Shown: in pieces, positions 1-64,000 of the stretch
Layout: every line of letters begins with the position of its first letter
How positions within the stretch are numbered: the stretch's first letter is position 1
Sequence record: OR786310.1
From: Escherichia phage ETEC-TG
Direction: 5' to 3' (one strand)
Length of the DNA: 64,000 bases
Notes under the pieces: model-generated
What the model saw: the letters and a program-made list of their open reading frames with translations, nothing else
The model's database searches: none
Told to the model about the DNA's origin: nothing
Position numbers and translations under genes: made by a program

Positions 1-264
1 TATGACATTCGTTTAAGGTGGAACACTAGGGACGAATCTTGGCAATGTCAAATGGGATTATCTGGAGATGATCCGAGTATAAGTTTCAAAGTTACAAATG
101 GTTTAGATCTTCTTAAACCTTATAAATATCTTGAAAGTGTACCAGATGGTCAATTGTATATAGTAGATACAGTTAAGATTAATGGTCGTCCTGGGTATAC
201 AACTACAGGTCGAGATAAACGTTTTGTATTGGTTTATATTGATAACAAACCTAATCAGGCGTAA
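1..264 (+). CDS. 3' end of upstream structural gene (5'-truncated by window edge)
   Basis: Frame 1 is open from nt 1 with no stop before 264; it is followed by an RBS and the next structural gene. Confidence 0.4.
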   Translation, partial: YDIRLRWNTRDESWQCQMGLSGDDPSISFKVTNGLDLLKPYKYLESVPDGQLYIVDTVKINGRPGYTTTGRDKRFVLVYIDNKPNQA

Positions 265-273
265 GGAGATAAT

Positions 274-1284
274 ATGGCAGAAAGAGAGTATACAAAAGCT
301 CCTGCCCCTAATTTAAACAGGGCATACAAATTATTAATTGGTTCTGCCACAAACACAATACAGAAGAGAACTAAGAACTCGGCATTTAAATCTACAGTAG
401 ATTTGGATACCAAGTTAGGGACAACAGAAAAATCCTCTTCTAATTTGTATTTGTTGCAAGACCATCAAATAACCTTCAGTATTAAGAAAGATAATAACAA
501 AGATCCTAACCAAGCAGAGATTGTAGTTTATAACCTTTCAGATGATACTGTTAACTATATAAACCGTGGTATCCGAAATAACTTGGCTGTTGCTTTAGCG
601 GTAGGATACGAAGGTGAAGAGTTGGTTATGATCTTCAAAGGAACTATCCAGTGGGTTAGTGATACTTTTGACTCGGTAGACAGGAAAACCACTTTACACT
701 GTTTGGATGGTGGTATTAACATTGCAGAAGCAAGAACAAGCCGCAGTTACCCAAAAGGAACTAAAATCAAACGTGTTGTGACAGATTTGGTAAAGGATTT
801 AGGGACTACAGAAGGTAATATACATGTAGACAATGACCAAACCCTATCTTCAGCAACAGCTATGTGTGGGAACACTTCACATTACCTAGAACATATTTGT
901 AAGAGTATTGATCACAATGTGTCAATACAAGACGGATCTGTTTATGTTACTCCACGTTCCCAAATGTCTAGTGCACGTAGCGCCTACATTAGTCCTGAAA
1001 CTGGTTTAATAGGAAGCCCAGAACCATTCCACAACGATATTAAACCTACTAAAAAAGTTACCAAATCCTCTAAGAAGGCAAAGAAACCTACAGATGGTGT
1101 TAAATTTAAATGCCAAATGAATGGTGCAATCTTACCAGAAAAAACAATCTGGTTAAAAAGCCGAGATTATGATGGTCCATTTAAAGTAGTCTCTGTTTCC
1201 CACAATGGGGATAAAGAAGGTAAAGAGTGGGTTACTGAAGTGGAATGTGTATCCGTGTCTGAAATAATGACTAAGGAGAAATAA
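274..1284 (+). CDS. Putative baseplate hub / tail structural protein
   Basis: 336 aa ORF with AAGGAG RBS; sits immediately upstream of the spike gene with an ATGA start/stop overlap; product inferred from position only. Confidence 0.4.
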   Translation: MAEREYTKAPAPNLNRAYKLLIGSATNTIQKRTKNSAFKSTVDLDTKLGTTEKSSSNLYLLQDHQITFSIKKDNNKDPNQAEIVVYNLSDDTVNYINRGIRNNLAVALAVGYEGEELVMIFKGTIQWVSDTFDSVDRKTTLHCLDGGINIAEARTSRSYPKGTKIKRVVTDLVKDLGTTEGNIHVDNDQTLSSATAMCGNTSHYLEHICKSIDHNVSIQDGSVYVTPRSQMSSARSAYISPETGLIGSPEPFHNDIKPTKKVTKSSKKAKKPTDGVKFKCQMNGAILPEKTIWLKSRDYDGPFKVVSVSHNGDKEGKEWVTEVECVSVSEIMTKEK

Positions 1285-2018
1285 TGGACGCATTAAATTT
1301 TGTCACAGCAATGCGTGGCTTAATGACAGAACAATTGGCAGAAGTCCATACAGCCCTGCCAGTCCGTGTGACTGGCGTTAATTATGGTGCTAAAACTGTC
1401 ACTTTAGAATCTATTGTTAAAAACACACGATCTAGTGAAGATGAAATAGATTACCCTACTTTTGAAGATGTTCCTTTTATGGTTAATGGGGGTGGGACAG
1501 GAAGAATCTCATTCCCTATTAAAGCTGGCGATTTAGGAACTGTTATATTTTCTGAAAGAGATCCTTCTAATGCACTGCAAACTAGTGGAGAAACCTCTTC
1601 ATCATCCACTTTTATGCAGCCTTGTGGATTATACCCTATTTGTTTTATTCCCAAAATAGCTACAGGAACAGATTCAACAGAAGCTGTAGATTCTGAAAAG
1701 GTAGTTATTTCTAATAACAAAAACACGTACGCTTCTTTCGACCCTACAGGTAATATTTCAATATGGAATAGTCAAGGGATGAAAATAGATATTACTACCT
1801 CCGGTATTACTATTACAGATGGCACAGGAACTTTGGATCTAAAAGGTGGTAATTTAACTTTCAAAGGCGGCGTGGCAGATATCAATGGTCTTAAAATAGA
1901 TCAGAACGGTTTGATGACAGATGGTAATGGCATCGGATTCCATACTCACACGCACACGGTTCGTAACATTCAGAGCGGTAACTCAAGTGCCGAGTCCTTA
2001 AAACCAACAGGAGCCTAA
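1284..2018 (+). CDS. Baseplate central spike protein (gpV/gp138-like) with H-x-H apex motif
   Basis: 244 aa; C-terminal HTHTHTV motif typical of metal-binding spike tips; position between hub-like gene and gp25-like gene. Confidence 0.6.
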   Translation: MDALNFVTAMRGLMTEQLAEVHTALPVRVTGVNYGAKTVTLESIVKNTRSSEDEIDYPTFEDVPFMVNGGGTGRISFPIKAGDLGTVIFSERDPSNALQTSGETSSSSTFMQPCGLYPICFIPKIATGTDSTEAVDSEKVVISNNKNTYASFDPTGNISIWNSQGMKIDITTSGITITDGTGTLDLKGGNLTFKGGVADINGLKIDQNGLMTDGNGIGFHTHTHTVRNIQSGNSSAESLKPTGA

Positions 2019-2019
2019 C

Positions 2020-2646
2020 ATGGGAATCCCTTTTGACTTAAAACTTGGACCAAACAACGACCTCATCATGGATGATGGGGATTTGGTCCTCACTACAACC
2101 AGAACAGAAATTGCAGCACAAACTCTTGGGATAACTCTGAACACGTATCGTGGGGAGTGGTTTTTAAATACTAACTTCGGTGTTCCTTACTTACAAGAGA
2201 TTATTGGTGTTGCTAGAAAGAAAGATATTGTAGACAGAATATTTTTAGCAGAGATTGCCAAAAACGTTTACATAGATACAATAAACAGTTATAAATCTGC
2301 TTATGACATGGACCAACGTTATTATTCAATGACAGTTATGGTCACAGTTGGAGCAGATACAGTAACATCTATATTCAATACTCAACCTTCTGAAGAGTTT
2401 ATTTACCCTGAAGCTGGTGAAGACAATGCAGCGATCATTTGTGAAGCTTACAGTATTGTTGAGAATTCGAATAGACTTTATCGCTTTATCAACTTTGTTG
2501 GTTTGCCACGTGATACCTACTCTACTTGGTGGAATGAATGGTCTACAGAGTCAGCAGTGGAAAGAATCATGGTTAACGAAAAAGGTGATGCATTAGCTAC
2601 AAACAATGACTTCGGTATAACAGCTATGACAGGAGTAGAAGAGTAA
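2020..2646 (+). CDS. Baseplate wedge protein, gp25/GPW-like
   Basis: Motif LNTYRGEWFLNTNFG matches the GPW/gp25 signature (T-x-x-GE(W/R)-x-x-P/N-x-FG); 208 aa. Confidence 0.6.
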   Translation: MGIPFDLKLGPNNDLIMDDGDLVLTTTRTEIAAQTLGITLNTYRGEWFLNTNFGVPYLQEIIGVARKKDIVDRIFLAEIAKNVYIDTINSYKSAYDMDQRYYSMTVMVTVGADTVTSIFNTQPSEEFIYPEAGEDNAAIICEAYSIVENSNRLYRFINFVGLPRDTYSTWWNEWSTESAVERIMVNEKGDALATNNDFGITAMTGVEE

Positions 2647-3119
2647 TGGCAGATTTAACTACGATCAAAATTTCTGATCTTACACAAACAACCTCTGTGT
2701 CTGATACAGATTTCTTTGTAACAGATCAGGCTGGAATAACAAAGAAAACTTCTTTGAAAGTGCTGTTGAGTGGTGCAGGGGTAACTAGAAACCGTCTGAA
2801 TGCACGGGGAACAGTAACTAGCACCTTGGCATTAGATATTAGTTCAGCAGAATATTTTTCTGCAACTTTATCTTCTGCAACGTGCACAATTAGTTTTACT
2901 AATATTCCAGTAGCAACAAATGCAGTTTTAAACTTTACTTTAGCTTTGCGTCAAGGAAGTGGTGCAAATAAAGTCGTATGGCCTTCTTCTGTAAAATGGA
3001 GTTTTGGTCGCCCCCCAGTTTTGAGTTATCGTCAAGGTGCAACAGACACTTTTGAGTTTATCAGTTATGATAATGGAGCAACTTGGACAGGTAGCTTAGT
3101 TTTAGCAGGAGTTATTTAA
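2646..3119 (+). CDS. Hypothetical structural protein
   Basis: 157 aa ORF with ATG/stop overlap in the structural operon; no recognisable motif. Confidence 0.45.
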   Translation: MADLTTIKISDLTQTTSVSDTDFFVTDQAGITKKTSLKVLLSGAGVTRNRLNARGTVTSTLALDISSAEYFSATLSSATCTISFTNIPVATNAVLNFTLALRQGSGANKVVWPSSVKWSFGRPPVLSYRQGATDTFEFISYDNGATWTGSLVLAGVI

Positions 3120-5995
3120 TGTCAAGAGTTAAGCACAATATTGACAACACGTTTCAGTTGATTGAAGGGTTGGTTCAGTTTTTGGAAAGAAATACTGGTC
3201 TTACCATAGATCCTACGGTTCAGCACTACATTATCAACCCACAAAACGTATTGGCGAACAACAGACACTTTATTAACTGGACAGCGCAGGAAGGGCAACC
3301 AAACGGTGACGCTACTACCGAAGGTCAATCTGTGCTTATCACTGGTTTTGCTTATGCATATTTGGCTACAGGAGATAAAAAATATCTTGAATCTGCCGAG
3401 AAGTATTGGCAAGCCTATATAGATCACTTCTTCGGGGGCCAACCTATTCCTGATCCTCCAGCTAAGTATCGTCCCAACTGGATCATCAATGGTAAAGAAC
3501 CACGTTTAGCACACTACCCTCTCACAGATGATGGGTATCCTACGCACGGTGGGTTCAAAGGTAGCATGATGACTTGGATTAACGGAAGGACTGTTATTCC
3601 TAAAGGTGCGCCACATTGGGGAGAATACTTAGATAAAGCTTGGTTTGCTTTCAATGGTAATCTTGGTTGGAACTCTGTTAACGCAACAGTGTATGCAACT
3701 AACCCAGATGGTTCAACCAACTGGAAAGAATATGGAGATCAGTGGGACGTTGAATGGATTATAGATCGTCTAGGACGTAAAGTTGATTGGGATGGTAACA
3801 TTTTATCCACTGGGCATAGCTTTGCAGAATATGGAACAGTGCAACTTAAAAACGCTTCTGTGAACGGAGACTATAAATTCAACTACGCTACATGCAATCC
3901 TGTAGAACACGGTGGATATCTGCTTAAGCGTAATGAGATGTGGCATAACCGTCCTGTAAACGTTCCGGTAGAGTTAGGTTATCAAGACAATGCTTCCGAT
4001 GCTGAAACGTGGTGGTGTGATGCAAACTACTTGATGTATCAGATCACAGGAGAGAGAAAATACTGGCTTTGCTGGCAATCTTCTTTATTGTTGTGTCAAG
4101 ACTACTCAAACATCGATATGTTTGATAAATTCTTCCGTAGATCTACGACAGCAATAATTCCTTTTACAGATGGTATCTCGTATGATTACTCATACCCATC
4201 TACAGCAATACCTAAATATTCTCGTGACGAGTTAGGATACACAGTAATTCGCCAAGATGTTGCAGCACAAACAACTCTAGAACAACAGGCAGTTTGGTTC
4301 AGAGTGGATCAGAATTCAAAACTGCGTATTGAGTTTCAAGGCGTAGATGATGCAGGGGAAGGTGTTCTTTTCCGTCCAGAGTTAGAATTAAGCAAGACTA
4401 AGAGTGAAACAGACACAGTGACATATCGTTGTGGCTTACCTCTTGGTGCAGCTAATATGACTAAGATGGATATACCTTTATCCAGTTTTATGCGCACTGA
4501 ACCTCCTGGAGGTGGTGTATATATTATTGCTGAACCTAGAATCATTGTTGACTGGGGAAGCAATACTGTGATACAATATAAATATGCAACTGGTATTGCT
4601 GGGACAAATAGTGATCAGATAGTTTCTGCTAATATGGATTCAGATGGTGGTTTTACTATTGGGTTTTGGTTAACACCAACTAAAACAACCAATTTAAAAT
4701 CTATTACGTATCGTTCATACGCAGATGATTTTAACATCACTATTACGGATTCCGCAGGTTGGAGATGGTGGGCCATGTTAGAAAAAACAAATTCTGCATG
4801 GGTTACTAAAGCTTTAAGTCCTGCTGATTTCAAATTAAGTACTTGGCAACCTAATCACAATGACACAGAGACAAAACCTTCGTCAATAAACCTGACTGCT
4901 GTTGATCAGATGAACATTGCATTGGATTCTGAACCTGCAAATGGCTTGACAGGGGCAATCGACTTTTATTGCGTTAACGATATCCCATCTTTGTATTCTT
5001 CAGCCGCTGGTGATGATTACACAATGTATTTCAGGGTTACAGTTTCATCTGAAAATCCTTATACAGCAAAACTTGGAGATTGTACAATACTGGACTACAA
5101 ACTTGACAGTTTGAATTATACTCCAGGAATCATCCCATTTTCCAATATTAGTGATCCTAATACAGCATTATATGACGGTTGGCGTGGTATTCCTTACCCA
5201 GGTTATCAATACCCATCCTTATATTGTTTTAAAGGGAGAGATATTGACTGGGTTCGTATGAACAACAGTATAGACTTTTTATATGATTCACAAATGTGGT
5301 TTTATAATAAGTTTGCCCCTGTAATGCCTGGGCCAATGGCACAAGCTTATGTTTGGGATCGTTGGGATGCTCATAAATATGGAAACAAAAATGAGTTCAC
5401 AATGTATCATTGGAACGATAAAGCTTGGGATGGTTATGAAGCAAGAGCATTCTTCTGTGCGTGTCATACGGTATACGAACTAAAGCGACGAGGAGCCGAA
5501 GTTCCTGAAAAACTTTTAACAGTTTGTAAAAACTGGATCAACTACCTGAAGTGGTTCCAAGATAACAACGAAGGAAGAACACCAACAATATTTTATCCCA
5601 ACGGAGAAGTGGCTGCGCCTGTAGATGACTTTACAAGTCACATGTCTGCGCTCTTTATGGCGGGATGTGCTATAATGGGGATGGCTGGATATGATTCAGA
5701 AATTCCTAACATTAGAATAGTAGCAGATCGCTGTTTTGAACTTATTCAGGAAAACTATATTGTTCTTGGTCCTAATCACGTCATGAATGGTTGTTGGAGT
5801 GCTGCTCCTAGACCAGACAGTGATAACGGAGTCTTCTTTGGCTTCCACGCTGGAGAGTTGTTACGTGGTTTTGGGTTGTATGCTTTATACAAAAAACTTA
5901 ATCCCCAAAATGCATTACCTGTTTTGGATTCGAGCAATATTCCTGCACTTACTGTTTTGACAATGGCAAACATTAGTGTGGACGTTACCGAGTAA
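3119..5995 (+). CDS. Large structural protein, putative tail fibre / receptor-binding protein
   Basis: 958 aa ORF in baseplate/fibre module; Trp/Tyr-rich composition; function inferred from context. Confidence 0.45.
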   Translation: MSRVKHNIDNTFQLIEGLVQFLERNTGLTIDPTVQHYIINPQNVLANNRHFINWTAQEGQPNGDATTEGQSVLITGFAYAYLATGDKKYLESAEKYWQAYIDHFFGGQPIPDPPAKYRPNWIINGKEPRLAHYPLTDDGYPTHGGFKGSMMTWINGRTVIPKGAPHWGEYLDKAWFAFNGNLGWNSVNATVYATNPDGSTNWKEYGDQWDVEWIIDRLGRKVDWDGNILSTGHSFAEYGTVQLKNASVNGDYKFNYATCNPVEHGGYLLKRNEMWHNRPVNVPVELGYQDNASDAETWWCDANYLMYQITGERKYWLCWQSSLLLCQDYSNIDMFDKFFRRSTTAIIPFTDGISYDYSYPSTAIPKYSRDELGYTVIRQDVAAQTTLEQQAVWFRVDQNSKLRIEFQGVDDAGEGVLFRPELELSKTKSETDTVTYRCGLPLGAANMTKMDIPLSSFMRTEPPGGGVYIIAEPRIIVDWGSNTVIQYKYATGIAGTNSDQIVSANMDSDGGFTIGFWLTPTKTTNLKSITYRSYADDFNITITDSAGWRWWAMLEKTNSAWVTKALSPADFKLSTWQPNHNDTETKPSSINLTAVDQMNIALDSEPANGLTGAIDFYCVNDIPSLYSSAAGDDYTMYFRVTVSSENPYTAKLGDCTILDYKLDSLNYTPGIIPFSNISDPNTALYDGWRGIPYPGYQYPSLYCFKGRDIDWVRMNNSIDFLYDSQMWFYNKFAPVMPGPMAQAYVWDRWDAHKYGNKNEFTMYHWNDKAWDGYEARAFFCACHTVYELKRRGAEVPEKLLTVCKNWINYLKWFQDNNEGRTPTIFYPNGEVAAPVDDFTSHMSALFMAGCAIMGMAGYDSEIPNIRIVADRCFELIQENYIVLGPNHVMNGCWSAAPRPDSDNGVFFGFHAGELLRGFGLYALYKKLNPQNALPVLDSSNIPALTVLTMANISVDVTE

Positions 5996-6003
5996 GGGGT
6001 AAA

Positions 6004-8157
6004 ATGAAACAAGCTATATTTACTGTCACGCGAGACAAGAGAGTAAATGCGAGTTCATTTAACTACACGACTGTTGACGGAACAGCAGTCGCTGGTAGAG
6101 ATTATATTGCAAAATCGGGAACACTTGTGTTCCCTGATGATGCTGATTCTGCTACTATTGTGGTTGAAGTATTTGAACGACCAAAGAACTCAATAGATCT
6201 TAACTTCTCCCTCCAAGTTTCAGGGATTAGTCAAAATAACATGATGGTTGAAACAACCATCAATTGTATTATAACTACTATCCAAGAAAATACTACTCCA
6301 ATAACTTGGACTACAAAAGACGTTAAAATGTTCTCTCCTATGTATTGGACAATAGATTCTCAAGCAACGGAAAGTTGTTCTATTGTATCTCATGGAGACT
6401 CTTTTACTGCAAGATTTGTAAACAGAACAACAGCAGGTTTGGCAGGGGTTATCTGGAGCACAGTTGACAAATATGACCATAAAGGTGTTGGGTATTTGCC
6501 TCACACAGATTTAAGTTCAGAGAAACTTTGGTTTAAAATGGAAATTAGTCAAAACATGCCAGGTTTTAAAGAAGAACCTTTGGTGCCGACTTTGACTGTA
6601 ACTCTCCTGGATAAAAGTGTTCATTATGTCAGTTTAGGATTCTACGCTTCAGATATTTCAGAAGATGGTAAAACAGCCACAATAAAGTTAGATTTTGGTA
6701 ATATCTTTTCTGGCCCTAATAATGATATTCCTTTGGATATGAGTGCTGTAGATAATATTTTCTTCTCTTTGATTACAGCAAGGTATGAAAAAATAGAAGA
6801 GGTTGTACCTATTGACAGTCAAGAGGCTTGGTTTACTTTCACTCTTCTTGAACCTACTTCTGGTTACAGTATGATGAAAGTCAGCAACCTTGTCCAGCCT
6901 GAACATGATATTCGCATGTGCACATCTTATGATGATATGTATAACCTGACTCCAGAGAGAGTTATTTATAATACATATGCACTAGGTTATCGTGGAATGA
7001 TTAACCATTACAACGGAATGTCTCACTATTATGAGTTCTCATGGAACGGAACATCTTGGGCTTTAAATAGATCTGTTTTCCTGAATCCGGCTACAGAAGC
7101 TTGGCTAAATAGTTTCCATTCTATAGCAAACGAGAAGGGCTACACGATAATGAACTCTTTAAGTTTTGAATTGATGAGCACAGTTTGTCCTGTAGAATGG
7201 GTCCAGCATGATTGGAACGATGCTCTTGCAGCAACAGGGTATGAACCTCCTAGTTATGTGTTGTCTCCAACTATTGACGAAGGTATGGAATATTTGCAAA
7301 ATGTTATTAACAAAATAGCATCTATTTCGCAAGCTAATAATATTCCAGTTGTCATTCAAATTGGTGAGCCTTGGTGGTGGTATAATACAGCAAGTAAAAT
7401 GCCTTGCATATATGATTACACTACCAAACTGGCATTCAACACAGAAACAGGCTTATTTGCACAAGATGCAGGAACAATAGATAATTATAAAACAGGAACA
7501 CCGTTTGACGAATACTATGCATTTTTGTCTCGTAAACTAGGGTTAAGAGTTACAAAGTTTGCAACAGACACTAGAGCAACTTATCCAGGAGCTAAAGTAA
7601 CATTGCTGCCATTCTTACCATCAATTATCGGCAATGGTTTAATGGAGAAAGTTAACTTTCCGTCTGATTACTACATTCCTGAAGCTTTTGATTTTTATTG
7701 TTCAGAGTGTTACGACTGGCTTCTGGAAGGTAAAATGATGAAAGCATTTGATGCAATTACCATACCACATGAAAAATTAGGTTTTGAATATTCTGATATT
7801 CACTATCTTGCAGGTTTTGTTCCAGATGCTACTCTTGCACCTTTGTATGGCTTTGATCCTGAATCAAACTACCGCACGTATCTTTGGAAAATGATTATAG
7901 GTAACATAGTGTTGAACGCCAATAAGTTCAATGGACTTACACAATATATATGGGCCTATCCTCAAATAATGCACGATTCTATCACGGTAGTTAATTCTCA
8001 ATCCCAAGTTTTCTATATGGGTAACGTGCCTTTGAACGCTTATTTACAGGATATCACTCTTAAACAGGTAAATGTTGAGATTGCCACCATAAGTGGAATT
8101 ACATTAGCCACTAAATCTGGAGAAGATTTAGTAACAACACAAAAATTTTATATATAG
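6004..8157 (+). CDS. Structural protein with N-terminal Calx-beta-like domain
   Basis: N-terminus FTVTRDKRVNASSFNYTTVDGTAVAGRDYIAKSGTLVFPDDADSATIVVEVFE matches the Calx-beta consensus (T.DGTA.AG.DY...G.L.F); 717 aa. Confidence 0.5.
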   Translation: MKQAIFTVTRDKRVNASSFNYTTVDGTAVAGRDYIAKSGTLVFPDDADSATIVVEVFERPKNSIDLNFSLQVSGISQNNMMVETTINCIITTIQENTTPITWTTKDVKMFSPMYWTIDSQATESCSIVSHGDSFTARFVNRTTAGLAGVIWSTVDKYDHKGVGYLPHTDLSSEKLWFKMEISQNMPGFKEEPLVPTLTVTLLDKSVHYVSLGFYASDISEDGKTATIKLDFGNIFSGPNNDIPLDMSAVDNIFFSLITARYEKIEEVVPIDSQEAWFTFTLLEPTSGYSMMKVSNLVQPEHDIRMCTSYDDMYNLTPERVIYNTYALGYRGMINHYNGMSHYYEFSWNGTSWALNRSVFLNPATEAWLNSFHSIANEKGYTIMNSLSFELMSTVCPVEWVQHDWNDALAATGYEPPSYVLSPTIDEGMEYLQNVINKIASISQANNIPVVIQIGEPWWWYNTASKMPCIYDYTTKLAFNTETGLFAQDAGTIDNYKTGTPFDEYYAFLSRKLGLRVTKFATDTRATYPGAKVTLLPFLPSIIGNGLMEKVNFPSDYYIPEAFDFYCSECYDWLLEGKMMKAFDAITIPHEKLGFEYSDIHYLAGFVPDATLAPLYGFDPESNYRTYLWKMIIGNIVLNANKFNGLTQYIWAYPQIMHDSITVVNSQSQVFYMGNVPLNAYLQDITLKQVNVEIATISGITLATKSGEDLVTTQKFYI

Positions 8158-8165
8158 GAGTAAAA

Positions 8166-10418
8166 ATGTCAACTACAATTACTAATTTACCCGAAACATC
8201 AAAAGTTAATGGTTCTGATTACCTGGTTTTAGACCAACCTGATAAGACTGTTAAAAGCACAGTTTCCAACTTTCTTACTGACACTGGGGTGGTTTTAGCC
8301 ACCCAGTTGAAAGATACAGATGGAGCTACCAAGTATCCAGAACTTCAGATTGCACGCTGGCGAGACGAGGGAGATATCAGAGGGTGGGGCACGGAAACAA
8401 ACGGTGATGTTACCGAAGCAATCATTGAGGCGGTAGCGGCGACAAGCGGCACTATCATTGTGCCACCTGGTGACTATGTTGCCACACCTACGCTGGCCGA
8501 AGTTCCGGCTGTGCTGAAATTGCTGTCCCGCGCTGATTTTCGTGGCAGGTTGACCATTAATCTGCCAGCTGGGACGGTCAATCTGAACGAGCAGACAGTC
8601 ATAAATTCTAACAGGAGTAATCTGTGCAAGGTCATTGGCGTAGCGCTAAACACGAGCGTTACAGGGCTTGTTTCTGTAGCTGGGTCAAGCAAGCAATATT
8701 CGATAACTCTGTCCCTGGCAGATGCCTCGCAGGTGTCAGTCGGTGACTATGCCATCTTCAGGCACGATCTGACGGGAACTGGTTTTTTCCACATACACTG
8801 CGGGGGCTGGCGGGTAACGGCTGTGTCCGGCAATAACGTGACCGTGCTCAACACATGCGTCTTGGATTCATTCCCTTCGTCAACCGTTACCGGTGGATCA
8901 GTCTCCATTATCAAGTCCGTTCTGAAATACACCGGCTGTGATGGGATTAGACCGGAGGGCGGCGACTGTATCGGAATTATTGATAATGTCGCCATCGTGG
9001 GTGATTACAACCTTGCTACCGGCGCAGGGACAATCGGTGCTCACGGCGTAATATCCTCAACACCCGTAGTAGTCACCGACGCCGCCAACGCATCCAACAA
9101 CGTAGCGAATATGGCGGCAGCGCTGGCCCTGGGACGAAATATTGCAATCAGTGCCTGGGGTGAGCAAGGGCTGGCAGTGTCGGGTCGCTCTGCGCTTGTG
9201 TGTAACTTCATCGCATCCTGTGCCAACCGTAAGCGTGGTATTTATGCGGAAGGTGCTCATATACGCGGGAAATTTATGATCGCCTCCGGAAACGGAGAGG
9301 ACGGCATTATTTCAGATACCACTGGATTTGTGCAGGCTGCATATGCCGTTTGCTCGGGTAACGGATTAAACGGGTTCTGGTCAACAAACCTCTCTCTTAT
9401 TGCGGCGGCAAGGGGAGTGGCTTGCTGTAACAAAACAAATGGTGTGGAGGCAAGGGGGCAGACAAGGCTCGCATTTGATCTCGGCCTTTCCTACGGAAAC
9501 GTTCTAAACGGTGTCAGCGCCTCTGATGGGGGCATGATTGACTTTGATGGCGGCATGTCAAGAGACAATCTCGTTGACGGGATCGCAGCGACATACAATG
9601 CAGTAGTTGACGCGAACAACGCCTCCAGTACCACCAATGGTCGTTACGGTACTAACGTGACCTCCGCGTGCATTATCATTTCAGGGACTGGTACTATATC
9701 TGGGAATACAGGGGCGGATGTTCGTGATAACGGCAATGGGATGGTTGTCCGACCAGACGGCACGATCTACCCATTCACTGGGGTCGCACAGGGTAATCTG
9801 TCGCTAAGAAACACCGTCAGCGGCGCGGGGGTTGACATTGTTCCTACAAGTATAGGTGACTTAATTCTGAGCTTTAAAAACTCAGCAGGCGGAACGCTTA
9901 ACCCGTTATACAACTTCAAAGCCGACGGTACTCAGTACCCTCAAAATGACGCGACGCAAAGCCTTGGGCGTGCCGCTAACCGATACAATGTCGGTTTCTT
10001 CGCTGGCGGAACACAGTCAACTTCAGATGCCACACTTAAAGACCCTATCCGGGAGTTCAATCAGGCCGAACTTAATGCAGCAATGCGAATCGCAAAAATG
10101 CTGGGTTTCTGGACATGGCTGGATGATGCCGGAAAACGGCTTCATGCAGGGACAACAGTGCAAGCGGTACTGGAGGTGCTGGAAGAAGAGGGACTCGACT
10201 GGCGTAACTATGGTTTCATCGGATTTGATGAGTGGGATGATGAATATATCCCAGTAACCATTGAGGTAGATGGCGAAGTCGTTGAAACAGGGGAAACGAA
10301 ATTAGTGCGTGAGGCTGGTTCTGTCTGGCAACTGCGCGATCAGGAATTTGACCGTTTCGTTATGCGTGGACTTTCTGAAAGGCTGAGTATTATAGAAAGT
10401 AAGCTGGATTTACTGTAA
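8166..10418 (+). CDS. Tailspike protein with beta-helix-like receptor-binding domain (GC-rich, mosaic)
   Basis: 750 aa; AT-rich conserved N-terminus followed by a markedly GC-richer body with Gly/Asn/Ser/Thr-rich repeats typical of pectate-lyase-type beta-helices. Confidence 0.55.
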   Translation: MSTTITNLPETSKVNGSDYLVLDQPDKTVKSTVSNFLTDTGVVLATQLKDTDGATKYPELQIARWRDEGDIRGWGTETNGDVTEAIIEAVAATSGTIIVPPGDYVATPTLAEVPAVLKLLSRADFRGRLTINLPAGTVNLNEQTVINSNRSNLCKVIGVALNTSVTGLVSVAGSSKQYSITLSLADASQVSVGDYAIFRHDLTGTGFFHIHCGGWRVTAVSGNNVTVLNTCVLDSFPSSTVTGGSVSIIKSVLKYTGCDGIRPEGGDCIGIIDNVAIVGDYNLATGAGTIGAHGVISSTPVVVTDAANASNNVANMAAALALGRNIAISAWGEQGLAVSGRSALVCNFIASCANRKRGIYAEGAHIRGKFMIASGNGEDGIISDTTGFVQAAYAVCSGNGLNGFWSTNLSLIAAARGVACCNKTNGVEARGQTRLAFDLGLSYGNVLNGVSASDGGMIDFDGGMSRDNLVDGIAATYNAVVDANNASSTTNGRYGTNVTSACIIISGTGTISGNTGADVRDNGNGMVVRPDGTIYPFTGVAQGNLSLRNTVSGAGVDIVPTSIGDLILSFKNSAGGTLNPLYNFKADGTQYPQNDATQSLGRAANRYNVGFFAGGTQSTSDATLKDPIREFNQAELNAAMRIAKMLGFWTWLDDAGKRLHAGTTVQAVLEVLEEEGLDWRNYGFIGFDEWDDEYIPVTIEVDGEVVETGETKLVREAGSVWQLRDQEFDRFVMRGLSERLSIIESKLDLL

Positions 10419-10484
10419 TTAAGAGCCGCTATCTCCTACTATGATGGCGGCAACCTTAAAATATTTACGTGGGGGAGCCACCTA

Positions 10485-10727
10485 ATGAGAAAATTTTTAA
10501 TAGGTATGTTTTGTACATATCCTGATAATAAAGTCAGTTCTACGAAAGTCTGGAACGCTGTAGGTATGTCGGTTATGACAGGCATGTTTATCTTTTTAGG
10601 AATAGAAAAAGAAATTCCTGAATGGATGGGTTGGGCTTTTGTTTTCATGATAACTCCTTCTCGCCTCATGAAAAATCTTATTGATTTACGCTGGGGCAGA
10701 TCACAATCTACCAAAGAGGATGACTAA
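10485..10727 (+). CDS. Small membrane protein (two predicted TM helices; holin-like)
   Basis: 80 aa, GGGGAG RBS, two hydrophobic stretches, charged C-terminus. Confidence 0.4.
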   Translation: MRKFLIGMFCTYPDNKVSSTKVWNAVGMSVMTGMFIFLGIEKEIPEWMGWAFVFMITPSRLMKNLIDLRWGRSQSTKEDD

Positions 10728-12214
10728 TGGACGAATATGGTTTGACAGATGCGGGATTTGTAATCCCGACTTTTGACGATGTTTTAAACAACTACATGAC
10801 AGCAGTAAAAAACACATTTGGTGCAGATGCAGCCACTTCGGAAGATACTGTGATCGGACAACTGTTTAGAATAATTGCATACACAGATTACACATTGTGG
10901 GAAGGTATGCAAGGTGTTTATAATACTCAAACACTAGATGGTGCAGAAGGTATTTATCTTGACGAAATCTTTTCTAAACGCGGTTTCTATCGAGCAGGGG
11001 CAGCAGCAAGTACAGGGTATGCCTATGTTAAGAGTAATAACAAAGCAGCTTGGACTTATGAGTTAGGCACAGATATTTACTTCAACTCTGATAGTGATAT
11101 GAACTACTATGTTAGCACACCAACTATGTTGAATGCTAAGATTGCAGCTTATCAAATCTCCCGTGCTAATGCAACAGCTACAGGTGTTCCAAATATTACT
11201 TTTTATGCACAAAGTGCGGTAGATGGAGGATTAAACAGTAAAACACTTGCACCTGGTTCTTCTACATTTATAACCGATCTTGAAACTTTTATCAAGGCGA
11301 ATTTAACAGAAGCTGATCGTAGTCTTGTATTTTCTGATTCAGGTAACTTGTCAATTGGTTTTACTTCTTTAACCAGTGATACTCCAGTGGGACTAGTAAC
11401 TCCTATCAAATTTTATGCCAGTGTTCCAGTTGGAACCAAATGGAGTGAAATTCCAGTAGTTGCAGCAGAGAAAGGATACAATCCTGTTGGTGTGGAGTCT
11501 ATTACAGGGATATCTTCTACCTTTACAGGTTATCTTGACAGTGGTAACTTTTATTCGTTTTCTCCTGGTCGGGATGTTGAGACAGACGCAGAATTCCGCT
11601 CTCGTTTCAATGACAACGTTGATGAAGCTAACGCAGGGACACGAGCAGCTATTGTGAAAGCTCTGTTACTTACAGATGGTGTCACTAAGGTGAAGATTTA
11701 TGATAACCCTACGTTACATGATCAAGAACACGCTCCGGCTATGACTTTCCAGACTATAGTGTATGGTGGCAGTGCAGAAGAAATTGCAAATGTTATCTAT
11801 AAAACCAAACCAATCAACACTTTGACACACGGAACAACTAACATAACAGTTACAACAGAAGATGGAGGACAAGAAATTATTCGCTTCTCTCCTGGTGCTT
11901 CTGCTATGTATTCCGTAAAACTTGTTTATCAAACTGTCAACGGAACAACTTTAAGTGGAACAGAAAAACAAAACATCGTAGAAGCTTTACAAAACCTGCA
12001 AGCTTACTTTGAGTTAGGTTCTTCAGTAACAAACGATCAAATCAAAGGTGTTATTTATGCAGCACTTGCTTTTGGACGCTTGACTTCTCTTCGTGTTTAT
12101 GTTAAACTTAATACTGAGGATGACAGTAAATATACAGAGAATAATATAGTTCCTGCTTATAATGTTGTCCCTTCTTTTGACCTTGATAACATTTCTTACG
12201 AGTATGGAGTGTAA
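10727..12214 (+). CDS. Baseplate J-like protein (gp6/gpJ family)
   Basis: 495 aa; N-terminal region (FVIPTFDDVL...LDGAEGIYLDEIFSKRGFYRAGAAASTGY) resembles the Baseplate_J family; context. Confidence 0.55.
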   Translation: MDEYGLTDAGFVIPTFDDVLNNYMTAVKNTFGADAATSEDTVIGQLFRIIAYTDYTLWEGMQGVYNTQTLDGAEGIYLDEIFSKRGFYRAGAAASTGYAYVKSNNKAAWTYELGTDIYFNSDSDMNYYVSTPTMLNAKIAAYQISRANATATGVPNITFYAQSAVDGGLNSKTLAPGSSTFITDLETFIKANLTEADRSLVFSDSGNLSIGFTSLTSDTPVGLVTPIKFYASVPVGTKWSEIPVVAAEKGYNPVGVESITGISSTFTGYLDSGNFYSFSPGRDVETDAEFRSRFNDNVDEANAGTRAAIVKALLLTDGVTKVKIYDNPTLHDQEHAPAMTFQTIVYGGSAEEIANVIYKTKPINTLTHGTTNITVTTEDGGQEIIRFSPGASAMYSVKLVYQTVNGTTLSGTEKQNIVEALQNLQAYFELGSSVTNDQIKGVIYAALAFGRLTSLRVYVKLNTEDDSKYTENNIVPAYNVVPSFDLDNISYEYGV

Positions 12215-12216
12215 AA

Positions 12217-12846
12217 ATGGCAGTGAGTGTTGACCATGTAACAACTTGGGCCAGTATCAATGAAGATGTTAAAAACCTTCTGATTGAAGATTTTAAATCT
12301 TCTCCTAACATTGTCAAGCTCCTCTACATCGTATCCAGTGAAAAGCAAAAGATAGATCAGGCAATGATCTATCTTGCTAAACACCGCTTGATCTCTACAG
12401 CCACAGGCAAATACCTAGATATTCTAGGGGAAGAAATGGGGATCGAACGTAATGGCTCTGATGATGAAGAGTATAGAACAATATTAAAAATCAGGGCTTA
12501 CCGCGTAGCCTCATCGGGGACTCGTGGTGACATAATTGATATCTTCGCCCGTTTCACAGGAACAGAGCGTGAAACGCTTAATACTTACGTAGGTTTGAAT
12601 AAAACCTTTGATGTGTTTTTCTACAACCTGTGTCTTCAATCTGATCAAGCTTTAGAGCAGTTGCTAAGTGTTTTCCCTATTATTAGTAGCTACCGTCTTG
12701 GAGCAAAAGCAGGATCAGCTTTTGGTTTTAGTTCTTATTATGCTACCAAACCGCCTCATGGTATTGGTGGTTTAGGTTCCCTGTACATGGAATCTACTGG
12801 GGATGAAACAGGACGCATGTGTACGCTTCTCAAGCAAATAGATTAA
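12217..12846 (+). CDS. Baseplate/tail protein, gpI-like
   Basis: 209 aa ORF directly after J-like gene, as in P2-type baseplate operons. Confidence 0.4.
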   Translation: MAVSVDHVTTWASINEDVKNLLIEDFKSSPNIVKLLYIVSSEKQKIDQAMIYLAKHRLISTATGKYLDILGEEMGIERNGSDDEEYRTILKIRAYRVASSGTRGDIIDIFARFTGTERETLNTYVGLNKTFDVFFYNLCLQSDQALEQLLSVFPIISSYRLGAKAGSAFGFSSYYATKPPHGIGGLGSLYMESTGDETGRMCTLLKQID

Positions 12847-12855
12847 GGAGTTTAA

Positions 12856-13917
12856 ATGGCGAAGCCAATATATTATCCTGACTGGGCTACACAAACTGTA
12901 ACGCTCCCAGGAACTTTAAACACAAACAAAATTAGACCTAAAGAAACGATCCGCACAGTTGGTATGGATTATGGTCAAATCATGACTTGCGAAGAAATGA
13001 ACTGGATTCTTAATAATATCGGTTTATGGATTCGCTATTTGGTGGATGACTTTCTTCCAACTTTACCTAATACCTACTTGCCTTTAGTGGGAACTAAGAT
13101 TACAATGGCAGGTGATGCTACTGGTGAGGCTACTTGGAACGGTAACAAAGAAGTTACTTTATCTATCCAGGTTCAAGATAACAGTCATAATCACTTGTCG
13201 GCAAACATTACAGATGCCACTAGTTCAACAGTAACACCAAACGTGCTGGTAAAACGTGATGCGGGTGGTGCTATTTATGGTGGCGATGTTTATGTTAACG
13301 GTACTTCCACAACAGATCCTGCAACACTGTTCTTCAAAAACTTTGCAGGACAAACAAATGGTGAGATTTCTGCCGAGTATCAAAGCGGAGGTCAGCTTTA
13401 TATTTATCGTAGAAATCCTAGCACAGGTAGTGTATCGGCAGGTGTTCGTTTATATGATGCAGGTTATGTTCTAATAGATAATCCAAGATCAAACAGTGGA
13501 CAAGATACTTCTAACGGAAATGCTTTAGTTCGTTTAGATTATCTGAACTCTCGTTTGACTTCCCTTCAGAACACATTGCAGACGAATATTAACACTGTTC
13601 AAAACAACTTGAATAATGTTAACAACAACCTCTCTTCTCGTATAAACAATGTAGAAAGTAATCATCAAAGTCAGATTACAAATAACTACAACTATGCTAA
13701 CGGAACCTTTGTAAGAGATATTCGTTATACTAGCCAAGGTGTGTATTATCCACCAGGGAACGAGGTTTCTTGGACTTATATCTGTTCTTCTGGTTATGTT
13801 CTTTCTGGTATTATCGTACAGGAAACAGGACGTAGCTCTGCGGATAACATCGGTGGGGTTTACTTCAAACGCCTCCAGCGCAACGTTAACGGAAACTGGT
13901 ACGATATTGGAGGCTAA
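12856..13917 (+). CDS. Tail fibre protein with coiled-coil shaft
   Basis: 353 aa; Asn/Gln-rich heptad region LNSRLTSLQNTLQTNINTVQNNLNNVNNNLSSRINNVESN; followed by a tail-fibre assembly gene. Confidence 0.55.
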   Translation: MAKPIYYPDWATQTVTLPGTLNTNKIRPKETIRTVGMDYGQIMTCEEMNWILNNIGLWIRYLVDDFLPTLPNTYLPLVGTKITMAGDATGEATWNGNKEVTLSIQVQDNSHNHLSANITDATSSTVTPNVLVKRDAGGAIYGGDVYVNGTSTTDPATLFFKNFAGQTNGEISAEYQSGGQLYIYRRNPSTGSVSAGVRLYDAGYVLIDNPRSNSGQDTSNGNALVRLDYLNSRLTSLQNTLQTNINTVQNNLNNVNNNLSSRINNVESNHQSQITNNYNYANGTFVRDIRYTSQGVYYPPGNEVSWTYICSSGYVLSGIIVQETGRSSADNIGGVYFKRLQRNVNGNWYDIGG

Positions 13918-14463
13918 ATGATATTTACAAACTTTAAAAAATATATTCCTGAAGACCCTGAACTAAAAGAATTGGTAGAAGCAGAGAACATTCTTTTTCT
14001 TCGTTGCGATCAAGGTTACGATTGGTATGATTTACGTAGCACAGAATTCAATAACGATAAAATGAAAGTCGTTTTTGATGATCAAAATCGTATTGTGTTT
14101 TGGAATACTGATCCTACACTACTTTGCCCTGAAGATCTTTCTATAGCACAAGTAGATTTTAATATAGATACTTTTGAGGATATTAGGAACAAGGTTCTGG
14201 ATTTAGAAACCTTAACTCTTAAGGATAAAGAGTATTCCCGTGAAGAGTTGATGACACAAGCTAGTGCAAAAATTCGCTCTTTACAAGAAACAGCGGTAGC
14301 ACTTATAACACCTTTACAGTATGCTAAAGATTTAGAAATGGCTACTGAAGACGAATTAGCTTATCTTAAAAATCTTCAAGTTTATGTAGTTAAACTAAAT
14401 CGTGTTCCGCTTCAAAAAGACTATCCTTACGCTATAGATTGGCCTACATTACCGACAGAATAA
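13918..14463 (+). CDS. Tail fibre assembly chaperone (Caudo_TAP-like)
   Basis: 181 aa; C-terminal DYPYAIDWPTLP resembles the tail-fibre assembly protein family C-terminus; located after a fibre gene. Confidence 0.55.
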   Translation: MIFTNFKKYIPEDPELKELVEAENILFLRCDQGYDWYDLRSTEFNNDKMKVVFDDQNRIVFWNTDPTLLCPEDLSIAQVDFNIDTFEDIRNKVLDLETLTLKDKEYSREELMTQASAKIRSLQETAVALITPLQYAKDLEMATEDELAYLKNLQVYVVKLNRVPLQKDYPYAIDWPTLPTE

Positions 14464-14472
14464 GGGATCACT

Positions 14473-14808
14473 ATGGAATTTCAAGAAGCATGGGGACTTG
14501 CAAAGGATGCAATAATCCCTTTAATCGGAGTCATCTGGTTCTTTTTCAAACAAAAAATGGATAAATTCGGCTCTGATCTTGAGGAAATGGAGGAGAAAAG
14601 TCGAGAGCTAGAGAAGAAGTTGGTCTTTGTTGAATCAACTTACGCAACTAAAGCCGAACTTACCCAGATGCTAAATCAAATTAACTCTACATTAATGGCA
14701 AATAACAACACCCTTGAGCAAAAAATTGAAAAGATTATGGACCTCAAGAATGCGACTATCCAAATGATGCTAGATGACATAGTTAAACGTACACAGAATA
14801 AGGGGTAA
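14473..14808 (+). CDS. Small membrane-anchored coiled-coil protein
   Basis: 111 aa; N-terminal hydrophobic helix (IIPLIGVIWFFF) followed by charged coiled-coil. Confidence 0.4.
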   Translation: MEFQEAWGLAKDAIIPLIGVIWFFFKQKMDKFGSDLEEMEEKSRELEKKLVFVESTYATKAELTQMLNQINSTLMANNNTLEQKIEKIMDLKNATIQMMLDDIVKRTQNKG

Positions 14809-14811
14809 TTA

Positions 14812-17800
14812 ATGGCAACATTCCCAACATATCCAGCAACGTCTCTCGAACAGGGCGTAGACCTGGTTATTTTCTCATCTAACCAACTCCATGATGTTAT
14901 TAATGGAAGTGCTACAGAGAGTATTGAAACAGAATCAGGGTTGATACCAACCCTGAGAAAAGCCCTTGTTGACAACTTTTTCTTTAAAAGCCCATTGGAT
15001 TGGGCGCAAGGCACAAACGAAACAGTTTTTAACCAACTTCGTTATTTCCAGAATGGAGTATTGAGCGGTTATTACTATGCTCCTAACGCTACATTGGTTA
15101 ACCCAATCCCTATGCAAGGGACTCCAGTAGGAGATAACAACTGGGTATTGTGGGGACTGAAAACAGAACAATTAGCAACAGAAGTCACCCCGTGGGTATA
15201 CTCTGGTGCAACTGGTTATGAAACAGTAATTAGTCCTCCTTACATCTTTGATAGTGCTATTGTTACGATCAATGGTGTTATTCAGGTTCTGGGGGAAGCT
15301 TTCCGTATAGAAGACAGTAAGATCATCTTATCTGAACCTTTGGGACACGATCCTGCAACAGGACTGCCAAACAAGCTTTTTGCTTATATTGGTAAAATCG
15401 TAGCTTCAGCAGATACAGATCCTAATCTAGAGAACCGTCTTGTTAGTTTAGAAACAAAAACGGAAGAACTAACAGAAAGCATGGATAAAGTCCCTCTGCA
15501 AGCTATTGCTCGTAAGTATGGTTTGTTAGATGATGAGGTGGCTTACGCAACAGCAGGTCAATCGTTAACAGGGATTAAAGCTCTGTATGATCCGGTAGCA
15601 CAGTCTTCCTACACATTACCTCCTAACATCACAGGAACTTTAACATCCTTATCTGTTTCTGGAGTAATGACTTATTCTGGAGGATCTGTAGACCTTTCTG
15701 CACTGGCTGTTGAGCGTGGACAGTTTGTTCATTTGCCTACAAGCTTTGGTAATAACGTAACTCTGACAGCTAAAAATCAGACGATTGGACGTGGTGCTGG
15801 TCGTTATCGTTGGGCTGGAAGTTTACCAAAAAGTATTTTGGCCTCTGATACATTGGAGACAAGCGGAGGATTAGGTCCAAATGCATGGGTTCTGACTAAT
15901 ACAGAAGGACTGTTAACCCCTCGTGGTGGAACATACAACGATCTATTCGATGTTGTCTACTTGTCAGAATTTGCTAACAATACAACTACCTATACCACAC
16001 CAGAAGCAGCTTTCCAGGCGGCACTGTTAGCAGCAAAAGCTTCGAAAAGCAAGATTCTCGATGCTTACGGTTGCGACATGACTTTCACGACAAGCTCTTT
16101 TGATATTCAAGATATCACTTTGCGTGGTGGTGTGTTCCGTGGTCAACGCGACTATCGTGTGCAGAATGCTACAGTAGAAGGCACAACTTTCCGTAACTCT
16201 CGTGTTATGTATTGGGGTGGTGCTGTGCGCATGTTCGATTGTTTGTGGGACGGTGCTCCTCGCGCAGGTCAAGTTGGTAGCTTGGTATTCCAAGGCAACC
16301 CAATATCAGGTACTTTTGAAATTGATAATTGTACTTTTAAAAACGGGTTATATGGCATTCTTCAACAAGGAACAGGGGAACCAGTAACACGCGGTGTCTT
16401 CCGTAACCTTACCTTCATGGACATGCAAGGTGATGCAATAGAACTGAACGTCATCAATAAACATTATGACGATGGTTGTGTGATTGAGAATATTTACCTG
16501 TCTAATATCGATGGGACTAACGCTCCTATTCCTCTGTCCAACTGGGGTATCGGTATCGGTGTAGCTGGTAAAGGACCATATGGTTACGGAATCCCTGATG
16601 ATCAATATTGTAAGAACATTACAATTCGTAACGTTTTTGCAAAACGTTGTCGTCAGATTGTCCACGTAGAAGTTGGTCGTAATATCTCTATCGAAAACAT
16701 TCATGGCGATCCAGATCAAACCGTATCTGTTGGGACAGGTTTGGCAACTGGCGCAGTTGTAATGTATGGAAGTAAAGACTTTACGATTGATGGTGTTTAT
16801 GGAGAGCCTAAAACAGACGGTAGCACACTTGCAAGTAATATCCGTATGATTTACTTGGAGTGGGGAACTAACGCAGTTCTGGATGAAGAGGGTAATCCGG
16901 TAGTTCCGGCACAAGGCAGACCTTCAAACCCATGCTTTAACTATTCTGTTCGTAACATTCACACCAAAACTGGGCGTGTTTTTGCGGGAGTTTCCGCTGG
17001 GCCAGGTTATGAAAACAGAGTTAGCTTTGAAAATATTCGTTGCGCTGCCTTGCAGTTGTTCGGTATAGCTTCTTGGCTTTCAATGTCTAACATCACCTGT
17101 AATATCTTCGATTGTGTTGGTCAACCTGAATCTGGTCCAGGGACATTTTATGATGGATTCTTCCGTAGAGAAAAATCTGTTCTTGAAATGGTTAACGTAA
17201 ACTGTTACCCAGATGGCAAGACGATGGTTACTGGTCGTCCACAGTGGAGCCGTTGCCGTTACTCGGATATTCATCGTGTCAACTGTAATGTTGAAGCTAA
17301 TATGTATACCAATATCGCAGGTGGTATTGGAGCTATTGTAGGGACAACGGGCAAAGTTTATTACTTAGAGCCTAATCCTAGTCGAAACATTGATGGAATG
17401 CATTTCCCAACAGGGAAAGAGTTTGACAAAGGGGATATGATAGTCAAGGCGGATAATACGTTCTTCCTTGTAACAACAAGTGGGGCATATATTCCAGATA
17501 TCCCAGCTTTCGGTATTCGAGCTACACAGGCAGGAGATACCTTCCTGACACAGAACTTGACTCCTAACGGGACAGCAACAAATGCTTCTTGGTTGTATCA
17601 TTACCCTCTGTCAGCAGGGACACGTATCCGTATTCCTGGCGCTGGTGTAGGTGGAGCAGATTTGGACACAGTTATTACTCGTGCACCTTATCAAGATAAT
17701 GATACGTGGACTAACCCAGTTAAAATAGACATTGCAGATCCAATTGTAACGCCTACAAGTGCTGGAGTTAGAATTAAAACCATACCTAATGATTCCAGTA

Positions 17801-17865
17801 ATGTTTCTGTAGGTAATACTGCGGTTATTCGCCCAACGCCAGTAGTAGATGTGCCAACAACCTAA
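14812..17865 (+). CDS. Tailspike protein (second, beta-helix-type; putative depolymerase)
   Basis: 1017 aa; elevated GC; repetitive Gly/Asn-rich body; many overlapping antisense ORFs typical of GC-rich insert. Confidence 0.5.
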   Translation: MATFPTYPATSLEQGVDLVIFSSNQLHDVINGSATESIETESGLIPTLRKALVDNFFFKSPLDWAQGTNETVFNQLRYFQNGVLSGYYYAPNATLVNPIPMQGTPVGDNNWVLWGLKTEQLATEVTPWVYSGATGYETVISPPYIFDSAIVTINGVIQVLGEAFRIEDSKIILSEPLGHDPATGLPNKLFAYIGKIVASADTDPNLENRLVSLETKTEELTESMDKVPLQAIARKYGLLDDEVAYATAGQSLTGIKALYDPVAQSSYTLPPNITGTLTSLSVSGVMTYSGGSVDLSALAVERGQFVHLPTSFGNNVTLTAKNQTIGRGAGRYRWAGSLPKSILASDTLETSGGLGPNAWVLTNTEGLLTPRGGTYNDLFDVVYLSEFANNTTTYTTPEAAFQAALLAAKASKSKILDAYGCDMTFTTSSFDIQDITLRGGVFRGQRDYRVQNATVEGTTFRNSRVMYWGGAVRMFDCLWDGAPRAGQVGSLVFQGNPISGTFEIDNCTFKNGLYGILQQGTGEPVTRGVFRNLTFMDMQGDAIELNVINKHYDDGCVIENIYLSNIDGTNAPIPLSNWGIGIGVAGKGPYGYGIPDDQYCKNITIRNVFAKRCRQIVHVEVGRNISIENIHGDPDQTVSVGTGLATGAVVMYGSKDFTIDGVYGEPKTDGSTLASNIRMIYLEWGTNAVLDEEGNPVVPAQGRPSNPCFNYSVRNIHTKTGRVFAGVSAGPGYENRVSFENIRCAALQLFGIASWLSMSNITCNIFDCVGQPESGPGTFYDGFFRREKSVLEMVNVNCYPDGKTMVTGRPQWSRCRYSDIHRVNCNVEANMYTNIAGGIGAIVGTTGKVYYLEPNPSRNIDGMHFPTGKEFDKGDMIVKADNTFFLVTTSGAYIPDIPAFGIRATQAGDTFLTQNLTPNGTATNASWLYHYPLSAGTRIRIPGAGVGGADLDTVITRAPYQDNDTWTNPVKIDIADPIVTPTSAGVRIKTIPNDSSNVSVGNTAVIRPTPVVDVPTT

Positions 17866-17871
17866 TGGAAT

Positions 17872-17890
17872 AGAGGGGGATTCCCCCTCT
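17872..17890 (+). terminator. Stem-loop AGAGGGGGA-TT-CCCCCTCT after tailspike gene
   Basis: Perfect 8-bp G/C-rich inverted repeat 7 nt after stop; weak T-tract. Confidence 0.4.
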
Positions 17891-17926
17891 TCTTCCAATA
17901 GAATGGTCTAATGATAGGAGAGATAA

Positions 17927-19951
17927 ATGAATTTAACAAGACCTAATAGTGCGATAGCCGATCTGGTAGAAGCTACTTATCGAAAACGTCGCAGCTTTGA
18001 GGCAGGTTTTACATTACGTAATTCCCGTGAAGTTTTGCTGTTAGCAGCAGAAGGGAATTATTACCAATGGAAAGGAACTTTTCCTAAAGTTGTTCCAGCA
18101 AACTCTACGCCAGCCACCACAGGTGGTATTTCTTCCCTTGCATGGCAAAGTGTTGGGACTGCTGATGATATAGCAATTATCAATGCCAAGTTTACGGCAA
18201 TGCAGCAACAGATTGATGATCTGTCGGAAACAATACCTGAAGCTGGTAAATCGGCTTATCAGATCGCACTTGATAATGGTTTTGTTGGAACAGAAGCACA
18301 ATGGCTTGCTTCTTTGAAAGGGGATACTGGTGCTCAACTTAATATTAAAGGATCATTAGCAAACACTAGTGAACTACCATCCACAGGTAACGTTGCAGGG
18401 GATGGTTATATCGTAGGTGATGTAATCTACGCTTGGGATGGTTCTGTTTGGAAACTTATTTCTTCTCTTGGGCCAGAAGGTAAATCAGCTTACGAGGTAT
18501 GGTTGGCAGATGGTAATACAGGATCTGTTTATGATTTTCTTACCTCTATAAAAGGTGATAAAGGTGATGTTGGTCCTACAGGGCCACAGGGAGCACCTGG
18601 TGTTAACGCCAACGGTTTTGATTATCGTGGGGATTTGCCTTCTACAAGTAACTTACCACAACCAAACTCTGAAAACGTAAGTCAAGCTTATTCTATCAAT
18701 GGTAATCTTTATGTCTCTAATGGGACAGCTTGGGTCAACATGGGTAATATTGTTGGTCCTCAAGGTCCACAAGGTGAGGCAGGTAAAGACGGTCTTGATG
18801 GAACAGATGGAGATGAAGGGAAATCTGCATATCAAAGTTGGCTGGATGCTGGTAATGAAGGGACAGAAGTAGATTTTATTGCCTCACTTAAAGGTCCAAA
18901 AGGAGACAAAGGTGATCAAGGAGAGCGAGGTCCACAAGGTGAACTAGGTCCACAAGGACCAGTGGGTGCAACAGGATCAGGCTTAGATATTATCGGGGTT
19001 CTGAACAGTGAAGCTGAACTTCCTCCTACCGGAGAAGTAGGTGATGCATATAAAATTAATAATGATTTATATGTTTGGGTTCAAGATGCTACGGAATGGA
19101 TGAATGTTGGCAGTCTTGGAGGAACATCAATTACAGCTAAAGGTCATGTTCCGAACAGTGAAGCTCTCCCTGTTTATAATAACTATGGCGATGCCTACTT
19201 AACTGAAGACACTAGTAATCTTTACATCTATACCTACGATCAAGACACCAATTCCGCATCTTTTGTTGACATGGGAAGTATTAAAGGCGACAAAGGTGAA
19301 AAAGGGGATAAAGGAGATAAGGGTGATCCTGGAACAAACGGAACCAACGGTACTGATGGGACCAACGGTAAGGACGGCGCACAGTGGTTTGTAGCAACAA
19401 CTAATCCAGTTGCAGGAGACGGTGTTATCAATGATTACGCCTTCAATACTACCACTGGAGCAGTGTTTAAGAAAACAGATTCTTCTACGTGGACGCTTAT
19501 AGGCACTCTTCCTAGTATACCAGAAGCCCCTCAAGACGGCTTGACGTATGGTCGGTCTGATGGAAACTGGATCGAAATATCAGGATCAGATCCTACGGAA
19601 GCTATAACACCAACTAGAGTTACAGCAGGTTTCATGGAACTTGAAACAACTGCTGCCAACTCTGGAGCATCTTGGACTCCTTCTGGAACTTCCAATATGT
19701 ATGTTGTTACAGTAACTGATGCTCTGACAGTTGGAGCATGGCCTGGTGTCACTGGCTCTACAAAACCTAAAGCGTTTTCAGCAATGATTTATTTGATTCA
19801 AGATACAACGGGACACACGGTTACACTAGATGCGTCTTATGGAGCACTAAATGATACAGAAATAGCAACTGCTGCTAACGCAGTAACAATTTTGCAATTA
19901 ACGTATCCTGGTGTGGGTGATATCGTGGACATGGTTGTTGTAACACGATAA
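17927..19951 (+). CDS. Tail fibre protein with collagen-like G-X-Y repeats
   Basis: 674 aa; several G-X-Y runs (GPQGPQGEAGKDGLDGTDGDEG; GDKGEKGDKGDKGDPGTNGTNGTDGTNGKDG) alternating with two recurring sequence modules. Confidence 0.6.
   Translation: MNLTRPNSAIADLVEATYRKRRSFEAGFTLRNSREVLLLAAEGNYYQWKGTFPKVVPANSTPATTGGISSLAWQSVGTADDIAIINAKFTAMQQQIDDLSETIPEAGKSAYQIALDNGFVGTEAQWLASLKGDTGAQLNIKGSLANTSELPSTGNVAGDGYIVGDVIYAWDGSVWKLISSLGPEGKSAYEVWLADGNTGSVYDFLTSIKGDKGDVGPTGPQGAPGVNANGFDYRGDLPSTSNLPQPNSENVSQAYSINGNLYVSNGTAWVNMGNIVGPQGPQGEAGKDGLDGTDGDEGKSAYQSWLDAGNEGTEVDFIASLKGPKGDKGDQGERGPQGELGPQGPVGATGSGLDIIGVLNSEAELPPTGEVGDAYKINNDLYVWVQDATEWMNVGSLGGTSITAKGHVPNSEALPVYNNYGDAYLTEDTSNLYIYTYDQDTNSASFVDMGSIKGDKGEKGDKGDKGDPGTNGTNGTDGTNGKDGAQWFVATTNPVAGDGVINDYAFNTTTGAVFKKTDSSTWTLIGTLPSIPEAPQDGLTYGRSDGNWIEISGSDPTEAITPTRVTAGFMELETTAANSGASWTPSGTSNMYVVTVTDALTVGAWPGVTGSTKPKAFSAMIYLIQDTTGHTVTLDASYGALNDTEIATAANAVTILQLTYPGVGDIVDMVVVTR
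19285..19378 (+). repeat. Triplet-periodic GGN-NNN-NNN coding repeat (collagen-like tract)
   Basis: ggcgacaaaggtgaaaaaggggataaaggagataagggtgatcctggaacaaacggaaccaacggt... Confidence 0.6.
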
Positions 19952-19955
19952 CAGA

Positions 19956-19979
19956 AGCCCCGAAAGGGGCTTTCTTTTT
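19956..19979 (+). terminator. Rho-independent terminator (GCCCC-GAAA-GGGGC + T-tract)
   Basis: Hairpin with GAAA tetraloop followed by TTTCTTTTT directly after stop of fibre gene. Confidence 0.7.
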
Positions 19980-19992
19980 ATGGAGGGTTTAA

Positions 19993-22665
19993 ATGTTTCC
20001 AATTCCAATATTTACTATTATGACCAGCACTGGTGTCGTTCCTCTGCCAGCGGGTATTGTTAAAAAAGTAATCACTTTAGATTACCCAGATAATGCTGGT
20101 AATTCTAACAGCAGTTTAGCAATTTTGCTTAATGATGGTAGATTGTTTACTCAAGGCGCAAACCTTTTTGGTGAGATTGCAGATGGAACTCGTAGTGCAC
20201 GATTCAATAATTTCCACTTAGCTTCTACTGTAGTAGCGGATGTGTTTACCGCAGATCGTTGTTTTGTTATTAAAACTAACAGCGGGGGATGGCAATATTC
20301 AGGATTGACAGCAGGGTTGGTAGGATCTATAGCAGCAGGTGGTACGGATGCATGTGTAACTACTTGGACCAGCTTTCCATCTGTAATAACAGGGACTATC
20401 TCTTTAGCCAATCTTAAAGAGGTTAAAGGAGGGTATAACAATACTCTTTGGTTAATGAATAGCGGTGTTCTTTATGGATCGGGTCAAAACACAGTAGGCA
20501 GTTTAGGTGCAAGCACTACTAACGAAGTTTCTACTCCCCGTCAGATAACAAGTTCAGCAGTTGCTTTTGATGCAGGTTATAACCAATGCTCTTATGTCAA
20601 CAATGCGGGAACCTTGCGTGTTTGTGGAGCTAGTAAAGGTTTAGCAGGTAATAATAACACAACAACCGCTTTTGTCAATGCCACGATATCCACTACTGAA
20701 ACAGTGTATGTCAAAGATTACATCAATACAGTTTCCCAGACAATAGTTGTAGGAGATACCTCCGGTGGCGCGGGTACAGTAAACTACTTATATGTTAGAT
20801 CTAATACAGAAACAACCTACACTAAACTGGACACCTTTGCAGCAGGTTTCTCAACATGGAAATTTCCACCAAGCCGCCACTCTTTTTTCGTTGGGATCAA
20901 TAATTCCTTGTGGGCTATTGGTAAGAACTACACTGCAAACTTAGGTTTGGGATATGATTCTGCGAGCGGAGATCCACTCCAAGTGGGAAAACCAGTTAAA
21001 CCTGAAGGAGTGGGTTCCTGGGATATAAACAAGCTCACAAGCGTTCATACGTTGAATATGGATATTACTAACCAATTAGGTTATCAAGGAACCTTTTTCG
21101 TTTATAACGGGGATATGTATTATTCCGGTATTTGGAAAGATGGGAAAGCCTCGTATCTGTTCAATAGTGGTCTAAACTATAATAAATTCACACCAATAGC
21201 AAGCTCCGTGATTACGGGGGATGTTCTGGCAACTGGCTTAACTACAGATTCTTTAGGAATTTGTATTGTAGGTGGAACTAAACAGTTGACACATTCTGTT
21301 AGCCCGGAAGGAGGTAAACTTTTCAATATTAAATACACTTCTTCTGTCCCTGCAAACATGACAATATCATCTACTGGTTTAATGACTTTCCATGCAGAAG
21401 GTGGTTTTGATGCAGGTATGACAGCCTTAAACGCTGAAGGAACAACTTTATCAGATACCTCTGGAGGATATGCTTCAACATTGAGTGTTTACACCCCTAG
21501 CTTATCTGCGATGGATGTAGGAACAACACAAACAATGGTAGCAGAAATAACGCCAACAGGAGCAGCAAGCTTACCTGGTATGGTTGTTGAGTATACAACT
21601 ACAGATCCTAATGTTGCTACAGTAGATCCTACAACTGGTGTAATAACTGGTGTTGGTGATGGTGGTTGTAGAATTGGTTGCACAGCTACATATCAAGGTG
21701 TTGTTACCGCTTCTGATAGTTCTTATTTAACGGTGAACGCTGTTGCGGGAAAGGAGTTAGCTCCATCTCCGAGTAGTAGTTTAACGGTTCTAAACGGATA
21801 TTTCAACCACTCGGCAGATGGGGCAATTACGTTCCCAATTTTATCGGGTACTGTCACACCAGCTAACTTTGTAGTTAAGGTGGATGACGTTGTAATACCT
21901 TCAAATAAAGTAATATTTAGAAATAAAGCTTTCTCTACAGTGGATAGTTATCCAGCAGGAGAATATAGACTGGCTATTGAATTTGCAAGTGCTTCAGTAG
22001 TGAATAGTGTTGATGTGTCTATGGAAGCAAATCCAGATCTTTTAGAATTATGGGGCGGCAACAGAATTGGTTATTCTACAAGCCCAGCCTCACAATTCTT
22101 AAAAGGTTGTGCTAACTTAAGACGAATAACTTCTGATTGTTTTAGTAACACATCTTACACCGGAACATCTATAAGTGGTATCTTCTCTGGCTGTACAAGT
22201 TTGACAGCTATCCCTGAAGGATTATTCAGTGATGCTTTATTTCCTTCAATGACAACAATGTCAAGCACGTTTGAAGGTTGTACATCTTTAACATCTATTC
22301 CTTCAGATTTATTTAAAAATCTATCAAAAGTTACAAGATATTCTTACACCTTTAAAGATTGCACCTCTCTTGCAGAAGTTCCAGCAGGAATGTTTGATAA
22401 TATTCCAACGAAAGTGACCTCTTTAACAGCTACATTCCAAGGTTGTTTAGCACTTACAGATTTTAATAAAATCTTTAATGACAACCCAGGGTTAACTGTT
22501 TGTGGTAAACGTGGAGCATTATCTTCTTTCTTTAGTGGATGCACAAATCTTACAGGAACAGGAACAACATTAACAAATACATTAGGCGGAGTAGCTAATA
22601 GTTACCTATTCAGGTATTGCACAAAACTTTCTGATTATAACAATATTCCTTCGGGTTATAAATAA
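19993..22665 (+). CDS. Receptor-binding/tail fibre protein with Big_2-like Ig domain and C-terminal BspA-type leucine-rich repeats
   Basis: 890 aa; Ig-like segment (VATVDPTTGVITGVGDGGCRIGCTATYQGVVTASDSSYLTVNA); C-terminal repeats FSGCTSLTAIPEGLF / FEGCTSLTSIPSDLF / FKDCTSLAEVPAGMF / FQGCLALTDF / FSGCTNLTG. Confidence 0.55.
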   Translation: MFPIPIFTIMTSTGVVPLPAGIVKKVITLDYPDNAGNSNSSLAILLNDGRLFTQGANLFGEIADGTRSARFNNFHLASTVVADVFTADRCFVIKTNSGGWQYSGLTAGLVGSIAAGGTDACVTTWTSFPSVITGTISLANLKEVKGGYNNTLWLMNSGVLYGSGQNTVGSLGASTTNEVSTPRQITSSAVAFDAGYNQCSYVNNAGTLRVCGASKGLAGNNNTTTAFVNATISTTETVYVKDYINTVSQTIVVGDTSGGAGTVNYLYVRSNTETTYTKLDTFAAGFSTWKFPPSRHSFFVGINNSLWAIGKNYTANLGLGYDSASGDPLQVGKPVKPEGVGSWDINKLTSVHTLNMDITNQLGYQGTFFVYNGDMYYSGIWKDGKASYLFNSGLNYNKFTPIASSVITGDVLATGLTTDSLGICIVGGTKQLTHSVSPEGGKLFNIKYTSSVPANMTISSTGLMTFHAEGGFDAGMTALNAEGTTLSDTSGGYASTLSVYTPSLSAMDVGTTQTMVAEITPTGAASLPGMVVEYTTTDPNVATVDPTTGVITGVGDGGCRIGCTATYQGVVTASDSSYLTVNAVAGKELAPSPSSSLTVLNGYFNHSADGAITFPILSGTVTPANFVVKVDDVVIPSNKVIFRNKAFSTVDSYPAGEYRLAIEFASASVVNSVDVSMEANPDLLELWGGNRIGYSTSPASQFLKGCANLRRITSDCFSNTSYTGTSISGIFSGCTSLTAIPEGLFSDALFPSMTTMSSTFEGCTSLTSIPSDLFKNLSKVTRYSYTFKDCTSLAEVPAGMFDNIPTKVTSLTATFQGCLALTDFNKIFNDNPGLTVCGKRGALSSFFSGCTNLTGTGTTLTNTLGGVANSYLFRYCTKLSDYNNIPSGYK

Positions 22666-22670
22666 GAAAA

Positions 22671-22694
22671 GGAGCCATTTGGCTCCTTTCTTTT
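22671..22694. terminator. Bidirectional terminator between convergent operons (GGAGCC-ATTT-GGCTCC flanked by A/T tracts)
   Basis: Perfect 6-bp stem with T-tract on plus strand and A-tract upstream; lies in 56-bp convergent gap. Confidence 0.65.
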
Positions 22695-22721
22695 ATAAAA
22701 ACTCTTTATAGATCAATAAGA

Positions 22722-23609
22722 TCAGAATGGAATATCATCATCGAAGTCCATTGGAGGTTCTTCTTGATTACTTGGAGTTGGTTCTGGTTGTGGTTCAGGT
22801 TTTTTAACTTCTTTCTTCTCTTCTTTCTTAGGTTGTTCTGCGGAACCACGAATGGCAGCAGCAACTTTATCAGACAAAGCTAGAACTTTACGAGCAGAGT
22901 CAATCAAATCTTCTACAGATACAGTCTTAATGGTATGGTCTTTACAAGCATTGAGGATAGCGTGACCAACAGATGCCCCAAGATCATAATCATTAATGTC
23001 AACGCCACGAGATTCAGCAATTTCCGATTTCAGCGTGACAGTTGCAGATTGAACAACCCCAGCGATATCGAAAGCATCACCTTTAACACCATTACGAATC
23101 AGTTCCAGTGCACCATTTACTGCGTGACCAGTTTCCAGACCTACAGTATCACGTTTTTTATAGGACTGCTTAGGAGCAGCATCGTTGGAACCTTTATTGC
23201 CAGAAGATTTGTTAGACTTCTGAACACCATCGGTAGACAATACTGTAATACGAGATTTTTTAGTATTGTAGTAAGTTTTACCGCCTTTATTATCAACGCG
23301 ATCAATATCAATACTTACTTCTACACCTTTTTCAATAGTGATCCAATTATCACCTTCTTTGACTTGCAGGTTTTCATAACCTTCTTTCAGTTCAATGTCA
23401 CCAAGAGAAATCCAAACACCTTTCTCATCTGGTTTAGCACCTTTCTCTTTCAGAACAAGAGAAGCTCGGTGAGTTGAAACAATCGTTTTTCCTTCCCAAT
23501 GAAAAGTTTTAGGTTCAGCGAATTTATCCAGTTTAACGTAGTCTACGATACCAGTTGCATAAGTTACGGTTTTGCCTTTACGATCAGTTTCAGTATTAAT
23601 TACGGACAT
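22722..23609 (-). CDS. Single-stranded DNA-binding protein (phage gp2.5-like) carrying host SSB C-terminal tip
   Basis: 295 aa; Lys-rich middle, Pro/Glu linker, C-terminal EPPMDFDDDIPF identical to the E. coli SSB acidic tip; GAGGAG RBS. Confidence 0.55.
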   Translation of the reverse strand: MSVINTETDRKGKTVTYATGIVDYVKLDKFAEPKTFHWEGKTIVSTHRASLVLKEKGAKPDEKGVWISLGDIELKEGYENLQVKEGDNWITIEKGVEVSIDIDRVDNKGGKTYYNTKKSRITVLSTDGVQKSNKSSGNKGSNDAAPKQSYKKRDTVGLETGHAVNGALELIRNGVKGDAFDIAGVVQSATVTLKSEIAESRGVDINDYDLGASVGHAILNACKDHTIKTVSVEDLIDSARKVLALSDKVAAAIRGSAEQPKKEEKKEVKKPEPQPEPTPSNQEEPPMDFDDDIPF

Positions 23610-23625
23610 TATTATCTCCTCTACA

Positions 23626-24018
23626 TTACATTAATTTTGCACAGAAAGAGCGGAGTCTTTCCATATCATCTTGCTCTAACAGGTATTTACCTTTACCTAT
23701 TCCAACTCCAATTTCACCATTAGGGAAATGAACTATTTGCACTGGAAAACCTCCGAGTTTAATTGTGGCAGCTTTGCCTTCTTCGTCTATAACGTTTCGG
23801 ATTGTATCTTGCAGTGAAATGAATTCTTTGTTTGTAACAGTGGTTTCAATTATTTCAGATGTTTCAACACGAGCAGTTAGCTTCTTGTTTCCACCTTGAA
23901 TAACCAAAATTTGAAAATAAAAAGAGTTGTCAAGACCTACAACATTTTTCTCAACTAGTGTCAAACTGGTATAGTTTCCATAAACAGTTTCAACAGCTAT
24001 CTTAGAACGTTCAGTCAT
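23626..24018 (-). CDS. Hypothetical protein
   Basis: 130 aa ORF, tightly spaced in operon. Confidence 0.45.
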   Translation of the reverse strand: MTERSKIAVETVYGNYTSLTLVEKNVVGLDNSFYFQILVIQGGNKKLTARVETSEIIETTVTNKEFISLQDTIRNVIDEEGKAATIKLGGFPVQIVHFPNGEIGVGIGKGKYLLEQDDMERLRSFCAKLM

Positions 24019-24063
24019 TGAATGCTATCCTATCATAAAATGTTTAATATTGTCAAGCTTTAA

Positions 24064-24657
24064 TTACCAAGGAATATCCTCTTCTTCCAATCTGGTATCT
24101 ACTTGAGGTGGACGTGGAACCTTAACCTCTTTCACAAAACGAAGATATGGGAAACGTGTAGCAATTTTAATAACGTGTTTGGCATCTTCTCTAACGTCTT
24201 TGTGCAAGAAGCAGATCCCTGTTTCCAAGGTTGTTTCAAAATCTTTAGAATAATAACAATCCTTCCCATCAAATGCAGCCTGGCAGATGGACAGATCGAA
24301 CTCATTTAGAAAGGTTGTCATTACGCTTGGTTCCATAATCATAAGGTTGCAAAGCTGACCATCACGTTCAAACTCAAAAACGTGTTTAAGACCAGTAACA
24401 CCTTCATAATTGTCAGAAGCCTCTTTGTTTCCTAGTTTACGAATATTGGTTCCCATTAAAGCAGATGCAATTAATCCTTGTATTTGTTCTTCAGTCCGAT
24501 GTGCAGGAAGGGATGTATAGAAATCAAGATCACGTCCAGCAATATCAAGAATACGCCAATCACGAACAGCACCGCCAGCCAAGACAGAATTAGGATCAGC
24601 GATCTTTAATACGGTAAGAATTTCTTTGGCAATATTGATTTGTTTTGATTTAGTCAT
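24064..24657 (-). CDS. Minimal nucleotidyltransferase (Pol-beta superfamily, CCA-adding/poly(A) polymerase head-like)
   Basis: 197 aa; motif LAGGAVRDWRILDIAGRDLDF matches GGxVRD...DxD of tRNA nucleotidyltransferase heads; C-terminal EEEDIPW. Confidence 0.5.
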   Translation of the reverse strand: MTKSKQINIAKEILTVLKIADPNSVLAGGAVRDWRILDIAGRDLDFYTSLPAHRTEEQIQGLIASALMGTNIRKLGNKEASDNYEGVTGLKHVFEFERDGQLCNLMIMEPSVMTTFLNEFDLSICQAAFDGKDCYYSKDFETTLETGICFLHKDVREDAKHVIKIATRFPYLRFVKEVKVPRPPQVDTRLEEEDIPW

Positions 24658-24868
24658 TGATACGCTCCACAGTTACTTTTACAACATCATCCATATTAAT
24701 CTCATCCCCCAAGACCTCAATAACACCTTCCTCATAAAGTCGAGCACATTCTTCCCACACTTCAGCTTCCGTCATTCCACCTGCAATCTTATTTGCAAGA
24801 CCTTTAATAACATCTTCATTTTGTTCATCAACAAGAATTGAAACATTAAAGCTCACTAATTTACGCAT
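24650..24868 (-). CDS. Hypothetical protein
   Basis: 72 aa; AAGGAG RBS; overlaps downstream start. Confidence 0.4.
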   Translation of the reverse strand: MRKLVSFNVSILVDEQNEDVIKGLANKIAGGMTEAEVWEECARLYEEGVIEVLGDEINMDDVVKVTVERIND

Positions 24869-24878
24869 TGTTTTCTCC

Positions 24879-25046
24879 TTATACTTCTAAACGGAAAGTT
24901 TCTTTAGATACAAAATCGTATCCACCTTTTTCAAGCCAGTCATTGTAAACCTCATCGGCTTGAGACTCTATCATAAAATACCGAGTGGTAATTTCGTCTC
25001 CGACAATACGCACAATTTTATAGCAAATCATGATACCATTTCCCAT
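24879..25046 (-). CDS. Small hypothetical protein (55 aa; not in ORF track)
   Basis: Hand-translated MGNGIMICYKIVRIVGDEITTRYFMIESQADEVYNDWLEKGGYDFVSKETFRLEV; GGAGGAAG RBS; TAATG overlap with upstream stop. Confidence 0.4.
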   Translation of the reverse strand: MGNGIMICYKIVRIVGDEITTRYFMIESQADEVYNDWLEKGGYDFVSKETFRLEV

Positions 25047-25237
25047 TAATCTTCCTCCAGATCAATTTCATTATAACAATGTATGCAGAAACCATCATTG
25101 TGCATATGTTGTTCATAAGACATATCTTTACCACAAGACCAACAACGGATATCCCCATCATCCCATTCACGTTCTTCTTCACCTTCAAATTCATCTGGTA
25201 GGTAAGGCATACCAAGACAATCTAAATCGTAATGCAT
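25046..25237 (-). CDS. Small zinc-ribbon protein
   Basis: 63 aa with CWSCG ... CIHC pairs; acidic. Confidence 0.4.
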   Translation of the reverse strand: MHYDLDCLGMPYLPDEFEGEEEREWDDGDIRCWSCGKDMSYEQHMHNDGFCIHCYNEIDLEED

Positions 25238-25250
25238 ATCTCCTCCTATA

Positions 25251-25268
25251 AAGGGGCCGAAGCCCCTT
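25251..25268 (-). other. Intergenic stem-loop (RNA UUCG tetraloop) between polymerase gene and downstream gene
   Basis: AAGGGGC-CGAA-GCCCCTT perfect hairpin; no U-tract, so more likely stability/processing element than strong terminator. Confidence 0.4.
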
Positions 25269-25285
25269 ATAAAACAATGAGTTAA

Positions 25286-27883
25286 CTAGTGACAGGACGC
25301 CCAGGAATTACCCACATCGTATCCGGCAGTAAGCTGAACGTTAAGATTGTAAAATTCTCCAGCCTTAGTAACAGCTAAAGCAGCAAGTTCACCTGCCCGA
25401 CTATAGGCTGTAAACCATCCACCTTTGGGAGATTCATGAATGTTAGCCCAAATTTGCCCTGTCTCTTTTTCCTTATTATGCTTCCATTCTTCGACTTTAG
25501 CAAGGCATTCTTTATCAATTTTCTTTTGTTCTTCAGGATCGTCTACTTTCTTCCAACCTAATGATTCGGGTGAAAACCATTTGAATTCTACAAGGTTACG
25601 AGAAACTTCAAGCTGGGCTTCATCGTGGTATGCAATCATTTGTTGCACGAAGTCTTTATTCTTCCAGTCATCTTTAAAGAAGTCAACACTTAGCCCTTCT
25701 TCTTCGATCATGTCGTCATAAATAACCATTGCACGTTTAGCACAAATAACCCCACCACTTTGGAACAGAGAGTTAAGAATCGCGTGAGCAGAACGAGTAG
25801 GAACCTTACGACCGTCAATACCCAAAACATATTGTTTACCAGTCTTAACCCAGAAATCGTTTAAACGTTCTTTAAGACGCGCCAATGGAAATGCAGCTTC
25901 CCAGAAAGCATCGAACACCAATTGACCTGTAAACTTGTCGCTACCAATTGTTTTAGCAACCTTGTCGGCTTGTGCACCATAAGTAATACCATACTTAACA
26001 GATTTAGCAGGACTACGTTCAAATTTACGTCCAATAGTTTCAGTGATACGTTTTGCCATCATTGTGTGAACATCGTTAGGTTTCTCTAACAACAGAGCGT
26101 TACAATATTCGTGTGGCTCCGGCTCGTACCGCCAACAGTAGTGTGATTCAATTTTTGCTTCCAAAGAGTCGAAGTCGTAGCCAATCTGGAAGTACTTAGG
26201 AACCTCTACACCAAACAAGTTACGCATCTCCCATCCAAACAAAGATGTGACACGAGGAATATTAGCTACAGACCTATGCTTCATACGAGAGGTTGCAGCA
26301 TCACATGTAGCTGCTGGGGTAGGAATACGACCATCCGCCCTTACTGCGGCTAAGAAACCTTTATCATATTCTTGATCTTCCTCATCTTCTTCCCAATCAG
26401 CACCACCGCCTAAAATAGAATTCCTACGATGCTTATACGTTAAGTATTCTACAATCTGTGTAGCATAAGGGAATTTCTCACCTAAAGCTTGCAGGTTAGG
26501 ACAGATTTCTTTTTCCTGACCTTTGGTAAAACATGGGTTAGTCAATACTTTAAGACCGCGACCCTTACCTTTTGCTATACGCTCTTGAATCTTCCTCTCC
26601 AAGGTTTCCGGTGTGCACTCCAGATGATCACAACGATCCTGACAAAAATTAGAAGACAGAGTTTGCTCAACGTAAGCTCGAATACCTTTCTGAAGTTCTT
26701 CCTCGCTCTTTTTAATCTTGGTGCCAGATTTAAGAGTCAAGTCTTTATCTTTATATTCAGACGGTACCCAACCTAATCCTACAAGCCAGTTTTTAATATG
26801 GGTAGTATCGTTCAATGTTGCAGGGATATTAGGATCACACAAAGGCTCATCTGCTGCAACTGGTAGTTTCCACTCTTTCCCCAACATAACTAACCACCAA
26901 TCGCCATTCCTCTCTTCCAAATGACCATCATGTTTCTTAGCAAAATTGATCATATGGTTAGTTGGCTCTAAGTTCTTTTTAATTTGCAACTTAGGTGGAA
27001 TAAAAGCCTTAAGATAACCTTTTGTTGCTGGTTTAGGTGGCAAAATAGGCTCAACGAGTAAACGAAGACGCTCCATTTCTGCATCCAAAAAAGCAAGGTT
27101 CTCTTCTGCTTGCTTCATGTTAAAAGCAAACCCACGGTGTTCCTGGCGTGTAATAATGTCTGCTACACGTTGTTCAAGTTCAAATGGACCTTCCCATTTA
27201 TCATAATCACCCCATTCTTCCATAAGGTAATTATATACGCTCGTATTGGCTTTGTTGTCATAGATACAGTAATAAAGCATATCAGCAGCAAAAGTCTTAA
27301 ATCGATCTTCTTCTGGAACCTCTTTACGAAAATCTATTTTTACATCACCCCCTGCCTTTCGAGAAAGTGCTGCCAAGCTATGTCCTGATTTGCCCTCAAT
27401 CTTTCGATCTGGGTTTAACACTTTACTCAAAATCAAGGAGTCAATAAGTTTTACCTTATTTTTACCCCACGTATTATATTTAACACTGTAATCTAAACCA
27501 TAAAACAGTTTTGTAGCCAACCAGTCATAGTTGATACCGTTGTGAGCCACAGCCATTTCAACCAGATATTCAGGCTTATCTTTAAAATAACCTTCATGAT
27601 TAATAAAGTCTGGGAAATCTTTTAGTTGAAAATGTGTGTAATCTTGCGCCACATACTCTTTAAGAACATATGTGTATTTACCATCTGACTCTTCATAAGG
27701 ACGCCCATCAAAGATGTATTTAGGGCCATCGTGGAAAGCTACTATTTCTCCTGTTTCATGGTTCTCTAAGACAATACAGTGCATTTGAAATGTGTCTTTG
27801 AGACGATAAGGACTAGCTAAATAATCGATAGTGTCATTATTCAACAATCCGTTTGCTTCAATATCCCATGTAAACTTACTCAC
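25286..27883 (-). CDS. DNA polymerase, family A, with 3'-5' exonuclease domain
   Basis: 865 aa; exo motif WDIEANGL; Pol A motifs DFDSLEAKI (A), RKFERSPAKSVKYGITYG (B), YHDEAQLE (C); GTG start with AGGAGG RBS. Confidence 0.8.
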   Translation of the reverse strand: MSKFTWDIEANGLLNNDTIDYLASPYRLKDTFQMHCIVLENHETGEIVAFHDGPKYIFDGRPYEESDGKYTYVLKEYVAQDYTHFQLKDFPDFINHEGYFKDKPEYLVEMAVAHNGINYDWLATKLFYGLDYSVKYNTWGKNKVKLIDSLILSKVLNPDRKIEGKSGHSLAALSRKAGGDVKIDFRKEVPEEDRFKTFAADMLYYCIYDNKANTSVYNYLMEEWGDYDKWEGPFELEQRVADIITRQEHRGFAFNMKQAEENLAFLDAEMERLRLLVEPILPPKPATKGYLKAFIPPKLQIKKNLEPTNHMINFAKKHDGHLEERNGDWWLVMLGKEWKLPVAADEPLCDPNIPATLNDTTHIKNWLVGLGWVPSEYKDKDLTLKSGTKIKKSEEELQKGIRAYVEQTLSSNFCQDRCDHLECTPETLERKIQERIAKGKGRGLKVLTNPCFTKGQEKEICPNLQALGEKFPYATQIVEYLTYKHRRNSILGGGADWEEDEEDQEYDKGFLAAVRADGRIPTPAATCDAATSRMKHRSVANIPRVTSLFGWEMRNLFGVEVPKYFQIGYDFDSLEAKIESHYCWRYEPEPHEYCNALLLEKPNDVHTMMAKRITETIGRKFERSPAKSVKYGITYGAQADKVAKTIGSDKFTGQLVFDAFWEAAFPLARLKERLNDFWVKTGKQYVLGIDGRKVPTRSAHAILNSLFQSGGVICAKRAMVIYDDMIEEEGLSVDFFKDDWKNKDFVQQMIAYHDEAQLEVSRNLVEFKWFSPESLGWKKVDDPEEQKKIDKECLAKVEEWKHNKEKETGQIWANIHESPKGGWFTAYSRAGELAALAVTKAGEFYNLNVQLTAGYDVGNSWASCH

Positions 27884-28677
27884 TATTCCTCCTTTCTAAT
27901 GTTCTCCAGAACCCACTGAAGTTCTTTTAAACTTAAACTTCTTACTCCCGCAGTTTTACTAGCTTCAGTTTTAAGTAACGGGTAAGCCTCAATGATACGC
28001 GTTTTAAGATCAGAAGTCAAGGCTTTTAAAAAATAGGTAGATGCTTCAGATAAAGAATCTTCTTCTGATAACACTTTACCTGCACTTGCTCCCGCTCTCC
28101 TAACGGCTATATCGTAGTCTTTACTGTTACCTAATACGAATAGTCGATTCTCTCCTAAAACAACGGGAGAACGCTTCTTGTTGCGTTTAATCCATATCTG
28201 GAATACACAAGGAACATCCCAAGGTTCTCCATGAAGAATAAAAGATCCTTTTGGACATTCTTCTTCGTAAAGAAGATGCATGTGGGGATTTAGTTTGTGT
28301 GCAAAAAAGATTTTTTGAAATGTGCGAGGCAAGATAAAACAAATACCACCTTCGTTATCCAACATTTCAGCACAATGGTTAAAGAACTTAATGGCAAGAC
28401 TGGCATTTTTTCCAAACGGAGGATTACCGACAAAAGCAGTTACACTACCAACAGACTCAACAGATTGAGCTAAAAAATCTGCCTCAATACAATCTTCAAA
28501 CTTAGGGTCAATATCAAAAGAAGTTATGTTTTTAAAACAAGAAGAGAAAGCTCCTTCTCCCGCAGATGGTTCTACGTAGTTAGCTTCCTCTCCAAAAATT
28601 TCTTTGATCTTATCACATAAGAACCCCGCATAAGCGGGGTTAGTGTAATATTGATCAAGTATGTTCAACTTGCTCAA
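27883..28677 (-). CDS. DNA N6-adenine methyltransferase (gamma-type motif order)
   Basis: 264 aa; AdoMet motif EPSAGEGAF followed by catalytic GNPPFG; TTG start with AAGGAGGA RBS. Confidence 0.65.
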   Translation of the reverse strand: MSKLNILDQYYTNPAYAGFLCDKIKEIFGEEANYVEPSAGEGAFSSCFKNITSFDIDPKFEDCIEADFLAQSVESVGSVTAFVGNPPFGKNASLAIKFFNHCAEMLDNEGGICFILPRTFQKIFFAHKLNPHMHLLYEEECPKGSFILHGEPWDVPCVFQIWIKRNKKRSPVVLGENRLFVLGNSKDYDIAVRRAGASAGKVLSEEDSLSEASTYFLKALTSDLKTRIIEAYPLLKTEASKTAGVRSLSLKELQWVLENIRKEE

Positions 28678-28686
28678 TAGTCCTCC

Positions 28687-29118
28687 TTAGTTGTTAGCGA
28701 ACTCAATAGTGAGGTCAACTTTACCATCATCAGAAATAACCATGTTTTTAGTATTTTTAAAGATGATATCTACTTTACCTTCACTTACACGACAGAATGC
28801 AACACCATCTGCAACTTTATCGATATAATATTTGTAAGAAAGAATACCCACTTTACTACGACCAGCACCTTTTGTGAAAGAAGGGCTTACATCGAAACGG
28901 AAACCTTTAGAAGAAACAACACGGTAAGAACGTCCAGTTGGGATATGTTCAATAACAGAAACATTGTTCTCAACAACTTTTACAGCAAACTCTTCAGGAT
29001 GATCCTCAACAATCATATGTGGGATGGCAAATGCCAACGCTTGTTTGTGTTTAATAACACCAGCACCCAGAGCACCAGCAGCTTTAACTTTTGCATTCAG
29101 ATCGATTGTCATACGCAT
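28687..29118 (-). CDS. Hypothetical protein
   Basis: 143 aa ORF between primase-helicase and methyltransferase. Confidence 0.45.
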   Translation of the reverse strand: MRMTIDLNAKVKAAGALGAGVIKHKQALAFAIPHMIVEDHPEEFAVKVVENNVSVIEHIPTGRSYRVVSSKGFRFDVSPSFTKGAGRSKVGILSYKYYIDKVADGVAFCRVSEGKVDIIFKNTKNMVISDDGKVDLTIEFANN

Positions 29119-29196
29119 TTTTACTTCTCCTCTTGTTTGGTTGATGAGACAAGTATAAGTCCCTTCCGCAAAGTTGTCAACAGGTATTTTTAATAA

Positions 29197-29212
29197 AAGG
29201 GCCGAAGCCCTT
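29197..29212 (-). terminator. Stem-loop/terminator with UUCG tetraloop after primase-helicase stop
   Basis: AAGGGC-CGAA-GCCCTT followed on the minus strand by U/A-rich tract. Confidence 0.45.
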
Positions 29213-30989
29213 AATAGTTGCTATCCGTAGGCAAATTAGCAGGATTGTTGAAATACTGCTCTTTGTCATGCAGAGTTGCAGTTCTAATGTCATAGTAAAA
29301 CTGCCCTGCCGGACCAGTTTCCGAGAACTCACGGTTTTTTAGGATAAAGCAATGAGTCGTATTGCGTTCTACAGGGTCTTCAGCGGCTTTATCTCGTTCC
29401 AAAGCCAAGGTAATACCAGCGCCTTTAGCCAAGAAACTACTACCCATTGCATCGTCCTCTGTTAAGTGTTCATTGCCACCATTAGCCGATTTCTTAACGT
29501 GTGAGATGACGATAATAGTTATAGCGTACTCTTTCATGATGCGCTTCAACCATGTTGCTAACTCTTCCTGGGCTTGAACATCCATACCAGAAAGCAAATC
29601 AGAATAAGGGTCGATAACAAGAATTGTTACTCCAAAATAGATGATCATCTCCAAAACTTTTTCTTTGATAGACTCCACATCTGCTCCACGATCATCACAC
29701 ACATAAAAACGTGGTGATCCATCTTCTCTTTCGTAAAAATCTAGGATTTTTTCTTTATTCTCTTCCAAGATTTGAAATTTCTCTTCCGGTGTTTTCCTGT
29801 GTAGAGGAATATGCAGGAACGAGGACAACAGGTTACGAGAATATTTCTTATAAGTTGCTTCCAAGGACAGAATACCCAAGGTATGTTCTGGGTGAGCAAC
29901 AATAATATGTTTGGTGATCTCGTTCACCATCAAAGTTTTACCGATACTGGTCTTTGCCAGGATCACTGTAATCTCTTCCTCTACTAAACCACCACCCAGC
30001 ATATTTGCAGCAACACGCATAAAAGGAGGCAAGGTAATCATCTTGGATTCCAAGCATTCTAATGCAGCTTCATACAAGACATTAGAAGCATAAACACCTG
30101 CTGGGGTGTATAGACGAGCACTCCAAAAAGCTTTTACGAAATCTTTTGCACGACCTTCTTCCAGATACTGATTGGCATCCTTAAGATCCATCTGCATACG
30201 GTAGACTTTGTTACGGGGCAGCACCTTAACAATATTTTCAAATGCCTCATTACCTGCTTTGTCATTATCCATGCAAACAATAATCTTCTTAAATTTTTCA
30301 AAGAAAGGATATTGTGCCTGAACTTGTTTATACATACTGGTTTCACCAGTTGTGCCACTAACTACTGCTGGAAGTTCATATTTGTTGTCCAAGTTTTCAG
30401 ACAACATTTGATAAGCTGCCAGAGCATCGTGTTCACCACCTGTAATTACCACAGTATGAGAACGGTCTGCAAAACGAATTTGTCCAAAAAGATCTACATC
30501 TTTACCTACTTGACCAATAGGTTTACTGAAATCTTTAGGATGAATACGACGCTTAAAACCAACCAATTCTTTACCGATGGTAGTCGGATATAAACAACTT
30601 TCTACTACCATCTGATCCCCTTCCTGACGGTATTCATAACGAACACCATAGAAAGATGAAACTTTTTCTTTAATGCCTCGATAACCACGTGGGTTGGTTG
30701 ATGTTTCTTGAACAATTTTACGATGAATCTGTTTATTAAATTCCGAACCCACAATCTCCTCCTCTTCTTCTAAAACTTCACCATTTTCTCGTAACCATTC
30801 TACGCTAGGAATAGTGTATTCACACGCAAAGCACTTAGCACCTTTATGCTCTCCATTAGAATCTAATCCATAAACCATCAGGTTATTACGAGAGCGATCC
30901 TTGCCATTTTTCATGCAGCGCGGACAACCTGTATGCCCTTCCTTGCTAAGATCAACATCAAATCCATATTTAGTTATAATGTGCGACAC
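29211..30989 (-). CDS. Bifunctional DNA primase/helicase (T7 gp4-like)
   Basis: 592 aa; N-terminal zinc finger (CPRC ... CFAC), TOPRIM-like middle, DnaB-type helicase with Walker A AKTSIGKT. Confidence 0.8.
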   Translation of the reverse strand: MSHIITKYGFDVDLSKEGHTGCPRCMKNGKDRSRNNLMVYGLDSNGEHKGAKCFACEYTIPSVEWLRENGEVLEEEEEIVGSEFNKQIHRKIVQETSTNPRGYRGIKEKVSSFYGVRYEYRQEGDQMVVESCLYPTTIGKELVGFKRRIHPKDFSKPIGQVGKDVDLFGQIRFADRSHTVVITGGEHDALAAYQMLSENLDNKYELPAVVSGTTGETSMYKQVQAQYPFFEKFKKIIVCMDNDKAGNEAFENIVKVLPRNKVYRMQMDLKDANQYLEEGRAKDFVKAFWSARLYTPAGVYASNVLYEAALECLESKMITLPPFMRVAANMLGGGLVEEEITVILAKTSIGKTLMVNEITKHIIVAHPEHTLGILSLEATYKKYSRNLLSSFLHIPLHRKTPEEKFQILEENKEKILDFYEREDGSPRFYVCDDRGADVESIKEKVLEMIIYFGVTILVIDPYSDLLSGMDVQAQEELATWLKRIMKEYAITIIVISHVKKSANGGNEHLTEDDAMGSSFLAKGAGITLALERDKAAEDPVERNTTHCFILKNREFSETGPAGQFYYDIRTATLHDKEQYFNNPANLPTDSNY

Positions 30990-31001
30990 TTTGTTCTCCT
31001 G

Positions 31002-31280
31002 TTAAAATGGTTCGTTAGTCTCCATCATATATTCTGCTTCTAGTTCTTCCATATGCTTTCTAAATTGGAAAGCAATTTCTGCTACAGTTACATTTAAATC
31101 TTTTTCAAAAACTTCTGTAGAGCCTTCATAAAAACGAATACCGTCAATTAAAAGCCCTCCGTGGTAATCCCAATCACTTTCACGAGAAAGCGGGTTAGGC
31201 TCTTCATAATAGTAATCCACCTCCACAACTAAGGCTTTCCCGTTACAAGTGGTGTATTCAAAATCAAAAGTGTTAATCAT
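31002..31280 (-). CDS. Hypothetical protein
   Basis: 92 aa, acidic; ATGA overlap with upstream gene. Confidence 0.4.
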   Translation of the reverse strand: MINTFDFEYTTCNGKALVVEVDYYYEEPNPLSRESDWDYHGGLLIDGIRFYEGSTEVFEKDLNVTVAEIAFQFRKHMEELEAEYMMETNEPF

Positions 31281-32224
31281 TATAGCTCCTCAAATAAAAG
31301 TCTACGACGCTCATTCAACACATCAATGTGATAATGAGTCCTGACATACTTAGCTAATGCTAATCCTTTCTCCATGCAAACATCGGGAGCACTTAATAAG
31401 TATTCCGTAATATCTTTCCACTCGGAAGGTGTTTCAGCAAAGAATAACAAATCTTTAAACTCTTGCGTATGATAATTCTCACGAGGAGAACAGATCAAAG
31501 GTAAACCCTTAGCACCTGCCTCAAGAATTTTAAGATTGCTTTTTGCATTATTAAACACGTTATCAATCAATGGCGCAAGACTGATTTGATGACCATCGTA
31601 AGATTCCATGTAGTTGGCATATGGTCTTACACCTTCATAAACACAAGTTGGTGCTACATTTTCTCTGATTACAGACCATTCACGACTACTTAAAACTTCA
31701 GAATCCCTACGAAAACCACATATTGTAAGATCTTTACCAAAATCGGGCAAGATAGCCAAGTCTTGTTTATGTGTTTCACTTCCAGCCCAGACTAATGGAG
31801 TTTTGGAGTAGCGATCACGGGTCAACACAAATTGACCTTCATCGTAAGGAAGTCCATTAGGGATTATGTGCACATTATCATTGTATTGTGAAAGTTCAAC
31901 TTGCAAAGCAGGTGTCGTAGTTGTAACAAGATCGCTGTGCTCTAAAAACCATTTTAAATGTTCACGAATACCTGATTCAAAAATACCTTCTAACATGTGT
32001 CCTTTTGGAATAACTAAAGAGTCATCCAAATCCATAACCATTTTAAAGCCTAGGTTTTTAAGGGCTAAAAAGCCCTGTTTACCTTTTGTTGGCACCCCGT
32101 TAAAAACGAAAACGTTGTGTTTAGGTTGTGAAGAGAACTGCCTTGAGTAAGGCAGCACTACCCTATGGAAATCGCAAACACTATAATTGATTCCGTTACG
32201 ATTGTCAAGAATTATTTGTCCCAT
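31280..32224 (-). CDS. Glycosyltransferase, GT-B fold (paralog 1)
   Basis: 314 aa; C-terminal KSNLKILEAGAKGLPLICS resembles GT1/GT4 nucleotide-sugar binding region; paralog of adjacent gene. Confidence 0.5.
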   Translation of the reverse strand: MGQIILDNRNGINYSVCDFHRVVLPYSRQFSSQPKHNVFVFNGVPTKGKQGFLALKNLGFKMVMDLDDSLVIPKGHMLEGIFESGIREHLKWFLEHSDLVTTTTPALQVELSQYNDNVHIIPNGLPYDEGQFVLTRDRYSKTPLVWAGSETHKQDLAILPDFGKDLTICGFRRDSEVLSSREWSVIRENVAPTCVYEGVRPYANYMESYDGHQISLAPLIDNVFNNAKSNLKILEAGAKGLPLICSPRENYHTQEFKDLLFFAETPSEWKDITEYLLSAPDVCMEKGLALAKYVRTHYHIDVLNERRRLLFEEL

Positions 32225-32231
32225 ACTTCAC

Positions 32232-33179
32232 CTACAAACTTTCAATAACCTGGCGTCGCAACTCATTTGCATCTGCCAGATTATAATGTGTTCGAACATG
32301 TTCAGCCAAGAACAAGCCACGATCTTCCCGATAGTTTGGATTGCGAAGAAGCTTAACAATTTCGTAATGCCATTCTGCTTTGTTCTCTGCGTAAGCAACA
32401 GCACGAGCATCTACAGGGTTAAAATAAGGTAATACTTTAGAACAAACAATCGGAATACCTTTTGCTCCAGCTTCCAGGATTTTGAGATTACTTTTACAAT
32501 TATTAAAATCATTATCTACCAAAGGAGCTATAGCAATAGCATGACTTTCGTAAACACTCATGTAATTATCTAAATCTTTTACAGCGGCTTTATATTTGGC
32601 ATTTGGTAAATTTCTGCGAATCTTAATCCATTCTTGTCCCGTGATGCTCTGTGATGCTTCATATCCCGCAATAGTAAGAAGTTCATCATCGAAAGTATTA
32701 GAGACTAGTCGTAAATCTGGTTCGTGACTAGCACCGCCAGCCCATACAACAGGGGTACCGGATGAACGATCATTTGACAAAGTGAATTGTCCACTATCAA
32801 AAGGAAGTGCATTTCGGATCACAACAACATTCCTATTTAAGTGACGGATCTTATATGCCAAATATTCTGTAGTCACAATAACCACATCAGCAAGCTTAAC
32901 CATAGCTACAATAGCATGAGTGTTTGACTCGTATAGATTTGCTAAATAATGTTCTGGATTAAGTTGGTAGAAATCATCTAAATCTACAACAATCTTAACA
33001 CCTTGACGTTTCAAAGATAAAACGTATTCTGCACCTTTAGAGTGGATACGGTTAAACACAACAACATCTTTCTTAGGTTGAAGATTATGGTTGTTAAATG
33101 GCATAACAATACGATGATAGTCACAACCGCTGTGAGGTTTTGCATCAATTTTTAGTTTAGACCATTTTTTATTTGACAT
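32232..33179 (-). CDS. Glycosyltransferase, GT-B fold (paralog 2)
   Basis: 315 aa; KSNLKILEAGAKGIPIVCS; collinear similarity to 31280-32224 product. Confidence 0.5.
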   Translation of the reverse strand: MSNKKWSKLKIDAKPHSGCDYHRIVMPFNNHNLQPKKDVVVFNRIHSKGAEYVLSLKRQGVKIVVDLDDFYQLNPEHYLANLYESNTHAIVAMVKLADVVIVTTEYLAYKIRHLNRNVVVIRNALPFDSGQFTLSNDRSSGTPVVWAGGASHEPDLRLVSNTFDDELLTIAGYEASQSITGQEWIKIRRNLPNAKYKAAVKDLDNYMSVYESHAIAIAPLVDNDFNNCKSNLKILEAGAKGIPIVCSKVLPYFNPVDARAVAYAENKAEWHYEIVKLLRNPNYREDRGLFLAEHVRTHYNLADANELRRQVIESL

Positions 33180-33852
33180 GTGCTAGTGCCTCCTCATAGG
33201 AAATTCGGATTTTCCCATTTTTAATATCCTCTAAAGATGCTTTATATTCTTCCCAGTTAATCCCGATAGCAGCTTCTTTCTCTTCTTTTGTCAGATTAGC
33301 AAAAGGCATAGGATTGTTTCCAAAAACATCGTCTGGGTGGATATAAGCCATGATACGAAGTGGACAAGGTGTTGCCTGAATACCATGATTCAAACCAGCA
33401 GCTTGTAAACGGTGTCCCCATTCAGCATCTTCAAAACCATAACCATGAGTGTAAGGACGGAAATAACCCATCTTCTCAACAACGGCACGAGAATACATTG
33501 CAAATTGACACATTGCAAGTTCCCAGAGAATAACTTCTCCTTTGCTTCCAACAACTTTATCTTTGAAGTACTCCGGCATACCAAAGAAATCCCATCCTCC
33601 AGAAACAGCTTGATCTACAAAGTATGTTTCCCATCCTTCCATGACTGGGTAGCAATCGTCGTCAAAAATAAACCAATAATCATAACCTTCTTCATAAAAC
33701 TGGTGCATAAGTTCATTCCTGGCATAAGCTACACCTTTACGATCTGGATCGTTGAATACTCGAAAATCTGCACGTGGATCTGTTACAAGGTAGTCTTTAA
33801 GTGGACGGACACCTACAGTGATAACACCCACTCCGATTTTAATATTTTCCAT
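33169..33852 (-). CDS. Glycosyltransferase, GT-A fold (DxD)
   Basis: 227 aa; FIFDDDCYP DxD-type motif; Rossmann-like N-terminus IGVGVITVG. Confidence 0.5.
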   Translation of the reverse strand: MENIKIGVGVITVGVRPLKDYLVTDPRADFRVFNDPDRKGVAYARNELMHQFYEEGYDYWFIFDDDCYPVMEGWETYFVDQAVSGGWDFFGMPEYFKDKVVGSKGEVILWELAMCQFAMYSRAVVEKMGYFRPYTHGYGFEDAEWGHRLQAAGLNHGIQATPCPLRIMAYIHPDDVFGNNPMPFANLTKEEKEAAIGINWEEYKASLEDIKNGKIRISYEEALAHVK

Positions 33853-33860
33853 TTTCTCTC

Positions 33861-34424
33861 CTAAATAGTTTTACTGTGATCGTGACAGTGTAATAAATGA
33901 TGTATAGACCGTTGAGGATTTGTTTGACCTAATCTGTAAATGTGAAACAGATACATTCCCCGCATCAATCCTAACCTCTTTCCTTTTTCATGTAAAGTGT
34001 GAGAGAAAATTAAGTCGAATTGGATAGATTTTTCTTCGAAAGGAATTTCATTCCACAATGATTTTCTAAAAAGCAAAAAGAAACCTGCCAGAGGTGTTCC
34101 GAAAGGAACTTCTTCAACACTCACTTTATGATATTCTCTTGCAATCTTAGCATATTCTATATGGTTTAGAATATCTGGATCATCGTTAATTTGGTTAGAG
34201 AAAAGCTGATAACCACTGCCTAACCTGTTACAAGTTGCACCTATTACATCAAAAGGCGGGTTTGACATAACAAGCTCTTCAAGCATAGATGGTTGATCAG
34301 GTAGGAGGAACATTGTATCGGTATCTCTTAAACACACCCAACTATCATCTGGAAGAACGGCAATGGCTTCATTGATAGCCTTGCCGATATTTCCTGTCAG
34401 ATAGGGAGTAATATAATAAATCAT
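33861..34424 (-). CDS. Putative glycosyltransferase-like protein
   Basis: 187 aa; CLRDTDTMF DxD-like motif; in glycosyltransferase cluster. Confidence 0.4.
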   Translation of the reverse strand: MIYYITPYLTGNIGKAINEAIAVLPDDSWVCLRDTDTMFLLPDQPSMLEELVMSNPPFDVIGATCNRLGSGYQLFSNQINDDPDILNHIEYAKIAREYHKVSVEEVPFGTPLAGFFLLFRKSLWNEIPFEEKSIQFDLIFSHTLHEKGKRLGLMRGMYLFHIYRLGQTNPQRSIHHLLHCHDHSKTI

Positions 34425-34441
34425 TCTCCCCCTCCGTTATA

Positions 34442-34633
34442 TTAACTGTCGGCTACAATCCCGCGTTTAATCATTTCCTGTTGGATTTGGATGACACGAT
34501 CTCGTGCTTCCATGTATTCTTTAAAAGATTCTTGAAGATGGTCACGAGCTACGTCTCGTAGCTTAATCAGTTTGTCGTTTGTCACTTCTTGAAGAGAGAT
34601 TTCGCCAGTTTCATTGGTCCCAAGCGTTTTCAT
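34442..34633 (-). CDS. Small hypothetical protein
   Basis: 63 aa. Confidence 0.35.
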   Translation of the reverse strand: MKTLGTNETGEISLQEVTNDKLIKLRDVARDHLQESFKEYMEARDRVIQIQQEMIKRGIVADS

Positions 34634-34889
34634 TTACAACCTCCTTAATAGCTACTGCACAGTTCTTACAAATACATTGACCTTTGTTCTTAGAAATTTC
34701 AATGTAAGGTTCATTTTCGTTTTCTCCGCGTCGTGAGTCGTATATTACTGTATTGAAGCAGACAACGCAAATGTTTTTAATAACGACATATTTTTGCACT
34801 TTCTGTTTAGTGCGAAAATTGACTTCAATGACTTCTCCCATCAGTGAATCTCCCCTAAAATGTTGTTTTGAGACATTACTGCGGAGCAT
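34611..34889 (-). CDS. Small Cys-containing protein
   Basis: 92 aa; CVVC ... CICKNC. Confidence 0.35.
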   Translation of the reverse strand: MLRSNVSKQHFRGDSLMGEVIEVNFRTKQKVQKYVVIKNICVVCFNTVIYDSRRGENENEPYIEISKNKGQCICKNCAVAIKEVVNENAWDQ

Positions 34890-35125
34890 TCTACAGCATC
34901 ATGAGTCCTTGCAAAACGCTCCCACAATACAGCATCTACTTTAAGAACCATACAAGGATAAATACTGTCGTTGATCATGTCAATGCTATATTTATCTACA
35001 TCCTTTTCATCTTCCATAAACAAAGTAGCATATGCTTCTAAATGCTTACGGGTGTAGTATACATCCTCTTCAGTAAGACCGACAACCAGGTAACTTGCTA
35101 CAACAACAGTATTATCTTCTTGCAT
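34841..35125 (-). CDS. Hypothetical protein (start moved to internal ATG with AAAGGGGAG RBS)
   Basis: MQEDNTVVVASYLVVG...; RBS-supported start at 35125. Confidence 0.4.
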   Translation of the reverse strand: MQEDNTVVVASYLVVGLTEEDVYYTRKHLEAYATLFMEDEKDVDKYSIDMINDSIYPCMVLKVDAVLWERFARTHDAVECSAVMSQNNILGEIH

Positions 35126-35126
35126 T

Positions 35127-35648
35127 TTAACTCCCCTTTGGTAGATAGAAACCATGCACTTTATCTCGATAAACAAGACGCATATCACGTTCCCAGTGTG
35201 TCCTTATATTCCGTTTCTTGAAGTATAGAGCACCTTTAGTAACATCTAAAACAGACCGCAATTCAGGAAAATGTTTCTCTAAATAAAGTAAACGCTCCGC
35301 TATTGCTTTTGCTTCTTGCCACTTATCTTTCTCTGTTACGTTAAAAGTTTTCGCATATGAGAATTGCCCTTTCTGGAACAAGACTCCTCTGACTGTGTTA
35401 GGGAAGTAGGTATCATTTCTTCTGTTGATTACCACATTCCCAACGGCATTCATTCCTTTTTTACCCAGACCTCGACCTTCTGCGTAAATTGCACAAGCTA
35501 ATAGAATTTTATCATTATATTGCTTTGTACATTTGTGAACTACTTTAGCGGTTTTTACGTTTGCAGCTTCGGCTTTCGCCACAACAGGTGTAAATGTAAA
35601 AGCAGTTAAGGATAGTAACGCAACTGTTACAAAGTTTTTTATCAGCAA
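35127..35648 (-). CDS. Secreted cell-wall hydrolase, SleB/CwlJ-like (candidate endolysin)
   Basis: 173 aa; signal peptide (LSLTAFTFTPVVAKA); AVGNVVINRRNDTYFPNTVRGVLFQKGQFS matches SleB-type Hydrolase_2 motif; TTG start with AAGGAGG RBS. Confidence 0.6.
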   Translation of the reverse strand: MLIKNFVTVALLSLTAFTFTPVVAKAEAANVKTAKVVHKCTKQYNDKILLACAIYAEGRGLGKKGMNAVGNVVINRRNDTYFPNTVRGVLFQKGQFSYAKTFNVTEKDKWQEAKAIAERLLYLEKHFPELRSVLDVTKGALYFKKRNIRTHWERDMRLVYRDKVHGFYLPKGS

Positions 35649-35710
35649 ATTTTGCCTCCTTTTTAAGTTAACGAATTTCTAGTATAACACGATAGAGGCT
35701 TTATTGCAAG

Positions 35711-35733
35711 AGGGGGATTTCTCCCCCTCAAAA
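35711..35733 (-). other. Palindromic stem-loop GAGGGGGA-TTTCT-CCCCCTC between TerD gene and hydrolase gene
   Basis: Perfect G/C-rich inverted repeat; near-identical copy at 17872-17890. Confidence 0.45.
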
Positions 35734-35747
35734 TCATTTGTTAATTA

Positions 35748-36350
35748 TTATGGACATTCATACCATTCTTTTTTACCACCGAAGGCCATCACCACATCGC
35801 AAATATCCAGACCAGCTTTACCTACACCATATGCTTTCAGCTTCCATTCCCCATCTTCACGAACCAAGGAAGCCACGTGGCAGATTGTGTTACCAGCTAC
35901 TTCAGGAGCCAGGAAGTCAAAATCCAGAATTTCCACATTGCGTTCGGAGTCAAAGATTTTAAGCATACCTTCAGAAGCATGACCAAAACGTTTCAGACCT
36001 GTATCATCATCAATGGTCAGAACAAAGGCAATCTCTTGTGCATCAGGAGAGATTTTAGCCAGAGTAATATCAATCTGCTCCATGCTGCCAGTCCCATCAC
36101 GAACATCGTCACCAGCGAAGGTAGAACGTTCAGGATCAAACTTGTTAGCGTAGCAAACCAGATGACGTGCAGACAGCATTTCAGGATTGCCAGCGGCATT
36201 ATGACGACAAACCAGTGCACTTACATCCAGATCCAGTTTAGAATCAGATTTCCAAGAGAATTCCAGGCGCAGTTCTTTCAGAGCCGGAGCAACTTTCTTC
36301 AGGGAAATTTTTTCGCTAGAGCCTTTTTTCAGGGAAATTTTATCAGTCAT
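35748..36350 (-). CDS. terD: TerD-family stress-response protein
   Basis: 200 aa; duplicated N-terminal EKISLKK strand; length and composition typical of TerD/TerE/TerZ family; GAGGAGA RBS. Confidence 0.65.
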   Translation of the reverse strand: MTDKISLKKGSSEKISLKKVAPALKELRLEFSWKSDSKLDLDVSALVCRHNAAGNPEMLSARHLVCYANKFDPERSTFAGDDVRDGTGSMEQIDITLAKISPDAQEIAFVLTIDDDTGLKRFGHASEGMLKIFDSERNVEILDFDFLAPEVAGNTICHVASLVREDGEWKLKAYGVGKAGLDICDVVMAFGGKKEWYECP

Positions 36351-36365
36351 CTTTTGTCTCCTCTA

Positions 36366-36635
36366 TTATTTAAGTGTAATACCAGTTACAGTCAATTCTA
36401 CTTCCAAAAGCTTAGATGTGTTTTGGATTGATACTAATTGTGCATGATGGTTTAGTTCTACAGCGGAATAATCATTCTCCCCATCGTCTACTTTTAAATA
36501 AACAATGATTTCACTAAGGTCTAAACCATTTTCGTCAAATGCATTTTCATAGACGAAAGTATCTCCTACATCCAAATCTTTAATGGTAAGGCATCGTTTA
36601 TTTACTTTTTGCTCATCAATTTCGAAGTTTAACAC
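36366..36635 (-). CDS. Small protein, paralog A of the DLDVG family
   Basis: 89 aa; DLDVGDTFVYENAFDENGLD ... EVELTVTGITLK; paralogous to 37657-37935. Confidence 0.5.
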   Translation of the reverse strand: MLNFEIDEQKVNKRCLTIKDLDVGDTFVYENAFDENGLDLSEIIVYLKVDDGENDYSAVELNHHAQLVSIQNTSKLLEVELTVTGITLK

Positions 36636-36864
36636 TTCTTCCTCCTAATGTTATCTCCGGTTTGTATATACGAAGAATTATAGCATTTTCATTTTCTTTG
36701 TCAACCCATTCTTCATAATCGGGCCATACATGAATCTCTACTCTACTTACAATATCTTCCATTCGCACAGTCCCAATGAAATACTCTTTGAGACTGCGCA
36801 TAATGAAAGCTTCTCTCTCGCGCCAATAATTTTCTACGACTTGAGAGGCAAGCTCGTCGATCAT
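36616..36864 (-). CDS. Hypothetical protein
   Basis: 82 aa. Confidence 0.4.
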   Translation of the reverse strand: MIDELASQVVENYWREREAFIMRSLKEYFIGTVRMEDIVSRVEIHVWPDYEEWVDKENENAIILRIYKPEITLGGRSVKLRN

Positions 36865-37655
36865 TTTTTAGCACCTACTTTAACAACCCACTCTCCGAAC
36901 TCTTCAGATAAAAGTTTGTCATAAAGCTCTGAATCTGTCAAGTCTAAATCTTTAATGCCAATAAAACCAACATTATCATAAGCATTTGCCAGTTCTTTCA
37001 GGAAGCCAAACTTCTCATTACCAACGCCAACCATGAACCAATAAATAGGTTTATTCTTATTCTCTTCAATAAGACGACGAACAGCACTAGGATCACCATT
37101 CTCACCATCCGTCTGGAAGAATACAACACCAGGGGTAACGTCAGCACCTGGTTCAGATACAGCTACAACTTTTTCACGCTCTACAGACACTGTTTCAGTT
37201 TTACCAAGCAGACGATTAAAGAAGCCTTTCTTTGGAGCCTCCTCTTGTACCACTTGTTTAGTGGTAATATATTTGGTAACAGTGCCAAAATACTCATCGT
37301 AGATATCTGCCATTACAGGGGCGTAATTTGTTCCACCTCCGATACGAACATTGCGCATACATTTACCAACATAGTCATCGTAAACGTCTGCTGTTGCTGG
37401 AGTAAGCTCTTGGGAACTCGTATTAAAGGCCCACATATCAATTTGTTGATTATCGTCGAACAGCATACCAAAAGGAAGCAGTTTACCTACAAAATCACTC
37501 ACTACCCCACTAGAATATAGACCATGCATACTACCAGAAATATCTAGAGCACATGCTACACGAAGAACAATCTTACCTTCATTCAGGTTCTTATTCTTTT
37601 TCAGAGAGAAAGCAAGGTTTTCTTGACGTTTTTTCAGGCTGATTTTCTCGGACAT
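36861..37655 (-). CDS. von Willebrand factor A (vWA) domain protein, TerY-like
   Basis: 264 aa; MIDAS DISGSM plus GGTN; N-terminal MSEKISLKK shared with TerD; AAGGAG RBS. Confidence 0.6.
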   Translation of the reverse strand: MSEKISLKKRQENLAFSLKKNKNLNEGKIVLRVACALDISGSMHGLYSSGVVSDFVGKLLPFGMLFDDNQQIDMWAFNTSSQELTPATADVYDDYVGKCMRNVRIGGGTNYAPVMADIYDEYFGTVTKYITTKQVVQEEAPKKGFFNRLLGKTETVSVEREKVVAVSEPGADVTPGVVFFQTDGENGDPSAVRRLIEENKNKPIYWFMVGVGNEKFGFLKELANAYDNVGFIGIKDLDLTDSELYDKLLSEEFGEWVVKVGAKK

Positions 37656-37656
37656 A

Positions 37657-37935
37657 TTATTTCTCCTTCTTAAGTGTAATATTGGTAACTTCTAAATCTA
37701 CTTCCACCATATTTGTATCTGGTGGGATGCAATGAGTATAGCCTCGTTGTGCTAGTGATCCATTAATACAAATCGCACTGTTTGTGGAATTTTTAATGAA
37801 CACCAAGTTATGGTAGGTATCCAACCCTGCGTCTTTATAGGCATCATAATACATGAATGTGGCCCCTACGTCAAGATCTTCGAAAGCAATAGGTAAATCC
37901 TGACTTTTTTCTTCTTGAATATTGAATCTAAACAT
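37657..37935 (-). CDS. Small protein, paralog B of the DLDVG family
   Basis: Start moved to ATG with GAGGAGG RBS; DLDVGATFMYYDAYKDAGLD ... EVDLEVTNITLK. Confidence 0.5.
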   Translation of the reverse strand: MFRFNIQEEKSQDLPIAFEDLDVGATFMYYDAYKDAGLDTYHNLVFIKNSTNSAICINGSLAQRGYTHCIPPDTNMVEVDLEVTNITLKKEK

Positions 37936-38491
37936 GCATACCTCCTCTACCAATTTTGAAGCCCAAATCGTAAGCTTCCTTAGTGATCTTTTGTAACTCA
38001 CTTATAGGAAGTGTTACAAGAGGATCATCTTCTTCAATTTCCATCTTGTCATCTTCTGTTTCAATGAGAGTATTATGCACTTTGTGATAAGGGTTGTCAA
38101 CACGTTTAAACTTATTCTTTTCTGTGCTGAAAAAACAATCTGGATCTTCTTCACCATCACCCCAACCTTGGTTAGGATCTCCGTCAGATTGTTCTGTAGG
38201 GATTTCACCTGTAAAGTACTCTTCCAGCACCATAGCAATACCGTCCCTTGGATTTGAGGAATGCATTAAATCACAAACCTTACCCCAATCCATAGCCCAT
38301 TCGAACCGTTCACGAACGCCATTTTCATCCTCCTTTCCAGAGAAAACACAACCATAACTATCATAGTTGCCATACATCTCTTCAATAACAACACCGTCCT
38401 TCAAAAGAAAGAGATAACAAGGTGATCCGTCGAAAGAAGTAGAAAGGGCAGCTTTGCCCGATTCTTTGCACAAAAAGCTAAAACAACCCAT
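37928..38491 (-). CDS. Hypothetical protein
   Basis: 187 aa, Cys- and acidic-rich. Confidence 0.4.
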   Translation of the reverse strand: MGCFSFLCKESGKAALSTSFDGSPCYLFLLKDGVVIEEMYGNYDSYGCVFSGKEDENGVRERFEWAMDWGKVCDLMHSSNPRDGIAMVLEEYFTGEIPTEQSDGDPNQGWGDGEEDPDCFFSTEKNKFKRVDNPYHKVHNTLIETEDDKMEIEEDDPLVTLPISELQKITKEAYDLGFKIGRGGMHV

Positions 38492-38889
38492 TACAAACCC
38501 TCCTTCAGATTATCAAGAGCTACAGTGGTTTCACAAAATTCTCCATAAGCTTTATGATGTTCCAGAAAAGCTTCGGGTCCACCCCAGTCATTATCTTGTG
38601 TATTCCAGCCATCTATAAAAGCATCTTCAATGATTGTGATCAGTTCCTGTCGAGTCAACGTAATGGTATCAGGTTTCTGCGTAGTTTCCACACGGAACCC
38701 TGGTTCTTCATAAAAACCTTTAGTTATAATGGATTCTAACTCTTCTGCATCACAGAGGAAGTAGCCACAAAGATAACACCAACCGTCATCATCTTTCATT
38801 ACTTCATAAACTTCACCACTTGCCAAATTAGTGAAAAGAGTAGGGTTTGTTACTGTAAGTTTTAAAAGAATACCTGTTGGATTATACAT
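38491..38889 (-). CDS. Hypothetical protein
   Basis: 132 aa; start overlaps stop of upstream micro-gene. Confidence 0.4.
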   Translation of the reverse strand: MYNPTGILLKLTVTNPTLFTNLASGEVYEVMKDDDGWCYLCGYFLCDAEELESIITKGFYEEPGFRVETTQKPDTITLTRQELITIIEDAFIDGWNTQDNDWGGPEAFLEHHKAYGEFCETTVALDNLKEGL

Positions 38890-39055
38890 CTTCTTCCTCC
38901 TCTAAAATATGGAACCCGTAATTACAATAATCCTGAAAGGTTTCGTGTGCAAGATCTTCTATATCCTCTTGAGACATATCATCTTCAATTTCGATATCCA
39001 CAACCTCATTGCATCCACACCAAGCAGTTTCAATATTCACTCGTAATATTTTCAT
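38882..39055 (-). CDS. Small acidic Cys-containing protein (57 aa; not in ORF track)
   Basis: Hand-translated MKILRVNIETAWCGCNEVVDIEIEDDMSQEDIEDLAHETFQDYCNYGFHILEEEEDV; GAGGAGGAGGAG RBS; TAATG overlap. Confidence 0.35.
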   Translation of the reverse strand: MKILRVNIETAWCGCNEVVDIEIEDDMSQEDIEDLAHETFQDYCNYGFHILEEEEDV

Positions 39056-39252
39056 TACTCCTCCTCCTCATTGAAGTCAATATCTGCAAGGAGTTCGAAT
39101 TTACGGAAGTTACGACAACCTTCATAAATATAACAATCACGACAAACTGCTAGAACACTTGGGGGATATATGCCTCCCATCGGTGCGAATCGTTTTTCGT
39201 CATCATAACGGACACCAATGTCTTCATCAATTATATAGATACGGATTCTCAT
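39055..39252 (-). CDS. Small Cys-containing protein
   Basis: 65 aa; CRDC ... C; acidic C-terminus. Confidence 0.35.
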   Translation of the reverse strand: MRIRIYIIDEDIGVRYDDEKRFAPMGGIYPPSVLAVCRDCYIYEGCRNFRKFELLADIDFNEEEE

Positions 39253-40361
39253 TTACCAAGCCCTCGTTTCACAGCAGCTACCATCCCGTCTTCCAGAGAT
39301 TGAACTTCATTAATATAATCAACACGAGCAGCACGGGCTTCCGTATTGATGCGGTTAGTTTCTTCCAGCATCTTAACCAAGTTTTCCTGATCGTGACGCA
39401 GAGTTTCAATATCCAACACTTGACGGTTAGCCAGTGCTGCTGCTTCGATCTGATTCTGTGTGGCAAGATCGCTACCCAGTTTAATTGCCAGGTTAAATTC
39501 ATCAAGAACGTTATTCTGCGTCTCTGCTGCTTTCATTTGACGTAAGCTCTCGATATACATTGAGAAGTTAGCAGAGTAAGCAGGAATAACATTATTTACT
39601 ATGTTACGCGCAGATCGCATTAAGCTTGCAGAAACTTTTTGCATACCTTGTACACGCGGTCCCATTTGGACACACAGTAGGCGCAATGCTTTTAAATCTG
39701 CAATACGAATCTCCAGAAGATCCAAAGTATCTCGGATCACTTGTCGCTGTTCTACTGCATCTTCTGGAAGAGCAGCCAAAGCTTGTTCTTCTTTTTCATA
39801 GGTTGCTGTTAGAAGCTGCATATCTCGGTTCAAACTTGCAGCATATTGTCCAATAGCTTGATGTAGCTTTTCAAGATATACCAAGGAATCTTCTTCTTTG
39901 CGAATATCCATTTGAAGGTTCTTTACCAACTCTTCAATACGGTTATTAACATTATCAAACTCCCCGAACAGGTCTTCTTTCATACCCATAACTTTTTTAA
40001 TGAGTTTAGTAATACCCTTGCTTTGTTTAATAGAGTTTGGATCAAGTTGTTTTGCCTGTTTAATCAAAGCTGTAAGTCGTTCACTCATCTGATCGCCTTG
40101 ATTACTACGTTGATGTTTTAACACCTCGGCATTCAAGGAACGCAAGGTTGTTCCTGCCTCTGCCCCAATCTCTTCAATCTCTTGTCGGGTCATAGAAGGC
40201 AAAACTGGAACTTCTTGCGGTGCCGCTGGTGCATAAACAGGACTGGCATCTAACACGCTTGGAGCGAATACAGATTTACTTGCATCTGTTGTTGCAGCGA
40301 ATACACTCATTTCAGACTTCTTCTGACCACCAGTAGCTGCTTTTAAAAATGGACTTGTCAT
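39249..40361 (-). CDS. TelA-like (toxic anion resistance family) coiled-coil protein
   Basis: 370 aa, predominantly alpha-helical/coiled-coil with TelA-like length and composition; located with TerC/TerD/vWA genes. Assignment by resemblance and context only. Confidence 0.45.
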   Translation of the reverse strand: MTSPFLKAATGGQKKSEMSVFAATTDASKSVFAPSVLDASPVYAPAAPQEVPVLPSMTRQEIEEIGAEAGTTLRSLNAEVLKHQRSNQGDQMSERLTALIKQAKQLDPNSIKQSKGITKLIKKVMGMKEDLFGEFDNVNNRIEELVKNLQMDIRKEEDSLVYLEKLHQAIGQYAASLNRDMQLLTATYEKEEQALAALPEDAVEQRQVIRDTLDLLEIRIADLKALRLLCVQMGPRVQGMQKVSASLMRSARNIVNNVIPAYSANFSMYIESLRQMKAAETQNNVLDEFNLAIKLGSDLATQNQIEAAALANRQVLDIETLRHDQENLVKMLEETNRINTEARAARVDYINEVQSLEDGMVAAVKRGLGK

Positions 40362-40948
40362 TCTTCATTCTCCTCTTCTGCATCTCTTATATATGGTGAA
40401 ACACCGTACTCTTTAGCTACTTTAACCCAATCATCCCATTTATACAACCATAATTTTCCTTCAGTTCCTTCTTTATCTGATTTCAACCACATGTTAGGTT
40501 GCTTGCCTGGGTACATGCGATTAGGTTTACGATTATAACCTCTAACACATCTTGTCGCAAACCTATCTACCAGAACAAGAACATATTTATACTCGTGGTT
40601 CAACGGCTCTTTGGAAGTGGCTTTAGGATTAGCCCCTAACTCTGCTGCCAGTTTTTGCCAATGAGCACCGTGCCTACTAAACTTACCCATACAACCATCA
40701 ATAGCGTGAGCAATTTCGTGCTTCATTGTATCCACGATCATATCTCTTGTAGAGTTCTTATGCAAGTGCCAATTTACAACAACAATTTTATCTCGGTAGT
40801 TGCACCAACCGAAAGAGTTATTCACTTTGTTTCTAACACAAGCTTTATATCCTGCTTCACGTAACATGTTGTAGTAAACAGGAAAATCTTCTTTTATTTC
40901 CTGCATCACTTCCCACCACAAGAGTTGCAAGTCTCTCTCGGTATGCAT
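40358..40948 (-). CDS. SprT-like zinc metallopeptidase domain protein
   Basis: 196 aa; HEIAH (HExxH) preceded by FGWCNY region typical of SprT-like domains. Confidence 0.55.
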   Translation of the reverse strand: MHTERDLQLLWWEVMQEIKEDFPVYYNMLREAGYKACVRNKVNNSFGWCNYRDKIVVVNWHLHKNSTRDMIVDTMKHEIAHAIDGCMGKFSRHGAHWQKLAAELGANPKATSKEPLNHEYKYVLVLVDRFATRCVRGYNRKPNRMYPGKQPNMWLKSDKEGTEGKLWLYKWDDWVKVAKEYGVSPYIRDAEEENEE

Positions 40949-40950
40949 AC

Positions 40951-41544
40951 TTACACCTTAAAAGCGAAATGCGTGGTCGTGGCTTCAAAATCAGGGCCAG
41001 ATAAACTTGCACTGAAATCTGAAATATTTGTAATTAAAAAGCTTTTATGCATACCTAACACAGCCACGCTTTCAATATCTTCTACTAACATTTCAATCAT
41101 GTTAGAAACATGGCTGAACGTATAGTTTTGTTTTTTGATGGTGTAGAAAGAAAGATTCCCACCTGCTGTATAAGATACTTCTTCAAAATCTTTAATCGTA
41201 TACTGTGTCCCATCAGTAAAGAAAATGGTAGCTTTATTAGTAGCACGTTTCTTGTTTTTTGGTCCTTTTTTACGCTTATTGCGAGTAGGAAAACCATTTG
41301 GAAATACCGTAGCTACAAATTCTTCAGGAGAAACCTCCTTACCGAAATCATAACCATAAGAAACAGCATCTATAAACTCGTCGTCTTCATTTTTAAAATA
41401 ATGAAAATAGGGCCAATTTGAGAGATTATCGAGCATCTTATGCTCATCCACAGCAGAGAACGTATCCCTCAAAGCGCGTGTAATTTGCAAAGCATTAGGC
41501 AAACTTTTAACACCTGTAATGGAAGTACGGATAGAAATTGTCAT
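40951..41544 (-). CDS. Hypothetical protein
   Basis: 197 aa; Lys-rich stretch. Confidence 0.4.
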   Translation of the reverse strand: MTISIRTSITGVKSLPNALQITRALRDTFSAVDEHKMLDNLSNWPYFHYFKNEDDEFIDAVSYGYDFGKEVSPEEFVATVFPNGFPTRNKRKKGPKNKKRATNKATIFFTDGTQYTIKDFEEVSYTAGGNLSFYTIKKQNYTFSHVSNMIEMLVEDIESVAVLGMHKSFLITNISDFSASLSGPDFEATTTHFAFKV

Positions 41545-41558
41545 TGTTTTTCTCCTTA

Positions 41559-41996
41559 TTAACGTCGCTTGCTACGAGATGAACTCTTTTTACTTAAAGG
41601 GCTATTGTAAGATTTACGAGTTGTATAGCTACTATTTGTTTTAAAAGTTTGTCTCGGCTTTTCATAAGTTTTTATCTCTTGTTTAGGCTTACCATAAAAA
41701 TTAGTTTTCGGTTTAGGTGTATTATAATGCTTATTAATAATCGTTCTGTTATCGTTATAATCCCCACTGCTACGATTACTACCGCCACTCATCATATGCC
41801 CTAACAACATACCTGTAGCAAACTCACCAACACCGCTACTACTAGAACCGCCACCATTGTTGATAATAGTTGTATCTCCGTCAGATCCTTGTTGAGCGTA
41901 TTGTTGAGGAGGTTGTTGGTATTGTGCAGGATTTGTTTCATCCTCGCAAGCTGTTAAAAAGATACAACCAATTAAAATCAGGGCTAGTTTTTTCAT
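41559..41996 (-). CDS. Lipoprotein (lipobox LTAC), Gly/Ser-rich
   Basis: Start moved to MKKLALILIGCIFLTAC with GAGGAAA RBS; signal peptide plus lipobox; basic C-terminus. Confidence 0.5.
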   Translation of the reverse strand: MKKLALILIGCIFLTACEDETNPAQYQQPPQQYAQQGSDGDTTIINNGGGSSSSGVGEFATGMLLGHMMSGGSNRSSGDYNDNRTIINKHYNTPKPKTNFYGKPKQEIKTYEKPRQTFKTNSSYTTRKSYNSPLSKKSSSRSKRR

Positions 41997-42179
41997 ATTT
42001 GCTTTCCTCGTTTTGGCTATTAATACATCTGTGTTTGAAATCTCCAGAGAAGCAATAAAGTTGCTCTCCATCTCGGTATAAACTCACTTTACTGCCGTTG
42101 ATTACGCTTGTCAATACAAAAATTACAACAAACAACCCTATTGCAAAACAGATATTTTCAAACACAACCAACAAGTATT

Positions 42180-42530
42180 TCATTTTAAAAATACCTCATC
42201 ATCAGTTTCATTATCCCAGAAGAACAAATCCCAACCATTCGGATCATTCCATTTGGCTGCTGGAGAAGTCCATATTTGTTCGATATCAATATTCAAAACT
42301 TCACCGTTTCGTTTTGAAACAGCTTTAGTTAATTCCCAACGAGATACAGGCTCTACTTCCCCTGAACCACTCCCACAACAAGCTACCACGTTAGGAGGCA
42401 AATTAATTGGATCTTTGGTCACAATCATAACGCTTACCCCAGGGTAAACTTTTGAAAGATAATCTAAAACGTAATCCACATCACCAGATAAATCCCAAAC
42501 AAGTTCTTGAATCTCATCAAAATTATTCAT
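42180..42530 (-). CDS. Hypothetical protein
   Basis: 116 aa; preceded by terminator-like hairpin and GGAGAGA RBS. Confidence 0.45.
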   Translation of the reverse strand: MNNFDEIQELVWDLSGDVDYVLDYLSKVYPGVSVMIVTKDPINLPPNVVACCGSGSGEVEPVSRWELTKAVSKRNGEVLNIDIEQIWTSPAAKWNDPNGWDLFFWDNETDDEVFLK

Positions 42531-42549
42531 AAGTCTCTCCTATAAAATA

Positions 42550-42565
42550 GCCTCCCGAAGGAGGC
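42550..42565 (-). terminator. Rho-independent terminator after TerC gene (UUCG tetraloop)
   Basis: GCCTCC-CGAA-GGAGGC followed on the minus strand by AUUUUAUA. Confidence 0.55.
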
Positions 42566-42572
42566 TCATCTA

Positions 42573-43547
42573 TTAAACAGCAGCTTCTTCTTTTTCAGGG
42601 AAGATAAAGCTTGCAATAACACCAAGAGCTAATGTGCCTAGAACAATCATCAGACTTACGTTAGGGGAAATATCATGCGGGAAGAATGACCACTTGGCAT
42701 GAAGTGTTTCACCGAACGGGTGATACATAAGTTTAGCACCAACAAACACCAGAACCACAGCAACAGCTTTCTCTAAGTGAACCAGATATTTCACAGCTAC
42801 ACTCAACACAAAGAAAAGTGCACGTAAACCAAGAACAGCCATCAGCATTGCAGAATAAACTAGCAGAGGTTCTTGTGTCACACCGATCACAGCCGGAACT
42901 GAATCAAAAGAGAAGACAATATCTGTAAGCTCAATAACAAACACACAAAGAAGAGCAGGAGTTGCATATTTAATACCATTCTTAATGGTGATGAACTTTT
43001 CACCATCCAGTGCATTGTGCACAGGCAGAACTTTACCTACTAAACGAACAGCCCAATGCTTAGAGTAATCAATATCCTCTTCTTCGTCACCACCTTTGAT
43101 GATAGCCACGGCAGACCAAGCTACAATCAAACCGAACAACACTTGGACCGACCAATGAAGGTTAAACAAAGCGGTCCCTGCTGCAACAAAAATACCTCGG
43201 AAGACAATGGCTCCTGCAATCCCCCAAAGTAGAATCTTATGTTGGAGATGTGTGCTCTTAATTCCAAAGCTTGCAAAAATCGCCATGAACACCATCAGGT
43301 TATCTACAGAAAGACTCTTTTCCAACACATAGCCACTTAGGAAAAGCGCGGCAAACTCTTTACCATGTTCTACCCAAATGAATGCGTAATATCCTAAAGC
43401 TAAAGCAATCCAAAAAACAGACCAAAGCAAAGCAGATTTAATTCCAATTTCTTTATTCTCTTTATGACCAAAGAAATCGATACCAATAGACAATGCCAAA
43501 ATACCAACTAAAACAACTACATCAATAATTGGGAAACCGAGTTGCAT
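42573..43547 (-). CDS. terC: TerC-family integral membrane protein
   Basis: 324 aa; multiple TM helices; signature EKSLSVDNLMVF; GAGGAGA RBS. Confidence 0.7.
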   Translation of the reverse strand: MQLGFPIIDVVVLVGILALSIGIDFFGHKENKEIGIKSALLWSVFWIALALGYYAFIWVEHGKEFAALFLSGYVLEKSLSVDNLMVFMAIFASFGIKSTHLQHKILLWGIAGAIVFRGIFVAAGTALFNLHWSVQVLFGLIVAWSAVAIIKGGDEEEDIDYSKHWAVRLVGKVLPVHNALDGEKFITIKNGIKYATPALLCVFVIELTDIVFSFDSVPAVIGVTQEPLLVYSAMLMAVLGLRALFFVLSVAVKYLVHLEKAVAVVLVFVGAKLMYHPFGETLHAKWSFFPHDISPNVSLMIVLGTLALGVIASFIFPEKEEAAV

Positions 43548-43595
43548 TCTTTTCTCCTCTCTTTGCGGGGAACTATTCCCCGCTTCATGTGATAT

Positions 43596-43623
43596 ATCTT
43601 ACTCTTTTTAAGAACTGTGTCAA
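43596..43623 (-). promoter_or_regulatory. Sigma70-like promoter (TTGACA-N16-TAAGAT) upstream of TerC gene
   Basis: Minus-strand -35 TTGACA (43618-43623) inside conserved AAGTGTTGACA motif; -10-like TAAGAT 16 nt downstream. Confidence 0.4.
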
Positions 43624-43626
43624 CAC

Positions 43627-43848
43627 TTATTTTGTTGAATGAGAGGAAAAGATTCCTCGTAATACCGCCAGAATAAACGAAACACAAACCACGGTCCAGA
43701 AGGTTACTGGGACAGTGATATCTGCATGACCCATAACTTCAGCAACATAGTTGTAAGCCAGCAACAGTAACCAAGCTGGAATCAAACTAAGCATAAAAGC
43801 AATAACAAAAAAGCTTACCACTGCAACAATACCTGCAAAAACACCCAT
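43627..43848 (-). CDS. Small membrane protein (two TM helices)
   Basis: 73 aa, hydrophobic. Confidence 0.45.
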   Translation of the reverse strand: MGVFAGIVAVVSFFVIAFMLSLIPAWLLLLAYNYVAEVMGHADITVPVTFWTVVCVSFILAVLRGIFSSHSTK

Positions 43849-43860
43849 ACTAATCTCCTC

Positions 43861-44334
43861 TTAAAGTTTATAAATAGTCACATCGTGACCTGTTTTTACT
43901 AAAGTTTCTTCAATCATCACTTGGATGATAGCCCAATTACCTCCAGCATATCCAGCGCCAATCATAGGTAAGCCGATCTTACATTTTTGGTCACGGAGAA
44001 GCAAATCATTAGCCATAGCTATTAGTGCATCGTAAAGTGCATCATAGTCCAACTGACGACCTTTAGCATTGTATCCGTAACGGTATTGCCCGTATAGATT
44101 ATATACCAAAGGGTCTGATTGTTCGTCTGGCACCCCTAAACTAAAACAACCTAGTTTACTTTGATCACCAGCCATTGTGTCTAAGTCTGCTGCATATGCG
44201 TAAGGAAATGCTTGTTTGATTTGTGGGGCAATACCTGCCCCCATATTACACATACAGTTGCAACAATGAGCAATAACAGTTACTTCACCTGCTTTAGCGG
44301 CATCAATAAGATTACCTCTTTTCATTTTAAGCAT
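43861..44334 (-). CDS. Macro domain protein (ADP-ribose binding/processing)
   Basis: Start moved to ATG with TAAGGAG RBS; motifs GNLIDAAKAGEVTVIAHCCNCMCNMGAGIA and IGLPMIGAGYAGG resemble macro-domain signatures. Confidence 0.5.
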   Translation of the reverse strand: MLKMKRGNLIDAAKAGEVTVIAHCCNCMCNMGAGIAPQIKQAFPYAYAADLDTMAGDQSKLGCFSLGVPDEQSDPLVYNLYGQYRYGYNAKGRQLDYDALYDALIAMANDLLLRDQKCKIGLPMIGAGYAGGNWAIIQVMIEETLVKTGHDVTIYKL

Positions 44335-44347
44335 TTTTAGCTCCTTA

Positions 44348-45175
44348 TTACAGAATGTGTTGTTTTGTGTAACGATCCAAGAATTCAAAGTTTTCAGCAT
44401 ACTTTGAAATTCGGTTGTAACCTTCTCCCAAACATCCAAAGAAAAGTTGCTCTACATAGTAATGTGGCAATTGGCTAAGAATGATTTTGAAGTCTTCATG
44501 ATTTTGGCCCATAAGATACTTAATAGGACGAACAAGACACTGTGCATCACGTTCTTCATTAATCATTTTAACAAACGCTTCTGGTGTATTAATGTAGTTA
44601 AAATTCAGTTTAGCTTCGGTATCTGCTTGATTACCTTCGTATTTTGCAAAATACAAGAAGTAAACATCATTTTTAACTTGATTTTCATCAAGGATCTCAA
44701 TCAGTTTGTCTTCATGCGTTCCAGTGATATTTACATCATCAATGAATACAAGCTTCTTATCACCCCAGAATTCTTTGTTGCAGTAGAATGTATCCCCATC
44801 AATAAGTTTCTTACGACTAGCTTTATCCAAGAAACCATAATCGTTGATATAGCTAACTTTACGATGAATAATGTCCAGTTCTGCTGAACGACCTTGATCA
44901 TATTGTGATTGCAACATATTAAAGTAATTAATAAAATGATCTGTCATCATTGTTGCAGCATTATGCACATGGTTGTAAGGAGAAGGGATGATAACAAATT
45001 GTTCCCCAATATGTTTCATTGCCACTTGAGCAAAAAACTGAAGTGCCAATTCTTTACCCATACGACGCGCAGCCTGGTTACTACCAAATTTCAATTTTGA
45101 ATAATCTTTAATATCAAAAGTAGCAGTTTCCAGGTCATCAAATTTATTTGCAAAAATTTGAGTTTGATTACGCAT
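44348..45175 (-). CDS. Phosphoribosyltransferase-fold (PRTase) protein
   Basis: 275 aa; PRPP-binding-loop-like motif KLVFIDDVNITGT; GAGGAGA RBS. Confidence 0.55.
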   Translation of the reverse strand: MRNQTQIFANKFDDLETATFDIKDYSKLKFGSNQAARRMGKELALQFFAQVAMKHIGEQFVIIPSPYNHVHNAATMMTDHFINYFNMLQSQYDQGRSAELDIIHRKVSYINDYGFLDKASRKKLIDGDTFYCNKEFWGDKKLVFIDDVNITGTHEDKLIEILDENQVKNDVYFLYFAKYEGNQADTEAKLNFNYINTPEAFVKMINEERDAQCLVRPIKYLMGQNHEDFKIILSQLPHYYVEQLFFGCLGEGYNRISKYAENFEFLDRYTKQHIL

Positions 45176-45824
45176 TTACAATTTCTCCTCTTTTAAGTTT
45201 CTCTAGTAAGTCGTTAGGGTTCTTAATATGACAGAAGTTAAATCCTAAGTCAACACATTTTCCATCATATTCTTCACTATCGCCTACGTGCAATACTTCG
45301 TGCCCTAACAGAGGGATCGGAGAATACGTGAGCGTGCGAGCAAAGAATCGCGGATCTGGTTTACAAAGTAAAGCTTCATCCGAGAAATGGGTGAACTCAA
45401 AACAATTCCAACTATCAAACTTACAAGCACGACGCAGGATATCCCCTGATATGAAGTTGGTATTGCTCTTAATACTCAAATCATAACGCCCCGAAAGATA
45501 CAGCAAGTACATCGGCAGATCCACGGCTACGTGTGGTGGAAACTTAAGGAACCACTGTTCACACTCGAAACGAAGCTTTGCAGACTTCCAAGGCGTTATC
45601 CCAAGTTCAGAACCAAGTTTTTCCCAGGCGTATGCTGCACACTCGGCTTTGCCTTGAAGTGCTGCATTATCCAGTTCCTTTTTGATCTTCTTATAAGCTG
45701 CTCTTGCTTCCACTTCCGTAATATCTCCATATTTTGCGATAGTCCAGGCTCGCATATCTGCGTAATTGGAGTTTGCTGTGATCAGTGTGTTCCATACATC
45801 AAAAGAGATATGTTTAATAGTCAT
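45168..45824 (-). CDS. HAD-superfamily hydrolase (subfamily IA-like)
   Basis: 218 aa; motif I FDVWNTL, motif II SIKSNT, motif III CKPDPRFF, motif IV HVGDSEEYD. Confidence 0.6.
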   Translation of the reverse strand: MTIKHISFDVWNTLITANSNYADMRAWTIAKYGDITEVEARAAYKKIKKELDNAALQGKAECAAYAWEKLGSELGITPWKSAKLRFECEQWFLKFPPHVAVDLPMYLLYLSGRYDLSIKSNTNFISGDILRRACKFDSWNCFEFTHFSDEALLCKPDPRFFARTLTYSPIPLLGHEVLHVGDSEEYDGKCVDLGFNFCHIKNPNDLLEKLKRGEIVNA

Positions 45825-45825
45825 A

Positions 45826-46431
45826 TTAAGCCCACCATGCGTCTAAGTTAAGATTACTGTCCACTACCACTTGTTCTATGTGGTAGCCTTTTATCTGTAT
45901 CCCACTGTTCAAGAGCATATCATACGCTTCATTGAAACGCAACTTATCTTCTGCGGAATATAAGCGAGCATTATAAAATCGGTAATCAATTTCTTCAGCA
46001 TTAGAAGAAATACGGAAGAAGTTTGTTTCTACTTCGGGATCACTTGCTGAAGTCTTAATGTGAACTTCTCCGTAATTTTCTTTACTTAGATCCATGAAAA
46101 GAACACAGGCAACATGTTTAAACATTCGTTCCAGTTTGTAACGAACAACATTGAAACCTGCATTCTCAAGTTTTTCTACACACTGCAACATTAAAGTAGT
46201 GTCGAGATCGCTTTGATACTTTGTTAACATACGATCACGTTGAGACTTTGTATCCCGATGTAAATCAATTGTTGTGCATTTGGCACCAATAATCTTAGCT
46301 GCTTTCATCAACTCTTCAGAACTAACGTTAGATAAAGTAAGATGAAAATGGGCTTTCCACACTTTTTTAGCAGGGACACCAAAAGATTTATCCCCACTAT
46401 TCGGCATGTTGACTACTACACTATGTTGCAT
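45826..46431 (-). CDS. Hypothetical protein
   Basis: 201 aa; contains one HLTL motif but no convincing second 2H motif. Confidence 0.4.
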   Translation of the reverse strand: MQHSVVVNMPNSGDKSFGVPAKKVWKAHFHLTLSNVSSEELMKAAKIIGAKCTTIDLHRDTKSQRDRMLTKYQSDLDTTLMLQCVEKLENAGFNVVRYKLERMFKHVACVLFMDLSKENYGEVHIKTSASDPEVETNFFRISSNAEEIDYRFYNARLYSAEDKLRFNEAYDMLLNSGIQIKGYHIEQVVVDSNLNLDAWWA

Positions 46432-46446
46432 TACTTATCTCCTCAC

Positions 46447-46671
46447 TTAAAATGGAAGTCTTTGAAGTTCATCTCCTCCGATATCAAGTAATTTAGCAAC
46501 ATCTCGATCAGAAAGCAACTCTTTTCTTTGTAAAATATCCACAAGGGTTGCAAGAATGTCCTTAACGTCCCGATCACTGTTCTTCAAAAGTTCTCCTGCC
46601 GTCCCTACTCTATCTCCTACAGCAAAATATGTAACCATGAAACCTCCTAAGTTAATCTGATTGCCAACCAC
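46447..46671 (-). CDS. Hypothetical protein
   Basis: 74 aa. Confidence 0.35.
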   Translation of the reverse strand: MVGNQINLGGFMVTYFAVGDRVGTAGELLKNSDRDVKDILATLVDILQRKELLSDRDVAKLLDIGGDELQRLPF

Positions 46672-47122
46672 TTGCCGTTTTGGTCCATAATCTTTGATTA
46701 TCTGACCCTCTGAAAGGTTTTGTAGTTGGATTGTTTATTTCATACTTTCCGTCTACAATGATGTCAACAAGATTTTTAATATACAAAGGCACTTCCTCAA
46801 AAGTATATCCTGTATACACCATTATATCTTTGCTTGACCCATAAACGTCTCTAACCTTTTCTATAAGGTTTTTAACATTGTAAATATTCTGCGGATCTAA
46901 TGGTTCTCCTCCTAAAATTGTTAAACCTTTTACAAACGGTCTTGACAAATCTTTTAAAACTTGCTCTACATTTTCGTGAGTAAACGGTTTCCCATAAGAA
47001 TAAGACCAGGCTTTTTGGTTAAAACAGCCACGACAACCGTGGCTACAACCACTAACCCAGAGGGAGCACCTAACTCCCTCGCCATTAATAAGATCTACAG
47101 GTTCATATCCTGCAAAATTCAA
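46652..47122 (-). CDS. nrdG: Anaerobic ribonucleotide reductase activating protein (radical SAM)
   Basis: 156 aa; CSHGCRGC (CX3CX2C) cluster; ATGA overlap with nrdD. Confidence 0.7.
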   Translation of the reverse strand: MNFAGYEPVDLINGEGVRCSLWVSGCSHGCRGCFNQKAWSYSYGKPFTHENVEQVLKDLSRPFVKGLTILGGEPLDPQNIYNVKNLIEKVRDVYGSSKDIMVYTGYTFEEVPLYIKNLVDIIVDGKYEINNPTTKPFRGSDNQRLWTKTASGWQSD

Positions 47123-48933
47123 AGATGTTTCTCCCTTTGCAAAACTTCCTGCATTTTACCTTTGTTGTAAGGGCGTGAATTAGGGGCAGAAAGATACCCT
47201 GACACACGCCTAACTACAGAAATAGTTTCTTCTTCATGGTTGCCACAATCAGGACACTCAAACCCTTTAGCCGTTGCCTTAAATTCTCCATGAAAACCAC
47301 ACTTAAAACATTGATCCACGGGCTGATTAATACCAAAATAGTGAATATGTTCATAAGCGTAGTCTACTAAAGTCTCCAAAGCTTCTAAGTTATTCTTTAA
47401 GTTTGGTGTTTCGATATAACTTATGTTACCACCATTGCTAATCTGTGCAAAACCTGCTTCATAATCCCATTTTTCAAAAGGATTTGTTACCAACCATACA
47501 GGTTGGTGAAAAGAGTTGGTAAGATAATCTCTTTCTACCAAACCTGGGTATTTTTCATTTAAAGCTGTTGCAAACTTATAGCACAAGGATTCTGCTGGGG
47601 TTCCATAGAGACTAAACGCCAACTTAGATCGTTCTTTAAACACAGCACACACATCTTTCATATGTTGCAGAATGCTTTTACCAAGTTCCTTTTTATCTTT
47701 TTCTTCTGGATAAAGGATTTCCAAAGCTTCGGCAAGACCTACATAACCAATACTAATAGAAGCATAACCACCTTCAAACAAAACACCAATTTCATCATTG
47801 GCATTTAAACGCGCTAAAGCCCCTTCCATGAAAAGAATAGGGTTTTCAGATGCTTTGGTATGTCTAATACGGTTTACACGTAACATGTGAGCATCGTAAG
47901 CTATCTCCATATGTTTATTAAGGAGGTCGGTGAAAGATTCTCCTTTACTTCTCGCTTCCGCAGCAATCAGAGGCAAGTTGATAGAAACTACTCCAAGGTT
48001 GAATCGTCCATCATATTTTTCTCCTTGTTCGGTGGCATAGTACGACAAAAAGGAACGACAACCCATACTCGTAACAGTACCATCTGCTGATCCCGTAACT
48101 TCTTTGTTCAAAGGAACAGAAATAAAATCTGGATAAATACGATCAGCACAACATGCCAAAGCTTGTTGTTTAAGGTCATAGTTAGGATCACTAGGTTTCA
48201 TGTTAACACCTTCTTGTAAAAAGAAAATAACTTTAGGGAATACAGGTGTTACATGATCTTTGCCTAGACCGTTACTATGCACTTTAAGATAGTTAGCTGT
48301 GATCATTCTGCCAAAAACAGAGGTATCCAGACCCATGCTGATTGTAATAAAAGGAGATTGTCCATTTACACTCATTAAAGTATTAACCTGATACAAGAGA
48401 GTTTGCATAGCATCATATACATCTTGTTCGGTCATTTCTAGTGCTTCTTTCCTTGCATAACAACCGTAGCGACGTTTGGTTATCTCCATGTTTTTAAGGA
48501 AACTAGCTTCAACATAAGGACTAAGACCTTTATCAATGTGCGCACACGTCTGACCTCCATACTGACTGGAGGCAACAGCTTGGATGATTTGAGTTAGCAC
48601 TGTGGTAGCTACCCCAACAGATTTTGGTTTTTCTATCTGTGCGGCTCCGATCTTAAAGCCATTCTCTAACATATCTTGATAATTAACAAGACAACAGTTT
48701 GTAAGAGGAGAGAGTAGATAATCTAAGTCGTGAATATGTCCAAAACCTTCTGTATGCCATTCTGACAAGTTTTTTGGCAGTATCTGTGTCATTGCCATAT
48801 GTTTGCTTAAAATCCCCGCCAAGAGATCCCTGTGCGTGTTAACGAGGTGGGAAGGTTTGTTTGCATTCTCTCTAGTGTATGTTTCTGAAGTGCGATCTAA
48901 AAAAGAAAAAACATCTTGGTACAAATCTTTCAT
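47119..48933 (-). CDS. nrdD: Anaerobic ribonucleoside-triphosphate reductase
   Basis: 604 aa; C-terminal zinc ribbon CFKCG ... CPDCG followed by glycyl-radical motif RRVSGYL. Confidence 0.8.
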   Translation of the reverse strand: MKDLYQDVFSFLDRTSETYTRENANKPSHLVNTHRDLLAGILSKHMAMTQILPKNLSEWHTEGFGHIHDLDYLLSPLTNCCLVNYQDMLENGFKIGAAQIEKPKSVGVATTVLTQIIQAVASSQYGGQTCAHIDKGLSPYVEASFLKNMEITKRRYGCYARKEALEMTEQDVYDAMQTLLYQVNTLMSVNGQSPFITISMGLDTSVFGRMITANYLKVHSNGLGKDHVTPVFPKVIFFLQEGVNMKPSDPNYDLKQQALACCADRIYPDFISVPLNKEVTGSADGTVTSMGCRSFLSYYATEQGEKYDGRFNLGVVSINLPLIAAEARSKGESFTDLLNKHMEIAYDAHMLRVNRIRHTKASENPILFMEGALARLNANDEIGVLFEGGYASISIGYVGLAEALEILYPEEKDKKELGKSILQHMKDVCAVFKERSKLAFSLYGTPAESLCYKFATALNEKYPGLVERDYLTNSFHQPVWLVTNPFEKWDYEAGFAQISNGGNISYIETPNLKNNLEALETLVDYAYEHIHYFGINQPVDQCFKCGFHGEFKATAKGFECPDCGNHEEETISVVRRVSGYLSAPNSRPYNKGKMQEVLQREKHL

Positions 48934-48998
48934 TATTAATCCTTATTTTGTGAGTAGAACTATTATTCTACCTCTTCCAACCGAAAAAAGCTTTGAGG

Positions 48999-49028
48999 AA
49001 AATCAAAAAAGGCGCAAAGTGCGCCTTT
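48999..49028 (-). terminator. Rho-independent terminator upstream of nrdD
   Basis: AAAGGCGCA-AAGT-GCGCCTTT with U-tract on the minus-strand transcript. Confidence 0.55.
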
Positions 49029-49033
49029 AAGTT

Positions 49034-50380
49034 TTATCGTTTGGAGAGGAATTGTCTTCCCATGATCTTACCGTTCTTTACAGCGGTCCCATCGTGTCCA
49101 TTATAATCCCAAGTTCCATCAATGTTACGCAAGAAGCTATCACGAACAGTGTAGGCTTTACCGTTCTCTACTTTACTTTCTTCCACAATGATTGCCATAA
49201 CAAGCTTATTTTCAATTTCGGTAGTAACCGATTCTTTAATACCTTCTGTAACTTCACGATCATATTGGATATAAACTCGCTCCTCGGTCACTTGCACGTC
49301 TACCACATTTTTAAATGTGTATGTCTGCTGTGTAGTGTAAAGGACACGAACGACACTCTTCTTACCTACTGGAGGCTTCTGACGACGCTTGCGGTAACGG
49401 GGAGACGGGTTAAGTTTAATATAACCTACAATATCTGATCCATCTCCAGAGTGGCTCCAATAAAACGTCTCTGCCAAACCTTTTCCTTGGTCCCCATTTC
49501 GAAAAAGAACATTAACAGGACCATCACAAGGGCGTCTACCTCCGATGTGGGCTTGGTATTTTGCTGTTCTTGGGAGAACAAAATATTCTTCAATCTGCCA
49601 TTCACTGTCGTATTTCTCCCATTCGAAGTGGTTGGCTTTGCATACTTCTAAAACACCATTTTTGTAACGGACTTGAACAAAGTCCTCACAAGGTTGAATA
49701 CCTGTATTAGGAATATAGGTAGGCTCTGTGTCTTCTGGTTCAAAAGTCTCTTTTTGTTGTTCCACATCTTCCACTTTTCTTACATGCTTAGTATAAAACA
49801 TATCTTTAAACTCCTGTGCTTCAACCTCAACTGCAAATTCATGTTCTCTAACAGCCGGAGGCACAAGGCTTCCACACTCAAGATGTAGAGCATCCAGACC
49901 TGCCGTTTTATCGTAAAAGATAACTTTTCGATACTTCTTACCGTCTTCTGGAATAGCAGGATCTACTCGTTTAAGACGGGAAGCATCGCTTTTAGTCCAA
50001 AAACTCTTCCCTGTTGTATTATTGAAAGTAGTAATCATTTCTCCAATTTCTTCTTCAGAAAGGTTACTAGTGTCTGTGTAAACATCTTCAATTTTTAGCA
50101 TTTTAGTTTTCTTAAAAATTAAATCTAGCATTGCATCTCCTGTAAAACGTAGTTCATTATCTCCTACTGTCGGCTCTCCAGTAAATTCATCGGTCCCGAC
50201 TGTGTGACAGATGTATGGAAAATTTGTGCAACCGTGTAAAAGAGCATATTGTCCTGTAAGTTTAGGATCTGTCTCTTTAGTCCAACCATATGCAATCTCA
50301 ATAGCTTTGCAAAGCCTATCGAACAAGCCCCGATTGTTTGCCGCTGTTACCAAATCTTGCTTATGTGCATATACATTCAT
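49034..50380 (-). CDS. Hypothetical protein (448 aa)
   Basis: Long ORF, no recognisable motif by eye. Confidence 0.5.
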   Translation of the reverse strand: MNVYAHKQDLVTAANNRGLFDRLCKAIEIAYGWTKETDPKLTGQYALLHGCTNFPYICHTVGTDEFTGEPTVGDNELRFTGDAMLDLIFKKTKMLKIEDVYTDTSNLSEEEIGEMITTFNNTTGKSFWTKSDASRLKRVDPAIPEDGKKYRKVIFYDKTAGLDALHLECGSLVPPAVREHEFAVEVEAQEFKDMFYTKHVRKVEDVEQQKETFEPEDTEPTYIPNTGIQPCEDFVQVRYKNGVLEVCKANHFEWEKYDSEWQIEEYFVLPRTAKYQAHIGGRRPCDGPVNVLFRNGDQGKGLAETFYWSHSGDGSDIVGYIKLNPSPRYRKRRQKPPVGKKSVVRVLYTTQQTYTFKNVVDVQVTEERVYIQYDREVTEGIKESVTTEIENKLVMAIIVEESKVENGKAYTVRDSFLRNIDGTWDYNGHDGTAVKNGKIMGRQFLSKR

Positions 50381-50931
50381 AATAACCCTCCTCGTTTTAT
50401 TGCAATAGATGCCCTAGGCTCTGCGATACCAGTGGCGTATAAATATGGATGACCTTGTGGAGAAGTTCTCATCCCAAACGAACCTAATTCTAACCCATAC
50501 ATATCTTCCACGTCAAGACCAATATCTGTCTCTATGATTTGAGTTTGAACTTTGTAATACGTCCAAAAGAAATAGCGCATAGTTTCGGCATATTCTTTGA
50601 CGGACGCTCCTGGATAAAACTCAATAATTTCCAACTTTAAGAAAATGTTAAAATGAGCATCATCCAACTCTTCTTCTGTTCGGTAGCAAGGTGTTAGAGC
50701 CATATAAGGATGATCTGTTGAAAATTCAAACCCATCTTTCTCCATCTGGAGGAAAGACTGCTCTGCACTGGCTACGTAGAACTTACCATTAGGATGCCCC
50801 AAGGGGCGATCCTCTTTACCTTCTGGTAATGTATATGCAAGGATATCTGCATCTACAAGATAAGGGACTTCCAACATCTCCGCAAATCGCCCATAGTAAT
50901 CAATAGCTTGAGCAATAACAGCTACGTTCAT
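50377..50931 (-). CDS. Hypothetical protein
   Basis: 184 aa; ATGA overlap downstream. Confidence 0.45.
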   Translation of the reverse strand: MNVAVIAQAIDYYGRFAEMLEVPYLVDADILAYTLPEGKEDRPLGHPNGKFYVASAEQSFLQMEKDGFEFSTDHPYMALTPCYRTEEELDDAHFNIFLKLEIIEFYPGASVKEYAETMRYFFWTYYKVQTQIIETDIGLDVEDMYGLELGSFGMRTSPQGHPYLYATGIAEPRASIAIKRGGLL

Positions 50932-51179
50932 GATCTTCCTCCTGTGCGGAAAGCGCGTTTAGTAATGTTGGACATAATGATTAAGTCTTGTAAAGTCATA
51001 TCTGGGAACTGTTGTTCTAAAACTCCCTCAACAGCACCTATAATATCTGATAATTCAACAAGTTGCATTATTTTGCAATCCTGCTCGACAGCATCAAAAA
51101 GTTCTTCTACTTCCTCTTTAATCTTTTCTATGCTGCCATAAGGTTGTTTCTTAATGTCTGTTATGTGATACCCTGCCAT
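50928..51179 (-). CDS. Putative MazG-like nucleotide pyrophosphohydrolase (all-alpha NTP-PPase)
   Basis: 83 aa; EEVEELFDAVEQ ... ELSDIIGAVEGV resembles MazG/HisE-type helices. Confidence 0.35.
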   Translation of the reverse strand: MAGYHITDIKKQPYGSIEKIKEEVEELFDAVEQDCKIMQLVELSDIIGAVEGVLEQQFPDMTLQDLIIMSNITKRAFRTGGRS

Positions 51180-52772
51180 TTAACGATCCTCTCTGATTTG
51201 ATTAATCTTACGAGCAAGGGCAGCTATAAGCTTATCTTCTTCAGATACAGGAGCCGTGCTCTTACCTAAACGATGCATGTCTAAAATCTCTTGAACAGTC
51301 CGGTTCCATTGCAGACATTTAATACAACGTGTATGTGCAACATACAGAAGATTTCGTTCTGATTCTTCAAGACCTACCCACTCACCCTTCTTATCATAAT
51401 TGGAAGGGAAGTCATTTGCAACAATAACCTGATCCCACTCCAAACCTTTTGATTTGTGGGCTGTAGTTAAAGTAACTTTAGCCGTTGGAGAGTTACGGTG
51501 CATACGTAAAGTGTATGCAATATTATTAGCTTTACCAGAAACAACAATGTTTAAAAGTCGTTTTGCATCAGGATCTGATTCTGCACACTCTACAAATTCT
51601 TCCCAAGAAGTGTAAGGGAGAACTGTCTCATGCTTAACTTTGTCCAAATCACCTCTACGTAAAGCATTAACACTATCAACCATAGAAATGAAATCTTTGG
51701 TATCTACGTTAATAATAATCTCTTCTCCGTTAGCGATTCGGTCCATAGCTTCGAGCAACAGAGTCAAATTTTTACGGAAAATAATGGTGTAAGGTTTACT
51801 ATAATCTACCACATCAGAATGAAAACTTCCAGTGACAGTATCATAACCTTTGCCTACCAGCGGATGCTTCAGAGGTGAGCGATCAGAAAGGATCGCATTA
51901 GCAATGTCCGCAACTTTAGGACCAAAGCGAAAACAAGCTGTCAGAGGCAACTCAACCCCATATGTAGCCGTTTGCTTCATCATGTTCTGGCTTCCACGGA
52001 ACTGATAAATACTCTGAAATTCATCACCCACAACAACAATACGTTTAGCTGATTTAGCATTGCGAAGGATAGACAGGAATGCAGGGTTAACATCCTGGAA
52101 TTCATCTCCAAAAATAATATCGTATCCTAAGTCTTCTTTGCTCAATTCAAAGAGTTTCACATAGGTGTCATGAGTCATAATGGTTTCTGATTTAGGATCA
52201 ATACGCTCACGCCAAAGTTGCTTCGCATATTTAACAACTTCGTTAATAAGTTTTTGTTCGTTGATGTTCTTACGTTTAAGATCTGACATATGCACTTTAG
52301 GAAAATGTTTATGTCCGATATGTTCATCGTCAGAAAACTCATATTTAGCTAAAGTTTGTTTTACCATTAACCCGATCATTGCACGAGTCAGTAGCACTTT
52401 ACCATTCTTATCAATCAAGTTCTGAATCTTGAATTTTTTGGCAATCTCACTACCAGTTCCAGCTACGTTAACATATTGACCTTCTGGACGAGACAATTTG
52501 TGTCGAAGGTTTTGTGGAAGACGCTGGTAACAGATTGAATGTAGCGTTCGGCACATAACGTTAGGCGGCATTTTACGTCGAGCTTCCTCTGCCATACTCT
52601 TGTTAAAGGCCAAGTATAGAATACTATCATTTGTGCCATTAGCCAACATATACAGTGTTGACGTTTTACCTGATCCAGATTTAGCTTGAATTGTAACGAA
52701 ACGATTTTCTTTATACCCGCTTTCAATAGCGTATTGTTCCTCGGTAGGTGTAAAACTCAATTGTGTAGACAC
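51180..52772 (-). CDS. UvrD/Rep-family (SF1) DNA helicase
   Basis: 530 aa; Walker A QAKSGSGKTST; motif II GDEFQDVNP; motif V/VI TAHKSKGLEWDQVIV. Confidence 0.65.
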   Translation of the reverse strand: MSTQLSFTPTEEQYAIESGYKENRFVTIQAKSGSGKTSTLYMLANGTNDSILYLAFNKSMAEEARRKMPPNVMCRTLHSICYQRLPQNLRHKLSRPEGQYVNVAGTGSEIAKKFKIQNLIDKNGKVLLTRAMIGLMVKQTLAKYEFSDDEHIGHKHFPKVHMSDLKRKNINEQKLINEVVKYAKQLWRERIDPKSETIMTHDTYVKLFELSKEDLGYDIIFGDEFQDVNPAFLSILRNAKSAKRIVVVGDEFQSIYQFRGSQNMMKQTATYGVELPLTACFRFGPKVADIANAILSDRSPLKHPLVGKGYDTVTGSFHSDVVDYSKPYTIIFRKNLTLLLEAMDRIANGEEIIINVDTKDFISMVDSVNALRRGDLDKVKHETVLPYTSWEEFVECAESDPDAKRLLNIVVSGKANNIAYTLRMHRNSPTAKVTLTTAHKSKGLEWDQVIVANDFPSNYDKKGEWVGLEESERNLLYVAHTRCIKCLQWNRTVQEILDMHRLGKSTAPVSEEDKLIAALARKINQIREDR

Positions 52773-52786
52773 GTATTTCTCCTCTC

Positions 52787-53302
52787 TTAATAAAAACTCT
52801 TGACAATCCTCATCATTTCCTTAACTCTGCTGGCATAAGGTTCTTTTAGATTAGGTGGCAAATGTGCATTAATGTACCCCATTTGTTTTTCCCATGTCCA
52901 CTTATCTTTAAATCTTGGCATGGTGTCTCCTGCTAAACTGTTTTCTTTTCGTGTTTGAATAATCCAATTACATGGAAAATGCACACCACCTTTACGGAAG
53001 GGAATATAATGTCCCAATGTGAATGCCTTATTATTCTTTAAACGTCCAGCTAAATTAAGATTAACAATAAGACTACGAAACACGTAGTATTGATAAAGAT
53101 TGTCAACAGTATATACAGAGTAGTATGCTCTAAGTGCATTATCTCTACTAAGATTACCAACATCCAAACTGCACCAGTTTAAATTACTTGGATCGTAGTT
53201 GTGATTATCAATCCATTCTTCTCTTTCCTCAAATTCTGCATTAACAGCAGACTGCCCTGCTGTAGATACAAAAAGAGAATTTGCATCAAAGAACATACTC
53301 AC
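52787..53302 (-). CDS. Hypothetical protein
   Basis: 171 aa. Confidence 0.45.
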   Translation of the reverse strand: MSMFFDANSLFVSTAGQSAVNAEFEEREEWIDNHNYDPSNLNWCSLDVGNLSRDNALRAYYSVYTVDNLYQYYVFRSLIVNLNLAGRLKNNKAFTLGHYIPFRKGGVHFPCNWIIQTRKENSLAGDTMPRFKDKWTWEKQMGYINAHLPPNLKEPYASRVKEMMRIVKSFY

Positions 53303-53309
53303 TCCCCCT

Positions 53310-53720
53310 TTAGTTTACATCGTTTAGAGCATTACCAATCTTTAAGATAATAACATCATTAAGAGCGTCTTCTCCATTAAGGCCAGAGAAAGCAGGAGTA
53401 ACGAAAGTTACCATATAATAATGGTCTTCTTGTAGGATTGCGATAACGCCGTCTAGTTTAACATCTCCTGTGAAACGAAAAACTTTCAACTTTTGTTCTA
53501 AAGGAAGATCTCCTTCAACATTTAAAACCATATCTCCGACACCAAACTTTTCTGCCCCGATGTAGATGTAAGCTTGGTCCTCTTTTTTATGGTAATACAA
53601 TGTTGCTTGTTTGTCTTGTAGTGTTGTGATACCAAACACATCCACATCAATAATATTTTTCAAAAATTCTCCTCCCAAATCCAATAATTGTCTACATAAG
53701 TAGGATGCCTTTTGTCCCAC
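53310..53720 (-). CDS. Hypothetical protein (5' end uncertain; overlaps upstream gene)
   Basis: 136 aa ORF; 61-nt overlap with 53660-54028 suggests the true start is downstream. Confidence 0.35.
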   Translation of the reverse strand: MGQKASYLCRQLLDLGGEFLKNIIDVDVFGITTLQDKQATLYYHKKEDQAYIYIGAEKFGVGDMVLNVEGDLPLEQKLKVFRFTGDVKLDGVIAILQEDHYYMVTFVTPAFSGLNGEDALNDVIILKIGNALNDVN

Positions 53721-54028
53721 TCTTTTCTAGCCCAAGCTACGGCTGCTACCAATACATCTCCATGACAAGGTTGAGGTGAGCAGAAGCAAACTAAATCTTT
53801 CCCTTCTAACTCTAATAAATCTTCAAGAGTGATCTTACCACAACGAATTTGCTCCCACAACCACTCTTTATACCTTTGTATAGTTGATCCTCGTGGCTCA
53901 TCATCTTTTAACTTAAAAGGGTTTGCAAACTTAGAGGCTTTTAGTCCCATGTGTGGCATTGCTCTACCAATATAAACAGCACCTTCTGGGATTGTTTTGC
54001 CTAAATGGTAAAAGTTTAATACCTTCAT
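53660..54028 (-). CDS. Conserved phage protein with NPF ... CFCSPQPCHGD motif (DUF4326-like)
   Basis: 122 aa; YIGR ... NPF ... CFCSPQPCHGDVL pattern recalled as DUF4326-type; unverified. Confidence 0.4.
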   Translation of the reverse strand: MKVLNFYHLGKTIPEGAVYIGRAMPHMGLKASKFANPFKLKDDEPRGSTIQRYKEWLWEQIRCGKITLEDLLELEGKDLVCFCSPQPCHGDVLVAAVAWARKEWDKRHPTYVDNYWIWEENF

Positions 54029-54029
54029 A

Positions 54030-54392
54030 TTAACCTAAACACATACGTGCGATCAGACCCTGGATGAGTTTATCTGCTTCTTCCCGATCATAGTCGGTAT
54101 CTTCTATACCACCATCTTCGTCACGATAAACTTTACCTTCCAGGTACCCAGCATCGATCAAACCAATAATCAAATCGAACTGCCAGCAAGAGTTACCGAA
54201 AGGGCGTTTTCCACTGAAACTATCTTCTTCTTCCCAAAGCGTAGAGAGCAGTCGTCTGAAATATTCACGCACAGTAACAGTGCCAAGATCATCGTCTTCA
54301 AAAACAACATCTAAAGCATCTGGTTCAGCTTTCTCTACAACAGGCACATAACGTTGACCATTAATAACAACATCTACGATTGTTTCTCTCAT
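54030..54392 (-). CDS. Hypothetical acidic protein
   Basis: 120 aa. Confidence 0.4.
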   Translation of the reverse strand: MRETIVDVVINGQRYVPVVEKAEPDALDVVFEDDDLGTVTVREYFRRLLSTLWEEEDSFSGKRPFGNSCWQFDLIIGLIDAGYLEGKVYRDEDGGIEDTDYDREEADKLIQGLIARMCLG

Positions 54393-54751
54393 TTTTCCTC
54401 CTTTTTGTATTCAATGAACATATCTGCATAGTAAGCTTTACGTTCTTCAAATTTAGCAGGGTTTACCACAATGAACAACACCTTTCTGTTGTCTTGTGGT
54501 TCTTTGACTGTAATATATAACTCTTTTGTGCAATAGAAACCTGTGGCTTTGTAAGCGTCACCCCAATTATCCACTCCACGATCTATACGATCAAACTTGC
54601 AGTTATACTTTTTATCATCCACCTGGTAGACAGCTTCACCACCATACCAAGTGAAGAATTGGCTACCTTCCACCCCAATCTTGAAACCATCACGGGCGGC
54701 TGTAGCATTGGTGGCAATCATCAACATCAGGATACAAAGTAGCCTTTTCAT
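54389..54751 (-). CDS. Secreted protein (signal peptide)
   Basis: 120 aa; N-terminal MKRLLCILMLMIATNATAA. Confidence 0.45.
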   Translation of the reverse strand: MKRLLCILMLMIATNATAARDGFKIGVEGSQFFTWYGGEAVYQVDDKKYNCKFDRIDRGVDNWGDAYKATGFYCTKELYITVKEPQDNRKVLFIVVNPAKFEERKAYYADMFIEYKKEEK

Positions 54752-55057
54752 TTAGAATTCCTCTTCAGTCTTCTGTCGGTTTTTGAAGAATACTACGTCA
54801 TACACCTCTCCGTAACCATCATTTACACAGAACATAATAAAACGATCATCTTCTGCTGTTGGTGCGCGATGTTCAAGTTCAAAACTTTCAATAAAACCGC
54901 GTGAATTTACGTAGTAGATTTCATCCTCACCAGAGAACATCCAATCCCTGTCTATCAGATAGAAAGCTAAACTCACAGGCGACAACTCATCCTTCACAGA
55001 ATCATTGTACAGCATGTGGGCTGCAACTGCCAAACTTAAAGTCGTATTGTGCCGCAT
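54752..55057 (-). CDS. Hypothetical protein, tandem paralog 1
   Basis: 101 aa; LSLAVAAH ... RAPTAEDDRFIMFCVNDGYGEVYDVVFFK; paralog of upstream gene. Confidence 0.45.
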   Translation of the reverse strand: MRHNTTLSLAVAAHMLYNDSVKDELSPVSLAFYLIDRDWMFSGEDEIYYVNSRGFIESFELEHRAPTAEDDRFIMFCVNDGYGEVYDVVFFKNRQKTEEEF

Positions 55058-55365
55058 TACATCTCCTCGTCGGACTTCAAGGCTTTAGAGAATACTACAT
55101 TAAACGTTTCACCGCAACCATTATTAACATAATACATGATGTAATTGTCATCTTCGTCTACAGGCGCACGATACTCCAGTTCATAACTATACAAATTAGA
55201 ATTACTTGTGCAACCTTGTGGATACCAAAAGTAGAGTTCATCCCCAGATTCTACCCATTTAAGACCAGTCCGATCTTCAAACACTAATGTAGATGGGTTT
55301 TCTGAATCTTTTACAGCTTCTTCGTAATACTGATGCACCGTAACTGCTAATGATAATGTACTCAT
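55057..55365 (-). CDS. Hypothetical protein, tandem paralog 2
   Basis: LSLAVTVH ... RAPVDEDDNYIMYYVNNGCGETFNVVFSK; ATG at 55365 preferred over the GTG start at 55368 used by the ORF track. Confidence 0.45.
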   Translation of the reverse strand: MSTLSLAVTVHQYYEEAVKDSENPSTLVFEDRTGLKWVESGDELYFWYPQGCTSNSNLYSYELEYRAPVDEDDNYIMYYVNNGCGETFNVVFSKALKSDEEM

Positions 55366-55538
55366 CACGCCTCCAAATAGTGTTTACAAATGACAAAACG
55401 CCATGTTTGTTTATAATAGTCTCTTTTTTCAAGAGCCTCTTTGTAAGAGGGTATACGTTGCGACAGAAGCATCCATTCACAGTCTGCACCCATTCTTCCA
55501 TAAAGCGCGTAACGGATGTTACTTTGTTTATCTCCCAT
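55365..55538 (-). CDS. Small hypothetical protein (57 aa; not in ORF track)
   Basis: Hand-translated MGDKQSNIRYALYGRMGADCEWMLLSQRIPSYKEALEKRDYYKQTWRFVICKHYLEA; AAGGAGG RBS 5 nt upstream; stop overlaps next start. Confidence 0.4.
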   Translation of the reverse strand: MGDKQSNIRYALYGRMGADCEWMLLSQRIPSYKEALEKRDYYKQTWRFVICKHYLEA

Positions 55539-55581
55539 AAATGCCTCCTTAATCTTGTTTACAAGTATACCCTCTAATTAG

Positions 55582-55779
55582 TTACACTTTTTCCCAAGTA
55601 CCAAAAGCACAGGAAGGGTAGATTCCAACTTGAGGGTTTCCGTTATCATCTTTGAAAGTAAAACTGTTGTTGTCTTTATCAAGAACTGTAGAATAAATCT
55701 TACCAACAGTAACGCAGTTGGAAGCTTGACCCAGTTCAGTGAGAGTAAGACATTTCATTTTCTGTTTCTTTGTAGCCAT
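55582..55779 (-). CDS. Small hypothetical protein
   Basis: 65 aa. Confidence 0.35.
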   Translation of the reverse strand: MATKKQKMKCLTLTELGQASNCVTVGKIYSTVLDKDNNSFTFKDDNGNPQVGIYPSCAFGTWEKV

Positions 55780-55861
55780 TTATAAAATCTCCTTAGTAAG
55801 TGAATCTTTATTCTACACAAAGAGCTTTGCACATGTCAAGTAACTCTTTGTCAGATTAGTC

Positions 55862-56131
55862 TTAATGATTAATGATGTTGATGACAATCTTAGTTTCAAC
55901 CTTAGCCCAACAGTAATCTGCTTCATTAAAACGACTAGTCACAATGTATTCTCCTGCACGAGAACCTGTTAAGCACACTGCACCTGTATCTGTAGCTAAG
56001 TAGTAGTCCCGTTCTTGTTCACTTACTTCTGAATCGTAGTAGTAGAAAACAGACATAGGTTCAATTTCAGATAAACGGTATAACTTTGGAACAGGGGATT
56101 TCTCGATAAACTCAACAGAAGTTTTACTCAT
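55862..56131 (-). CDS. Hypothetical protein
   Basis: 89 aa; ATGA overlap. Confidence 0.4.
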   Translation of the reverse strand: MSKTSVEFIEKSPVPKLYRLSEIEPMSVFYYYDSEVSEQERDYYLATDTGAVCLTGSRAGEYIVTSRFNEADYCWAKVETKIVINIINH

Positions 56132-56364
56132 TTGTTTTCTCCTAGATCTAAACTAATTAAGAAGTCACGAAGGATGATCATTTGTTCTGTAGACAATGAT
56201 AATACACCTTCTCCATAAATATCACCAGACCATTCAGCAGTTAGATCTAGTGTACCAGTACCAGGAAACCAATCAACAGTGATCTGATTACCATTAGAGT
56301 CAGGTAGTATTTCACTGACTAACATAACACACTCTCCTATTATTGTTCTTGATCTTACGATCAT
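56128..56364 (-). CDS. Hypothetical protein
   Basis: 78 aa. Confidence 0.4.
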   Translation of the reverse strand: MIVRSRTIIGECVMLVSEILPDSNGNQITVDWFPGTGTLDLTAEWSGDIYGEGVLSLSTEQMIILRDFLISLDLGENK

Positions 56365-56501
56365 CTACCGATAAGAACAAGTACTTAAATCTCTGTTCTT
56401 CGAACATCTAACGATAGAGATTAATCTATTACATAATCTATACTCGCTATCGCTCGACCCTTCGGGGTTAGGGTAGCATATTTTTTGAAAAAAGTCAACA
56501 C

Positions 56502-56819
56502 TTATTTTTTGGTAAGTAGATAAATCAATTGTTCACCTGCTTCTGGTGCATATAGTGCTTTAGTATCGAAGTCAAAGAAGTGAGTGACTCCTGTTACTTT
56601 GGATGCATGAATAGATAATCGTGCAAGCTTAAGCAGATTATCCATTTCCGCAATCTTTGCACGAAATACTGCACGTGTAGCGTCAAAAGCTGCATGTGGC
56701 ATGTATTTACGATTTAGACTACTACGTTTAAATTTACGATAATCTGCAATGATCCTGTTACGTTCTTTGTTCAAGTGCTTTACCAGTGCAGTATATACAT
56801 GTGGTTCTTTGTTAGCCAT
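56502..56819 (-). CDS. Hypothetical basic protein
   Basis: Start moved to MANKEPH with GAGGAGA RBS. Confidence 0.4.
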   Translation of the reverse strand: MANKEPHVYTALVKHLNKERNRIIADYRKFKRSSLNRKYMPHAAFDATRAVFRAKIAEMDNLLKLARLSIHASKVTGVTHFFDFDTKALYAPEAGEQLIYLLTKK

Positions 56820-57024
56820 TGTTAATCTCCTCTTCATATGTTGGTAGTGCATGGTATGCGATCACAGGTGCCAAGTCAAAATAAAAATGACCATTGATAA
56901 CAGCTATCGTGCCATTGCGTGTTTTGTTAACTTCACAGAATCCCTTCTTGCCGTTTGCCATGATTACAAGCCACTCTCCGATAGGAACATCCTCGGTACC
57001 AGATACTTTAATCCATCCACTCAC
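56812..57024 (-). CDS. Hypothetical protein
   Basis: 70 aa. Confidence 0.35.
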   Translation of the reverse strand: MSGWIKVSGTEDVPIGEWLVIMANGKKGFCEVNKTRNGTIAVINGHFYFDLAPVIAYHALPTYEEEINNG

Positions 57025-57281
57025 TTTACTTCCCCTTTGTAATCGGACACTATACCAGGTCTTACTTTTGCCTTAAGATGTTTCAACTCTGCCATAGGAG
57101 TTGCCACTTGTATAAGGTTAATAATTTCAACCTCGTAGATAGTATACTCATAACCCGCATACTTCCCGATGGAATGCAGGTATTTGATAGCATGTTCAGG
57201 TGAATCTGCTTCAACATACCCCAAATCTTTTGTAGTGCGGCCTTCACAGTCGCCTTCTGTAGTTACGTGATAAAGTGTCAT
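57021..57281 (-). CDS. Hypothetical protein
   Basis: 86 aa; GAGGAGG RBS. Confidence 0.4.
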   Translation of the reverse strand: MTLYHVTTEGDCEGRTTKDLGYVEADSPEHAIKYLHSIGKYAGYEYTIYEVEIINLIQVATPMAELKHLKAKVRPGIVSDYKGEVK

Positions 57282-57427
57282 AAAACCTCCTCATAGTAAG
57301 GTAAAGCCTTGATCAGTTGTTCTGAAGTGCCATTTTGCACCCACGTAACACCCTTGTCAAGAGAAACATACCCTTTCTTATTGATAAATTTACGGAGACA
57401 ACCAGTGAACTTGTTTTTGTAGATCAT
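57278..57427 (-). CDS. Small hypothetical protein (49 aa; not in ORF track)
   Basis: Hand-translated MIYKNKFTGCLRKFINKKGYVSLDKGVTWVQNGTSEQLIKALPYYEEVL; ATGA overlaps at both ends. Confidence 0.3.
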   Translation of the reverse strand: MIYKNKFTGCLRKFINKKGYVSLDKGVTWVQNGTSEQLIKALPYYEEVL

Positions 57428-57852
57428 TTCTTCTTTCCTTTCTTTAATTTGTTGTGACCTTTACCCTTATAAAGCTTGTGATTACGAGCAGACGGGTTAT
57501 TTTGGTTCTCCAGTCGGCTAACAGGTGTATTCCAAAGGTTTCCTGCTACAAAAGATGCTGCCACAAGTTCTTCCAGGTATACAAAATCCAAAGCAGGTAT
57601 CTTTGTTTCCCTCATCTCGCGTTCTACATTAGACAACACGCCTTCTTCCTTACTGTCTTCTTTTTCAATTACAAACCAACCCTGTTCCTGCCAAGCTTCC
57701 CCTCGGAACCAGTTTGACATATTGTAGCCATGCTCATCCAGAATAACACCGTATTGCATCTCAAACCACTCATCACTACAGAAGTATTCGTGCTTCACAC
57801 GTTTGCCATTCTGCATCGCTTCTTTAGCTTCGGTCCAAGTCATGTTTTGCAT
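57424..57852 (-). CDS. Hypothetical protein (first gene of minus-strand block)
   Basis: 142 aa; Trp/Glu-rich; basic C-terminus. Confidence 0.45.
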   Translation of the reverse strand: MQNMTWTEAKEAMQNGKRVKHEYFCSDEWFEMQYGVILDEHGYNMSNWFRGEAWQEQGWFVIEKEDSKEEGVLSNVEREMRETKIPALDFVYLEELVAASFVAGNLWNTPVSRLENQNNPSARNHKLYKGKGHNKLKKGKKK

Positions 57853-57882
57853 TTGTTTTCTCCTCTCGTTTTGTATGAGTTG

Positions 57883-57910
57883 ATTTTAACAGGACTAAAA
57901 AGCATGTCAA
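57883..57910 (-). promoter_or_regulatory. Sigma70-type promoter TTGACA-N16-TAAAAT driving minus-strand block
   Basis: Minus-strand -35 TTGACA (57905-57910) within AAGTGTTGACA motif and -10 TAAAAT (57883-57888). Confidence 0.55.
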
Positions 57911-57913
57911 CAC

Positions 57914-57941
57914 TTGATCTGAAATTATTTTCAGGTATCAT
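57914..57941 (+). promoter_or_regulatory. Sigma70-type promoter TTGATC-N16-TATCAT driving plus-strand block
   Basis: Divergent partner of the minus-strand promoter; about 25 nt upstream of RBS/ATG at 57967. Confidence 0.45.
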
Positions 57942-57966
57942 GTATGAACATTAACAAGAGAGGTAG

Positions 57967-58260
57967 ATGATGAACATTACTTTAGCAACTAAGAATATTT
58001 CTGAAACAATTAACGGTTTTGGTGTGATTGTAGCCTTGCACGGTAACAATGAGAAATGGTTGGCTTCTTTTGAAGAGGATCGTCAACACAACATTATTTT
58101 AGATGCCCCTATAAAAGTTATGCATATCGTTGGTGAAAGCAAAGTGCTCACTTCCTCCCGTTCAAAAGAACAAATTACAAATGAATTAGTAAAACTGCTT
58201 GACAATGTTCTTAACATGTTTGATAATGCACCCATCGATACAAAACGTGTCTTAATGTGA
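57967..58260 (+). CDS. Hypothetical protein
   Basis: 97 aa; RBS GAGAGG. Confidence 0.45.
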   Translation: MMNITLATKNISETINGFGVIVALHGNNEKWLASFEEDRQHNIILDAPIKVMHIVGESKVLTSSRSKEQITNELVKLLDNVLNMFDNAPIDTKRVLM

Positions 58261-58272
58261 GAGGAGAACAAA

Positions 58273-58560
58273 ATGTACTATTCACAAGACGAAGTAGCAA
58301 ACATTAAACTGGCAGTGGGAGATCTTATTGTGTCACCTAACTACTATTGGGATAACAGAGATTTGGTTGAAGTAGTAACCCATGTTGGAGTTGAAGGTAT
58401 TGTGCTCTACACACTAGGTGGAGGTGTTGTTGGGGAAATGGAACGTTATACGACAACGAAGAAACTGGTAAGCTCTTATCACATGTTTTTACACCAAGGT
58501 TCGGAAGAGTATACAGCTTTCTTGTTGAAATTAGATGCAGATCGGGAGAAGGCACGATGA
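58273..58560 (+). CDS. Hypothetical protein
   Basis: 95 aa; GAGGAGAA RBS. Confidence 0.45.
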   Translation: MYYSQDEVANIKLAVGDLIVSPNYYWDNRDLVEVVTHVGVEGIVLYTLGGGVVGEMERYTTTKKLVSSYHMFLHQGSEEYTAFLLKLDADREKAR

Positions 58561-58913
58561 AAATTGTACACGATGAAATTCAAATAGAAGAAAGTGACCT
58601 GATGGATTTGGATGCAGCTTTGGGGAAGGTAATCTATGCAGGAATTAAAGCCTTCCGTGAGAAGGCAAACAATAGCACGTTTGTCATGATCCCCACTAAA
58701 CTGATGCGTGTTTTGTATCCAAATAGAAGTGCGCCGTATACAGATGAAGAAGAGGAGACAGGTAGAAGAGAGTGGTTAAATATTTTAGAAAAGATGGAGA
58801 ATGCTTTTATTGATAGTGGTAATCCAGAAATCGTGTATGCTGAAGATCAAAGGAAGGCACGGTTAGAGGGCCGTCTTTTATTCGCTAGTTATTTTGATAA
58901 TCTTTGGAGCTAA
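58557..58913 (+). CDS. Hypothetical protein
   Basis: 118 aa; ATGA overlap. Confidence 0.45.
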   Translation: MKIVHDEIQIEESDLMDLDAALGKVIYAGIKAFREKANNSTFVMIPTKLMRVLYPNRSAPYTDEEEETGRREWLNILEKMENAFIDSGNPEIVYAEDQRKARLEGRLLFASYFDNLWS

Positions 58914-58915
58914 AT

Positions 58916-59092
58916 ATGTCTGAATTCTTCACAATGGCTTTCTTAGGGATCTATCTGATTATTAGTGCTGTTGGCTTAATCATGTCTCTAATAGAGGAAA
59001 TGGGAATTAAGTGGAATTGTGCATTCGGTATAGCTCTTATGCTCACTCCAGTTTGGATTTACATTTGCAAATCGGTTGAACTAATTGGTTAA
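58916..59092 (+). CDS. Small membrane protein
   Basis: MSEFFTMAFLGIYLIISAVGLIMSLIEEMGIKWNCAFGIALMLTPVWIYICK...; ATG start preferred over upstream TTG. Confidence 0.4.
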   Translation: MSEFFTMAFLGIYLIISAVGLIMSLIEEMGIKWNCAFGIALMLTPVWIYICKSVELIG

Positions 59093-59102
59093 TGGAGGTA
59101 AT

Positions 59103-59441
59103 ATGTTTAGTAAAGAAATGAGAGAGGTAATCGCTACTCTGGTAGTTGATCATGGTGTTGAAGTTGAGCGTCACGTTTGGAAAGATGAGCCTCCTTTCTT
59201 TGATTTGGCATCACGGGCTAAAAGTCACATGTATCTCCTTGAAGATGATAAGGATTTTATTCTGCGTATGCGTTATGATCGAGAGTTTAGAATTCCTCTT
59301 GACACAGATCCTGATGATGTAGTATTGTGGTTGGCAGAGCATTTCGCATTTAACGCTCTACATGGAAGAAGTTTTGGTAATGAACGTTGGGATACCATTT
59401 GTCGTAAACATAATATTGAACCAGAATACGGGAGTATGTAA
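59103..59441 (+). CDS. Hypothetical protein
   Basis: ATG at 59103 preceded by GGAGGT; ORF track start at TTG 59085. Confidence 0.4.
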   Translation: MFSKEMREVIATLVVDHGVEVERHVWKDEPPFFDLASRAKSHMYLLEDDKDFILRMRYDREFRIPLDTDPDDVVLWLAEHFAFNALHGRSFGNERWDTICRKHNIEPEYGSM

Positions 59442-59692
59442 TGTTAAGCGTTAAGCCTAAGATGATCAGTGAAGACCAGAAAGATTTCATTTACAAGTGT
59501 GGACGAATCTGGAGAGAGTATACCAAGGGTAACGAGGTCGTGGTGGTTACTGAACACCAGATTGAAATATCTAATCTTTTCGGTGATTATTTGCAAGTGA
59601 TCAAATTAGGCATTGACAGAGGTTTGGTGCAGGTGTTAACATTATCCCAAGTTGAAGCAGAACACTTAGACAAAATCATTGTCGAGTTCTAA
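59441..59692 (+). CDS. Hypothetical protein
   Basis: 83 aa. Confidence 0.4.
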   Translation: MLSVKPKMISEDQKDFIYKCGRIWREYTKGNEVVVVTEHQIEISNLFGDYLQVIKLGIDRGLVQVLTLSQVEAEHLDKIIVEF

Positions 59693-59705
59693 GAGGAGAA
59701 AGAAT

Positions 59706-59870
59706 ATGATCTCTTTAGAATCAATAGCTTTTAAGAAAGGGTATACCGCAGGGTTCAAGTTTGGTATGTTTAATAAAGTAAATCCATACTGTCCAATGAC
59801 ACACAAAAAGGAATTCGAAGAATGGGAAGATGGATTTTCTAAAGGCTACCAGGCAAAGGGTTGGTTGTAA
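59706..59870 (+). CDS. Small hypothetical protein
   Basis: ATG with AAGAGGAGAAAG RBS; ORF-track start at TTG 59679. Confidence 0.35.
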   Translation: MISLESIAFKKGYTAGFKFGMFNKVNPYCPMTHKKEFEEWEDGFSKGYQAKGWL

Positions 59871-59879
59871 GGAGAGAAT

Positions 59880-60044
59880 ATGATTTTAAACTTCATCATC
59901 AACTTGTGTTTGACATTGGGACTACTCTGTGCAATAGTATCCCCTCTGGTTGGTGAATATTGTTCTGAACTGGCGATGTTTATAGTTCTTGGTGCAGCTA
60001 TTGCTAATATGTTTGTCGCTGCGATTTGTATGTTGTGGGAATAG
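59880..60044 (+). CDS. Small membrane protein (54 aa; not in ORF track)
   Basis: MILNFIINLCLTLGLLCAIVSPLVGEYCSELAMFIVLGAAIANMFVAAICMLWE; GGAGAGA RBS. Confidence 0.35.
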   Translation: MILNFIINLCLTLGLLCAIVSPLVGEYCSELAMFIVLGAAIANMFVAAICMLWE

Positions 60045-60055
60045 GAGGGAAGTTT

Positions 60056-60412
60056 ATGAAAAAATTAATCTTAGCCACATTGCTGGCTACCGTAAGCTTC
60101 ACCACTTACGCTCAAAAATTTGTAGCAGTTAAAACAGATATTGGTAAAGATGTTGTGATCACAGGCAACAAATTTTACTATACACCTGGAAATGGTGTTC
60201 TAGAAGAGTGCCAAGATGTTGAGGCATATACAGGAAAAGAAGATAACACGGAACGTCCTTTTTATTCGATTATAGCTACTTGCAAAAATGAAATAGTAGC
60301 TATTAAACAATACAAAGATGCCCCTGGAGGAGAGTACTTATTAATCAAGAATATTAAGAGTGAAAAAACTGCAAAGTTTACAGTAATTATTTTAAAAGGA
60401 GAAACGTTCTAA
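60056..60412 (+). CDS. Secreted protein (signal peptide)
   Basis: MKKLILATLLATVSFTTYAQ signal peptide; AGGAGGG RBS. Confidence 0.45.
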   Translation: MKKLILATLLATVSFTTYAQKFVAVKTDIGKDVVITGNKFYYTPGNGVLEECQDVEAYTGKEDNTERPFYSIIATCKNEIVAIKQYKDAPGGEYLLIKNIKSEKTAKFTVIILKGETF

Positions 60413-61551
60413 TGAAATACACTATTTTTGGAGATGTGGCTGTTGTAAATAAGGAATATGGTGTTGAAGCTAATAAACTTCCTGCTGGAGTTTGGGTTGT
60501 CAACTGCGATCCGCACGGTAACTACTCTTTAGTGCGTGGCGAAAGTTTCTCTCTTCCGAACACTCTTTATGGGGAAACTAAAAATCGCGCCGCACATGTT
60601 ATTAAAACATTTGCTCGTCGTAGTAAAGAAGGTAAAAATACTGGGGTGTTACTGACAGGGACAAAAGGCAGTGGTAAGACGATGTTAGCTAAACTGATTA
60701 GCATGTCTCTAATGTCCACAGAAGGTTTAGGTATTCCAACCATTTTGGTTACACAGCCTTACACAGATGCTGGCTTCTTAGAATTTATGAGTAAAATTAC
60801 AGATCGTGCTGTTGTTTTATTTGACGAATTTGATAAAGTGTACGCTAAGAAAGAAGATCAGGAAGCACTGTTGACCTTGTTGGATGGAACAGGAAGTGGG
60901 AATAAACTTTACATCCTCACTAAAAATAGTGGCTATATCTCGGAATATTTTGTAAACCGTCCTAGTCGTATCTACTACAGTTTCAATTACGATAAACTGT
61001 CTAGTGAAACTATGTTAGATTACTTGGATAAGAACTTGGTAAATAAAAAACACGTAGATAACTTCCAACGTTTATGGGATGTTAGCACAGAGTTGTCTTT
61101 CGATGTTATTCAAGGCATTGTAGAAGAATTGAATTTCTATCCAAAAATGACTTTTAAAGAATGTCTTGAAATGATGGGTATTTCTTTAGGCAATGATGCT
61201 AAATGGAATGTGGCTTCTATTGTAGCTAATGGCAAAACCTTGAAGGTGAATTGGATCAATAACTGGCACGACTTTACCCCTACTAAGTTTTTGTCGGGTG
61301 CTTGTTCCTTGAACATCTATCTACAAAGCTTGAAAGATGATGAAGTGGAAGCAATGGAAACCAATAGTTATGTTATCCTAGACGAAGATGGCGACCCACA
61401 TATTGATCTATGTGCAACTGCTGATGGTCTAACTTGTGATCTGATTGAAGGTGGTAAGATCCTGGTGATGAGCACTACACCAGGAAACACTCTGCGAGTG
61501 GTGCTGGAGCCTGTAACGCAGCGATCTACCACACTGGGTAGCGTATTCTGA
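60412..61551 (+). CDS. P-loop ATPase (AAA-like)
   Basis: 379 aa; Walker A GTKGSGKT, Walker B VVLFDEFD. Confidence 0.55.
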   Translation: MKYTIFGDVAVVNKEYGVEANKLPAGVWVVNCDPHGNYSLVRGESFSLPNTLYGETKNRAAHVIKTFARRSKEGKNTGVLLTGTKGSGKTMLAKLISMSLMSTEGLGIPTILVTQPYTDAGFLEFMSKITDRAVVLFDEFDKVYAKKEDQEALLTLLDGTGSGNKLYILTKNSGYISEYFVNRPSRIYYSFNYDKLSSETMLDYLDKNLVNKKHVDNFQRLWDVSTELSFDVIQGIVEELNFYPKMTFKECLEMMGISLGNDAKWNVASIVANGKTLKVNWINNWHDFTPTKFLSGACSLNIYLQSLKDDEVEAMETNSYVILDEDGDPHIDLCATADGLTCDLIEGGKILVMSTTPGNTLRVVLEPVTQRSTTLGSVF

Positions 61552-61567
61552 TACAGCACAAATAGCT

Positions 61568-61595
61568 AAACCCGCTTCGGCGGGTTTTGTTATAT
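61568..61595 (+). terminator. Rho-independent terminator (UUCG tetraloop + T-tract)
   Basis: AAACCCGC-TTCG-GCGGGTTT followed by TGTTATATT. Confidence 0.7.
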
Positions 61596-61629
61596 TGATT
61601 TCAGTTTAATAGGAAGAGAATTGTTAGAT

Positions 61630-62628
61630 ATGCCAGTAAAGAAGAGTATTGAAACATATATGGAAGAATGTAAGCCGATAGCTGAGGCTAAAGGGATTAC
61701 CATTCTCGGCACGTATGGAGAAGATAAAGGTGTGCATACGAAGATGATCAATCGTTGTGAGCATGGTCATGAATGGAATACTACAACGTTTCACAGTTTT
61801 AAAGATGGTCGAGGTTGTCCTAAGTGCGCCTACAGGGAACGTTCGAAAAAGAGAAGCAAAGCTATCACTATTCCAGACCAGCAACACATACAAGATTTTA
61901 TGAAGGTAGGTAAATTTAAGGAAGGCACTATTTTCACCAATACAGGGGAACGTAAAGGGTGTGATATAGTATGGATGGTTGAATGTCCTGTTTGCTCTCA
62001 TGATGAATATGTGGAAGCTGGGGTGTGTGATGGTAAATTCTATGCTACCGGAAGTCATCTTAAACGTGGGTGTCTCCCTTGCCGCTGTTCTACAAGTTAC
62101 AAATACACAGAGGATCAGACCACCTATAGAACAAGAAAGGAAGTAGAAAGGAGAGGATATATATGGGTAGGATGGATCGGTAAACCTTCAACAATGGGTA
62201 AGTTTAAATATGGATGTAAGGAGCACGGGGAACAGATAGGGCGTGCAGATGGTTTGCTACATAAGGGGAGTGGGTGTCCGCAGTGCGGGGGCCAAAACCA
62301 ACAACAATGTTACATTAATCATATTTATGATGAAGATGGTATTCTTTGTGCACTGAAGTTTGGTATTGCCAATAGTAGTGATCGCCGTATCAAAGAACAG
62401 AATAGCCGCAATGTGTTTACTATGAGACAAGTTCAAGTGTGGCAGTTCCCCACTGTGAAGCAGTGCAAAAATTCAGAAAAGTATTGCAAAAAGGTGTTAG
62501 ACACAGAAGCAGTGAGCAAATATGCTATGCCAGACGGCTACACAGAAACAGTGGAGCTATCTTGTCTGGCATCAATACAAAACATTTATAAACTTTATGG
62601 TGGAATATTACAGGAGGAAACATGTTAG
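61630..62628 (+). CDS. Cys/His-rich protein with three zinc-ribbon-like modules and C-terminal T5orf172/GIY-YIG-like region
   Basis: Modules RCEHGHEW...GCPKC, CPVCSHDEY...CLPC, GCKEHGEQ...GCPQCG; C-terminal ALKFGIANSSDRRIKEQNS. Confidence 0.4.
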   Translation: MPVKKSIETYMEECKPIAEAKGITILGTYGEDKGVHTKMINRCEHGHEWNTTTFHSFKDGRGCPKCAYRERSKKRSKAITIPDQQHIQDFMKVGKFKEGTIFTNTGERKGCDIVWMVECPVCSHDEYVEAGVCDGKFYATGSHLKRGCLPCRCSTSYKYTEDQTTYRTRKEVERRGYIWVGWIGKPSTMGKFKYGCKEHGEQIGRADGLLHKGSGCPQCGGQNQQQCYINHIYDEDGILCALKFGIANSSDRRIKEQNSRNVFTMRQVQVWQFPTVKQCKNSEKYCKKVLDTEAVSKYAMPDGYTETVELSCLASIQNIYKLYGGILQEETC

Positions 62629-62987
62629 TTGACGTTCAAATTATGCGCAACGAAAGAATGGACTTCTTTGAAGCAGTAGAGAAACATCTGATCAGATGGG
62701 ACTATGAATTTGTTCCTGCTGGATGTGGACCAGTAGAGCATTTAGCGGAAGACGACGATGTATACATGATCATTCGTCAAGTGTACCAGACAGACCAGTG
62801 TGAAGAAACTCCCGAACTGATTTTGTTTGAGTGTAAAGATCTTGCAAAATATTTTGACTATGGCGGAAAAGAGGGTCATAATCTCTCCAGATACAATAAA
62901 CGTCTACTTATCTTAGACTACATGCGAAACAACAAACACAAACTCATCGACGCAGACGCAGTTTATGGCTACTGGTGGATGGATTAA
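62622..62987 (+). CDS. Hypothetical protein
   Basis: 121 aa. Confidence 0.4.
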   Translation: MLVDVQIMRNERMDFFEAVEKHLIRWDYEFVPAGCGPVEHLAEDDDVYMIIRQVYQTDQCEETPELILFECKDLAKYFDYGGKEGHNLSRYNKRLLILDYMRNNKHKLIDADAVYGYWWMD

Positions 62988-63000
62988 CAAAGGAGAAACT

Positions 63001-63189
63001 ATGGCACGTTTAGCAGATAACCCTGTATTCTACCCCGTTCTTGATCTTTATGATGAATTGACATATGTTGTGGAGCGGTATAACTACAATGAAGATCTTT
63101 TGGAGACAAACCTTAAAGTGGTCCTGATGAAAGCCTATCAGCAAGGGCAACGTGAAATTTTGGAGAGTATGAAAAATGCGAATAACTGA
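63001..63189 (+). CDS. Small hypothetical protein
   Basis: ATG with AAAGGAGAAACT RBS. Confidence 0.35.
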   Translation: MARLADNPVFYPVLDLYDELTYVVERYNYNEDLLETNLKVVLMKAYQQGQREILESMKNANN

Positions 63190-63718
63190 TGATTATGTAT
63201 TCTTCTTTTCACATAAAGATGTGTTTAGTAATTGGTATATTGCACCATTCACAGAGATGGAACCAGGGTACAGTGAGACTTTCTGTTGTGTAGAGCAATA
63301 CATGATGTGGCGTAAGGCTTTGCTGTTCAAGGATCAGGTAATCGCAGCAGCTATCCTTGATCACTCAATGAAGCGAGACGACGAGAAGGGACAGGCATAC
63401 TACAAGCGTATGGGTCGAGCGGTGTCTGGTTTTAATAATGACATGTGGGAAGAGTACCGAGAGCGTATCGTAATGCGAGGCTTATGCTTGAAGTATACAC
63501 AGAACCCTGATCTTTACTCTGACTTGCGACTGTACCAATTCAAAACGTTCGTTGAGGCGAGTCCTTATGATAAGGTTTACGGAATTGGAATGGGTATGTA
63601 CGAACCAGGGGTGCTTAATCCTGCCAACTGGAAAGGGCAGAATCTTTTAGGTAAATATCATAATAAACTGATCGAAATACTTTTCCCAGACAAAATACCG
63701 CAAAGACGATATTTGTGA
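63176..63718 (+). CDS. NADAR-domain (YbiA-like) protein
   Basis: 180 aa; N-terminal YVFFFSHKDVFSNWY ... FCCVEQYMMWRKALLFKD ... AAAILDH matches NADAR/DUF1768 pattern. Confidence 0.55.
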   Translation: MRITDDYVFFFSHKDVFSNWYIAPFTEMEPGYSETFCCVEQYMMWRKALLFKDQVIAAAILDHSMKRDDEKGQAYYKRMGRAVSGFNNDMWEEYRERIVMRGLCLKYTQNPDLYSDLRLYQFKTFVEASPYDKVYGIGMGMYEPGVLNPANWKGQNLLGKYHNKLIEILFPDKIPQRRYL

Positions 63719-63774
63719 TATTTTAACTTTTTTCATTTTTAGAACAAAGGTGTCACTTTGTAGCACAGAAATAA

Positions 63775-63808
63775 GGCTCCTACAGCACCGTAGAGAGCCT
63801 GTTATTTT
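63775..63808 (+). terminator. Rho-independent terminator after NADAR gene
   Basis: Nested hairpin GGCTCC-TACAGCACCGTAGA-GAGCC followed by TGTTATTTTGT. Confidence 0.55.
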
Positions 63809-64000
63809 GTCCTATACAAACCCTTATCTTTTTCAGTTTGCATCGCTAGGATTCGATCTAAGTGGGTTCCTGAAGGTCTACTAATAAGATTAAAGGTTAT
63901 ATCAAATTCCCACTATCCATTATCTCAAAAATCCTTCAAATTATTTAAACTTTTTAAGAATTTACAAAAGTGAAAGTTGAAAACCAAAATTTAAAGTTTA

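Follow-up and report, generated by a model that had tools for sequence, protein, structure and literature searches.

Is the small cell wall hydrolase encoded beside the Ter genes of Escherichia phage ETEC-TG the enzyme that lyses the host, or does another protein of the phage hold this role? The question is raised by a gene in a 64,000-nucleotide stretch of the sequence record OR786310.1 (hereafter the window), the product of which an initial annotation, made from the sequence alone, had called the likely endolysin. Annotations of this already known gene go back to 2012 and are found in more than 130 public phage genomes. The window comes from a Phapecoctavirus, being 99.0–99.5% identical to dw-ec, phAPEC8, anhysbys, and other genomes of this genus, and the orthologues of the hydrolase are gp067 of phAPEC8 and gp170 of phi92. 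Orthologues of phAPEC8 gp067 are the same gene, found with a 99.4% identical protein and the same neighbours in more than 30 records; the lone difference between gp067 and the hydrolase studied here is the TTG start, translated as Leu by tblastn. The orthologue of the phi92-like phages is 60–80% identical to the hydrolase and has the same neighbours. Phage gp067 carries two labels: “putative cell wall hydrolase SleB” in GenBank, where it has been annotated since 2012, and “endolysin” in RefSeq.

The open reading frame that we retrieved coincides exactly with the one in the initial annotation (35127..35648, minus strand, 173 codons), and its start region contains the following features:

35127..35648, minus strand: coding sequence of the hydrolase, a 173-residue precursor, with a TTG start at 35648-35646 and a TAA stop at 35129-35127.
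35655..35661, minus strand: Shine-Dalgarno sequence AAGGAGG, 6 nt 5′ of the TTG codon and unchanged in four phages of three lineages.

The TTG codon itself is also kept in four phages spanning three lineages. As the next in-frame Met of the reading frame is residue 66, which falls past the catalytic Glu described below, TTG is the credible start.

By score, fold, and catalytic residue, the hydrolase is a member of the Pfam family Hydrolase_2 (PF07486), and its assignment to the SleB/CwlJ family is far beyond chance. The initial annotation had described a catalytic region of this type and had called for an HMM search, which confirmed it with a Hydrolase_2 match of 64.1 bits (E 1.9e-17) against a gathering score of 27. 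The match extends over residues 62–168 of the protein and positions 3–100 of the 100 positions of the profile, and a match to PHROG 938, named “endolysin”, was obtained at 1.2e-18. Hydrolase_2 was the sole domain found in the Pfam scan, with no PG_binding_1 domain. The only sequence matches in the PDB were the SleB catalytic-domain entries 4f55 and 4fet. These two entries were also the sole significant Foldseek matches in the PDB (probability 1.00) for an AlphaFold2 model of the hydrolase built from an alignment of 100 homologues, with a TM-score of 0.69–0.77 on the target and an rmsd of about 3.1–3.3 Å. The mean pLDDT of the model was 90.7, with lower confidence only at residues 1–30. The comparison with SleB points to one residue as the catalytic acid:

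35478..35480, minus strand: codon of Glu57, predicted to be the catalytic residue and aligned with the Glu in the motif YGESRGE of SleB.

Both Glu57 and Arg76 are invariant across the 100–103 homologues compared. An identity as a true SleB orthologue was rejected, as the protein scored 51.7 bits against the SleB equivalog TIGR02869, below the cutoff of 236.5, and the binding domain is missing. A search of plasmids with the hydrolase gave no informative genomic context, only 37 weak matches, mostly to genes labelled “cell wall hydrolase” in alphaproteobacteria or Bacillus.

The precursor is predicted to consist of a signal peptide and a catalytic domain joined by a short linker (residues 27–45):

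35571..35648, minus strand: predicted Sec signal peptide, residues 1–26 (MLIKNFVTVALLSLTAFTFTPVVAKA), recognized by its sequence features and by the conservation of positions -3 and -1, with cleavage after A-K-A26.
35130..35570, minus strand: predicted mature periplasmic enzyme, residues 27–173, with a single SleB/CwlJ-type catalytic domain and without a wall-binding domain.

The N-terminus begins with a positive n-region, M1-K4 (M-L-I-K), followed by 20 uncharged residues, N5-A24 (NFVTVALLSLTAFTFTPVVA), and then by K-A/E-A. The predicted cleavage, AKA26/E27, has Ala at -3 and -1 and Pro at -6. Among relatives, the -2 residue varies (AKA, AQA, GIA, ATA, VHA) while -3 and -1 remain small, which is the pattern expected of a signal-peptidase I site. 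The low-confidence N-terminus of the AlphaFold2 model coincides with the predicted signal peptide. An N-terminal hydrophobic core is present in 95 of 103 homologues, so that export appears to be a trait of the single-domain branch and not a peculiarity of this phage. Equally canonical-looking signal peptides are seen in the T5-like homologue (MKAALLLVAALTFSFSSQA/S) and in the rV5-like homologue (…LSLPVVA/A), and CB7_83, the homologue of Certrevirus, has been reported to carry one (PMC7344957). The n-, h-, and c-regions and the conserved -3/-1 rule fit the cleavable-looking signal peptide of the initial annotation. In conflict with this prediction, a paper on near-identical phages states that it did not detect any signal peptide (PMC10698182); other statements made there about the hydrolase are unreliable.

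The predicted mature protein has 147 residues, a mass of 17.0 kDa, a pI of 9.9, and exactly two Cys (40 and 52). Two other destinations were considered and rejected: that of a lipoprotein, as no lipobox Cys is present, and that of a virion-associated lysin, in view of the export signal, the position of the gene among replication genes, and the PA5oct homologue, which is missing from virions. From the sequence, we infer the cleavage site, the periplasmic location, and the enzymatic chemistry of the hydrolase, and we consider it quite probable that it is an exported, active muralytic enzyme, predicted to leave the cytoplasm through Sec and to be processed by signal peptidase to a periplasmic form.

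The surroundings of the gene indicate how it might be expressed:

35748..36350, minus strand: TerD-domain gene, the last of the upstream Ter unit, given for context and lying outside the hydrolase unit.
35710..35729, minus strand: GC-rich hairpin GAGGGGGA-GAAA-UCCCCCUC with an 8-bp stem, between the TerD and hydrolase genes.
35681..35709, minus strand: sigma70-like promoter candidate (TTGCAA, 17-nt spacer, TATACT, extended -10 TG), directly after the hairpin, of predicted function.
34841..35125, minus strand: next gene, the orthologue of phAPEC8 gp068, encoding an acidic protein of 94 residues without a transmembrane segment, with its ATG 1 nt after the hydrolase stop.

The hairpin has a fold z of -3.2 and a weak U-tract, and the record of phage ASO2A lists it as a rho-independent terminator. 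The promoter candidate matches at 9 of 12 positions, and its function is a prediction, because such matches are common in the AT-rich DNA of the window (22 vs 10.5 expected in shuffles). The host-type promoters annotated in phAPEC8 have a perfect TTGACA and are stronger than this candidate, the key bases of which are nevertheless conserved within Phapecoctavirus. The hairpin, the -35, the extended -10, the Shine-Dalgarno sequence, and the TTG are all kept in Justusliebigvirus Paula and in phage PsgM04F, the hydrolases of which are 75% and 68% identical to that of ETEC-TG, respectively, while the flanking bases drift.

Downstream, the ribosome-binding site of the gp068 orthologue sits within the 3′ end of the hydrolase gene, and the distance of 1 nt between the hydrolase stop and the next ATG suggests that the two genes are co-transcribed. 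Two more small genes and then four glycosyltransferase genes follow on the same strand. With a hairpin and a promoter candidate upstream and the next gene 1 nt downstream, the hydrolase gene is the first of the following unit and does not belong at the end of the Ter unit. Its placement at the distal end of a Ter operon in the initial annotation therefore has to be revised, as the conserved hairpin and the sigma70-like promoter candidate separate it from TerD. The gp068 orthologue was considered as a holin and rejected, being soluble and without a transmembrane segment. No ORF with a membrane segment flanking the hydrolase gene was found on either strand, so a pinholin candidate in cis is absent.

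To see what other lysis functions the phage might encode, we called 89 ORFs in the window, set aside the hydrolase and five obvious replication enzymes, and compared the remaining 83 with Pfam. No further muralytic domain was detected among these 83, baseplate and tail proteins included, in agreement with the initial annotation, which had described the hydrolase as the sole clear peptidoglycan hydrolase in the window. Matches to “Serglycin” in the scans of concatenated ORFs were dismissed as artefacts of the inserted Gly-Ser linkers. No T4-type lysozyme or spanin gene was found within the 64,000 nucleotides either.

Such genes are present in the complete genomes of close relatives. The gp172 protein of phAPEC8 (166 residues), annotated as “putative bacteriophage T4-like lysozyme”, matches Pfam Phage_lysozyme and has no hydrophobic N-terminus or signal sequence. 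Along its whole sequence, it shares 47% identity with the “endolysin protein e” or “soluble lysozyme” genes of T4-like phages, and an alignment with T4 lysozyme shows that the catalytic positions Glu, Asp, and Thr are retained. An overlapping spanin pair, gp121 (i-spanin, with one N-terminal membrane helix) and gp120 (o-spanin, with the lipobox LMMTG/C), is encoded just upstream of the large terminase gene of phAPEC8; the phi92/phAPEC8 spanin family listed by Kongari et al. includes this gp121/gp120 pair (PMC6139136). In dw-ec, the genome closest to the window, the lysozyme is 98.8% identical and the spanins are 100% and 99% identical, and all three genes lie outside the stretch covered by the window.

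The two enzymes are also found in similar numbers of phage records. At an identity of at least 95%, the hydrolase was found in 64 records and the T4-type lysozyme in 64; more distant records numbered 67 for the hydrolase (60–80% identity) and 68 for the lysozyme (60–90% identity), giving totals of about 131–132 Stephanstirmvirinae records each. Compared by count only, this agrees with the 131 records that share the DNA region of the window. The coexistence of Hydrolase_2 and a T4-type lysozyme in Phapecoctavirus is already published, and so is a signal peptide in homologues of the hydrolase; a Phapecoctavirus genome announcement lists “two lytic proteins”, PF00959 and PF07486 (PMC10793346).

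In phAPEC8, the spanin genes lie ~51 kb from the hydrolase gene, which is not linked to a lysis cassette. Linkage of this kind is a weak criterion, because many large phages scatter their lysis genes, and the T4-type lysozyme gene itself adjoins neither holin nor spanin genes. For the holin, every phAPEC8 ORF with a hydrophobic segment was listed; seven small proteins predicted to have transmembrane segments were compared with PHROGs together with gp068 and the “lipoprotein” gp089 (nine annotated proteins in all), and eight transmembrane candidates with Pfam. None of these scanned candidates matched a holin family. A small protein with two transmembrane domains, encoded at 10485-10727 on the plus strand, may be considered as a candidate. 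Because the lysozyme gene is not beside holin or spanin genes and no holin match was found, we infer the canonical lysis pathway from homology only.

These results bear directly on the role of the hydrolase. Because the same genomes hold a T4-type lysozyme and spanins, it is probably not the main lysis enzyme. On the basis of sequence homology, the role of principal endolysin most likely falls to the T4 E-type lysozyme orthologous to gp172, acting with a holin and the gp121/gp120 spanins. The likely endolysin of the initial annotation is therefore not sustained: a T4 E-type lysozyme and spanins are encoded outside the window region in phAPEC8 and dw-ec, and a canonical endolysin elsewhere in the genome, which that annotation had itself named as a finding that would refute it, exists in the gp172-type lysozyme. 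Nor, given this lysozyme, can the hydrolase be placed in the endolysin class as the sole muralytic enzyme of its genome. The proposal of holin-independent or pinholin-type lysis falls with the endolysin premise, and no pinholin candidate adjoins the gene. With moderate confidence, we favour the reading that the hydrolase is an exported accessory muralytic enzyme and not the central component of lysis. As a description of its function, the name “endolysin” is no more than putative.

A free periplasmic muralytic enzyme present before the time of lysis should endanger the infected cell, which speaks against an accessory role, as does the use of the name endolysin in RefSeq and by several authors. 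In another reading, the hydrolase is the principal endolysin, exported ahead of time by Sec like Lys44 of phage fOg44 and kept inactive until the holin acts or the membrane is depolarized, with the T4-type lysozyme being redundant or serving another purpose. A predicted exported muralytic enzyme would suit this role. Besides the “endolysin” annotation of the RefSeq records, a paper on Phapecoctavirus SKA64 names the Hydrolase_2 protein as the sole endolysin (PMC10282059), in conflict with the reports of two lysins, and the distant homologue of PA5oct, absent from virions, has been termed a potential endolysin (PMC7318152). The Certrevirus homologue CB7_83 is encoded beside a candidate holin with two transmembrane domains and is toxic upon expression in E. 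coli (PMC7344957); this toxicity is compatible with a true lysin and with an accessory enzyme alike. We nevertheless regard this reading as unlikely: the full-length T4 E orthologue and the spanins are conserved in a similar number of related records, the holin-adjacent endolysin of T5-like phages is another enzyme, no holin-like gene adjoins the hydrolase gene here or its homologue in Vequintavirus, which has rIIA beside it, and the hydrolase gene heads a glycosyltransferase unit instead of being grouped with late or lysis genes. A further reading can be set aside as very improbable, namely that the N-terminus is a signal-anchor-release (SAR) domain that tethers an inactive enzyme to the inner membrane until depolarization by a pinholin frees it, as in P1 Lyz and phage 21 R. 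The hydrophobicity of the stretch is no more than moderate (a Kyte-Doolittle mean of 1.9 for the best 15 residues) and 40% of it is Ala, Ser, or Thr, as might be expected of a SAR domain, but it has no glycine, and the A-x-A site is of textbook form, with Pro at -6 and conserved -3/-1 positions. Moreover, no small membrane protein is encoded alongside, hence no nearby pinholin, and the signals of the T5-like and rV5-like homologues look cleavable in the classic manner.

A different reading gives the hydrolase no part in lysis at all; it would be exported early, like other periplasmic phage proteins, as a factor of host takeover or envelope remodelling that would affect growth, division, wall recycling, or superinfection by other phages. 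Consistent with this, the gene lies in an early or replication module in three phage groups (including those of PMC12210895), its sigma70-type promoter candidate and weak TTG start are both conserved, it would be co-transcribed with glycosyltransferase genes, and it is conserved even where the other type of lysin is replaced. However, an active enzyme that cleaves glycan in the periplasm could hardly fail to weaken the wall, which makes it difficult to dismiss a contribution to lysis, and we consider a role wholly outside lysis doubtful.

If the hydrolase is an accessory muralytic enzyme, as we prefer, its action might proceed as follows. Its own weak sigma70-like promoter would transcribe the hydrolase gene first, then the three small genes and the four glycosyltransferase genes, and translation would begin at the conserved weak TTG start. 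The host Sec system would export the precursor, which would be cut after Ala26, freeing the 17-kDa mature enzyme into the periplasm. There, by analogy with SleB, Glu57 may serve as the catalytic acid on MurNAc-GlcNAc bonds. The enzyme would thus reach the wall independently of the holin, and we would guess, by preference, that while infection is under way the sacculus is loosened or remodelled by it, which would make final lysis faster or fuller. The weak promoter and the weak start codon might hold the exported enzyme at a low level, which would be compatible with wall remodelling without premature lysis, although this is conjecture.

The pattern could extend beyond the phages related to ETEC-TG. 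We raise, tentatively and as a rather unlikely generalization, the possibility that at least three unrelated groups of large virulent enterobacterial phages (phAPEC8/phi92-like, rV5/PVP-SE1-like, and T5-like) share a SleB-type enzyme that is exported by Sec independently of the holin, expressed from host-type promoters before lysis, and used for wall remodelling and not for lysis. The purpose of such remodelling may be altered cell growth or division, priming of the sacculus, or the blocking of rival phages. If true, these enzymes would form a distinct class of phage host-takeover proteins, hidden today under the “endolysin” label. More immediately, the automatic “endolysin” label on the hydrolase should not be taken to mean the lysis enzyme, a correction that is relevant to the mining of such phages for enzybiotics and to the annotation of lysis cassettes.

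Comparable single-domain enzymes occur in other phages. The Vequintavirinae group of CB7_83, CR3_087, rV5, and PVP-SE1, as well as T5.083 and AKFV33 orf081, have a single Hydrolase_2 domain behind a signal peptide in a protein of about 150–170 residues. In the Vequintavirinae and T5-like phages, these genes lie in early or replication modules and coexist with a different canonical endolysin, but the proteins are only 33–37% identical to the hydrolase and have their cysteines at different positions. The neighbours also differ: the homologous gene of Vequintavirus overlaps the start of rIIA, whereas that of Certrevirus adjoins the candidate holin mentioned above. In T5-like phages, the endolysin is an M15 peptidase encoded beside the holin, and the SleB-type gene (T5.083/AKFV33 orf081) is distant, in the early region (PMC11180984, PMC3326045). 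An exported SleB-type protein is likewise found alongside another endolysin in PVP-SE1/BME3-like phages (PMC12210895) and in Certrevirus (PMC7344957).

Among bacterial enzymes, SleB of Bacillus cereus and B. anthracis (PDB 4F55, 4FET) shares its catalytic-domain fold and catalytic Glu with the hydrolase but carries an N-terminal PG_binding_1 domain that the phage protein lacks; in its single-domain layout, the latter resembles CwlJ. SleB is a lytic transglycosylase. The host makes neither spores nor muramic delta-lactam, and the substrate specificity of the hydrolase must therefore differ from that of SleB.

Among phage lysis systems, the pathway of T4 gene e lysozyme, holin, and Rz/Rz1-type spanins appears to be encoded in phAPEC8-like genomes as well (gp172 and gp121/gp120). 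T4 E stays in the cytoplasm until the holin fires, whereas the hydrolase is unrelated to it in fold and is predicted to be exported. In this last respect, it would resemble Lys44 of Oenococcus phage fOg44, a muralytic enzyme with a cleavable Sec signal peptide that is exported independently of the holin, although the catalytic families differ. Lys44 is the only endolysin of fOg44, which infects a Gram-positive host, whereas the phAPEC8-like phages encode a second, cytoplasmic lysozyme.

A small membrane protein encoded in a late module has a topology resembling that of a holin and is listed here with a second small membrane protein of the window:
10485-10727, + strand: 80-aa protein with two hydrophobic segments
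43627-43848, - strand: 73-aa protein with two strong transmembrane segments, immediately upstream of TerC

The 80-aa protein has a highly charged C-terminus, and its gene is flanked by tail-spike and baseplate genes. Its orthologue in phAPEC8 is gp94 (PHROG 1322, "membrane protein"), and the protein is also conserved in rV5 and PVP-SE1. Its holin-like topology and its location in a late module mark this protein as a candidate for the role of the phage's missing holin. For the 73-aa protein, family matches were absent except for a phage-only PHROG of unknown function.

The upstream neighbors of the SleB/CwlJ-type hydrolase gene in this virulent coliphage are Ter-type stress-response genes (35748-45175, - strand):
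35748-36350, - strand: TerD
36861-37655, - strand: vWA-TerF-like
39249-40361, - strand: TelA
40358-40948, - strand: SprT-like
42573-43547, - strand: TerC
44348-45175, - strand: ComF-like PRTase

The hydrolase gene itself carries two translation signals:
35646-35648, - strand: TTG start
35655-35661, - strand: perfect AAGGAGG ahead of the TTG

Both are invariant in the aligned genomes (4/4, covering three lineages), a conservation that, conjecturally, would fit selection for low hydrolase expression. Downstream, the gene apparently shares a transcript with the following genes, and dTDP-rhamnose pathway genes are present elsewhere in the phAPEC8 genome:
31280-34424, - strand: four consecutive glycosyltransferase-like genes, in the same direction as the hydrolase gene

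Signal-peptide-like N-termini were also found on two more small proteins, so that several proteins of this phage would be exported to the periplasm:
54389-54751, - strand: small protein, N-terminus MKRLLCILMLMIATNATAAR…
60026-60412, + strand: small protein, N-terminus …MKKLILATLLATVSFTTYAQ…

Six records (MG065650.1, MG065635.1, MG065658.1, MG065655.1, MG065642.1, and OP562383.1), deposited under the names "Campylobacter phage" B15, C12, C7, C2, and A148 and "Acinetobacter phage ABPW7", have sequences matching coliphage groups despite these other host names. The B15 and ABPW7 records encode the Phapecoctavirus hydrolase protein (99.4% identical), and the C12, C7, C2, and A148 records match at a level equal to that of Escherichia rV5-like or T5-like records; the "Campylobacter" and "Acinetobacter" host labels look doubtful. 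At 40681-41157, the record CP057073.1 (137,565 bp, labeled an E. coli "plasmid") encodes an rV5-type exported hydrolase (36% identical); this record is probably a Vequintavirus genome deposited as a plasmid.

The exported SleB-type gene of rV5-like phages shares 4 nt with the beginning of rIIA (region 2995-5474 of locus L005, from the Vequintavirus Escherichia phage ECP2303), which suggests that the expression of both genes is coupled. In T4, rIIA is linked to membrane and lysis-timing phenotypes.

Follow-up and report, generated by a model that had tools for sequence, protein, structure and literature searches.

A shortened bacterial tellurite-resistance (Ter) gene set in the virulent Escherichia coli phage ETEC-TG

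That virulent phages carry Ter systems, and the proposal that these serve superinfection exclusion, are known from the work of Iyer et al. 2021 and from the papers on phages phiPsa374 and phiKp34, and the ter genes of such phages have been discussed in several publications (PMC7824862, PMC8386662, PMC9796965). The four families found in the present work are also those of terC, terD, terF and telA in the virulent phage phiPsa374 and other Otagovirus members (PMC9796965) and of the Klebsiella phage phiKp34 (PMC8386662); the authors of the phiPsa374 study regarded the function of its ter genes as unknown (PMC9796965). In bacteria, the results given in PMC12054061, which cites Whelan 1995, include a requirement of terC, terD and terZ for phage inhibition and colicin resistance, and for a terC deletion in K. 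pneumoniae they describe larger plaques with eight of eight phages and poorer growth with four of them. Mn(II) is exported by TerC-family proteins (PMC12054061).

The window analyzed here, a stretch of 64,000 nucleotides of phage ETEC-TG (OR786310.1), belongs to a Phapecoctavirus (phAPEC8-type) and is 99.4% identical to phage dw-ec. This virulent E. coli phage holds a shortened version of the bacterial "tellurite-resistance" (Ter) membrane-stress gene set. The initial annotation, made from the sequence, had named TerD, vWA, TelA, SprT-like and TerC proteins on the minus strand between positions 35748 and 43547 of a lytic phage; profile-HMM searches recovered all five families with scores well above the Pfam gathering thresholds, and the annotation was also right about the phage context and about the role in phages being unknown. 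The implied novelty of Ter genes in a virulent phage did not hold, since the GenBank records of phAPEC8, ESCO13 and phi92 annotate TerC, TelA and TerE. The GC content of the cluster is that of the rest of the genome and no DNA similarity of the cluster to any E. coli genome or plasmid was found, both of which speak for a long residence of the Ter genes in the phage. A Pfam scan of ORFs in the window gave no TerB and none of the TerZ/A/E paralogues known from the bacterial operon. No PADLOC defence model matched any Ter-family protein, the SprT-like protein alone giving a marginal match to SspF (E 0.006).

All features described below lie on the minus strand. The TerD-domain protein (200 aa; 35748..36350; PF02342, E 3.2e-28, 98.9 bits against a cut-off of 25.3) aligned across 179 residues to Klebsiella TerD, whose structure is solved (2KXT), and its gene showed a dN/dS of 0.05 relative to L010; its acidic Ca2+-site motif was partly degenerate (GDDVRDGTGSME vs GDNRTGEGDGDDE). 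Directly 3' of the terD stop codon we read a GC-rich hairpin (GAGGGGGAGAAATCCCCCTC; 35708..35727), terminator-like with a weak T-run; the corresponding site in phi92 holds a more distinct terminator. Two small proteins are encoded upstream: p89 (36366..36635; phrog_11278, PHROGs E 7e-45), a paralogue of p114 by alignment, and p82 (36616..36864; phrog_22387), which is not found in phi92. A scan detected a perfect sigma70 consensus, TTGACA-N16-TG-TATAAT (36677..36704; 12/12 matches), within the p82 coding sequence and upstream of p89 and terD; in phi92 the sequence TTGACT-N16-TAAAAT stands immediately upstream of terD.

The vWA protein (36861..37655; PF10138, E 1.6e-37, 130.1 bits against 29.4) is of the TerF type, stands alone and has an intact MIDAS with the motif DISGS...GGT...TDG, in which D38, S40, S42, T109 and D183 were invariant in five phage homologues. 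Immediately upstream of it, in all three annotated Stephanstirmvirinae genomes compared, lies p114 (37657..37935; about 92 aa from an internal start; assigned to phrog_11278 by PHROGs and alignment), and beyond this are p187 (37928..38491; phrog_14928), kept in phi92 with a dN/dS of 0.11, and three small ORFs of 132, 57 and 65 aa (38491..39252). The TelA-family protein (370 aa; 39249..40361; PF05816, E 3.2e-33, 115.7 bits against 30; dN/dS 0.04) has a disordered N-terminus, after which comes a long helical hairpin with helices at residues 130-197 and 203-293 of an AF2 model that is only moderately confident (block-mean pLDDT 74-95 for residues 131-260, 45-66 beyond) and whose fold matches were generic helical bundles.

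The stop codon of the sprT-like gene (40358..40948; PF10263, E 4.2e-9, 36.7 bits against 25.6) overlaps the telA start codon. Its product, a predicted zinc metalloprotease with HEIAH and a downstream HG..W readable in the translation, evolves with a dN/dS of 0.05 and is present in 05F01 and L019, and no SprT partner was found in Otagovirus-like or Caulobacter phages. The "metallopeptidase" beside TelA in jumbo phages was discarded as a counterpart, being really an Rv2179c-like exoribonuclease. The fast-evolving p197 (40951..41544; phrog_27550) adjoins telA or sprT in four of four Stephanstirmvirinae lineages. Beside it is encoded a lipoprotein of 145 aa (MKKLALILIGCIFLTAC; 41559..41996; lipobox L-T-A-C; dN/dS 0.57) whose low-complexity body is rich in Gly, Ser and Gln and ends in a basic tail; a longer ORF was rejected, the real start being the ATG at 41996 with its GAGGAA ribosome-binding site, and the phi92 orthologue, gp180, carries an annotated signal peptide. 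Next to it are p81 (41938..42183), a small single-pass membrane protein with a hydrophobic N-terminus and an orthologue in phi92 (gp181), and p116 (42180..42530; phrog_27498 in PHROGs).

The integral membrane protein TerC (324 aa; 42573..43547; PF03741, E 3e-40, 138.3 bits against 27.8) belongs to the TerC/Alx subfamily (NCBIfam TIGR03718 at 319 bits, where the cut-off is 246), and EKSLSVDN is read from its translation. A sequence scan placed an intrinsic terminator, AGCCTCCTTCGGGAGGCT followed by ATTTTAT (42549..42566), directly 3' of the terC stop codon, with an equivalent after terC in phi92. The leader (43552..43623) contains a predicted promoter, TTGACA-N16-TAAGAT (43623-43596), an 8-bp hairpin (GCGGGGAATAGTTCCCCGC) and a ribosome-binding site; the promoter keeps its position across seven distinct lineages, and RNAalifold predicted seven pairs for the hairpin, 7/7 with compensatory changes. 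Neither a yybP-ykoY Mn riboswitch nor any other Rfam element was found in this leader. In 05F01, L019 and CcrSC, TerC is replaced by DUF475, and the swap retains the same promoter-hairpin leader. The cluster has at least two internal sigma70-like promoters, and promoter-like sites in the region as a whole (51) were not above those of shuffled sequence (42.8 +/- 6.6). Host-type sigma70-like promoters are predicted to serve these genes, which fall into at least three separate units. A single operon was rejected, terC having its own promoter, hairpin and terminator and terD its own promoter; the view of one operon under a sigma70 promoter was therefore only partly right, while the description of the genes as coupled is fair in view of the many start and stop codon overlaps.

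Upstream of terC are p73 (43627..43848), a small two-helix membrane protein kept in phi92 (gp184), and a Macro-domain protein (43861..44439) resembling the DarG macro domain, which scored 21.6 bits with Pfam Macro against a gathering threshold of 22; its phi92 orthologue reached 31.3 bits, and the window protein matched PADLOC DarG at E 1e-9. A Macro homologue also precedes the Ter genes of phiPsa374, and in L021 the equivalent place is taken by a gene that matches Pfam Macro; the protein is a neighbour whose membership in the Ter set is uncertain. Just beyond the region initially annotated, and missed there, lies a Ter-associated HAD-PRTase_3 pair (44348-45824). It consists of a ComF-like phosphoribosyltransferase of the Ter-linked type (44348..45175; PF15610, E 1.7e-41), with an invariant PRPP loop IDDVxITGTHE, and a translationally coupled HAD-fold hydrolase (45168..45824) recognized by weak Pfam and NCBIfam matches, whose motif I is DVWNT, with Trp at Asp+2, and whose catalytic motifs were invariant in five homologues. 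A 201-aa protein next door matches the PADLOC AbiEi model.

Comparison among phages showed that the conserved unit consists of TelA, vWA, TerD and a transporter of the TerC superfamily, either TerC or DUF475. At least three unrelated lineages have this unit, among them Stephanstirmvirinae, Caulobacter jumbo phages and Pseudomonas phages of the Otagovirus-like kind; its members occur together in phi92, 05F01 and L019, and lie side by side in phiPsa374-like phages and in Caulobacter phage CcrSC. Among 50,697 phage records, TelA was detected in 222, vWA in 209 and TerD in 145, largely in the same genera, and dN/dS values of 0.04-0.14 indicated strong purifying selection on TerD, TelA, TerC and vWA. 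The SprT-like protein, the lipoprotein and the HAD-PRTase_3 pair are each missing in some lineages that keep this core; these three, along with p197, p89/p114 and a secreted SleB-like hydrolase, are lineage-specific companions and not obligatory. The proposal that the SprT-like protein and the lipoprotein are Ter components was thus not supported, phi92 lacking SprT yet keeping the rest.

We tentatively view the locus as an abbreviated phage-resident Ter system, in which an inner-membrane transporter of divalent metals from the TerC superfamily would form the functional core together with TelA, TerD and a vWA protein of the TerF type, and would act through a change in the envelope. Judging from promoter consensus only, host RNA polymerase would express the genes early; TelA, as a long helical bundle, vWA, with the metal site of its MIDAS, and TerD, whose bacterial homologues have a Ca2+-binding fold, might gather at the inner membrane face beside the TerC-type transporter and with it shift the envelope's ionic or membrane state. 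Such a change could mimic the phage inhibition and resistance to pore-forming colicins associated with bacterial terC, terD and terZ, and the infected cell would therefore turn refractory to superinfecting phages. By inference, superinfection exclusion, which Iyer et al. proposed for phage Ter systems (PMC7824862), is the most likely role, albeit one that we adopt with considerable reserve; the initial suggestion that the phage remodels the envelope or excludes competitors corresponds to this published hypothesis. As TerB and TerZ/A/E are absent, the bacterial phenotype may not transfer. It is possible, if doubtful, that the module instead serves the phage's own cycle, in which the TerC-type exporter, along with TelA and the metal-binding TerD and vWA proteins, would preserve divalent-cation balance and inner-membrane integrity under the stress of DNA injection, host takeover and pre-lysis and so protect burst size. 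TerC is a member of the Alx metal-homeostasis subfamily, and the transporter slot varies among TerC-superfamily members between phages, which suggests that generic transport activity is more important than a specific partner. The cluster is also adjoined by replication and nucleotide-metabolism genes (NrdDG, primase-helicase, PolA) and accompanied by envelope proteins (p73, p81, the lipoprotein and the SleB-like hydrolase), and in bacteria both the ter genes and TelA have links to stress of the envelope and to metal stress (PMC12054061). However, the great majority of virulent phage records have no detectable homologue, and the presence of TelA in only 222 of 50,697 argues that the module is no general requirement; moreover, the documented bacterial phenotypes include inhibition of phages and colicins.

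The intact catalytic motifs of PRTase_3 and HAD, whose genes directly precede terC in both Phapecoctavirus and phi92, would fit a role in counter-defence or signalling, in which TerD or vWA senses a nucleoside-like metabolite produced by the pair, or the module neutralizes membrane-attacking abortive-infection effectors, with the Macro and 201-aa proteins engaged in the same conflict. In support of this idea, the published Ter model assigns signal biosynthesis to PRTase and HAD enzymes (PMC7824862), Macro homologues precede Ter genes in two unrelated lineages, the neighbouring Macro and 201-aa proteins resemble the DarG macro domain and AbiEi, respectively, and NAD-salvage genes lie beside the Ter genes of Otagovirus-like phages. 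Nevertheless, we consider it unlikely: 05F01 and L019 retain the Ter core and lack the pair, and XaC1, Rhizobium phages and Rhizobium plasmids carry the pair without Ter genes next to it; the linkage is therefore loose. The database label "tellurite resistance" would imply an auxiliary cassette giving the host tolerance to tellurite, metals or xenobiotics in pseudolysogeny or slow infection; Iyer et al. also raised the possibility of tolerance to xenobiotics in pseudolysogeny (PMC7824862), and in K. pneumoniae resistance to Te, Zn and Mn depends in part on terC (PMC12054061). This is quite improbable for phages of a genus described in the literature as lytic, with integrase and repressor families unmatched among the window ORFs scanned (~24-53 kb) and with a set devoid of TerB and TerZ/A/E; phiPsa374 has the same incomplete set, and its authors thought it unlikely to give tellurium resistance (PMC9796965). 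Finally, the many unrelated small ORFs interspersed, the spread over several transcription units and the coming and going of SprT, p82, p116, the 201-aa gene and the HAD-PRTase_3 pair could be taken to mean that unrelated morons lie together by chance, with no joint function. Such an explanation is already disfavoured and very hard to credit, given that the four families are found together in no fewer than three unrelated lineages of phages, in two cases as a compact block of four genes, that bacterial genomes link them too according to the Ter-system model (PMC7824862), and that all are under strong purifying selection.

Relative to the E. coli Alx/TerC-family Mn(II) exporters (TIGR03718), ETEC-TG TerC lies above the subfamily cut-off and keeps both E..LS.DN-type half-motifs, and its leader has a simple covarying hairpin rather than a yybP-ykoY Mn riboswitch. 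With terZABCDEF/terWXY of IncHI2 plasmids (R478) and Klebsiella virulence plasmids the phage shares TerC, TerD and the TerF-type vWA domain. In contrast to the five TerD-domain paralogues and TerB of terZABCDEF, it has one TerD and no TerB; its vWA protein is standalone, whereas bacterial TerF fuses vWA to TerD, and it adds TelA, a member of the separate telAB/kilA locus (PMC8386662). The phiPsa374 and phiKp34 proteins are 21-23% (TelA) and ~26-29% (vWA) identical to those of the window, and their TerC is a short form of ~225 aa; unlike ETEC-TG, Otagovirus-like phages such as phiPsa374 have a tight TelA-vWA-TerC-TerD block beside NAD-salvage genes, and phiPsa374 and phiKp34 lack SprT, the HAD-PRTase_3 pair, the lipoprotein and the SleB-like hydrolase. 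As in the phage Ter systems of PMC7824862, the four core families occur here in a virulent phage, with PRTase and HAD alongside. ETEC-TG differs from those systems in being a 150-kb non-jumbo myovirus whose core stretches across 8 kb, is interspersed with some ten lineage-specific ORFs and the SprT-like gene, is split into promoter-terminator units and is accompanied by a PRTase of the PRTase_3 type.

Pfam matches confirmed the five Ter-type genes of the initial annotation at the minus-strand positions it had assigned to them: terD (35748-36350; PF02342, E 3e-28, 98.9 bits against a cut-off of 25.3), a gene for a vWA protein of the TerF type (36861-37655; PF10138, E 1.6e-37, 130.1 bits), telA (39249-40361; PF05816, E 3e-33, 115.7 bits against a cut-off of 30), a SprT-like gene (40358-40948; PF10263, E 4e-9, 36.7 bits against a gathering score of 25.6) and terC (42573-43547; PF03741, E 3e-40, 138.3 bits). 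The predicted TerD aligned over 179 residues to the solved Klebsiella TerD (2KXT). Bacterial TerD binds Ca2+, and compared with the Klebsiella protein the acidic Ca2+-site motif was kept in part only. The MIDAS of the vWA protein (DxSxS, T, D) showed no variation among five phage homologues, while TerC was placed in the Alx metal-homeostasis subfamily by NCBIfam (TIGR03718, 319.3 bits against a curated cut-off of 246.4). The motifs HEIAHAI...HGAHW (HExxH plus a third His) were read from the translation of the SprT-like gene; as an equivalog of E. coli SprT, this protein was rejected, scoring 21 bits against a cut-off of 175. The lipoprotein that had also been proposed is real, with an ATG start at 41996, a GAGGAA ribosome-binding site and an L-T-A-C lipobox. 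About 12 remaining ORFs of the Ter region gave no significant Pfam match and fall in PHROGs of unknown function, and none of the ORFs between 34.4 and 46.4 kb matched TerB. Only two close homologues were found for the small protein p197. The gp14 protein of phage phiPsa374, considered as a homologue of p114, the small protein encoded immediately upstream of the vWA gene, proved to be unrelated to it.

The single operon described initially did not hold, since the region is split: terC has its own promoter and terminator, and a promoter is also present upstream of terD. Downstream of the terC promoter (TTGACA-N16-TAAGAT, 43623-43596) comes a GC-rich leader hairpin of 8 bp, and a strong terminator lies directly 3' of the terC stop codon. 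Seven distinct lineages share this arrangement of promoter, hairpin and ribosome-binding site ahead of their TerC or DUF475 gene, with stem sequences that differ, and RNAalifold predicted seven base pairs, each of them with compensatory changes. Hairpins of this type were absent from the other sigma70-like promoters of the window. An extended -10 promoter of perfect consensus (36704-36677) lies upstream of terD and of the gene for p89, a paralogue of p114; in phage phi92, terD is flanked by its own promoter and terminator. Promoter-like sites overall were no more frequent than in shuffled sequence, and therefore only the conserved promoters carry weight. An Mn riboswitch (yybP-ykoY) upstream of terC was discarded, as neither this nor any other Rfam element matched the leader at the gathering score or at E<=1. 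We found no transcriptome for any phage of the Stephanstirmvirinae.

The comparison covered phi92 (Justusliebigvirus), Klebsiella phage 05F01, the divergent metagenomic lineage L019, Caulobacter phage CcrSC, phiPsa374 and related contigs, the jumbo phages G17, Muenster and XaC1, and a Rhizobium phage. Its constant set comprised TelA, the TerF-like vWA protein, a membrane protein of the TerC superfamily and TerD. TerC fills the transporter position in Phapecoctavirus, phi92 and phiPsa374, and the homologous DUF475 protein fills it in 05F01, L019 and CcrSC. A scan of IMG/VR with the TelA profile recovered nine loci only, all of them in lineages already represented. The SprT-like protein occurs in three of the four Stephanstirmvirinae lineages; it is missing from phi92, whose gp179 has no HExxH. 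Companions restricted to this subfamily are p197, the p89/p114 family beside the vWA gene, the lipoprotein and a SleB-like hydrolase encoded after terD. In 05F01, telA and the p197-like gene are separated by an inserted 382-aa ORF (gene_119, L003 10846-11994). This ORF has no Pfam match; its N-terminal E..LQNAID motif recalls GHKL ATPases. A general link between TelA and metalloproteases was rejected, as the "metallopeptidase" beside TelA in G17 and Muenster has no similarity to SprT. These "putative metallopeptidases" (L017 7157-7846 and L018 7044-7724, respectively) are Rv2179c-like 3'-5' exoribonucleases (Pfam E 4e-9), and their label looks like an annotation error spread from phage T5.

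The dN/dS ratios, calculated against the homologous locus L010 and approximate because synonymous sites were saturated, were 0.04 for TelA, 0.05 for TerD, SprT and PRTase_3, and 0.11 for TerC; judging from these values, the Ter core is clearly functional. The lipoprotein, for which phi92 was the reference, gave a likewise approximate 0.57 and is, by this measure, fast-evolving.

The span of the initial annotation (35748-43547) ends just short of a pair of genes for a phosphoribosyltransferase of the PRTase_3 type (PF15610, E 2e-41) and a HAD hydrolase. The pair lies upstream of terC in the direction of transcription, separated from it by the genes for the small membrane protein p73 and for a Macro-domain protein. 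The HAD gene (45168-45824, minus strand) is translationally coupled to that of PRTase_3, as it always is in phages and rhizobial plasmids. Its motif I, DVWNT, is invariant in the homologues (L002, L006, L007 and L023) and carries Trp in place of the usual general acid/base at Asp+2; this HAD may therefore be no ordinary phosphatase. The Macro-domain protein (43861-44439, minus strand) is similar to the macro domain of DarG (PADLOC E 1e-9; NCBIfam DarG E 2e-8) and may remove ADP-ribose from DNA or counter a defence based on ADP-ribose. phiPsa374 encodes a homologue of this protein upstream of its Ter genes, and in the homologous locus L021 the same position is occupied by a Pfam Macro gene.

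Beyond the HAD gene lies that of a 201-aa protein (45826-46431, minus strand), followed by NrdG and NrdD. It had no Pfam match and aligned nearly end to end with two PADLOC AbiEi models (E 5e-13); AF2 predicted a tandem ferredoxin-like fold (pLDDT 82), for which no specific structural neighbour emerged. Residues H28, H30, T32, E122, H124 and K126 are invariant among 28 homologues; phi92 and 05F01 both lack the protein. It may act as an antitoxin mimic carried by the phage; a 2H phosphoesterase was rejected, as two HxT/S motifs on a 2H fold were not found. A strong bidirectional terminator with a 9-bp stem (AAAGGCGCACTTTGCGCCTTT, 49008-49028) stands between a 448-aa gene and nrdD. Downstream of terD are the secreted SleB-like cell-wall hydrolase, four glycosyltransferases, a primase-helicase and PolA. 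The hydrolase (35127-35648, minus strand; PF07486, E 2e-17) has a signal peptide, a TTG start and its own promoter (TTGCAA-N17-TG-TATACT), and follows terD in the window, 05F01 and L019, with gp171 in between in phi92. The four glycosyltransferase genes (31280-34424, minus strand) are consecutive and conserved across the Stephanstirmvirinae; one of them weakly matches the TET-associated glycosyltransferase (PF20691, E 1e-3), and the enzymes could act on the host surface or on DNA.

The Ter families of this phage co-occur, evolve under purifying selection and have host-type promoters. The observation made initially is confirmed, and its interpretation, that the phage remodels the host envelope or stress state or excludes competitors, is supported in part. 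Our preferred reading, which we hold tentatively, is that early in infection the four core proteins would assemble at the inner membrane in a metal-dependent manner, and that this assembly would make the cell refractory to superinfecting phages. Superinfection exclusion by phage Ter systems is a hypothesis of Iyer et al. (PMC7824862), and bacterial terC, terD and terZ are needed for phage inhibition and colicin resistance, according to PMC12054061 and references therein. The same source describes Mn(II) export by TerC-family proteins. Alternatively, and with a lower probability, the core would support the phage's own cycle by maintaining the homeostasis of ions and membrane. Structure prediction failed to separate the competing explanations, the AF2 model of TelA being a long helical hairpin with generic fold matches only. 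Resistance genes benefiting the host are a very improbable explanation. The 7.8-kb region matches 99 phage records. Escherichia phage dw-ec is 99.4% identical to it, and phAPEC8, the type phage of the genus Phapecoctavirus (150-kb myoviruses of the Stephanstirmvirinae), is 98.5% identical. The GC content of the region (0.38-0.40) is that of the remainder of the window, and none of 5,426 complete E. coli genomes showed DNA similarity to terC; the genes have therefore long resided in the phage lineage, and recent capture from the host was rejected. Records deposited as Acinetobacter phage ABPW7, Campylobacter phage B15 and Klebsiella phage ZCKP1 are >98% identical to the region, and their host labels are probably wrong or due to contamination; Pseudomonas phage PsgM04F, whose TelA is 90.8% identical, is related more distantly.

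Coincidental adjacency would accord with the scattering of the core genes among lineage-specific ORFs in the Stephanstirmvirinae, but the four form a tight block in CcrSC and Otagovirus-like phages, and we consider chance the least credible explanation. It is also unlikely that the HAD-PRTase_3 pair gives the set a role in counter-defence or signalling: PMC7824862 assigns PRTase and HAD to a "signal biosynthesis" arm of the Ter model, yet the pair is missing from the sister lineages 05F01 and L019 and occurs without adjacent Ter genes in XaC1, Rhizobium phages and rhizobial plasmids. A search for PRTase_3 on plasmids that carry ter operons yielded only an isolated HAD-PRTase pair, on rhizobial plasmids. 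PADLOC defence models (TerY-P and others) did not match TerD, vWA, TelA, TerC, PRTase_3 or HAD. Another unlikely reading is that the core would serve not exclusion but membrane repair and ion buffering, as a portable machine. Virulent phages would switch it on from a dedicated early promoter under hairpin control, and it would keep the infected cell energised against membrane-attacking abortive-infection effectors of the host or "lysis from without" by rival phages; a nucleoside-like ligand for TerD or vWA would come from the separable HAD(Trp)-PRTase_3 pair. If true, this would provide the first clear cellular function for the long-enigmatic bacterial Ter system, a question that dates from the 1990s for bacteria and phages alike.

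Ter genes in a virulent phage are already known from several papers and from GenBank annotations, the records of phAPEC8, ESCO13 and phi92 labelling TerC, TelA and TerE, and as a discovery they add little. Published accounts of phage Ter genes do not appear to describe the apparent interchangeability of TerC and DUF475, the covarying leader hairpin of the terC-type gene, its separate promoter-terminator unit or the invariant Trp at the Asp+2 position of the HAD. The interchange and the promoter-hairpin leader conserved across lineages may help to design a functional test, for which a genetically tractable phage infecting E. coli K-12, with a minimal four-gene core and defined promoters, is a handy test bed. 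With respect to known systems, the phage TerC scores above the TerC/Alx cut-off but lacks the yybP-ykoY leader. R478-type terZABCDEF carries the TerD paralogues TerZ, A, D and E, TerB and a TerF that fuses TerD to vWA, whereas the window has a single TerD, a standalone vWA protein and no TerB. TerB is also part of the Ter system in the sense of Anantharaman, Iyer and Aravind, with which the window nevertheless shares TerD, TerC, TelA and a TerF/TerY-type vWA protein with its MIDAS.

Follow-up and report, generated by a model that had tools for sequence, protein, structure and literature searches.

Introduction

Ter gene clusters are found widely, on virulence plasmids, genomic islands, and phages alike, and how the Ter proteins cooperate is still unclear. 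In the available portion of their account, Iyer, Anantharaman, Krishnan, Burroughs, and Aravind (2021; PMC7824862), citing Anantharaman et al. (2012), describe Ter as a stress-response and conflict system that includes the membrane protein TerC, TerB, and PRTase and HAD enzymes for a proposed nucleotide signal; its hallmarks are resistance to tellurite, phages, or colicins, or an association with the membrane. Within the portions available, the same authors and a preprint on phage phiKp34 (10.1101/2021.03.02.433402) propose that TelA and TerF vWA proteins form sub-membrane structures acting against superinfecting phages. The two reports treat jumbo phages and the Klebsiella phage phiKp34, and in their available portions neither phAPEC8-like coliphage nor shared N-terminal units or their co-variation are mentioned; an earlier mention in Anantharaman et al. 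(2012) is possible. A literature search on vWA-TerF-like proteins and PF10138 returned no relevant paper.

The closest structurally described proteins are TerD, TerE, and TerZ of the classical ter operon (2KXT and 2KXV from Klebsiella, 3IBZ from Streptomyces). TerF-type proteins join a TerD domain to a C-terminal vWA domain (PF10138), with hydrophobic-x-Leu-x-Lys (hxLxK) units placed internally, between both domains and immediately before the vWA domain; the start of their own TerD domain is sometimes degenerate. The eukaryotic copines (C2-C2-vWA; e.g., Arabidopsis BON1, PDB 6KXK) also pair a beta-sandwich domain with the same type of vWA domain, an analogous arrangement.

Results and Discussion

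The TelA–vWA–TerD Module of Phage ETEC-TG

We analyzed a 64,000-nt window of the Escherichia phage ETEC-TG genome (OR786310.1; positions below are counted from the first letter of the window), in which genes for TerD, a TerF-type vWA protein and TelA all lie on the minus strand within 35.7–40.4 kb, in an order that is repeated in divergent phages. The TerD-domain gene (35748..36350, 200 aa) scored 98.9 bits against PF02342 (cut-off 25.3), with residues 5–179 covering profile positions 3–177 of 187 in the Pfam search, and the TerF-type (copine-like) vWA gene (36861..37655, 264 aa) scored 130.1 bits against PF10138 (cut-off 29.4). The third module member, a TelA-family protein (39249..40361, 370 aa), matched PF05816 at 115.7 bits and phrog_5890, annotated as "tellurite resistance"; TelA adjoins the vWA and TerD genes in related loci L002, L180, L181, L182, L185, L188, and L189. 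Directly downstream of TerD is a gene for a cell-wall hydrolase (Hydrolase_2; 35127..35648, minus strand; PF07486, 64.1 bits), which is syntenic in many phage lineages (L002, L180, L185, L188, and L189). Of the 83 sources in the first set (the window and 82 loci), 77 have TerD next to the vWA gene on the same strand. With the later sets, whose flanks are shorter, the figure is 119 of 189.

We scanned 16 ORFs from 32.2 to 41.5 kb and found no TerC, TerB, or PRTase/HAD enzymes; related loci L001, L180, L182, and L188 have TerC and/or PRTases. The locus thus differs from the classical ter operon in being phage-encoded and in lacking TerA, TerB, and TerC over the part examined, and it resembles the abbreviated phage Ter modules, in which TerD, a TerF-type vWA protein and TelA occur together in a virulent phage (PMC7824862; 10.1101/2021.03.02.433402; both as far as their available portions go). 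We conclude that the genes at 35.7–40.4 kb are an ordinary, known TelA–vWA–TerD module of a phAPEC8-like coliphage.

Unlike in TerF-type fusions, TerD and the vWA protein here each have their own gene, and two small genes intervene. Each of the two is itself preceded by a small gene, TerD by one for an 89-aa protein directly upstream of it (36366..36635, minus strand) and the vWA gene by one for a 92-aa protein directly upstream (37657..37935, minus strand), the stop codon of the latter being 1 nt from the vWA start. The two small proteins are paralogs (phrog_11278; 34% identity, E = 1e-13 by BLASTP). The first of them was found only in close relatives and is a lineage-specific insert, probably outside the core module. 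Their C-terminal ITLK(K) was considered as a third copy of the unit described below, and was rejected on finding it in the closest relatives only and not strictly kept there (IKLK, ITLT).

Paired hxLxK Units in TerD and the vWA Protein

According to the original prediction, TerD and the vWA protein share an EKISLKK N-terminal peptide that is duplicated inside TerD. The peptide is indeed present in both proteins: TerD starts with MTDKISLKKGSSEKISLKK and the vWA protein with MSEKISLKKRQENLAFSLKK. In a six-frame translation of the window KISLKK occurs three times, always inside these two genes, and among 126 ORFs the looser pattern [ILVF][SDNT]LxK had further occurrences only in two ORFs that are probably non-coding and at the C-terminal end of one small neighboring protein. 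Because the motif is almost confined to TerD and the vWA gene, it is not a generic feature of proteins in this genome. The direct DNA repeat reported for TerD is likewise real: the 13-mer TCAGGGAAATTTT has exactly two copies in the 64 kb, 30 nt apart, at 36299..36311 (the coding image of TerD unit 2) and 36329..36341 (that of unit 1). The chance expectation is 0.2 matches, and 3 of 100 shuffles produced at least two copies.

The phage TerD has the same Pfam domain and the same length as the classical TerD, TerE, and TerZ proteins, and it matches the solved structures over nearly its full length (2KXT, E = 1.5e-15; 3IBZ, E = 2.9e-14); its identity to TerD proteins of bacteria does not exceed 31–35%. 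Its AF2 model (mean pLDDT 88.6) is mostly beta, with 13 strands. Unit 1 (ISLKK, residues 5–9; 36324..36338, minus strand) is predicted to form strand beta1 (E5–7) and unit 2 (ISLKK, residues 15–19; 36294..36308, minus strand) strand beta2 followed by a short turn (E14–16, H17–20). In the alignment the two copies fall on the same columns as VSLSKGG-NVSLSK in the solved Klebsiella TerD and VSLSKGG-NVSLTK in its Streptomyces counterpart, so that the motif does coincide with the first strand of the domain, as the original prediction had proposed to check by alignment with bacterial TerD proteins. A start of this kind, VSLSKGGNVSLSK in Klebsiella TerD, is canonical for every TerD domain, and the hxLxK-turn-hxLxK-x-A-P pattern reads VSLSKGGNVSLSKTAP in the classical protein and ISLKKGSSEKISLKKVAP in the phage protein, in which the hairpin loop is two residues longer. 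Across 17 TerD relatives, L7 and K9 of unit 1 and L17 and K19 of unit 2 are invariant, as are P22 and L24, and both copies are present in all TerD relatives examined, phage and bacterial, including the classical TerZ, TerD, and TerE.

Away from the N-terminus, the phage protein departs from the classical one in its acidic segment. In the Klebsiella TerD of 2KXT, the acidic GDN(R/L)TG(E/A)GDGDDE segment is reportedly a calcium-binding motif. Residues 80–92 of the phage TerD read GDDVRDGTGSMEQ in place of the aligned 13-residue Klebsiella segment, GDNRTGEGDGDDE; within the phage clade D82, D85, G88, and E91 are invariant and the DGDDE acidic run is lost. The canonical acidic motif is kept in two distant TerD relatives (P0086 and P0087).

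The vWA protein consists of a single vWA domain and a 30-residue N-terminal extension that holds a bipartite element, ISLKK-RQENLA-FSLKK. Its unit 1 (ISLKK, residues 5–9; 37629..37643, minus strand) has an invariant K9 and an L7 conserved in at least 90% of 27 relatives, and its unit 2 (FSLKK, residues 16–20; 37596..37610, minus strand) has L18 and K20 conserved at the same level in the same set. This second unit had been overlooked at the first inspection of the sequence. The MIDAS motif, of the form D-x-S-x-S and here DISGS (residues 38–42; 37530..37544, minus strand), follows strand beta1 of the vWA fold, with D38 and S42 invariant and S40 at least 90% conserved. The PF10138 model begins at residue 31, and thus both units lie outside it. 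The bipartite extension is defined in the present analysis and has no Pfam counterpart; an h-x-L-x-K … h-x-L-x-K arrangement ahead of the MIDAS strand was found in 119 of 134 family representatives, drawn from a search of 1.84 billion proteins, vs. 15 of 750 control windows. Some lineages carry three or four units in the extension instead of two. TerF-type fusions have the same vWA subfamily with its MIDAS and, as noted above, hxLxK units at the same place relative to the vWA domain. Judging from these alignments, the hxLxK unit is built into both the TerD and the TerF-type vWA families.

No sequence match to the vWA protein was obtained among solved structures, and its AF2 model (mean pLDDT 91.6) was compared by Foldseek, for which the best matches were copine BON1, integrin I domains, and the RGLG2 VWA domain (vWA/I domains, probability 1.00). 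By profile match and predicted fold the protein is a member of PF10138 with the Rossmann-like alpha/beta fold of vWA domains and a MIDAS motif, a putative metal-binding site. BON1 is the joint-best structural match, tied with the integrin alpha1 I domain (E = 1.9e-6), and several vWA relatives give weak matches to Copine (PF07002). Unlike copines, however, the phage vWA protein has no C2 domain, TerD belongs to a different fold family, and the TM-score is ∼0.53; the resemblance is confined to the vWA fold and is an analogy of architecture, not membership. In the same model residues 7–20, which span most of the bipartite element, are predicted to form an alpha-helix (pLDDT 81–93), whereas the TerD units are predicted beta-strands for the same peptide. 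The hydrophobic moment of the element had no clear periodicity at 100 or at 160–180 degrees.

Codons and the Origin of the Shared Peptide

The original prediction offered, as one explanation of the likeness, a recent recombination by which the vWA gene had acquired the N-terminus of TerD, and it read the repeat inside TerD as a duplication. Such an event in the phage lineage would fit the exact 7- to 8-residue identity, (S)EKISLKK, the exact 13-nt repeat, and the similar look of the two gene junctions, each of which is preceded by one of the paralogous small genes. The codons tell otherwise. The Ile-Ser pair is ATT TCC in TerD and ATC AGC in the vWA gene, and Ser in the TerD and vWA units often comes from different codon boxes. 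Over 12 lineages, identical residues of TerD and vWA have identical codons in 21 of 44 cases vs. 24.8 expected by codon usage. Both elements are conserved in bacteria and phages down to 28–35% identity, and the units are universal while the small paralogs, at only 34% identity to each other, are restricted to the closest relatives. Because the Ser codons differ, shared codons are not in excess and conservation is family-wide, recent recombination is refuted, and we give it next to no credence. The DNA likeness of the TerD and vWA junctions was also considered as a trace of exchange and rejected: the small paralogs, a ribosome-binding site of generic type, and the encoded peptide account for it, and synonymous sites differ. 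Within TerD, units 1 and 2 of ETEC-TG share four of five codons, where the chance of identical K-I-S-L codons is 0.13 given the codon usage of the gene, and codon identity between the unit copies is 26 of 46 vs. 26.3 expected when summed over the 12 first-set lineages. With both copies in all relatives examined and codon identity at expectation, duplication as an event in ETEC-TG is not supported. Neither a scar of recombination nor a recent duplication explains the EKISLKK "tag."

A constraint on translation initiation, by which an A-rich, weakly structured start favors expression and the protein likeness is a by-product, would account for the AAA-rich first codons that follow a strong AGGAG ribosome-binding site in both genes. 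The same pattern is seen, however, in the second units (codons 15–20) and in the internal units of the fusions; amino acids are kept while synonymous codons differ, and GC-rich bacteria (L094 and L113) keep the units with different codons. This explanation is in our view highly improbable.

The codon data bear as well on an older history, in which the vWA extension is a relic of the TerD hairpin left by TerF-type fusion and fission, and rare DNA exchange (occasional gene conversion) maintains the likeness with no common binding site. Some TerF-type fusions have a segment resembling the TerD start, with K-x-A-P-x-L, just before the vWA domain, as in ISLSKQRLISLEKTAPPKL (P0062), LVLKKAPQL (P0218), and ISLEKKVAAAAPQL (a Pseudomonas plasmid); four of five unit-1 codons are identical in L177; and a profile–profile comparison with hhalign aligned the TerD and vWA N-termini with E = 3.7e-4, a value for a single comparison. 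The accompanying probability was 36%, too weak to establish homology of the two N-termini, and that candidate conclusion was rejected. Since shared codons are not in excess and Ser codon boxes often differ, any conversion must be old in every lineage, and persistence of the amino-acid match would still need selection. Common ancestry with conversion accounts for the origin of the similarity rather than for its maintenance; as a full explanation we find it decidedly doubtful, and it is compatible with a common binding site.

Co-variation of the TerD and vWA Units

What is new here is a co-variation between lineages: the units of TerD change in step with those of the vWA protein encoded next to it. 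Comparison of unit 1 with unit 1 in the 12 lineages of the first set gave 32 identities vs. 20.0 in shuffled pairs (p < 1e-4), and restriction to eight deep lineages gave 21 vs. 13.6 (p = 2e-4). When all 48,165 TerD-by-vWA window pairs were ranked, the unit windows came out on top (z = 10.7 and 8.7), which argues against an effect of composition. An earlier replication with only four new lineages had p = 0.08; in 10 lineages represented by later-fetched loci only, unit 1 had 27 identities vs. 17.0 (p = 0.0012) and all unit pairs together 94 vs. 62.5 (p = 1e-4). Over the pooled 22 lineages, paired TerD–vWA units outmatched shuffled pairs with p ≤ 5e-5. These shuffles ignore the tree, and the statistic is inflated because a chance ancestral match passes to descendants. 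The strictest clustering left three wholly new lineages, on which alone the replication was not significant, and the unit match within TerD–vWA fusion proteins had p = 0.33 from only five usable proteins.

The changes themselves follow a consistent pattern. The near-invariant Leu is replaced by Met in TerD and vWA alike in one clade (59 loci) and by Val/Ile in both proteins of L177/L178, and the Leu, Met, or Val/Ile type was discordant between the two proteins in 0 of 99 loci. Several separate parallel changes are seen, with Met or Val/Ile replacing Leu, Val or Leu replacing Ile at position 1, and K, T, E, or S at the free position. Counter-examples exist in L189 (LNLEK/LDLKK vs. VSLKK/FSLAK), and likewise in L113 and L107.

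The co-variation has to be weighed against coincidence of two family consensuses, in which a TerD hairpin and a helix packed on the vWA domain are each kept for their own reasons, and likeness and co-variation come from ancestry and composition with no functional coupling. The different secondary structures predicted by AF2 for the same peptide are in keeping with coincidence, as are the hhalign probability of only 36%, the non-significant replication in the strictest lineages (n = 3), the three counter-examples and the use of shuffles with no tree model. Against it, the unit windows head the ranking of 48,165 pairs drawn from the same two proteins and the same lineages, so that composition or phylogeny common to all columns produces no such signal elsewhere; several separate parallel changes are observed, and tests on deep lineages stay at p ∼ 1e-4. 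We rate coincidence as rather unlikely.

A Putative Shared Docking Element

A peptide that is built into both families and varies in step in TerD and the vWA protein suggests, on the evidence of the sequences, a link between the two within one complex. The most economical reading, to which we give chances slightly better than even, is that a single binding site recognizes the units of either protein and thereby couples TerD to the vWA protein. Two hxLxK copies make up strands one and two of each TerD domain and, in the partner, the conserved extension ahead of the MIDAS strand. The genes adjoin each other in bacteria as well as in phages, and the units change together by lineage at the protein level with no sharing of codons. 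The EKISLKK identity of the two ETEC-TG proteins would be a local state of this shared code. Candidate locations for the reading site are TerD, the vWA protein, or a shared partner such as TelA. Physical interaction of TerD and the vWA protein in one assembly would follow, and the role of that complex may be that of a sub-membrane Ter assembly in phage infection, after the proposal in the available portion of Iyer et al. (2021; PMC7824862).

The original prediction had suggested that a shared N-terminal strand is used for co-assembly. In a broader form this idea gains indirect support from the lineage co-variation; AF2, however, predicts a helix for the vWA copy, not a strand. Given a helix in one protein and strands in the other, a single site would need a conformational change in one of them, or else the monomer model is wrong. 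A more speculative version, which we hold unlikely as stated, has the hxLxK units as exchangeable connectors that enter a common acceptor groove by strand swapping or donor-strand-like complementation and, together with TelA, assemble a mixed lattice beneath the membrane. A specificity code against mixing with host or rival Ter proteins would then lie in how each lineage spells the unit, with Leu, Met, or Val/Ile and with its residue at the free position, and the vWA copy would be a chameleon, helical alone and extended when engaged.

A five-residue unit that is not covered by the curated model of the vWA domain and that tracks the TerD unit in phages and bacteria offers a sequence-level handle on how Ter proteins cooperate. 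If it is a shared docking element, a TerD–vWA(–TelA) assembly would be directly testable, and the spare units between the domains of TerF-type fusions would be explained.

The Shared Peptide and Its Genomic Setting

The window derives from a phAPEC8-like Escherichia coli myovirus (Phapecoctavirus). Around the TerD and vWA genes, a stretch of 2.4 kb shares 99.6% identity with Escherichia phage dw-ec and is covered to at least 80% by 64 phage records. The genes of the locus lie on the minus strand, in transcription order a SprT-like metallopeptidase gene (40358–40948) overlapping the TelA start by 4 nt, TelA (39249–40361), several small genes, a gene for a 92-aa protein (37657–37935), the vWA protein gene (36861–37655; PF10138, “vWA found in TerF C terminus,” 130.1 bits), genes for an 82-aa (36616–36864) and an 89-aa protein (36366–36635), TerD (35748–36350; PF02342, 98.9 bits), and a cell-wall hydrolase (Hydrolase_2) gene (35127–35648). 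These are ordinary TerD, TerF-type vWA, and TelA members, and such a module has already been described in phages. Public records for the phage group label the genes as hypothetical, “general stress protein,” “tellurium resistance protein,” or “VWA domain-containing protein.”

TerD starts with MTDKISLKKGSSEKISLKK and the vWA protein with MSEKISLKKRQENLAFSLKK, confirming the shared N-terminal peptide of the original prediction. Each protein carries two short hydrophobic-x-Leu-x-Lys units such as ISLKK, at residues 5–9 and 15–19 of TerD and 5–9 and 16–20 of the vWA protein. The 13-mer TCAGGGAAATTTT occurs solely at 36299–36311 and 36329–36341. Because KISLKK appears three times in the six-frame translation of the 64 kb, always within the TerD and vWA genes, and a looser form of the unit is nearly absent among the other 124 ORFs, the motif is real and is not generic to this genome.

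The order TelA, small genes, vWA, TerD, Hydrolase_2 is kept in divergent phage lineages (fetched loci L002, L180, L185, L188, and L189), and the hydrolase may be a functional member of the Ter module. Two adjacent minus-strand ORFs at 32232–33852 gave weak glycosyltransferase matches under curated cut-offs (Glyco_trans_1_4, 22.8 bits; TET-associated glycosyltransferase, 19.5 bits) and may be linked to DNA or surface modification. Near-identical sequences also carry odd labels in public records that probably stem from mistakes in binning or host labeling: a “Proteobacteria bacterium” MAG contig (L103, JAEZZU010000159.1), a “Xanthomonadaceae bacterium” TerD protein (P0077), and a database match filed as “Acinetobacter phage” (H8, OP562383.1) with 99.1% identity to the coliphage.

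The Repeated Start of TerD

The repeat within TerD, taken originally for a duplication, is the normal start of the TerD domain. The solved Klebsiella TerD (VSLSKGG-NVSLSK) and Streptomyces TerD (VSLSKGG-NVSLTK) align with ISLKKGSSEKISLKK column for column, and both copies are present in every phage TerD relative, down to 31% identity, in TerDs of bacterial neighbors (Neobacillus, INLTK...INLTK; Accumulibacter, INLKK...INLTK), and in the classical TerZ, TerD, and TerE of a Pseudomonas megaplasmid. The TerD alignment shows no variation at L7, K9, L17, K19, P22, or L24. That the motif forms a TerD beta-strand is borne out for both copies, by the alignment with solved TerDs and by strands predicted at residues 5–7 and 14–16 (AlphaFold2, pLDDT 88.6).

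The 13-nt DNA repeat arises because a peptide repeat is encoded by a gene with strong codon bias (CTG for 17 of 19 Leu codons): identical K-I-S-L codons in the two units have a chance probability of 0.13, and across 12 lineages the units share 26 of 46 codons, with 26.3 expected. TerD codon usage (35748–36350) differs from that of its neighbors, CTG accounting for 16% of Leu codons in the window’s long ORFs, and GC content is 44% in TerD vs. 40% in the vWA gene; this usage could point to expression at a very high level or to a different origin. At TerD residues 80–92 (36075–36113), where Klebsiella TerD has the acidic motif GDNRTGEGDGDDE, the aligned segment of the phage clade is GDDVRDGTGSMEQ, with loss of the DGDDE run; two distant relatives retain the canonical motif. 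Metal binding may be altered in the phage clade.

An N-Terminal Element of the vWA Family

The vWA N-terminus is likewise a family feature, lying outside the curated domain because the Pfam model begins only at residue 31. Across 27 relatives, the most distant at 28% identity, K9 never varies, and L7, L18, and K20 show at least 90% conservation, on a par with residues D38, S40, and S42 of the metal-binding MIDAS motif. Searching 1.84 billion representative proteins with a profile returned 2,274 family members. Within the 45 residues upstream of the MIDAS anchor, 119 of the 134 top representatives that have this anchor carry a bipartite hxhx[KR]-spacer-hxhx[KR] element, compared with 15 of 750 control windows. 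Its spacer usually spans 6 or 3 residues, the element ends 14–15 residues before the MIDAS Asp, and three or four units occur in some lineages. TerD-vWA fusions have the units between the domains, frequently after a piece that resembles a TerD start and includes K-x-A-P-x-L.

In TerF-type fusions (L179 9001–10260, on P. aeruginosa megaplasmid NZ_CP029096.1, and P0059–P0061) the protein’s own TerD start can be degenerate (MQISQGQRIPLSNL), and three canonical units plus a K-x-A-P-x-L-like piece stand between the TerD and vWA domains; P0158 has the reversed order, vWA then TerD. At L184 5001–5657, a vWA-TerF-like gene (protein P0057) lacks any TerD within 5 kb; its second unit is degenerate (…VDLVKAITAQ…) and its MIDAS motif non-canonical (DISLS), a single case consistent with units being kept for the sake of TerD. 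Separately, vWA residues 144–151 (GFFNRLLG, 37203–37226) match a G[FL][FL]xKLFG motif found in a mid-domain insertion in the window clade and several other clades; the Met-type clade (L019, L025, and L064), which is without the insertion, has it at the extreme N-terminus (MGLFDKLFGKK…). Keeping its sequence while shifting position suggests an autonomous function, possibly as an amphipathic membrane-binding peptide.

Parallel Change of the Units in TerD and vWA Proteins

Loci around vWA relatives were taken from viral, genomic, and metagenomic collections, and units were read at fixed HMM columns. Of the first 83 sources (the window and 82 fetched loci), 77 have TerD next to the vWA gene and on the same strand; the overall figure is 119 of 189, with shorter flanks in the later sets. 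The units of the two proteins change in parallel between lineages. Both proteins have ISLKK in the window clade and VSLKK at L007, where each starts MAKVSLKK; the TerD and vWA units are, respectively, LNLEK/LSLKK and LNLQK/LSLKK (L185), LSLEK and LNLEK (L053), INLTK and IDLTK (Neobacillus, L001), INLKK and IDLKK (Accumulibacter, L094), INMSK/ISMTK and IDMSK/IDMTK (a clade of 59 loci), and LSVEK/INIQK and LSVEK/LAIEK (L177). At the conserved-Leu position, the proteins were discordant in none of 99 loci.

In the first set, first units shared 32 identities across 12 lineages vs. 20.0 after shuffling (p < 1e-4) and 21 vs. 13.6 across 8 deep lineages (p = 2e-4), and the free position of the unit matched in 7 of 12 lineages (1.85 expected). 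An excess statistic computed over all 48,165 four-column TerD-by-vWA window pairs, as a control for composition and shared history, ranked the unit windows at the top (z = 10.7 and 8.7). Ten lineages consisting solely of later-fetched loci replicated the result for unit 1 (27 vs. 17.0, p = 0.0012), unit 2 (22 vs. 14.7, p = 6e-4), and all unit pairs (94 vs. 62.5, p = 1e-4); under the strictest clustering, with three wholly new lineages, the replication alone was not significant. Pooling gave p ≤ 5e-5 for 22 lineages and p = 1e-4 for deep clustering (10 lineages). All these shuffle tests ignore the tree, in which a chance ancestral match passes to every descendant. L189, L113, and L107 are counter-examples, and the test on fusion proteins gave p = 0.33 with five usable proteins only.

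A recent recombination copying the TerD start onto the vWA gene, the second original suggestion, is ruled out by the codons. KISLKK is encoded as AAA ATT TCC CTG AAA AAA in TerD and AAA ATC AGC CTG AAA AAA in the vWA gene; one substitution cannot turn either Ser codon into the other. Across 12 lineages, identical residues of the first units had matching codons in 21 of 44 cases, with 24.8 expected. The DNA-level resemblance of the two gene junctions comes from the paralogous small genes that precede TerD and vWA (36366–36635 upstream of TerD and 37657–37935 upstream of vWA, minus strand; 34% identity, E = 1e-13), both in phrog_11278, of unknown function. These occur only in the closest relatives; in most other lineages vWA is followed directly by TerD. 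The small paralogs themselves have unit-like C-termini (…VTGITLK* and …VTNITLKKEK*).

A Possible Common Reader

Since the units co-vary at the protein level without codon sharing, selection keeps them alike. We infer from this pattern that TerD and the vWA protein interact, most simply through a common reader: their units would fit one site, on either protein or on a shared partner, which would couple the two into one assembly. TelA is the obvious candidate partner, as it adjoins in the window and in seven other loci (L002, L180, L181, L182, L185, L188, and L189). The co-assembly originally proposed is supported indirectly, in a more general form. The main difficulty for a common reader is that vWA residues 7–20 are predicted as helix (AlphaFold2, pLDDT 91.6) and the TerD units as strands. 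Hydrophobic periodicity of the vWA element favors neither, and a sequence search matched the vWA protein to no solved structure. Its modeled fold is closest to copine-type vWA domains (BON1, RGLG2), a likeness that would fit a beta-sandwich domain paired with such a vWA domain.

In PMC7824862, TelA and the TerF vWA protein are proposed to build sub-membrane structures, and abbreviated Ter modules to serve phages in fending off superinfecting phages; a coupled TerD-vWA assembly would agree with both. The vWA N-terminal element and its co-variation with the TerD start appear undescribed in the literature searched, a scope outside which the 2012 reference analysis falls. The locus is ordinary, yet the shared, co-varying unit offers a specific lead, accessible to testing, on the connections between Ter proteins.

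Follow-up and report, generated by a model that had tools for sequence, protein, structure and literature searches.

The window studied here is the whole 64,000-nucleotide stretch of Escherichia phage ETEC-TG (OR786310.1). Over positions 35000-39000 its identity is 99.5% to Escherichia phage dw-ec and ~98.7% to phAPEC8, and on this basis we assign the window to Phapecoctavirus (phAPEC8-like; Stephanstirmvirinae). From ~29 to 46 kb of the window the genes all lie on the minus strand. Read in the direction of transcription, the order is smallB, a vWA-TerF-like gene, an 82-aa ORF, smallA, TerD and an endolysin gene, and this group is nested in a larger tellurite-resistance-like (Ter) island, which is fairly complete (Table 1). 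Both small ORFs are present at the coordinates that the first-pass annotation had given, and both are on the minus strand. Its length of 89 aa for smallA stands; the 93 aa given for smallB counts the stop codon among 93 codons, the product being 92 aa. A longer smallB product of 114 aa, starting from a GTG at 38001, was considered and rejected. The ATG at 37935 is preferred because the homologues all begin at the aligned Met, a Shine-Dalgarno (SD) sequence is present and related records annotate the short form. The 82-aa ORF was omitted from the first-pass annotation.

Table 1. Genes and promoter-like sites of the Ter island in the window, listed in the direction of transcription.
Feature	Position	Strand	Remarks
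HAD	45168-45824	-	Pfam
PRTase_3	44348-45175	-	Pfam
Macro	43861-44439	-	Pfam
TerC	42573-43547	-	Pfam
SprT-like	40358-40948	-	Pfam
TelA	39249-40361	-	Pfam
Several small ORFs	37928-39252	-	TelA-to-smallB stretch
Promoter-like site, TTGACA-17-CATAAT	38072..38100	-	11/12; 136 nt upstream of smallB, inside a 187-aa ORF
smallB	37657..37935	-	ATG start, GAGGAGG SD upstream, 92 aa; copy directly upstream of vWA
vWA-TerF-like, 264 aa	36861..37655	-	PF10138, E 1.6e-37; intact MIDAS motif
82-aa ORF	36616..36864	-	PHROG 22387, E 1e-57; between vWA and smallA
Extended -10 sigma70 consensus promoter (predicted), TTGACA-16-TGnTATAAT	36677..36704	-	12/12 with TG; 41 nt upstream of smallA start
smallA	36366..36635	-	GTG start, AGGAGG SD 5 nt upstream, 89 aa; directly upstream of TerD
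TerD-domain protein, 200 aa	35748..36350	-	PF02342, E 3.2e-28
SleB-like endolysin	35127-35648	-	

Each small gene sits directly upstream of a Ter component, as had been noted. The translational coupling proposed for both pairs holds up at one junction only. The smallB TAA is separated by 1 nt from the vWA ATG and AAGGAG lies inside the final smallB codons, an arrangement that fits translational coupling. The smallA TAA is followed by a 15-nt spacer carrying GAGGAG and then by the TerD ATG; on its sequence this junction, close as it is, appears to be an ordinary SD-driven start. The 82-aa ORF overlaps both of its neighbours, vWA and smallA. The TerD of the window is 81% identical to phi92 gp172. 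The vWA and TerD proteins have a common N-terminal M[ST][ED]KISLKK motif and nothing else in common.

The smallA and smallB products align by BLASTP without gaps over their full length, with 30/89 identities (34%, E 5e-14), a similarity far above chance. The motifs quoted in the first-pass annotation, DLDVG(D/A)TF(V/M)Y, GLD and EV(E/D)L(T/E)VT(G/N)ITLK, are present in the two proteins. Both match PHROG 11278 end to end (smallA, E 7e-45 over residues 1-89 of 89; smallB, E 3.5e-50 over residues 1-92 of 92). Judged by these alignments, smallA and smallB are true, diverged paralogues.

An AF2 model of smallB was obtained with a pLDDT of 82 and a pTM of 0.71. Its best match in BFVD is K7QLS7, the phAPEC8 orthologue of smallA (TM 0.75-0.77); behind it come numerous small, uncharacterised phage proteins with similar barrels. 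The modelling suggests that both paralogues share one generic SH3-like barrel. Structure prediction, which the first-pass annotation had proposed, thus connects the two copies and leaves no specific relative nameable. The SH3, KOW, Tudor and FeoA families gave no significant Pfam match among 20 members (scattered, E>0.04), and an hmmsearch of PDB sequences reached no better than E 0.18, with unrelated proteins. NCBIfam holds no relative for any family member, and the TerD HMM (PF02342) matches neither smallA nor smallB. PADLOC-DB gave no match for the small proteins, the 82-aa ORF, vWA, TerD, TelA or TerC. For the 82-aa ORF, AF2 run on the sequence alone gave an uninformative model (pLDDT 53).

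Using tblastn, the small protein was found in 126 phage records, ~64 with two copies (Phapecoctavirus-like) and 62 with one (Justusliebigvirus/phi92-like and Klebsiella 05F01); vWA occurs in 209. An exhaustive HMM search with a 21-sequence profile against 1.84 billion representatives (cut-off E<=1e-3) returned 20 representatives, all stand-alone proteins of 54-93 aa bar one spurious repeat protein, and a profile scan of viral contigs gave 3 close loci. All family contexts examined are in phages whose Ter cassette runs TerC...TelA...vWA-TerF-like...TerD...endolysin, and in every one the gene adjoins vWA-TerF-like and/or TerD. No family member was found in bacterial ter operons, the ~20 representatives of the exhaustive search having contexts that, where read, are all phage-like. 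Matches to the 82-aa ORF (phmmer) were confined to two-copy loci.

The cassette also occurs without the small gene. Citrobacter Tr1, whose vWA is 67% identical to that of the window, has no family member in its whole 154-kb genome (HMM scan; best E 0.03). In Klebsiella FBKp34 the order is vWA, TerD, TerD; this region has no family HMM match and the phage does not figure among the tblastn matches listed. Both phages are classified in Stephanstirmvirinae, the same subfamily as the window. The Ter cassettes of Caulobacter, Rhizobium, Pseudomonas and Acinetobacter phages likewise have no family member adjoining vWA/TerD. Several ORFs flanking vWA were examined as possible diverged members, namely in Pseudomonas Pyxpy02 (85 and 94 aa), Acinetobacter 313 (57 aa), Tr1 (53 aa) and FBKp34 (110 and 85 aa); none has a family-HMM match. 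The small protein is not an obligate subunit, as vWA-TerD occurs without it in Tr1 and FBKp34. The family is dispensable for the cassette and is an optional, lineage-restricted addition to it. Of the pairing whose conservation in related phages the first-pass annotation had proposed to survey, the link to the Ter cassette survives and the pairing itself proves optional.

Among the carriers the small gene touches vWA and/or TerD in 11/11 contexts looked up and in the phage records. All carrier genomes keep at least one copy touching vWA and most keep one touching TerD; the vWA proteins of these lineages are only 45-57% identical. Four arrangements were seen. In 8 distant metagenomic relatives the small gene lies between vWA and TerD: seven loci (L008, L009, L010/L011, L012, L013, L014 and L020) read vWA, small, TerD, in most cases with the endolysin gene next, and the eighth (L015) has vWA, small, small, TerD, an independent tandem duplication. 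In phi92 (gp174, gp173, gp172) and Klebsiella 05F01 the order is small, vWA, TerD, with TerD directly after vWA. The arrangement of the window, smallB, vWA, 81/82-aa ORF, smallA, TerD, recurs in phiWec179, the IMG/VR locus L007 and the contig L019/L021. Both positions are occupied in Phapecoctavirus-like lineages only, and there the 82-aa ORF always accompanies copy A. Orthologues of smallB lie upstream of vWA in phi92, 05F01, phiWec179 and L021. The 200-aa phi92 gp171, downstream of TerD, was considered as a second TerD and rejected (no Pfam match, BLASTP E 0.097). Conservation also extends to some small, unrelated ORFs that follow the endolysin gene.

In a neighbour-joining tree the copies that precede TerD group as an A clade (60% bootstrap), and a B clade (78% bootstrap) unites those that precede vWA, phi92 and 05F01 among them. 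These clades are each other's sisters (43% support) and are placed among the “between” copies. A single copy between vWA and TerD is the most widespread arrangement and is likely ancestral. The simplest history that the sequences suggest would start from an ancestor with one small gene between vWA and TerD. In the enterobacterial lineage (E. coli/Klebsiella Stephanstirmvirinae) the gene would then have been duplicated, copy A keeping the slot before TerD and the new copy B landing directly before vWA. The phi92-like and 05F01-like phages would now retain only B. The absence of copy A and the 82-aa ORF from phi92-like phages would reflect their loss there or else a gain in Phapecoctavirus. With proteins this short and divergent, the history has moderate support. 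Inside the cassette the family gene has been duplicated at least twice and in different ways, upstream of vWA and in tandem.

Both copies are under purifying selection (dN/dS 0.16-0.38), as is the 82-aa ORF at 0.22-0.33. Family members are ~87-93 aa long. Gly-24 is invariant, and Asp-39, Lys-48 and Asn-58 are each kept in 16/17 sequences. Asp-39, the Asp of the GLD motif, lies in an exposed loop and is replaced in L008. Two differences between the paralogues are fixed: alignment position 18 is mostly Phe and is Ile in the A clade (F18I), and position 56 is mostly Glu and is Cys in the B clade (E56C). In an alignment of 12 diverged lineages, the MIDAS columns of the vWA protein (DxSxS...T...D) are invariant. 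A mirror-tree comparison over 12 lineages, with near-saturated distances, gave r 0.78 for the small protein against TerD (partial 0.52 given vWA) and r 0.69 against vWA (partial -0.14 given TerD), a weak indication that the small protein correlates better with TerD than with vWA.

All promoters discussed here were called as consensus matches. The sigma70 consensus is matched perfectly just once in the 64-kb window, against 0.11 matches expected by chance, by the site upstream of smallA, which sits inside the 82-aa ORF. In phiWec179 and L021 an identical 12/12 promoter precedes smallA by 38 nt, and the promoter sequence recurs in L007. The promoter is thus conserved although the embedding ORF is only ~60% identical and synonymous sites are near saturation. 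A counterpart of the promoter-like site upstream of smallB is found at equal distance in phi92. In phi92, Tr1 and FBKp34, which are without smallA, a site matching at 10-11/12 precedes TerD by 33-41 nt, and the FBKp34 record annotates a promoter there. In four of the “between” loci TTGACT-17-TAT(G/A)AT precedes the small gene by 57-58 nt. These sites suggest that the TerD-side copy heads its own transcription unit with TerD.

The vWA and TerD proteins are expected to work together because the two domains are fused in bacterial TerF; Pfam itself defines PF10138 as the C-terminal vWA of TerF. In the reading we prefer, the phage vWA/TerD module has the small protein as an optional accessory or adaptor that binds this pair and whose gene was duplicated within the cassette. 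We give it a probability of about one half. The protein would be a non-enzymatic subunit and would tune assembly or activity of a putative metal-dependent vWA/TerD module early in infection. Once duplicated, the copies, which differ by the fixed changes at positions 18 and 56, may have specialised, possibly with one copy per partner. Physical binding, the identity of the partner and an effect on Ter function are points that we infer. Against an adaptor, the family is dispensable, as Tr1 and FBKp34 illustrate, and the small-protein dN is ~2-8 times that of vWA or TerD. Moreover, the carriers constitute one broad phage lineage with strong synteny, and the repeated adjacency is not fully independent evidence.

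The main rival is that the small proteins are independent, fast-evolving early products, for example proteins that bind host factors or counter defence, and that their adjacency to vWA/TerD is inherited synteny in a promoter-proximal slot. We consider this possible and on balance doubtful. Fast evolution is also typical of host-interaction proteins, and the high dN would be explained. So would a local divergence spike in smallB, where dS between the window and ECO340P2 is 0.41 against ~0.07 in neighbouring genes. The family is also small, acidic and orphan, has a generic fold with similar barrels in many uncharacterised small phage proteins, has its own predicted strong sigma70-type promoter and was lost in Tr1 and FBKp34 without loss of vWA-TerD. 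Three observations speak against inherited synteny. All members with readable context touch vWA and/or TerD, even where the vWA proteins are only 45-57% identical. The duplicate has stayed in the cassette in two ways, upstream of vWA and in tandem. The other accessory ORFs in the TelA-vWA interval show complete turnover and are not kept in distant loci, whereas the small gene is kept.

A more specific form of the adaptor reading can be drawn, which we regard as unlikely in its entirety. The barrel would be a phage-invented regulatory subunit that plugs the vWA MIDAS and/or docks on Ca2+-binding TerD, making a borrowed bacterial Ter stress module phage-controlled, for example for superinfection exclusion or for envelope/metal homeostasis early in infection. 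In Phapecoctavirus one copy would be dedicated to vWA and one to TerD, the TerD-side copy with its own consensus early promoter. Integrin I-domain/vWA MIDAS sites bind protein ligands; the adjacent vWA has an invariant MIDAS and the GLD Asp of the small protein could supply an acidic ligand. This likeness to MIDAS-site protein ligands is purely our inference, and a role for the GLD Asp as MIDAS ligand of vWA is speculation.

Predicted SH3-like barrels and the position of each copy directly 5′ of a would-be target gene could also point to SH3/KOW/Tudor-like nucleic-acid-binding regulators controlling translation or transcription of the downstream vWA or TerD. This is improbable. All 17 members (17/17) are acidic, with pI 4.3-5.5 and net charge -2 to -11, which is unfavourable for RNA or DNA binding; none gave a Pfam, NCBIfam or PDB sequence signal; and the gene lies after vWA, not before it, in most lineages. 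The “duplicated two-gene module” of the first-pass annotation, in which a small gene and a Ter gene were duplicated as one unit, is very improbable and already contradicted by the data: both small copies do precede a Ter component at very short distance, but vWA-TerF-like and TerD belong to different, unrelated Pfam families, so that the small gene alone is duplicated, single-copy genomes already have vWA and TerD, the 82-aa ORF stands between vWA and smallA, and the tree puts the duplication of the small gene in a lineage that already had both. The locus is better described as having one accessory gene of the vWA/TerD pair that was duplicated or moved inside the cassette.

The window resembles bacterial Ter systems (terZABCDEF, TelA) in having TerC, TelA, TerD, vWA-TerF-like, PRTase_3, HAD and Macro, the component set that Iyer et al. 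2021 (PMC7824862) assign to Ter systems. The exhaustive search found no member of bacterial Ter operons resembling the small protein. Bacterial TerF is a TerD-vWA fusion, whereas in the window the two domains are encoded by distinct genes and the small gene adjoins them or lies between them. Ter cassettes of phages are described from jumbo and Caulobacter phages (PMC7824862) and from Klebsiella phiKp34 (vB_KpM_FBKp34; PMC8386662), and superinfection exclusion or stress tolerance is proposed as their role (PMC7824862; PMC8386662). The described cassettes have a TelA, vWA, TerC and TerD core in lytic phages, as in the window. The jumbo, Caulobacter and phiKp34 cassettes are without the small barrel gene; Phapecoctavirus adds two copies and the 82-aa ORF. 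No mention of the small barrel protein was found in the available text of PMC7824862 or PMC8386662, nor in literature on phAPEC8, Phapecoctavirus and phage Ter components. The Ter island and its carriage by phages are already known, and the small family has so far been an unannotated PHROG only. Two small barrels of metal-handling systems, FeoA and the C-terminal SH3-like domain of DtxR/IdeR, are without sequence relationship to the small protein and have unrelated partners; structural scores are generic and the likeness would be one of analogy only. We would place the locus among phage Ter cassettes, as one carrying an additional component that is predicted to be SH3-like and is duplicated in some lineages.

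The significance of the family is bounded by its narrow distribution, its dispensability and the putative nature of its function. Ter function, and the reason why lytic phages carry Ter systems, are poorly understood, and a small phage-specific protein provides a concrete handle on both. The gene is short and simple to delete or express, and natural variants with 0, 1 and 2 copies exist within Stephanstirmvirinae. The protein may point to a TerD/vWA interaction surface. In either outcome the “duplicated module” idea is corrected and the locus has an evolutionary framework. Should the protein prove a regulator or adaptor, it would help to explain how phages use Ter genes; otherwise the gene is simply another fast-evolving early one.

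The sole perfect σ70 consensus promoter within the window (TTGACA-16-TGnTATAAT) lies inside an 82-aa ORF, 41 nt upstream of smallA, the small-protein gene that precedes TerD. This 12/12 match is kept in three diverged lineages. A promoter-like site, TTGACA-17-CATAAT (11/12), is also observed within a 187-aa ORF, 136 nt upstream of the paralogous smallB, which precedes the vWA-TerF-like gene (vWA); phi92 has the same site at equal distance. The 82-aa ORF itself is seen only in genomes with both small-gene copies; its overlap is 4 nt at the vWA stop and 20 nt at the smallA start. No family or fold was assigned to it, the single-sequence AF2 model giving a pLDDT of 53.

Positions of the features discussed
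Feature	Sequence	Position	Strand	Family
Consensus promoter, smallA	window	36677-36704	-	
Promoter-like site, smallB	window	38072-38100	-	
82-aa ORF	window	36616-36864	-	PHROG 22387
smallB	window	37657-37935	-	PHROG 11278
smallB	ECO340P2 (L022)	3159-3431		
vWA N-terminal motif	window	37655-37590	-	
TerD N-terminal motif	window	36350-36280	-	
Tandem small genes	metagenomic locus L015	5001-5546		
gp171	phi92 (L002)	6788-7390		
80-aa ORF	Tr1 (L026)	40296-40535		
HAD-like, PRTase_3 and Macro genes	window	43861-45824	-	
Glycosyltransferase-like genes	window	31280-34424	-	
NrdD and activase	window	46652-48933	-	

Comparison of the window with phage ECO340P2 gave a dS of 0.41 and 87% amino acid identity for smallB, whereas the flanking vWA, 82-aa ORF, smallA and TerD genes have a dS of around 0.07 and identities of 97-100%. 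The contrast amounts to a local patch, mosaic or recombinational, limited to smallB. Metagenomic relative L015 carries a tandem pair of small genes (90 and 87 aa) in the interval from vWA to TerD, duplicated independently of the Phapecoctavirus pair. Elsewhere in the genome of Citrobacter phage Tr1, an 80-aa ORF matches the small-protein HMM marginally (E 0.03, 11 bits); its product may be a further small barrel protein, but is not demonstrable as a member of the family.

The same N-terminal motif opens both vWA (MSEKISLKK...) and TerD (MTDKISLKKGSSEKISLKK). It seems that a TerD-like N-terminal strand is retained in the vWA-TerF-like protein, possibly as the remnant of a TerF-type fusion. We note that phi92 has an additional 200-aa ORF, gp171, between TerD and the endolysin; gp171 was considered as a TerD and rejected. 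In the window the endolysin directly follows TerD, with no counterpart of gp171 at that position.

Several phage records carry non-enterobacterial host labels: MG0656xx (Campylobacter phages), OP562383 (Acinetobacter phage ABPW7) and OR584014 (Pseudomonas phage PsgM04F). Their small-gene or DNA sequences are characteristic of the Phapecoctavirus/Justusliebigvirus group of E. coli phages, with 98.9% nucleotide identity over 4 kb for ABPW7 and 96.7% amino acid identity for Campylobacter B15, and these host labels look doubtful.

Four glycosyltransferase-like genes lie in a row downstream of the endolysin block, and an anaerobic ribonucleotide reductase pair (NrdD and its radical-SAM activase) is located upstream of the Ter island, the tellurite-resistance-like gene cluster. 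Directly upstream of TerC are genes for a HAD-like hydrolase, a PRTase_3 (ComF-like) and a Macro-domain protein. Such enzymes are the ‘nucleoside-like metabolite’ enzymes associated with Ter systems; the Ter system of this 150-kb phage is therefore fairly complete.
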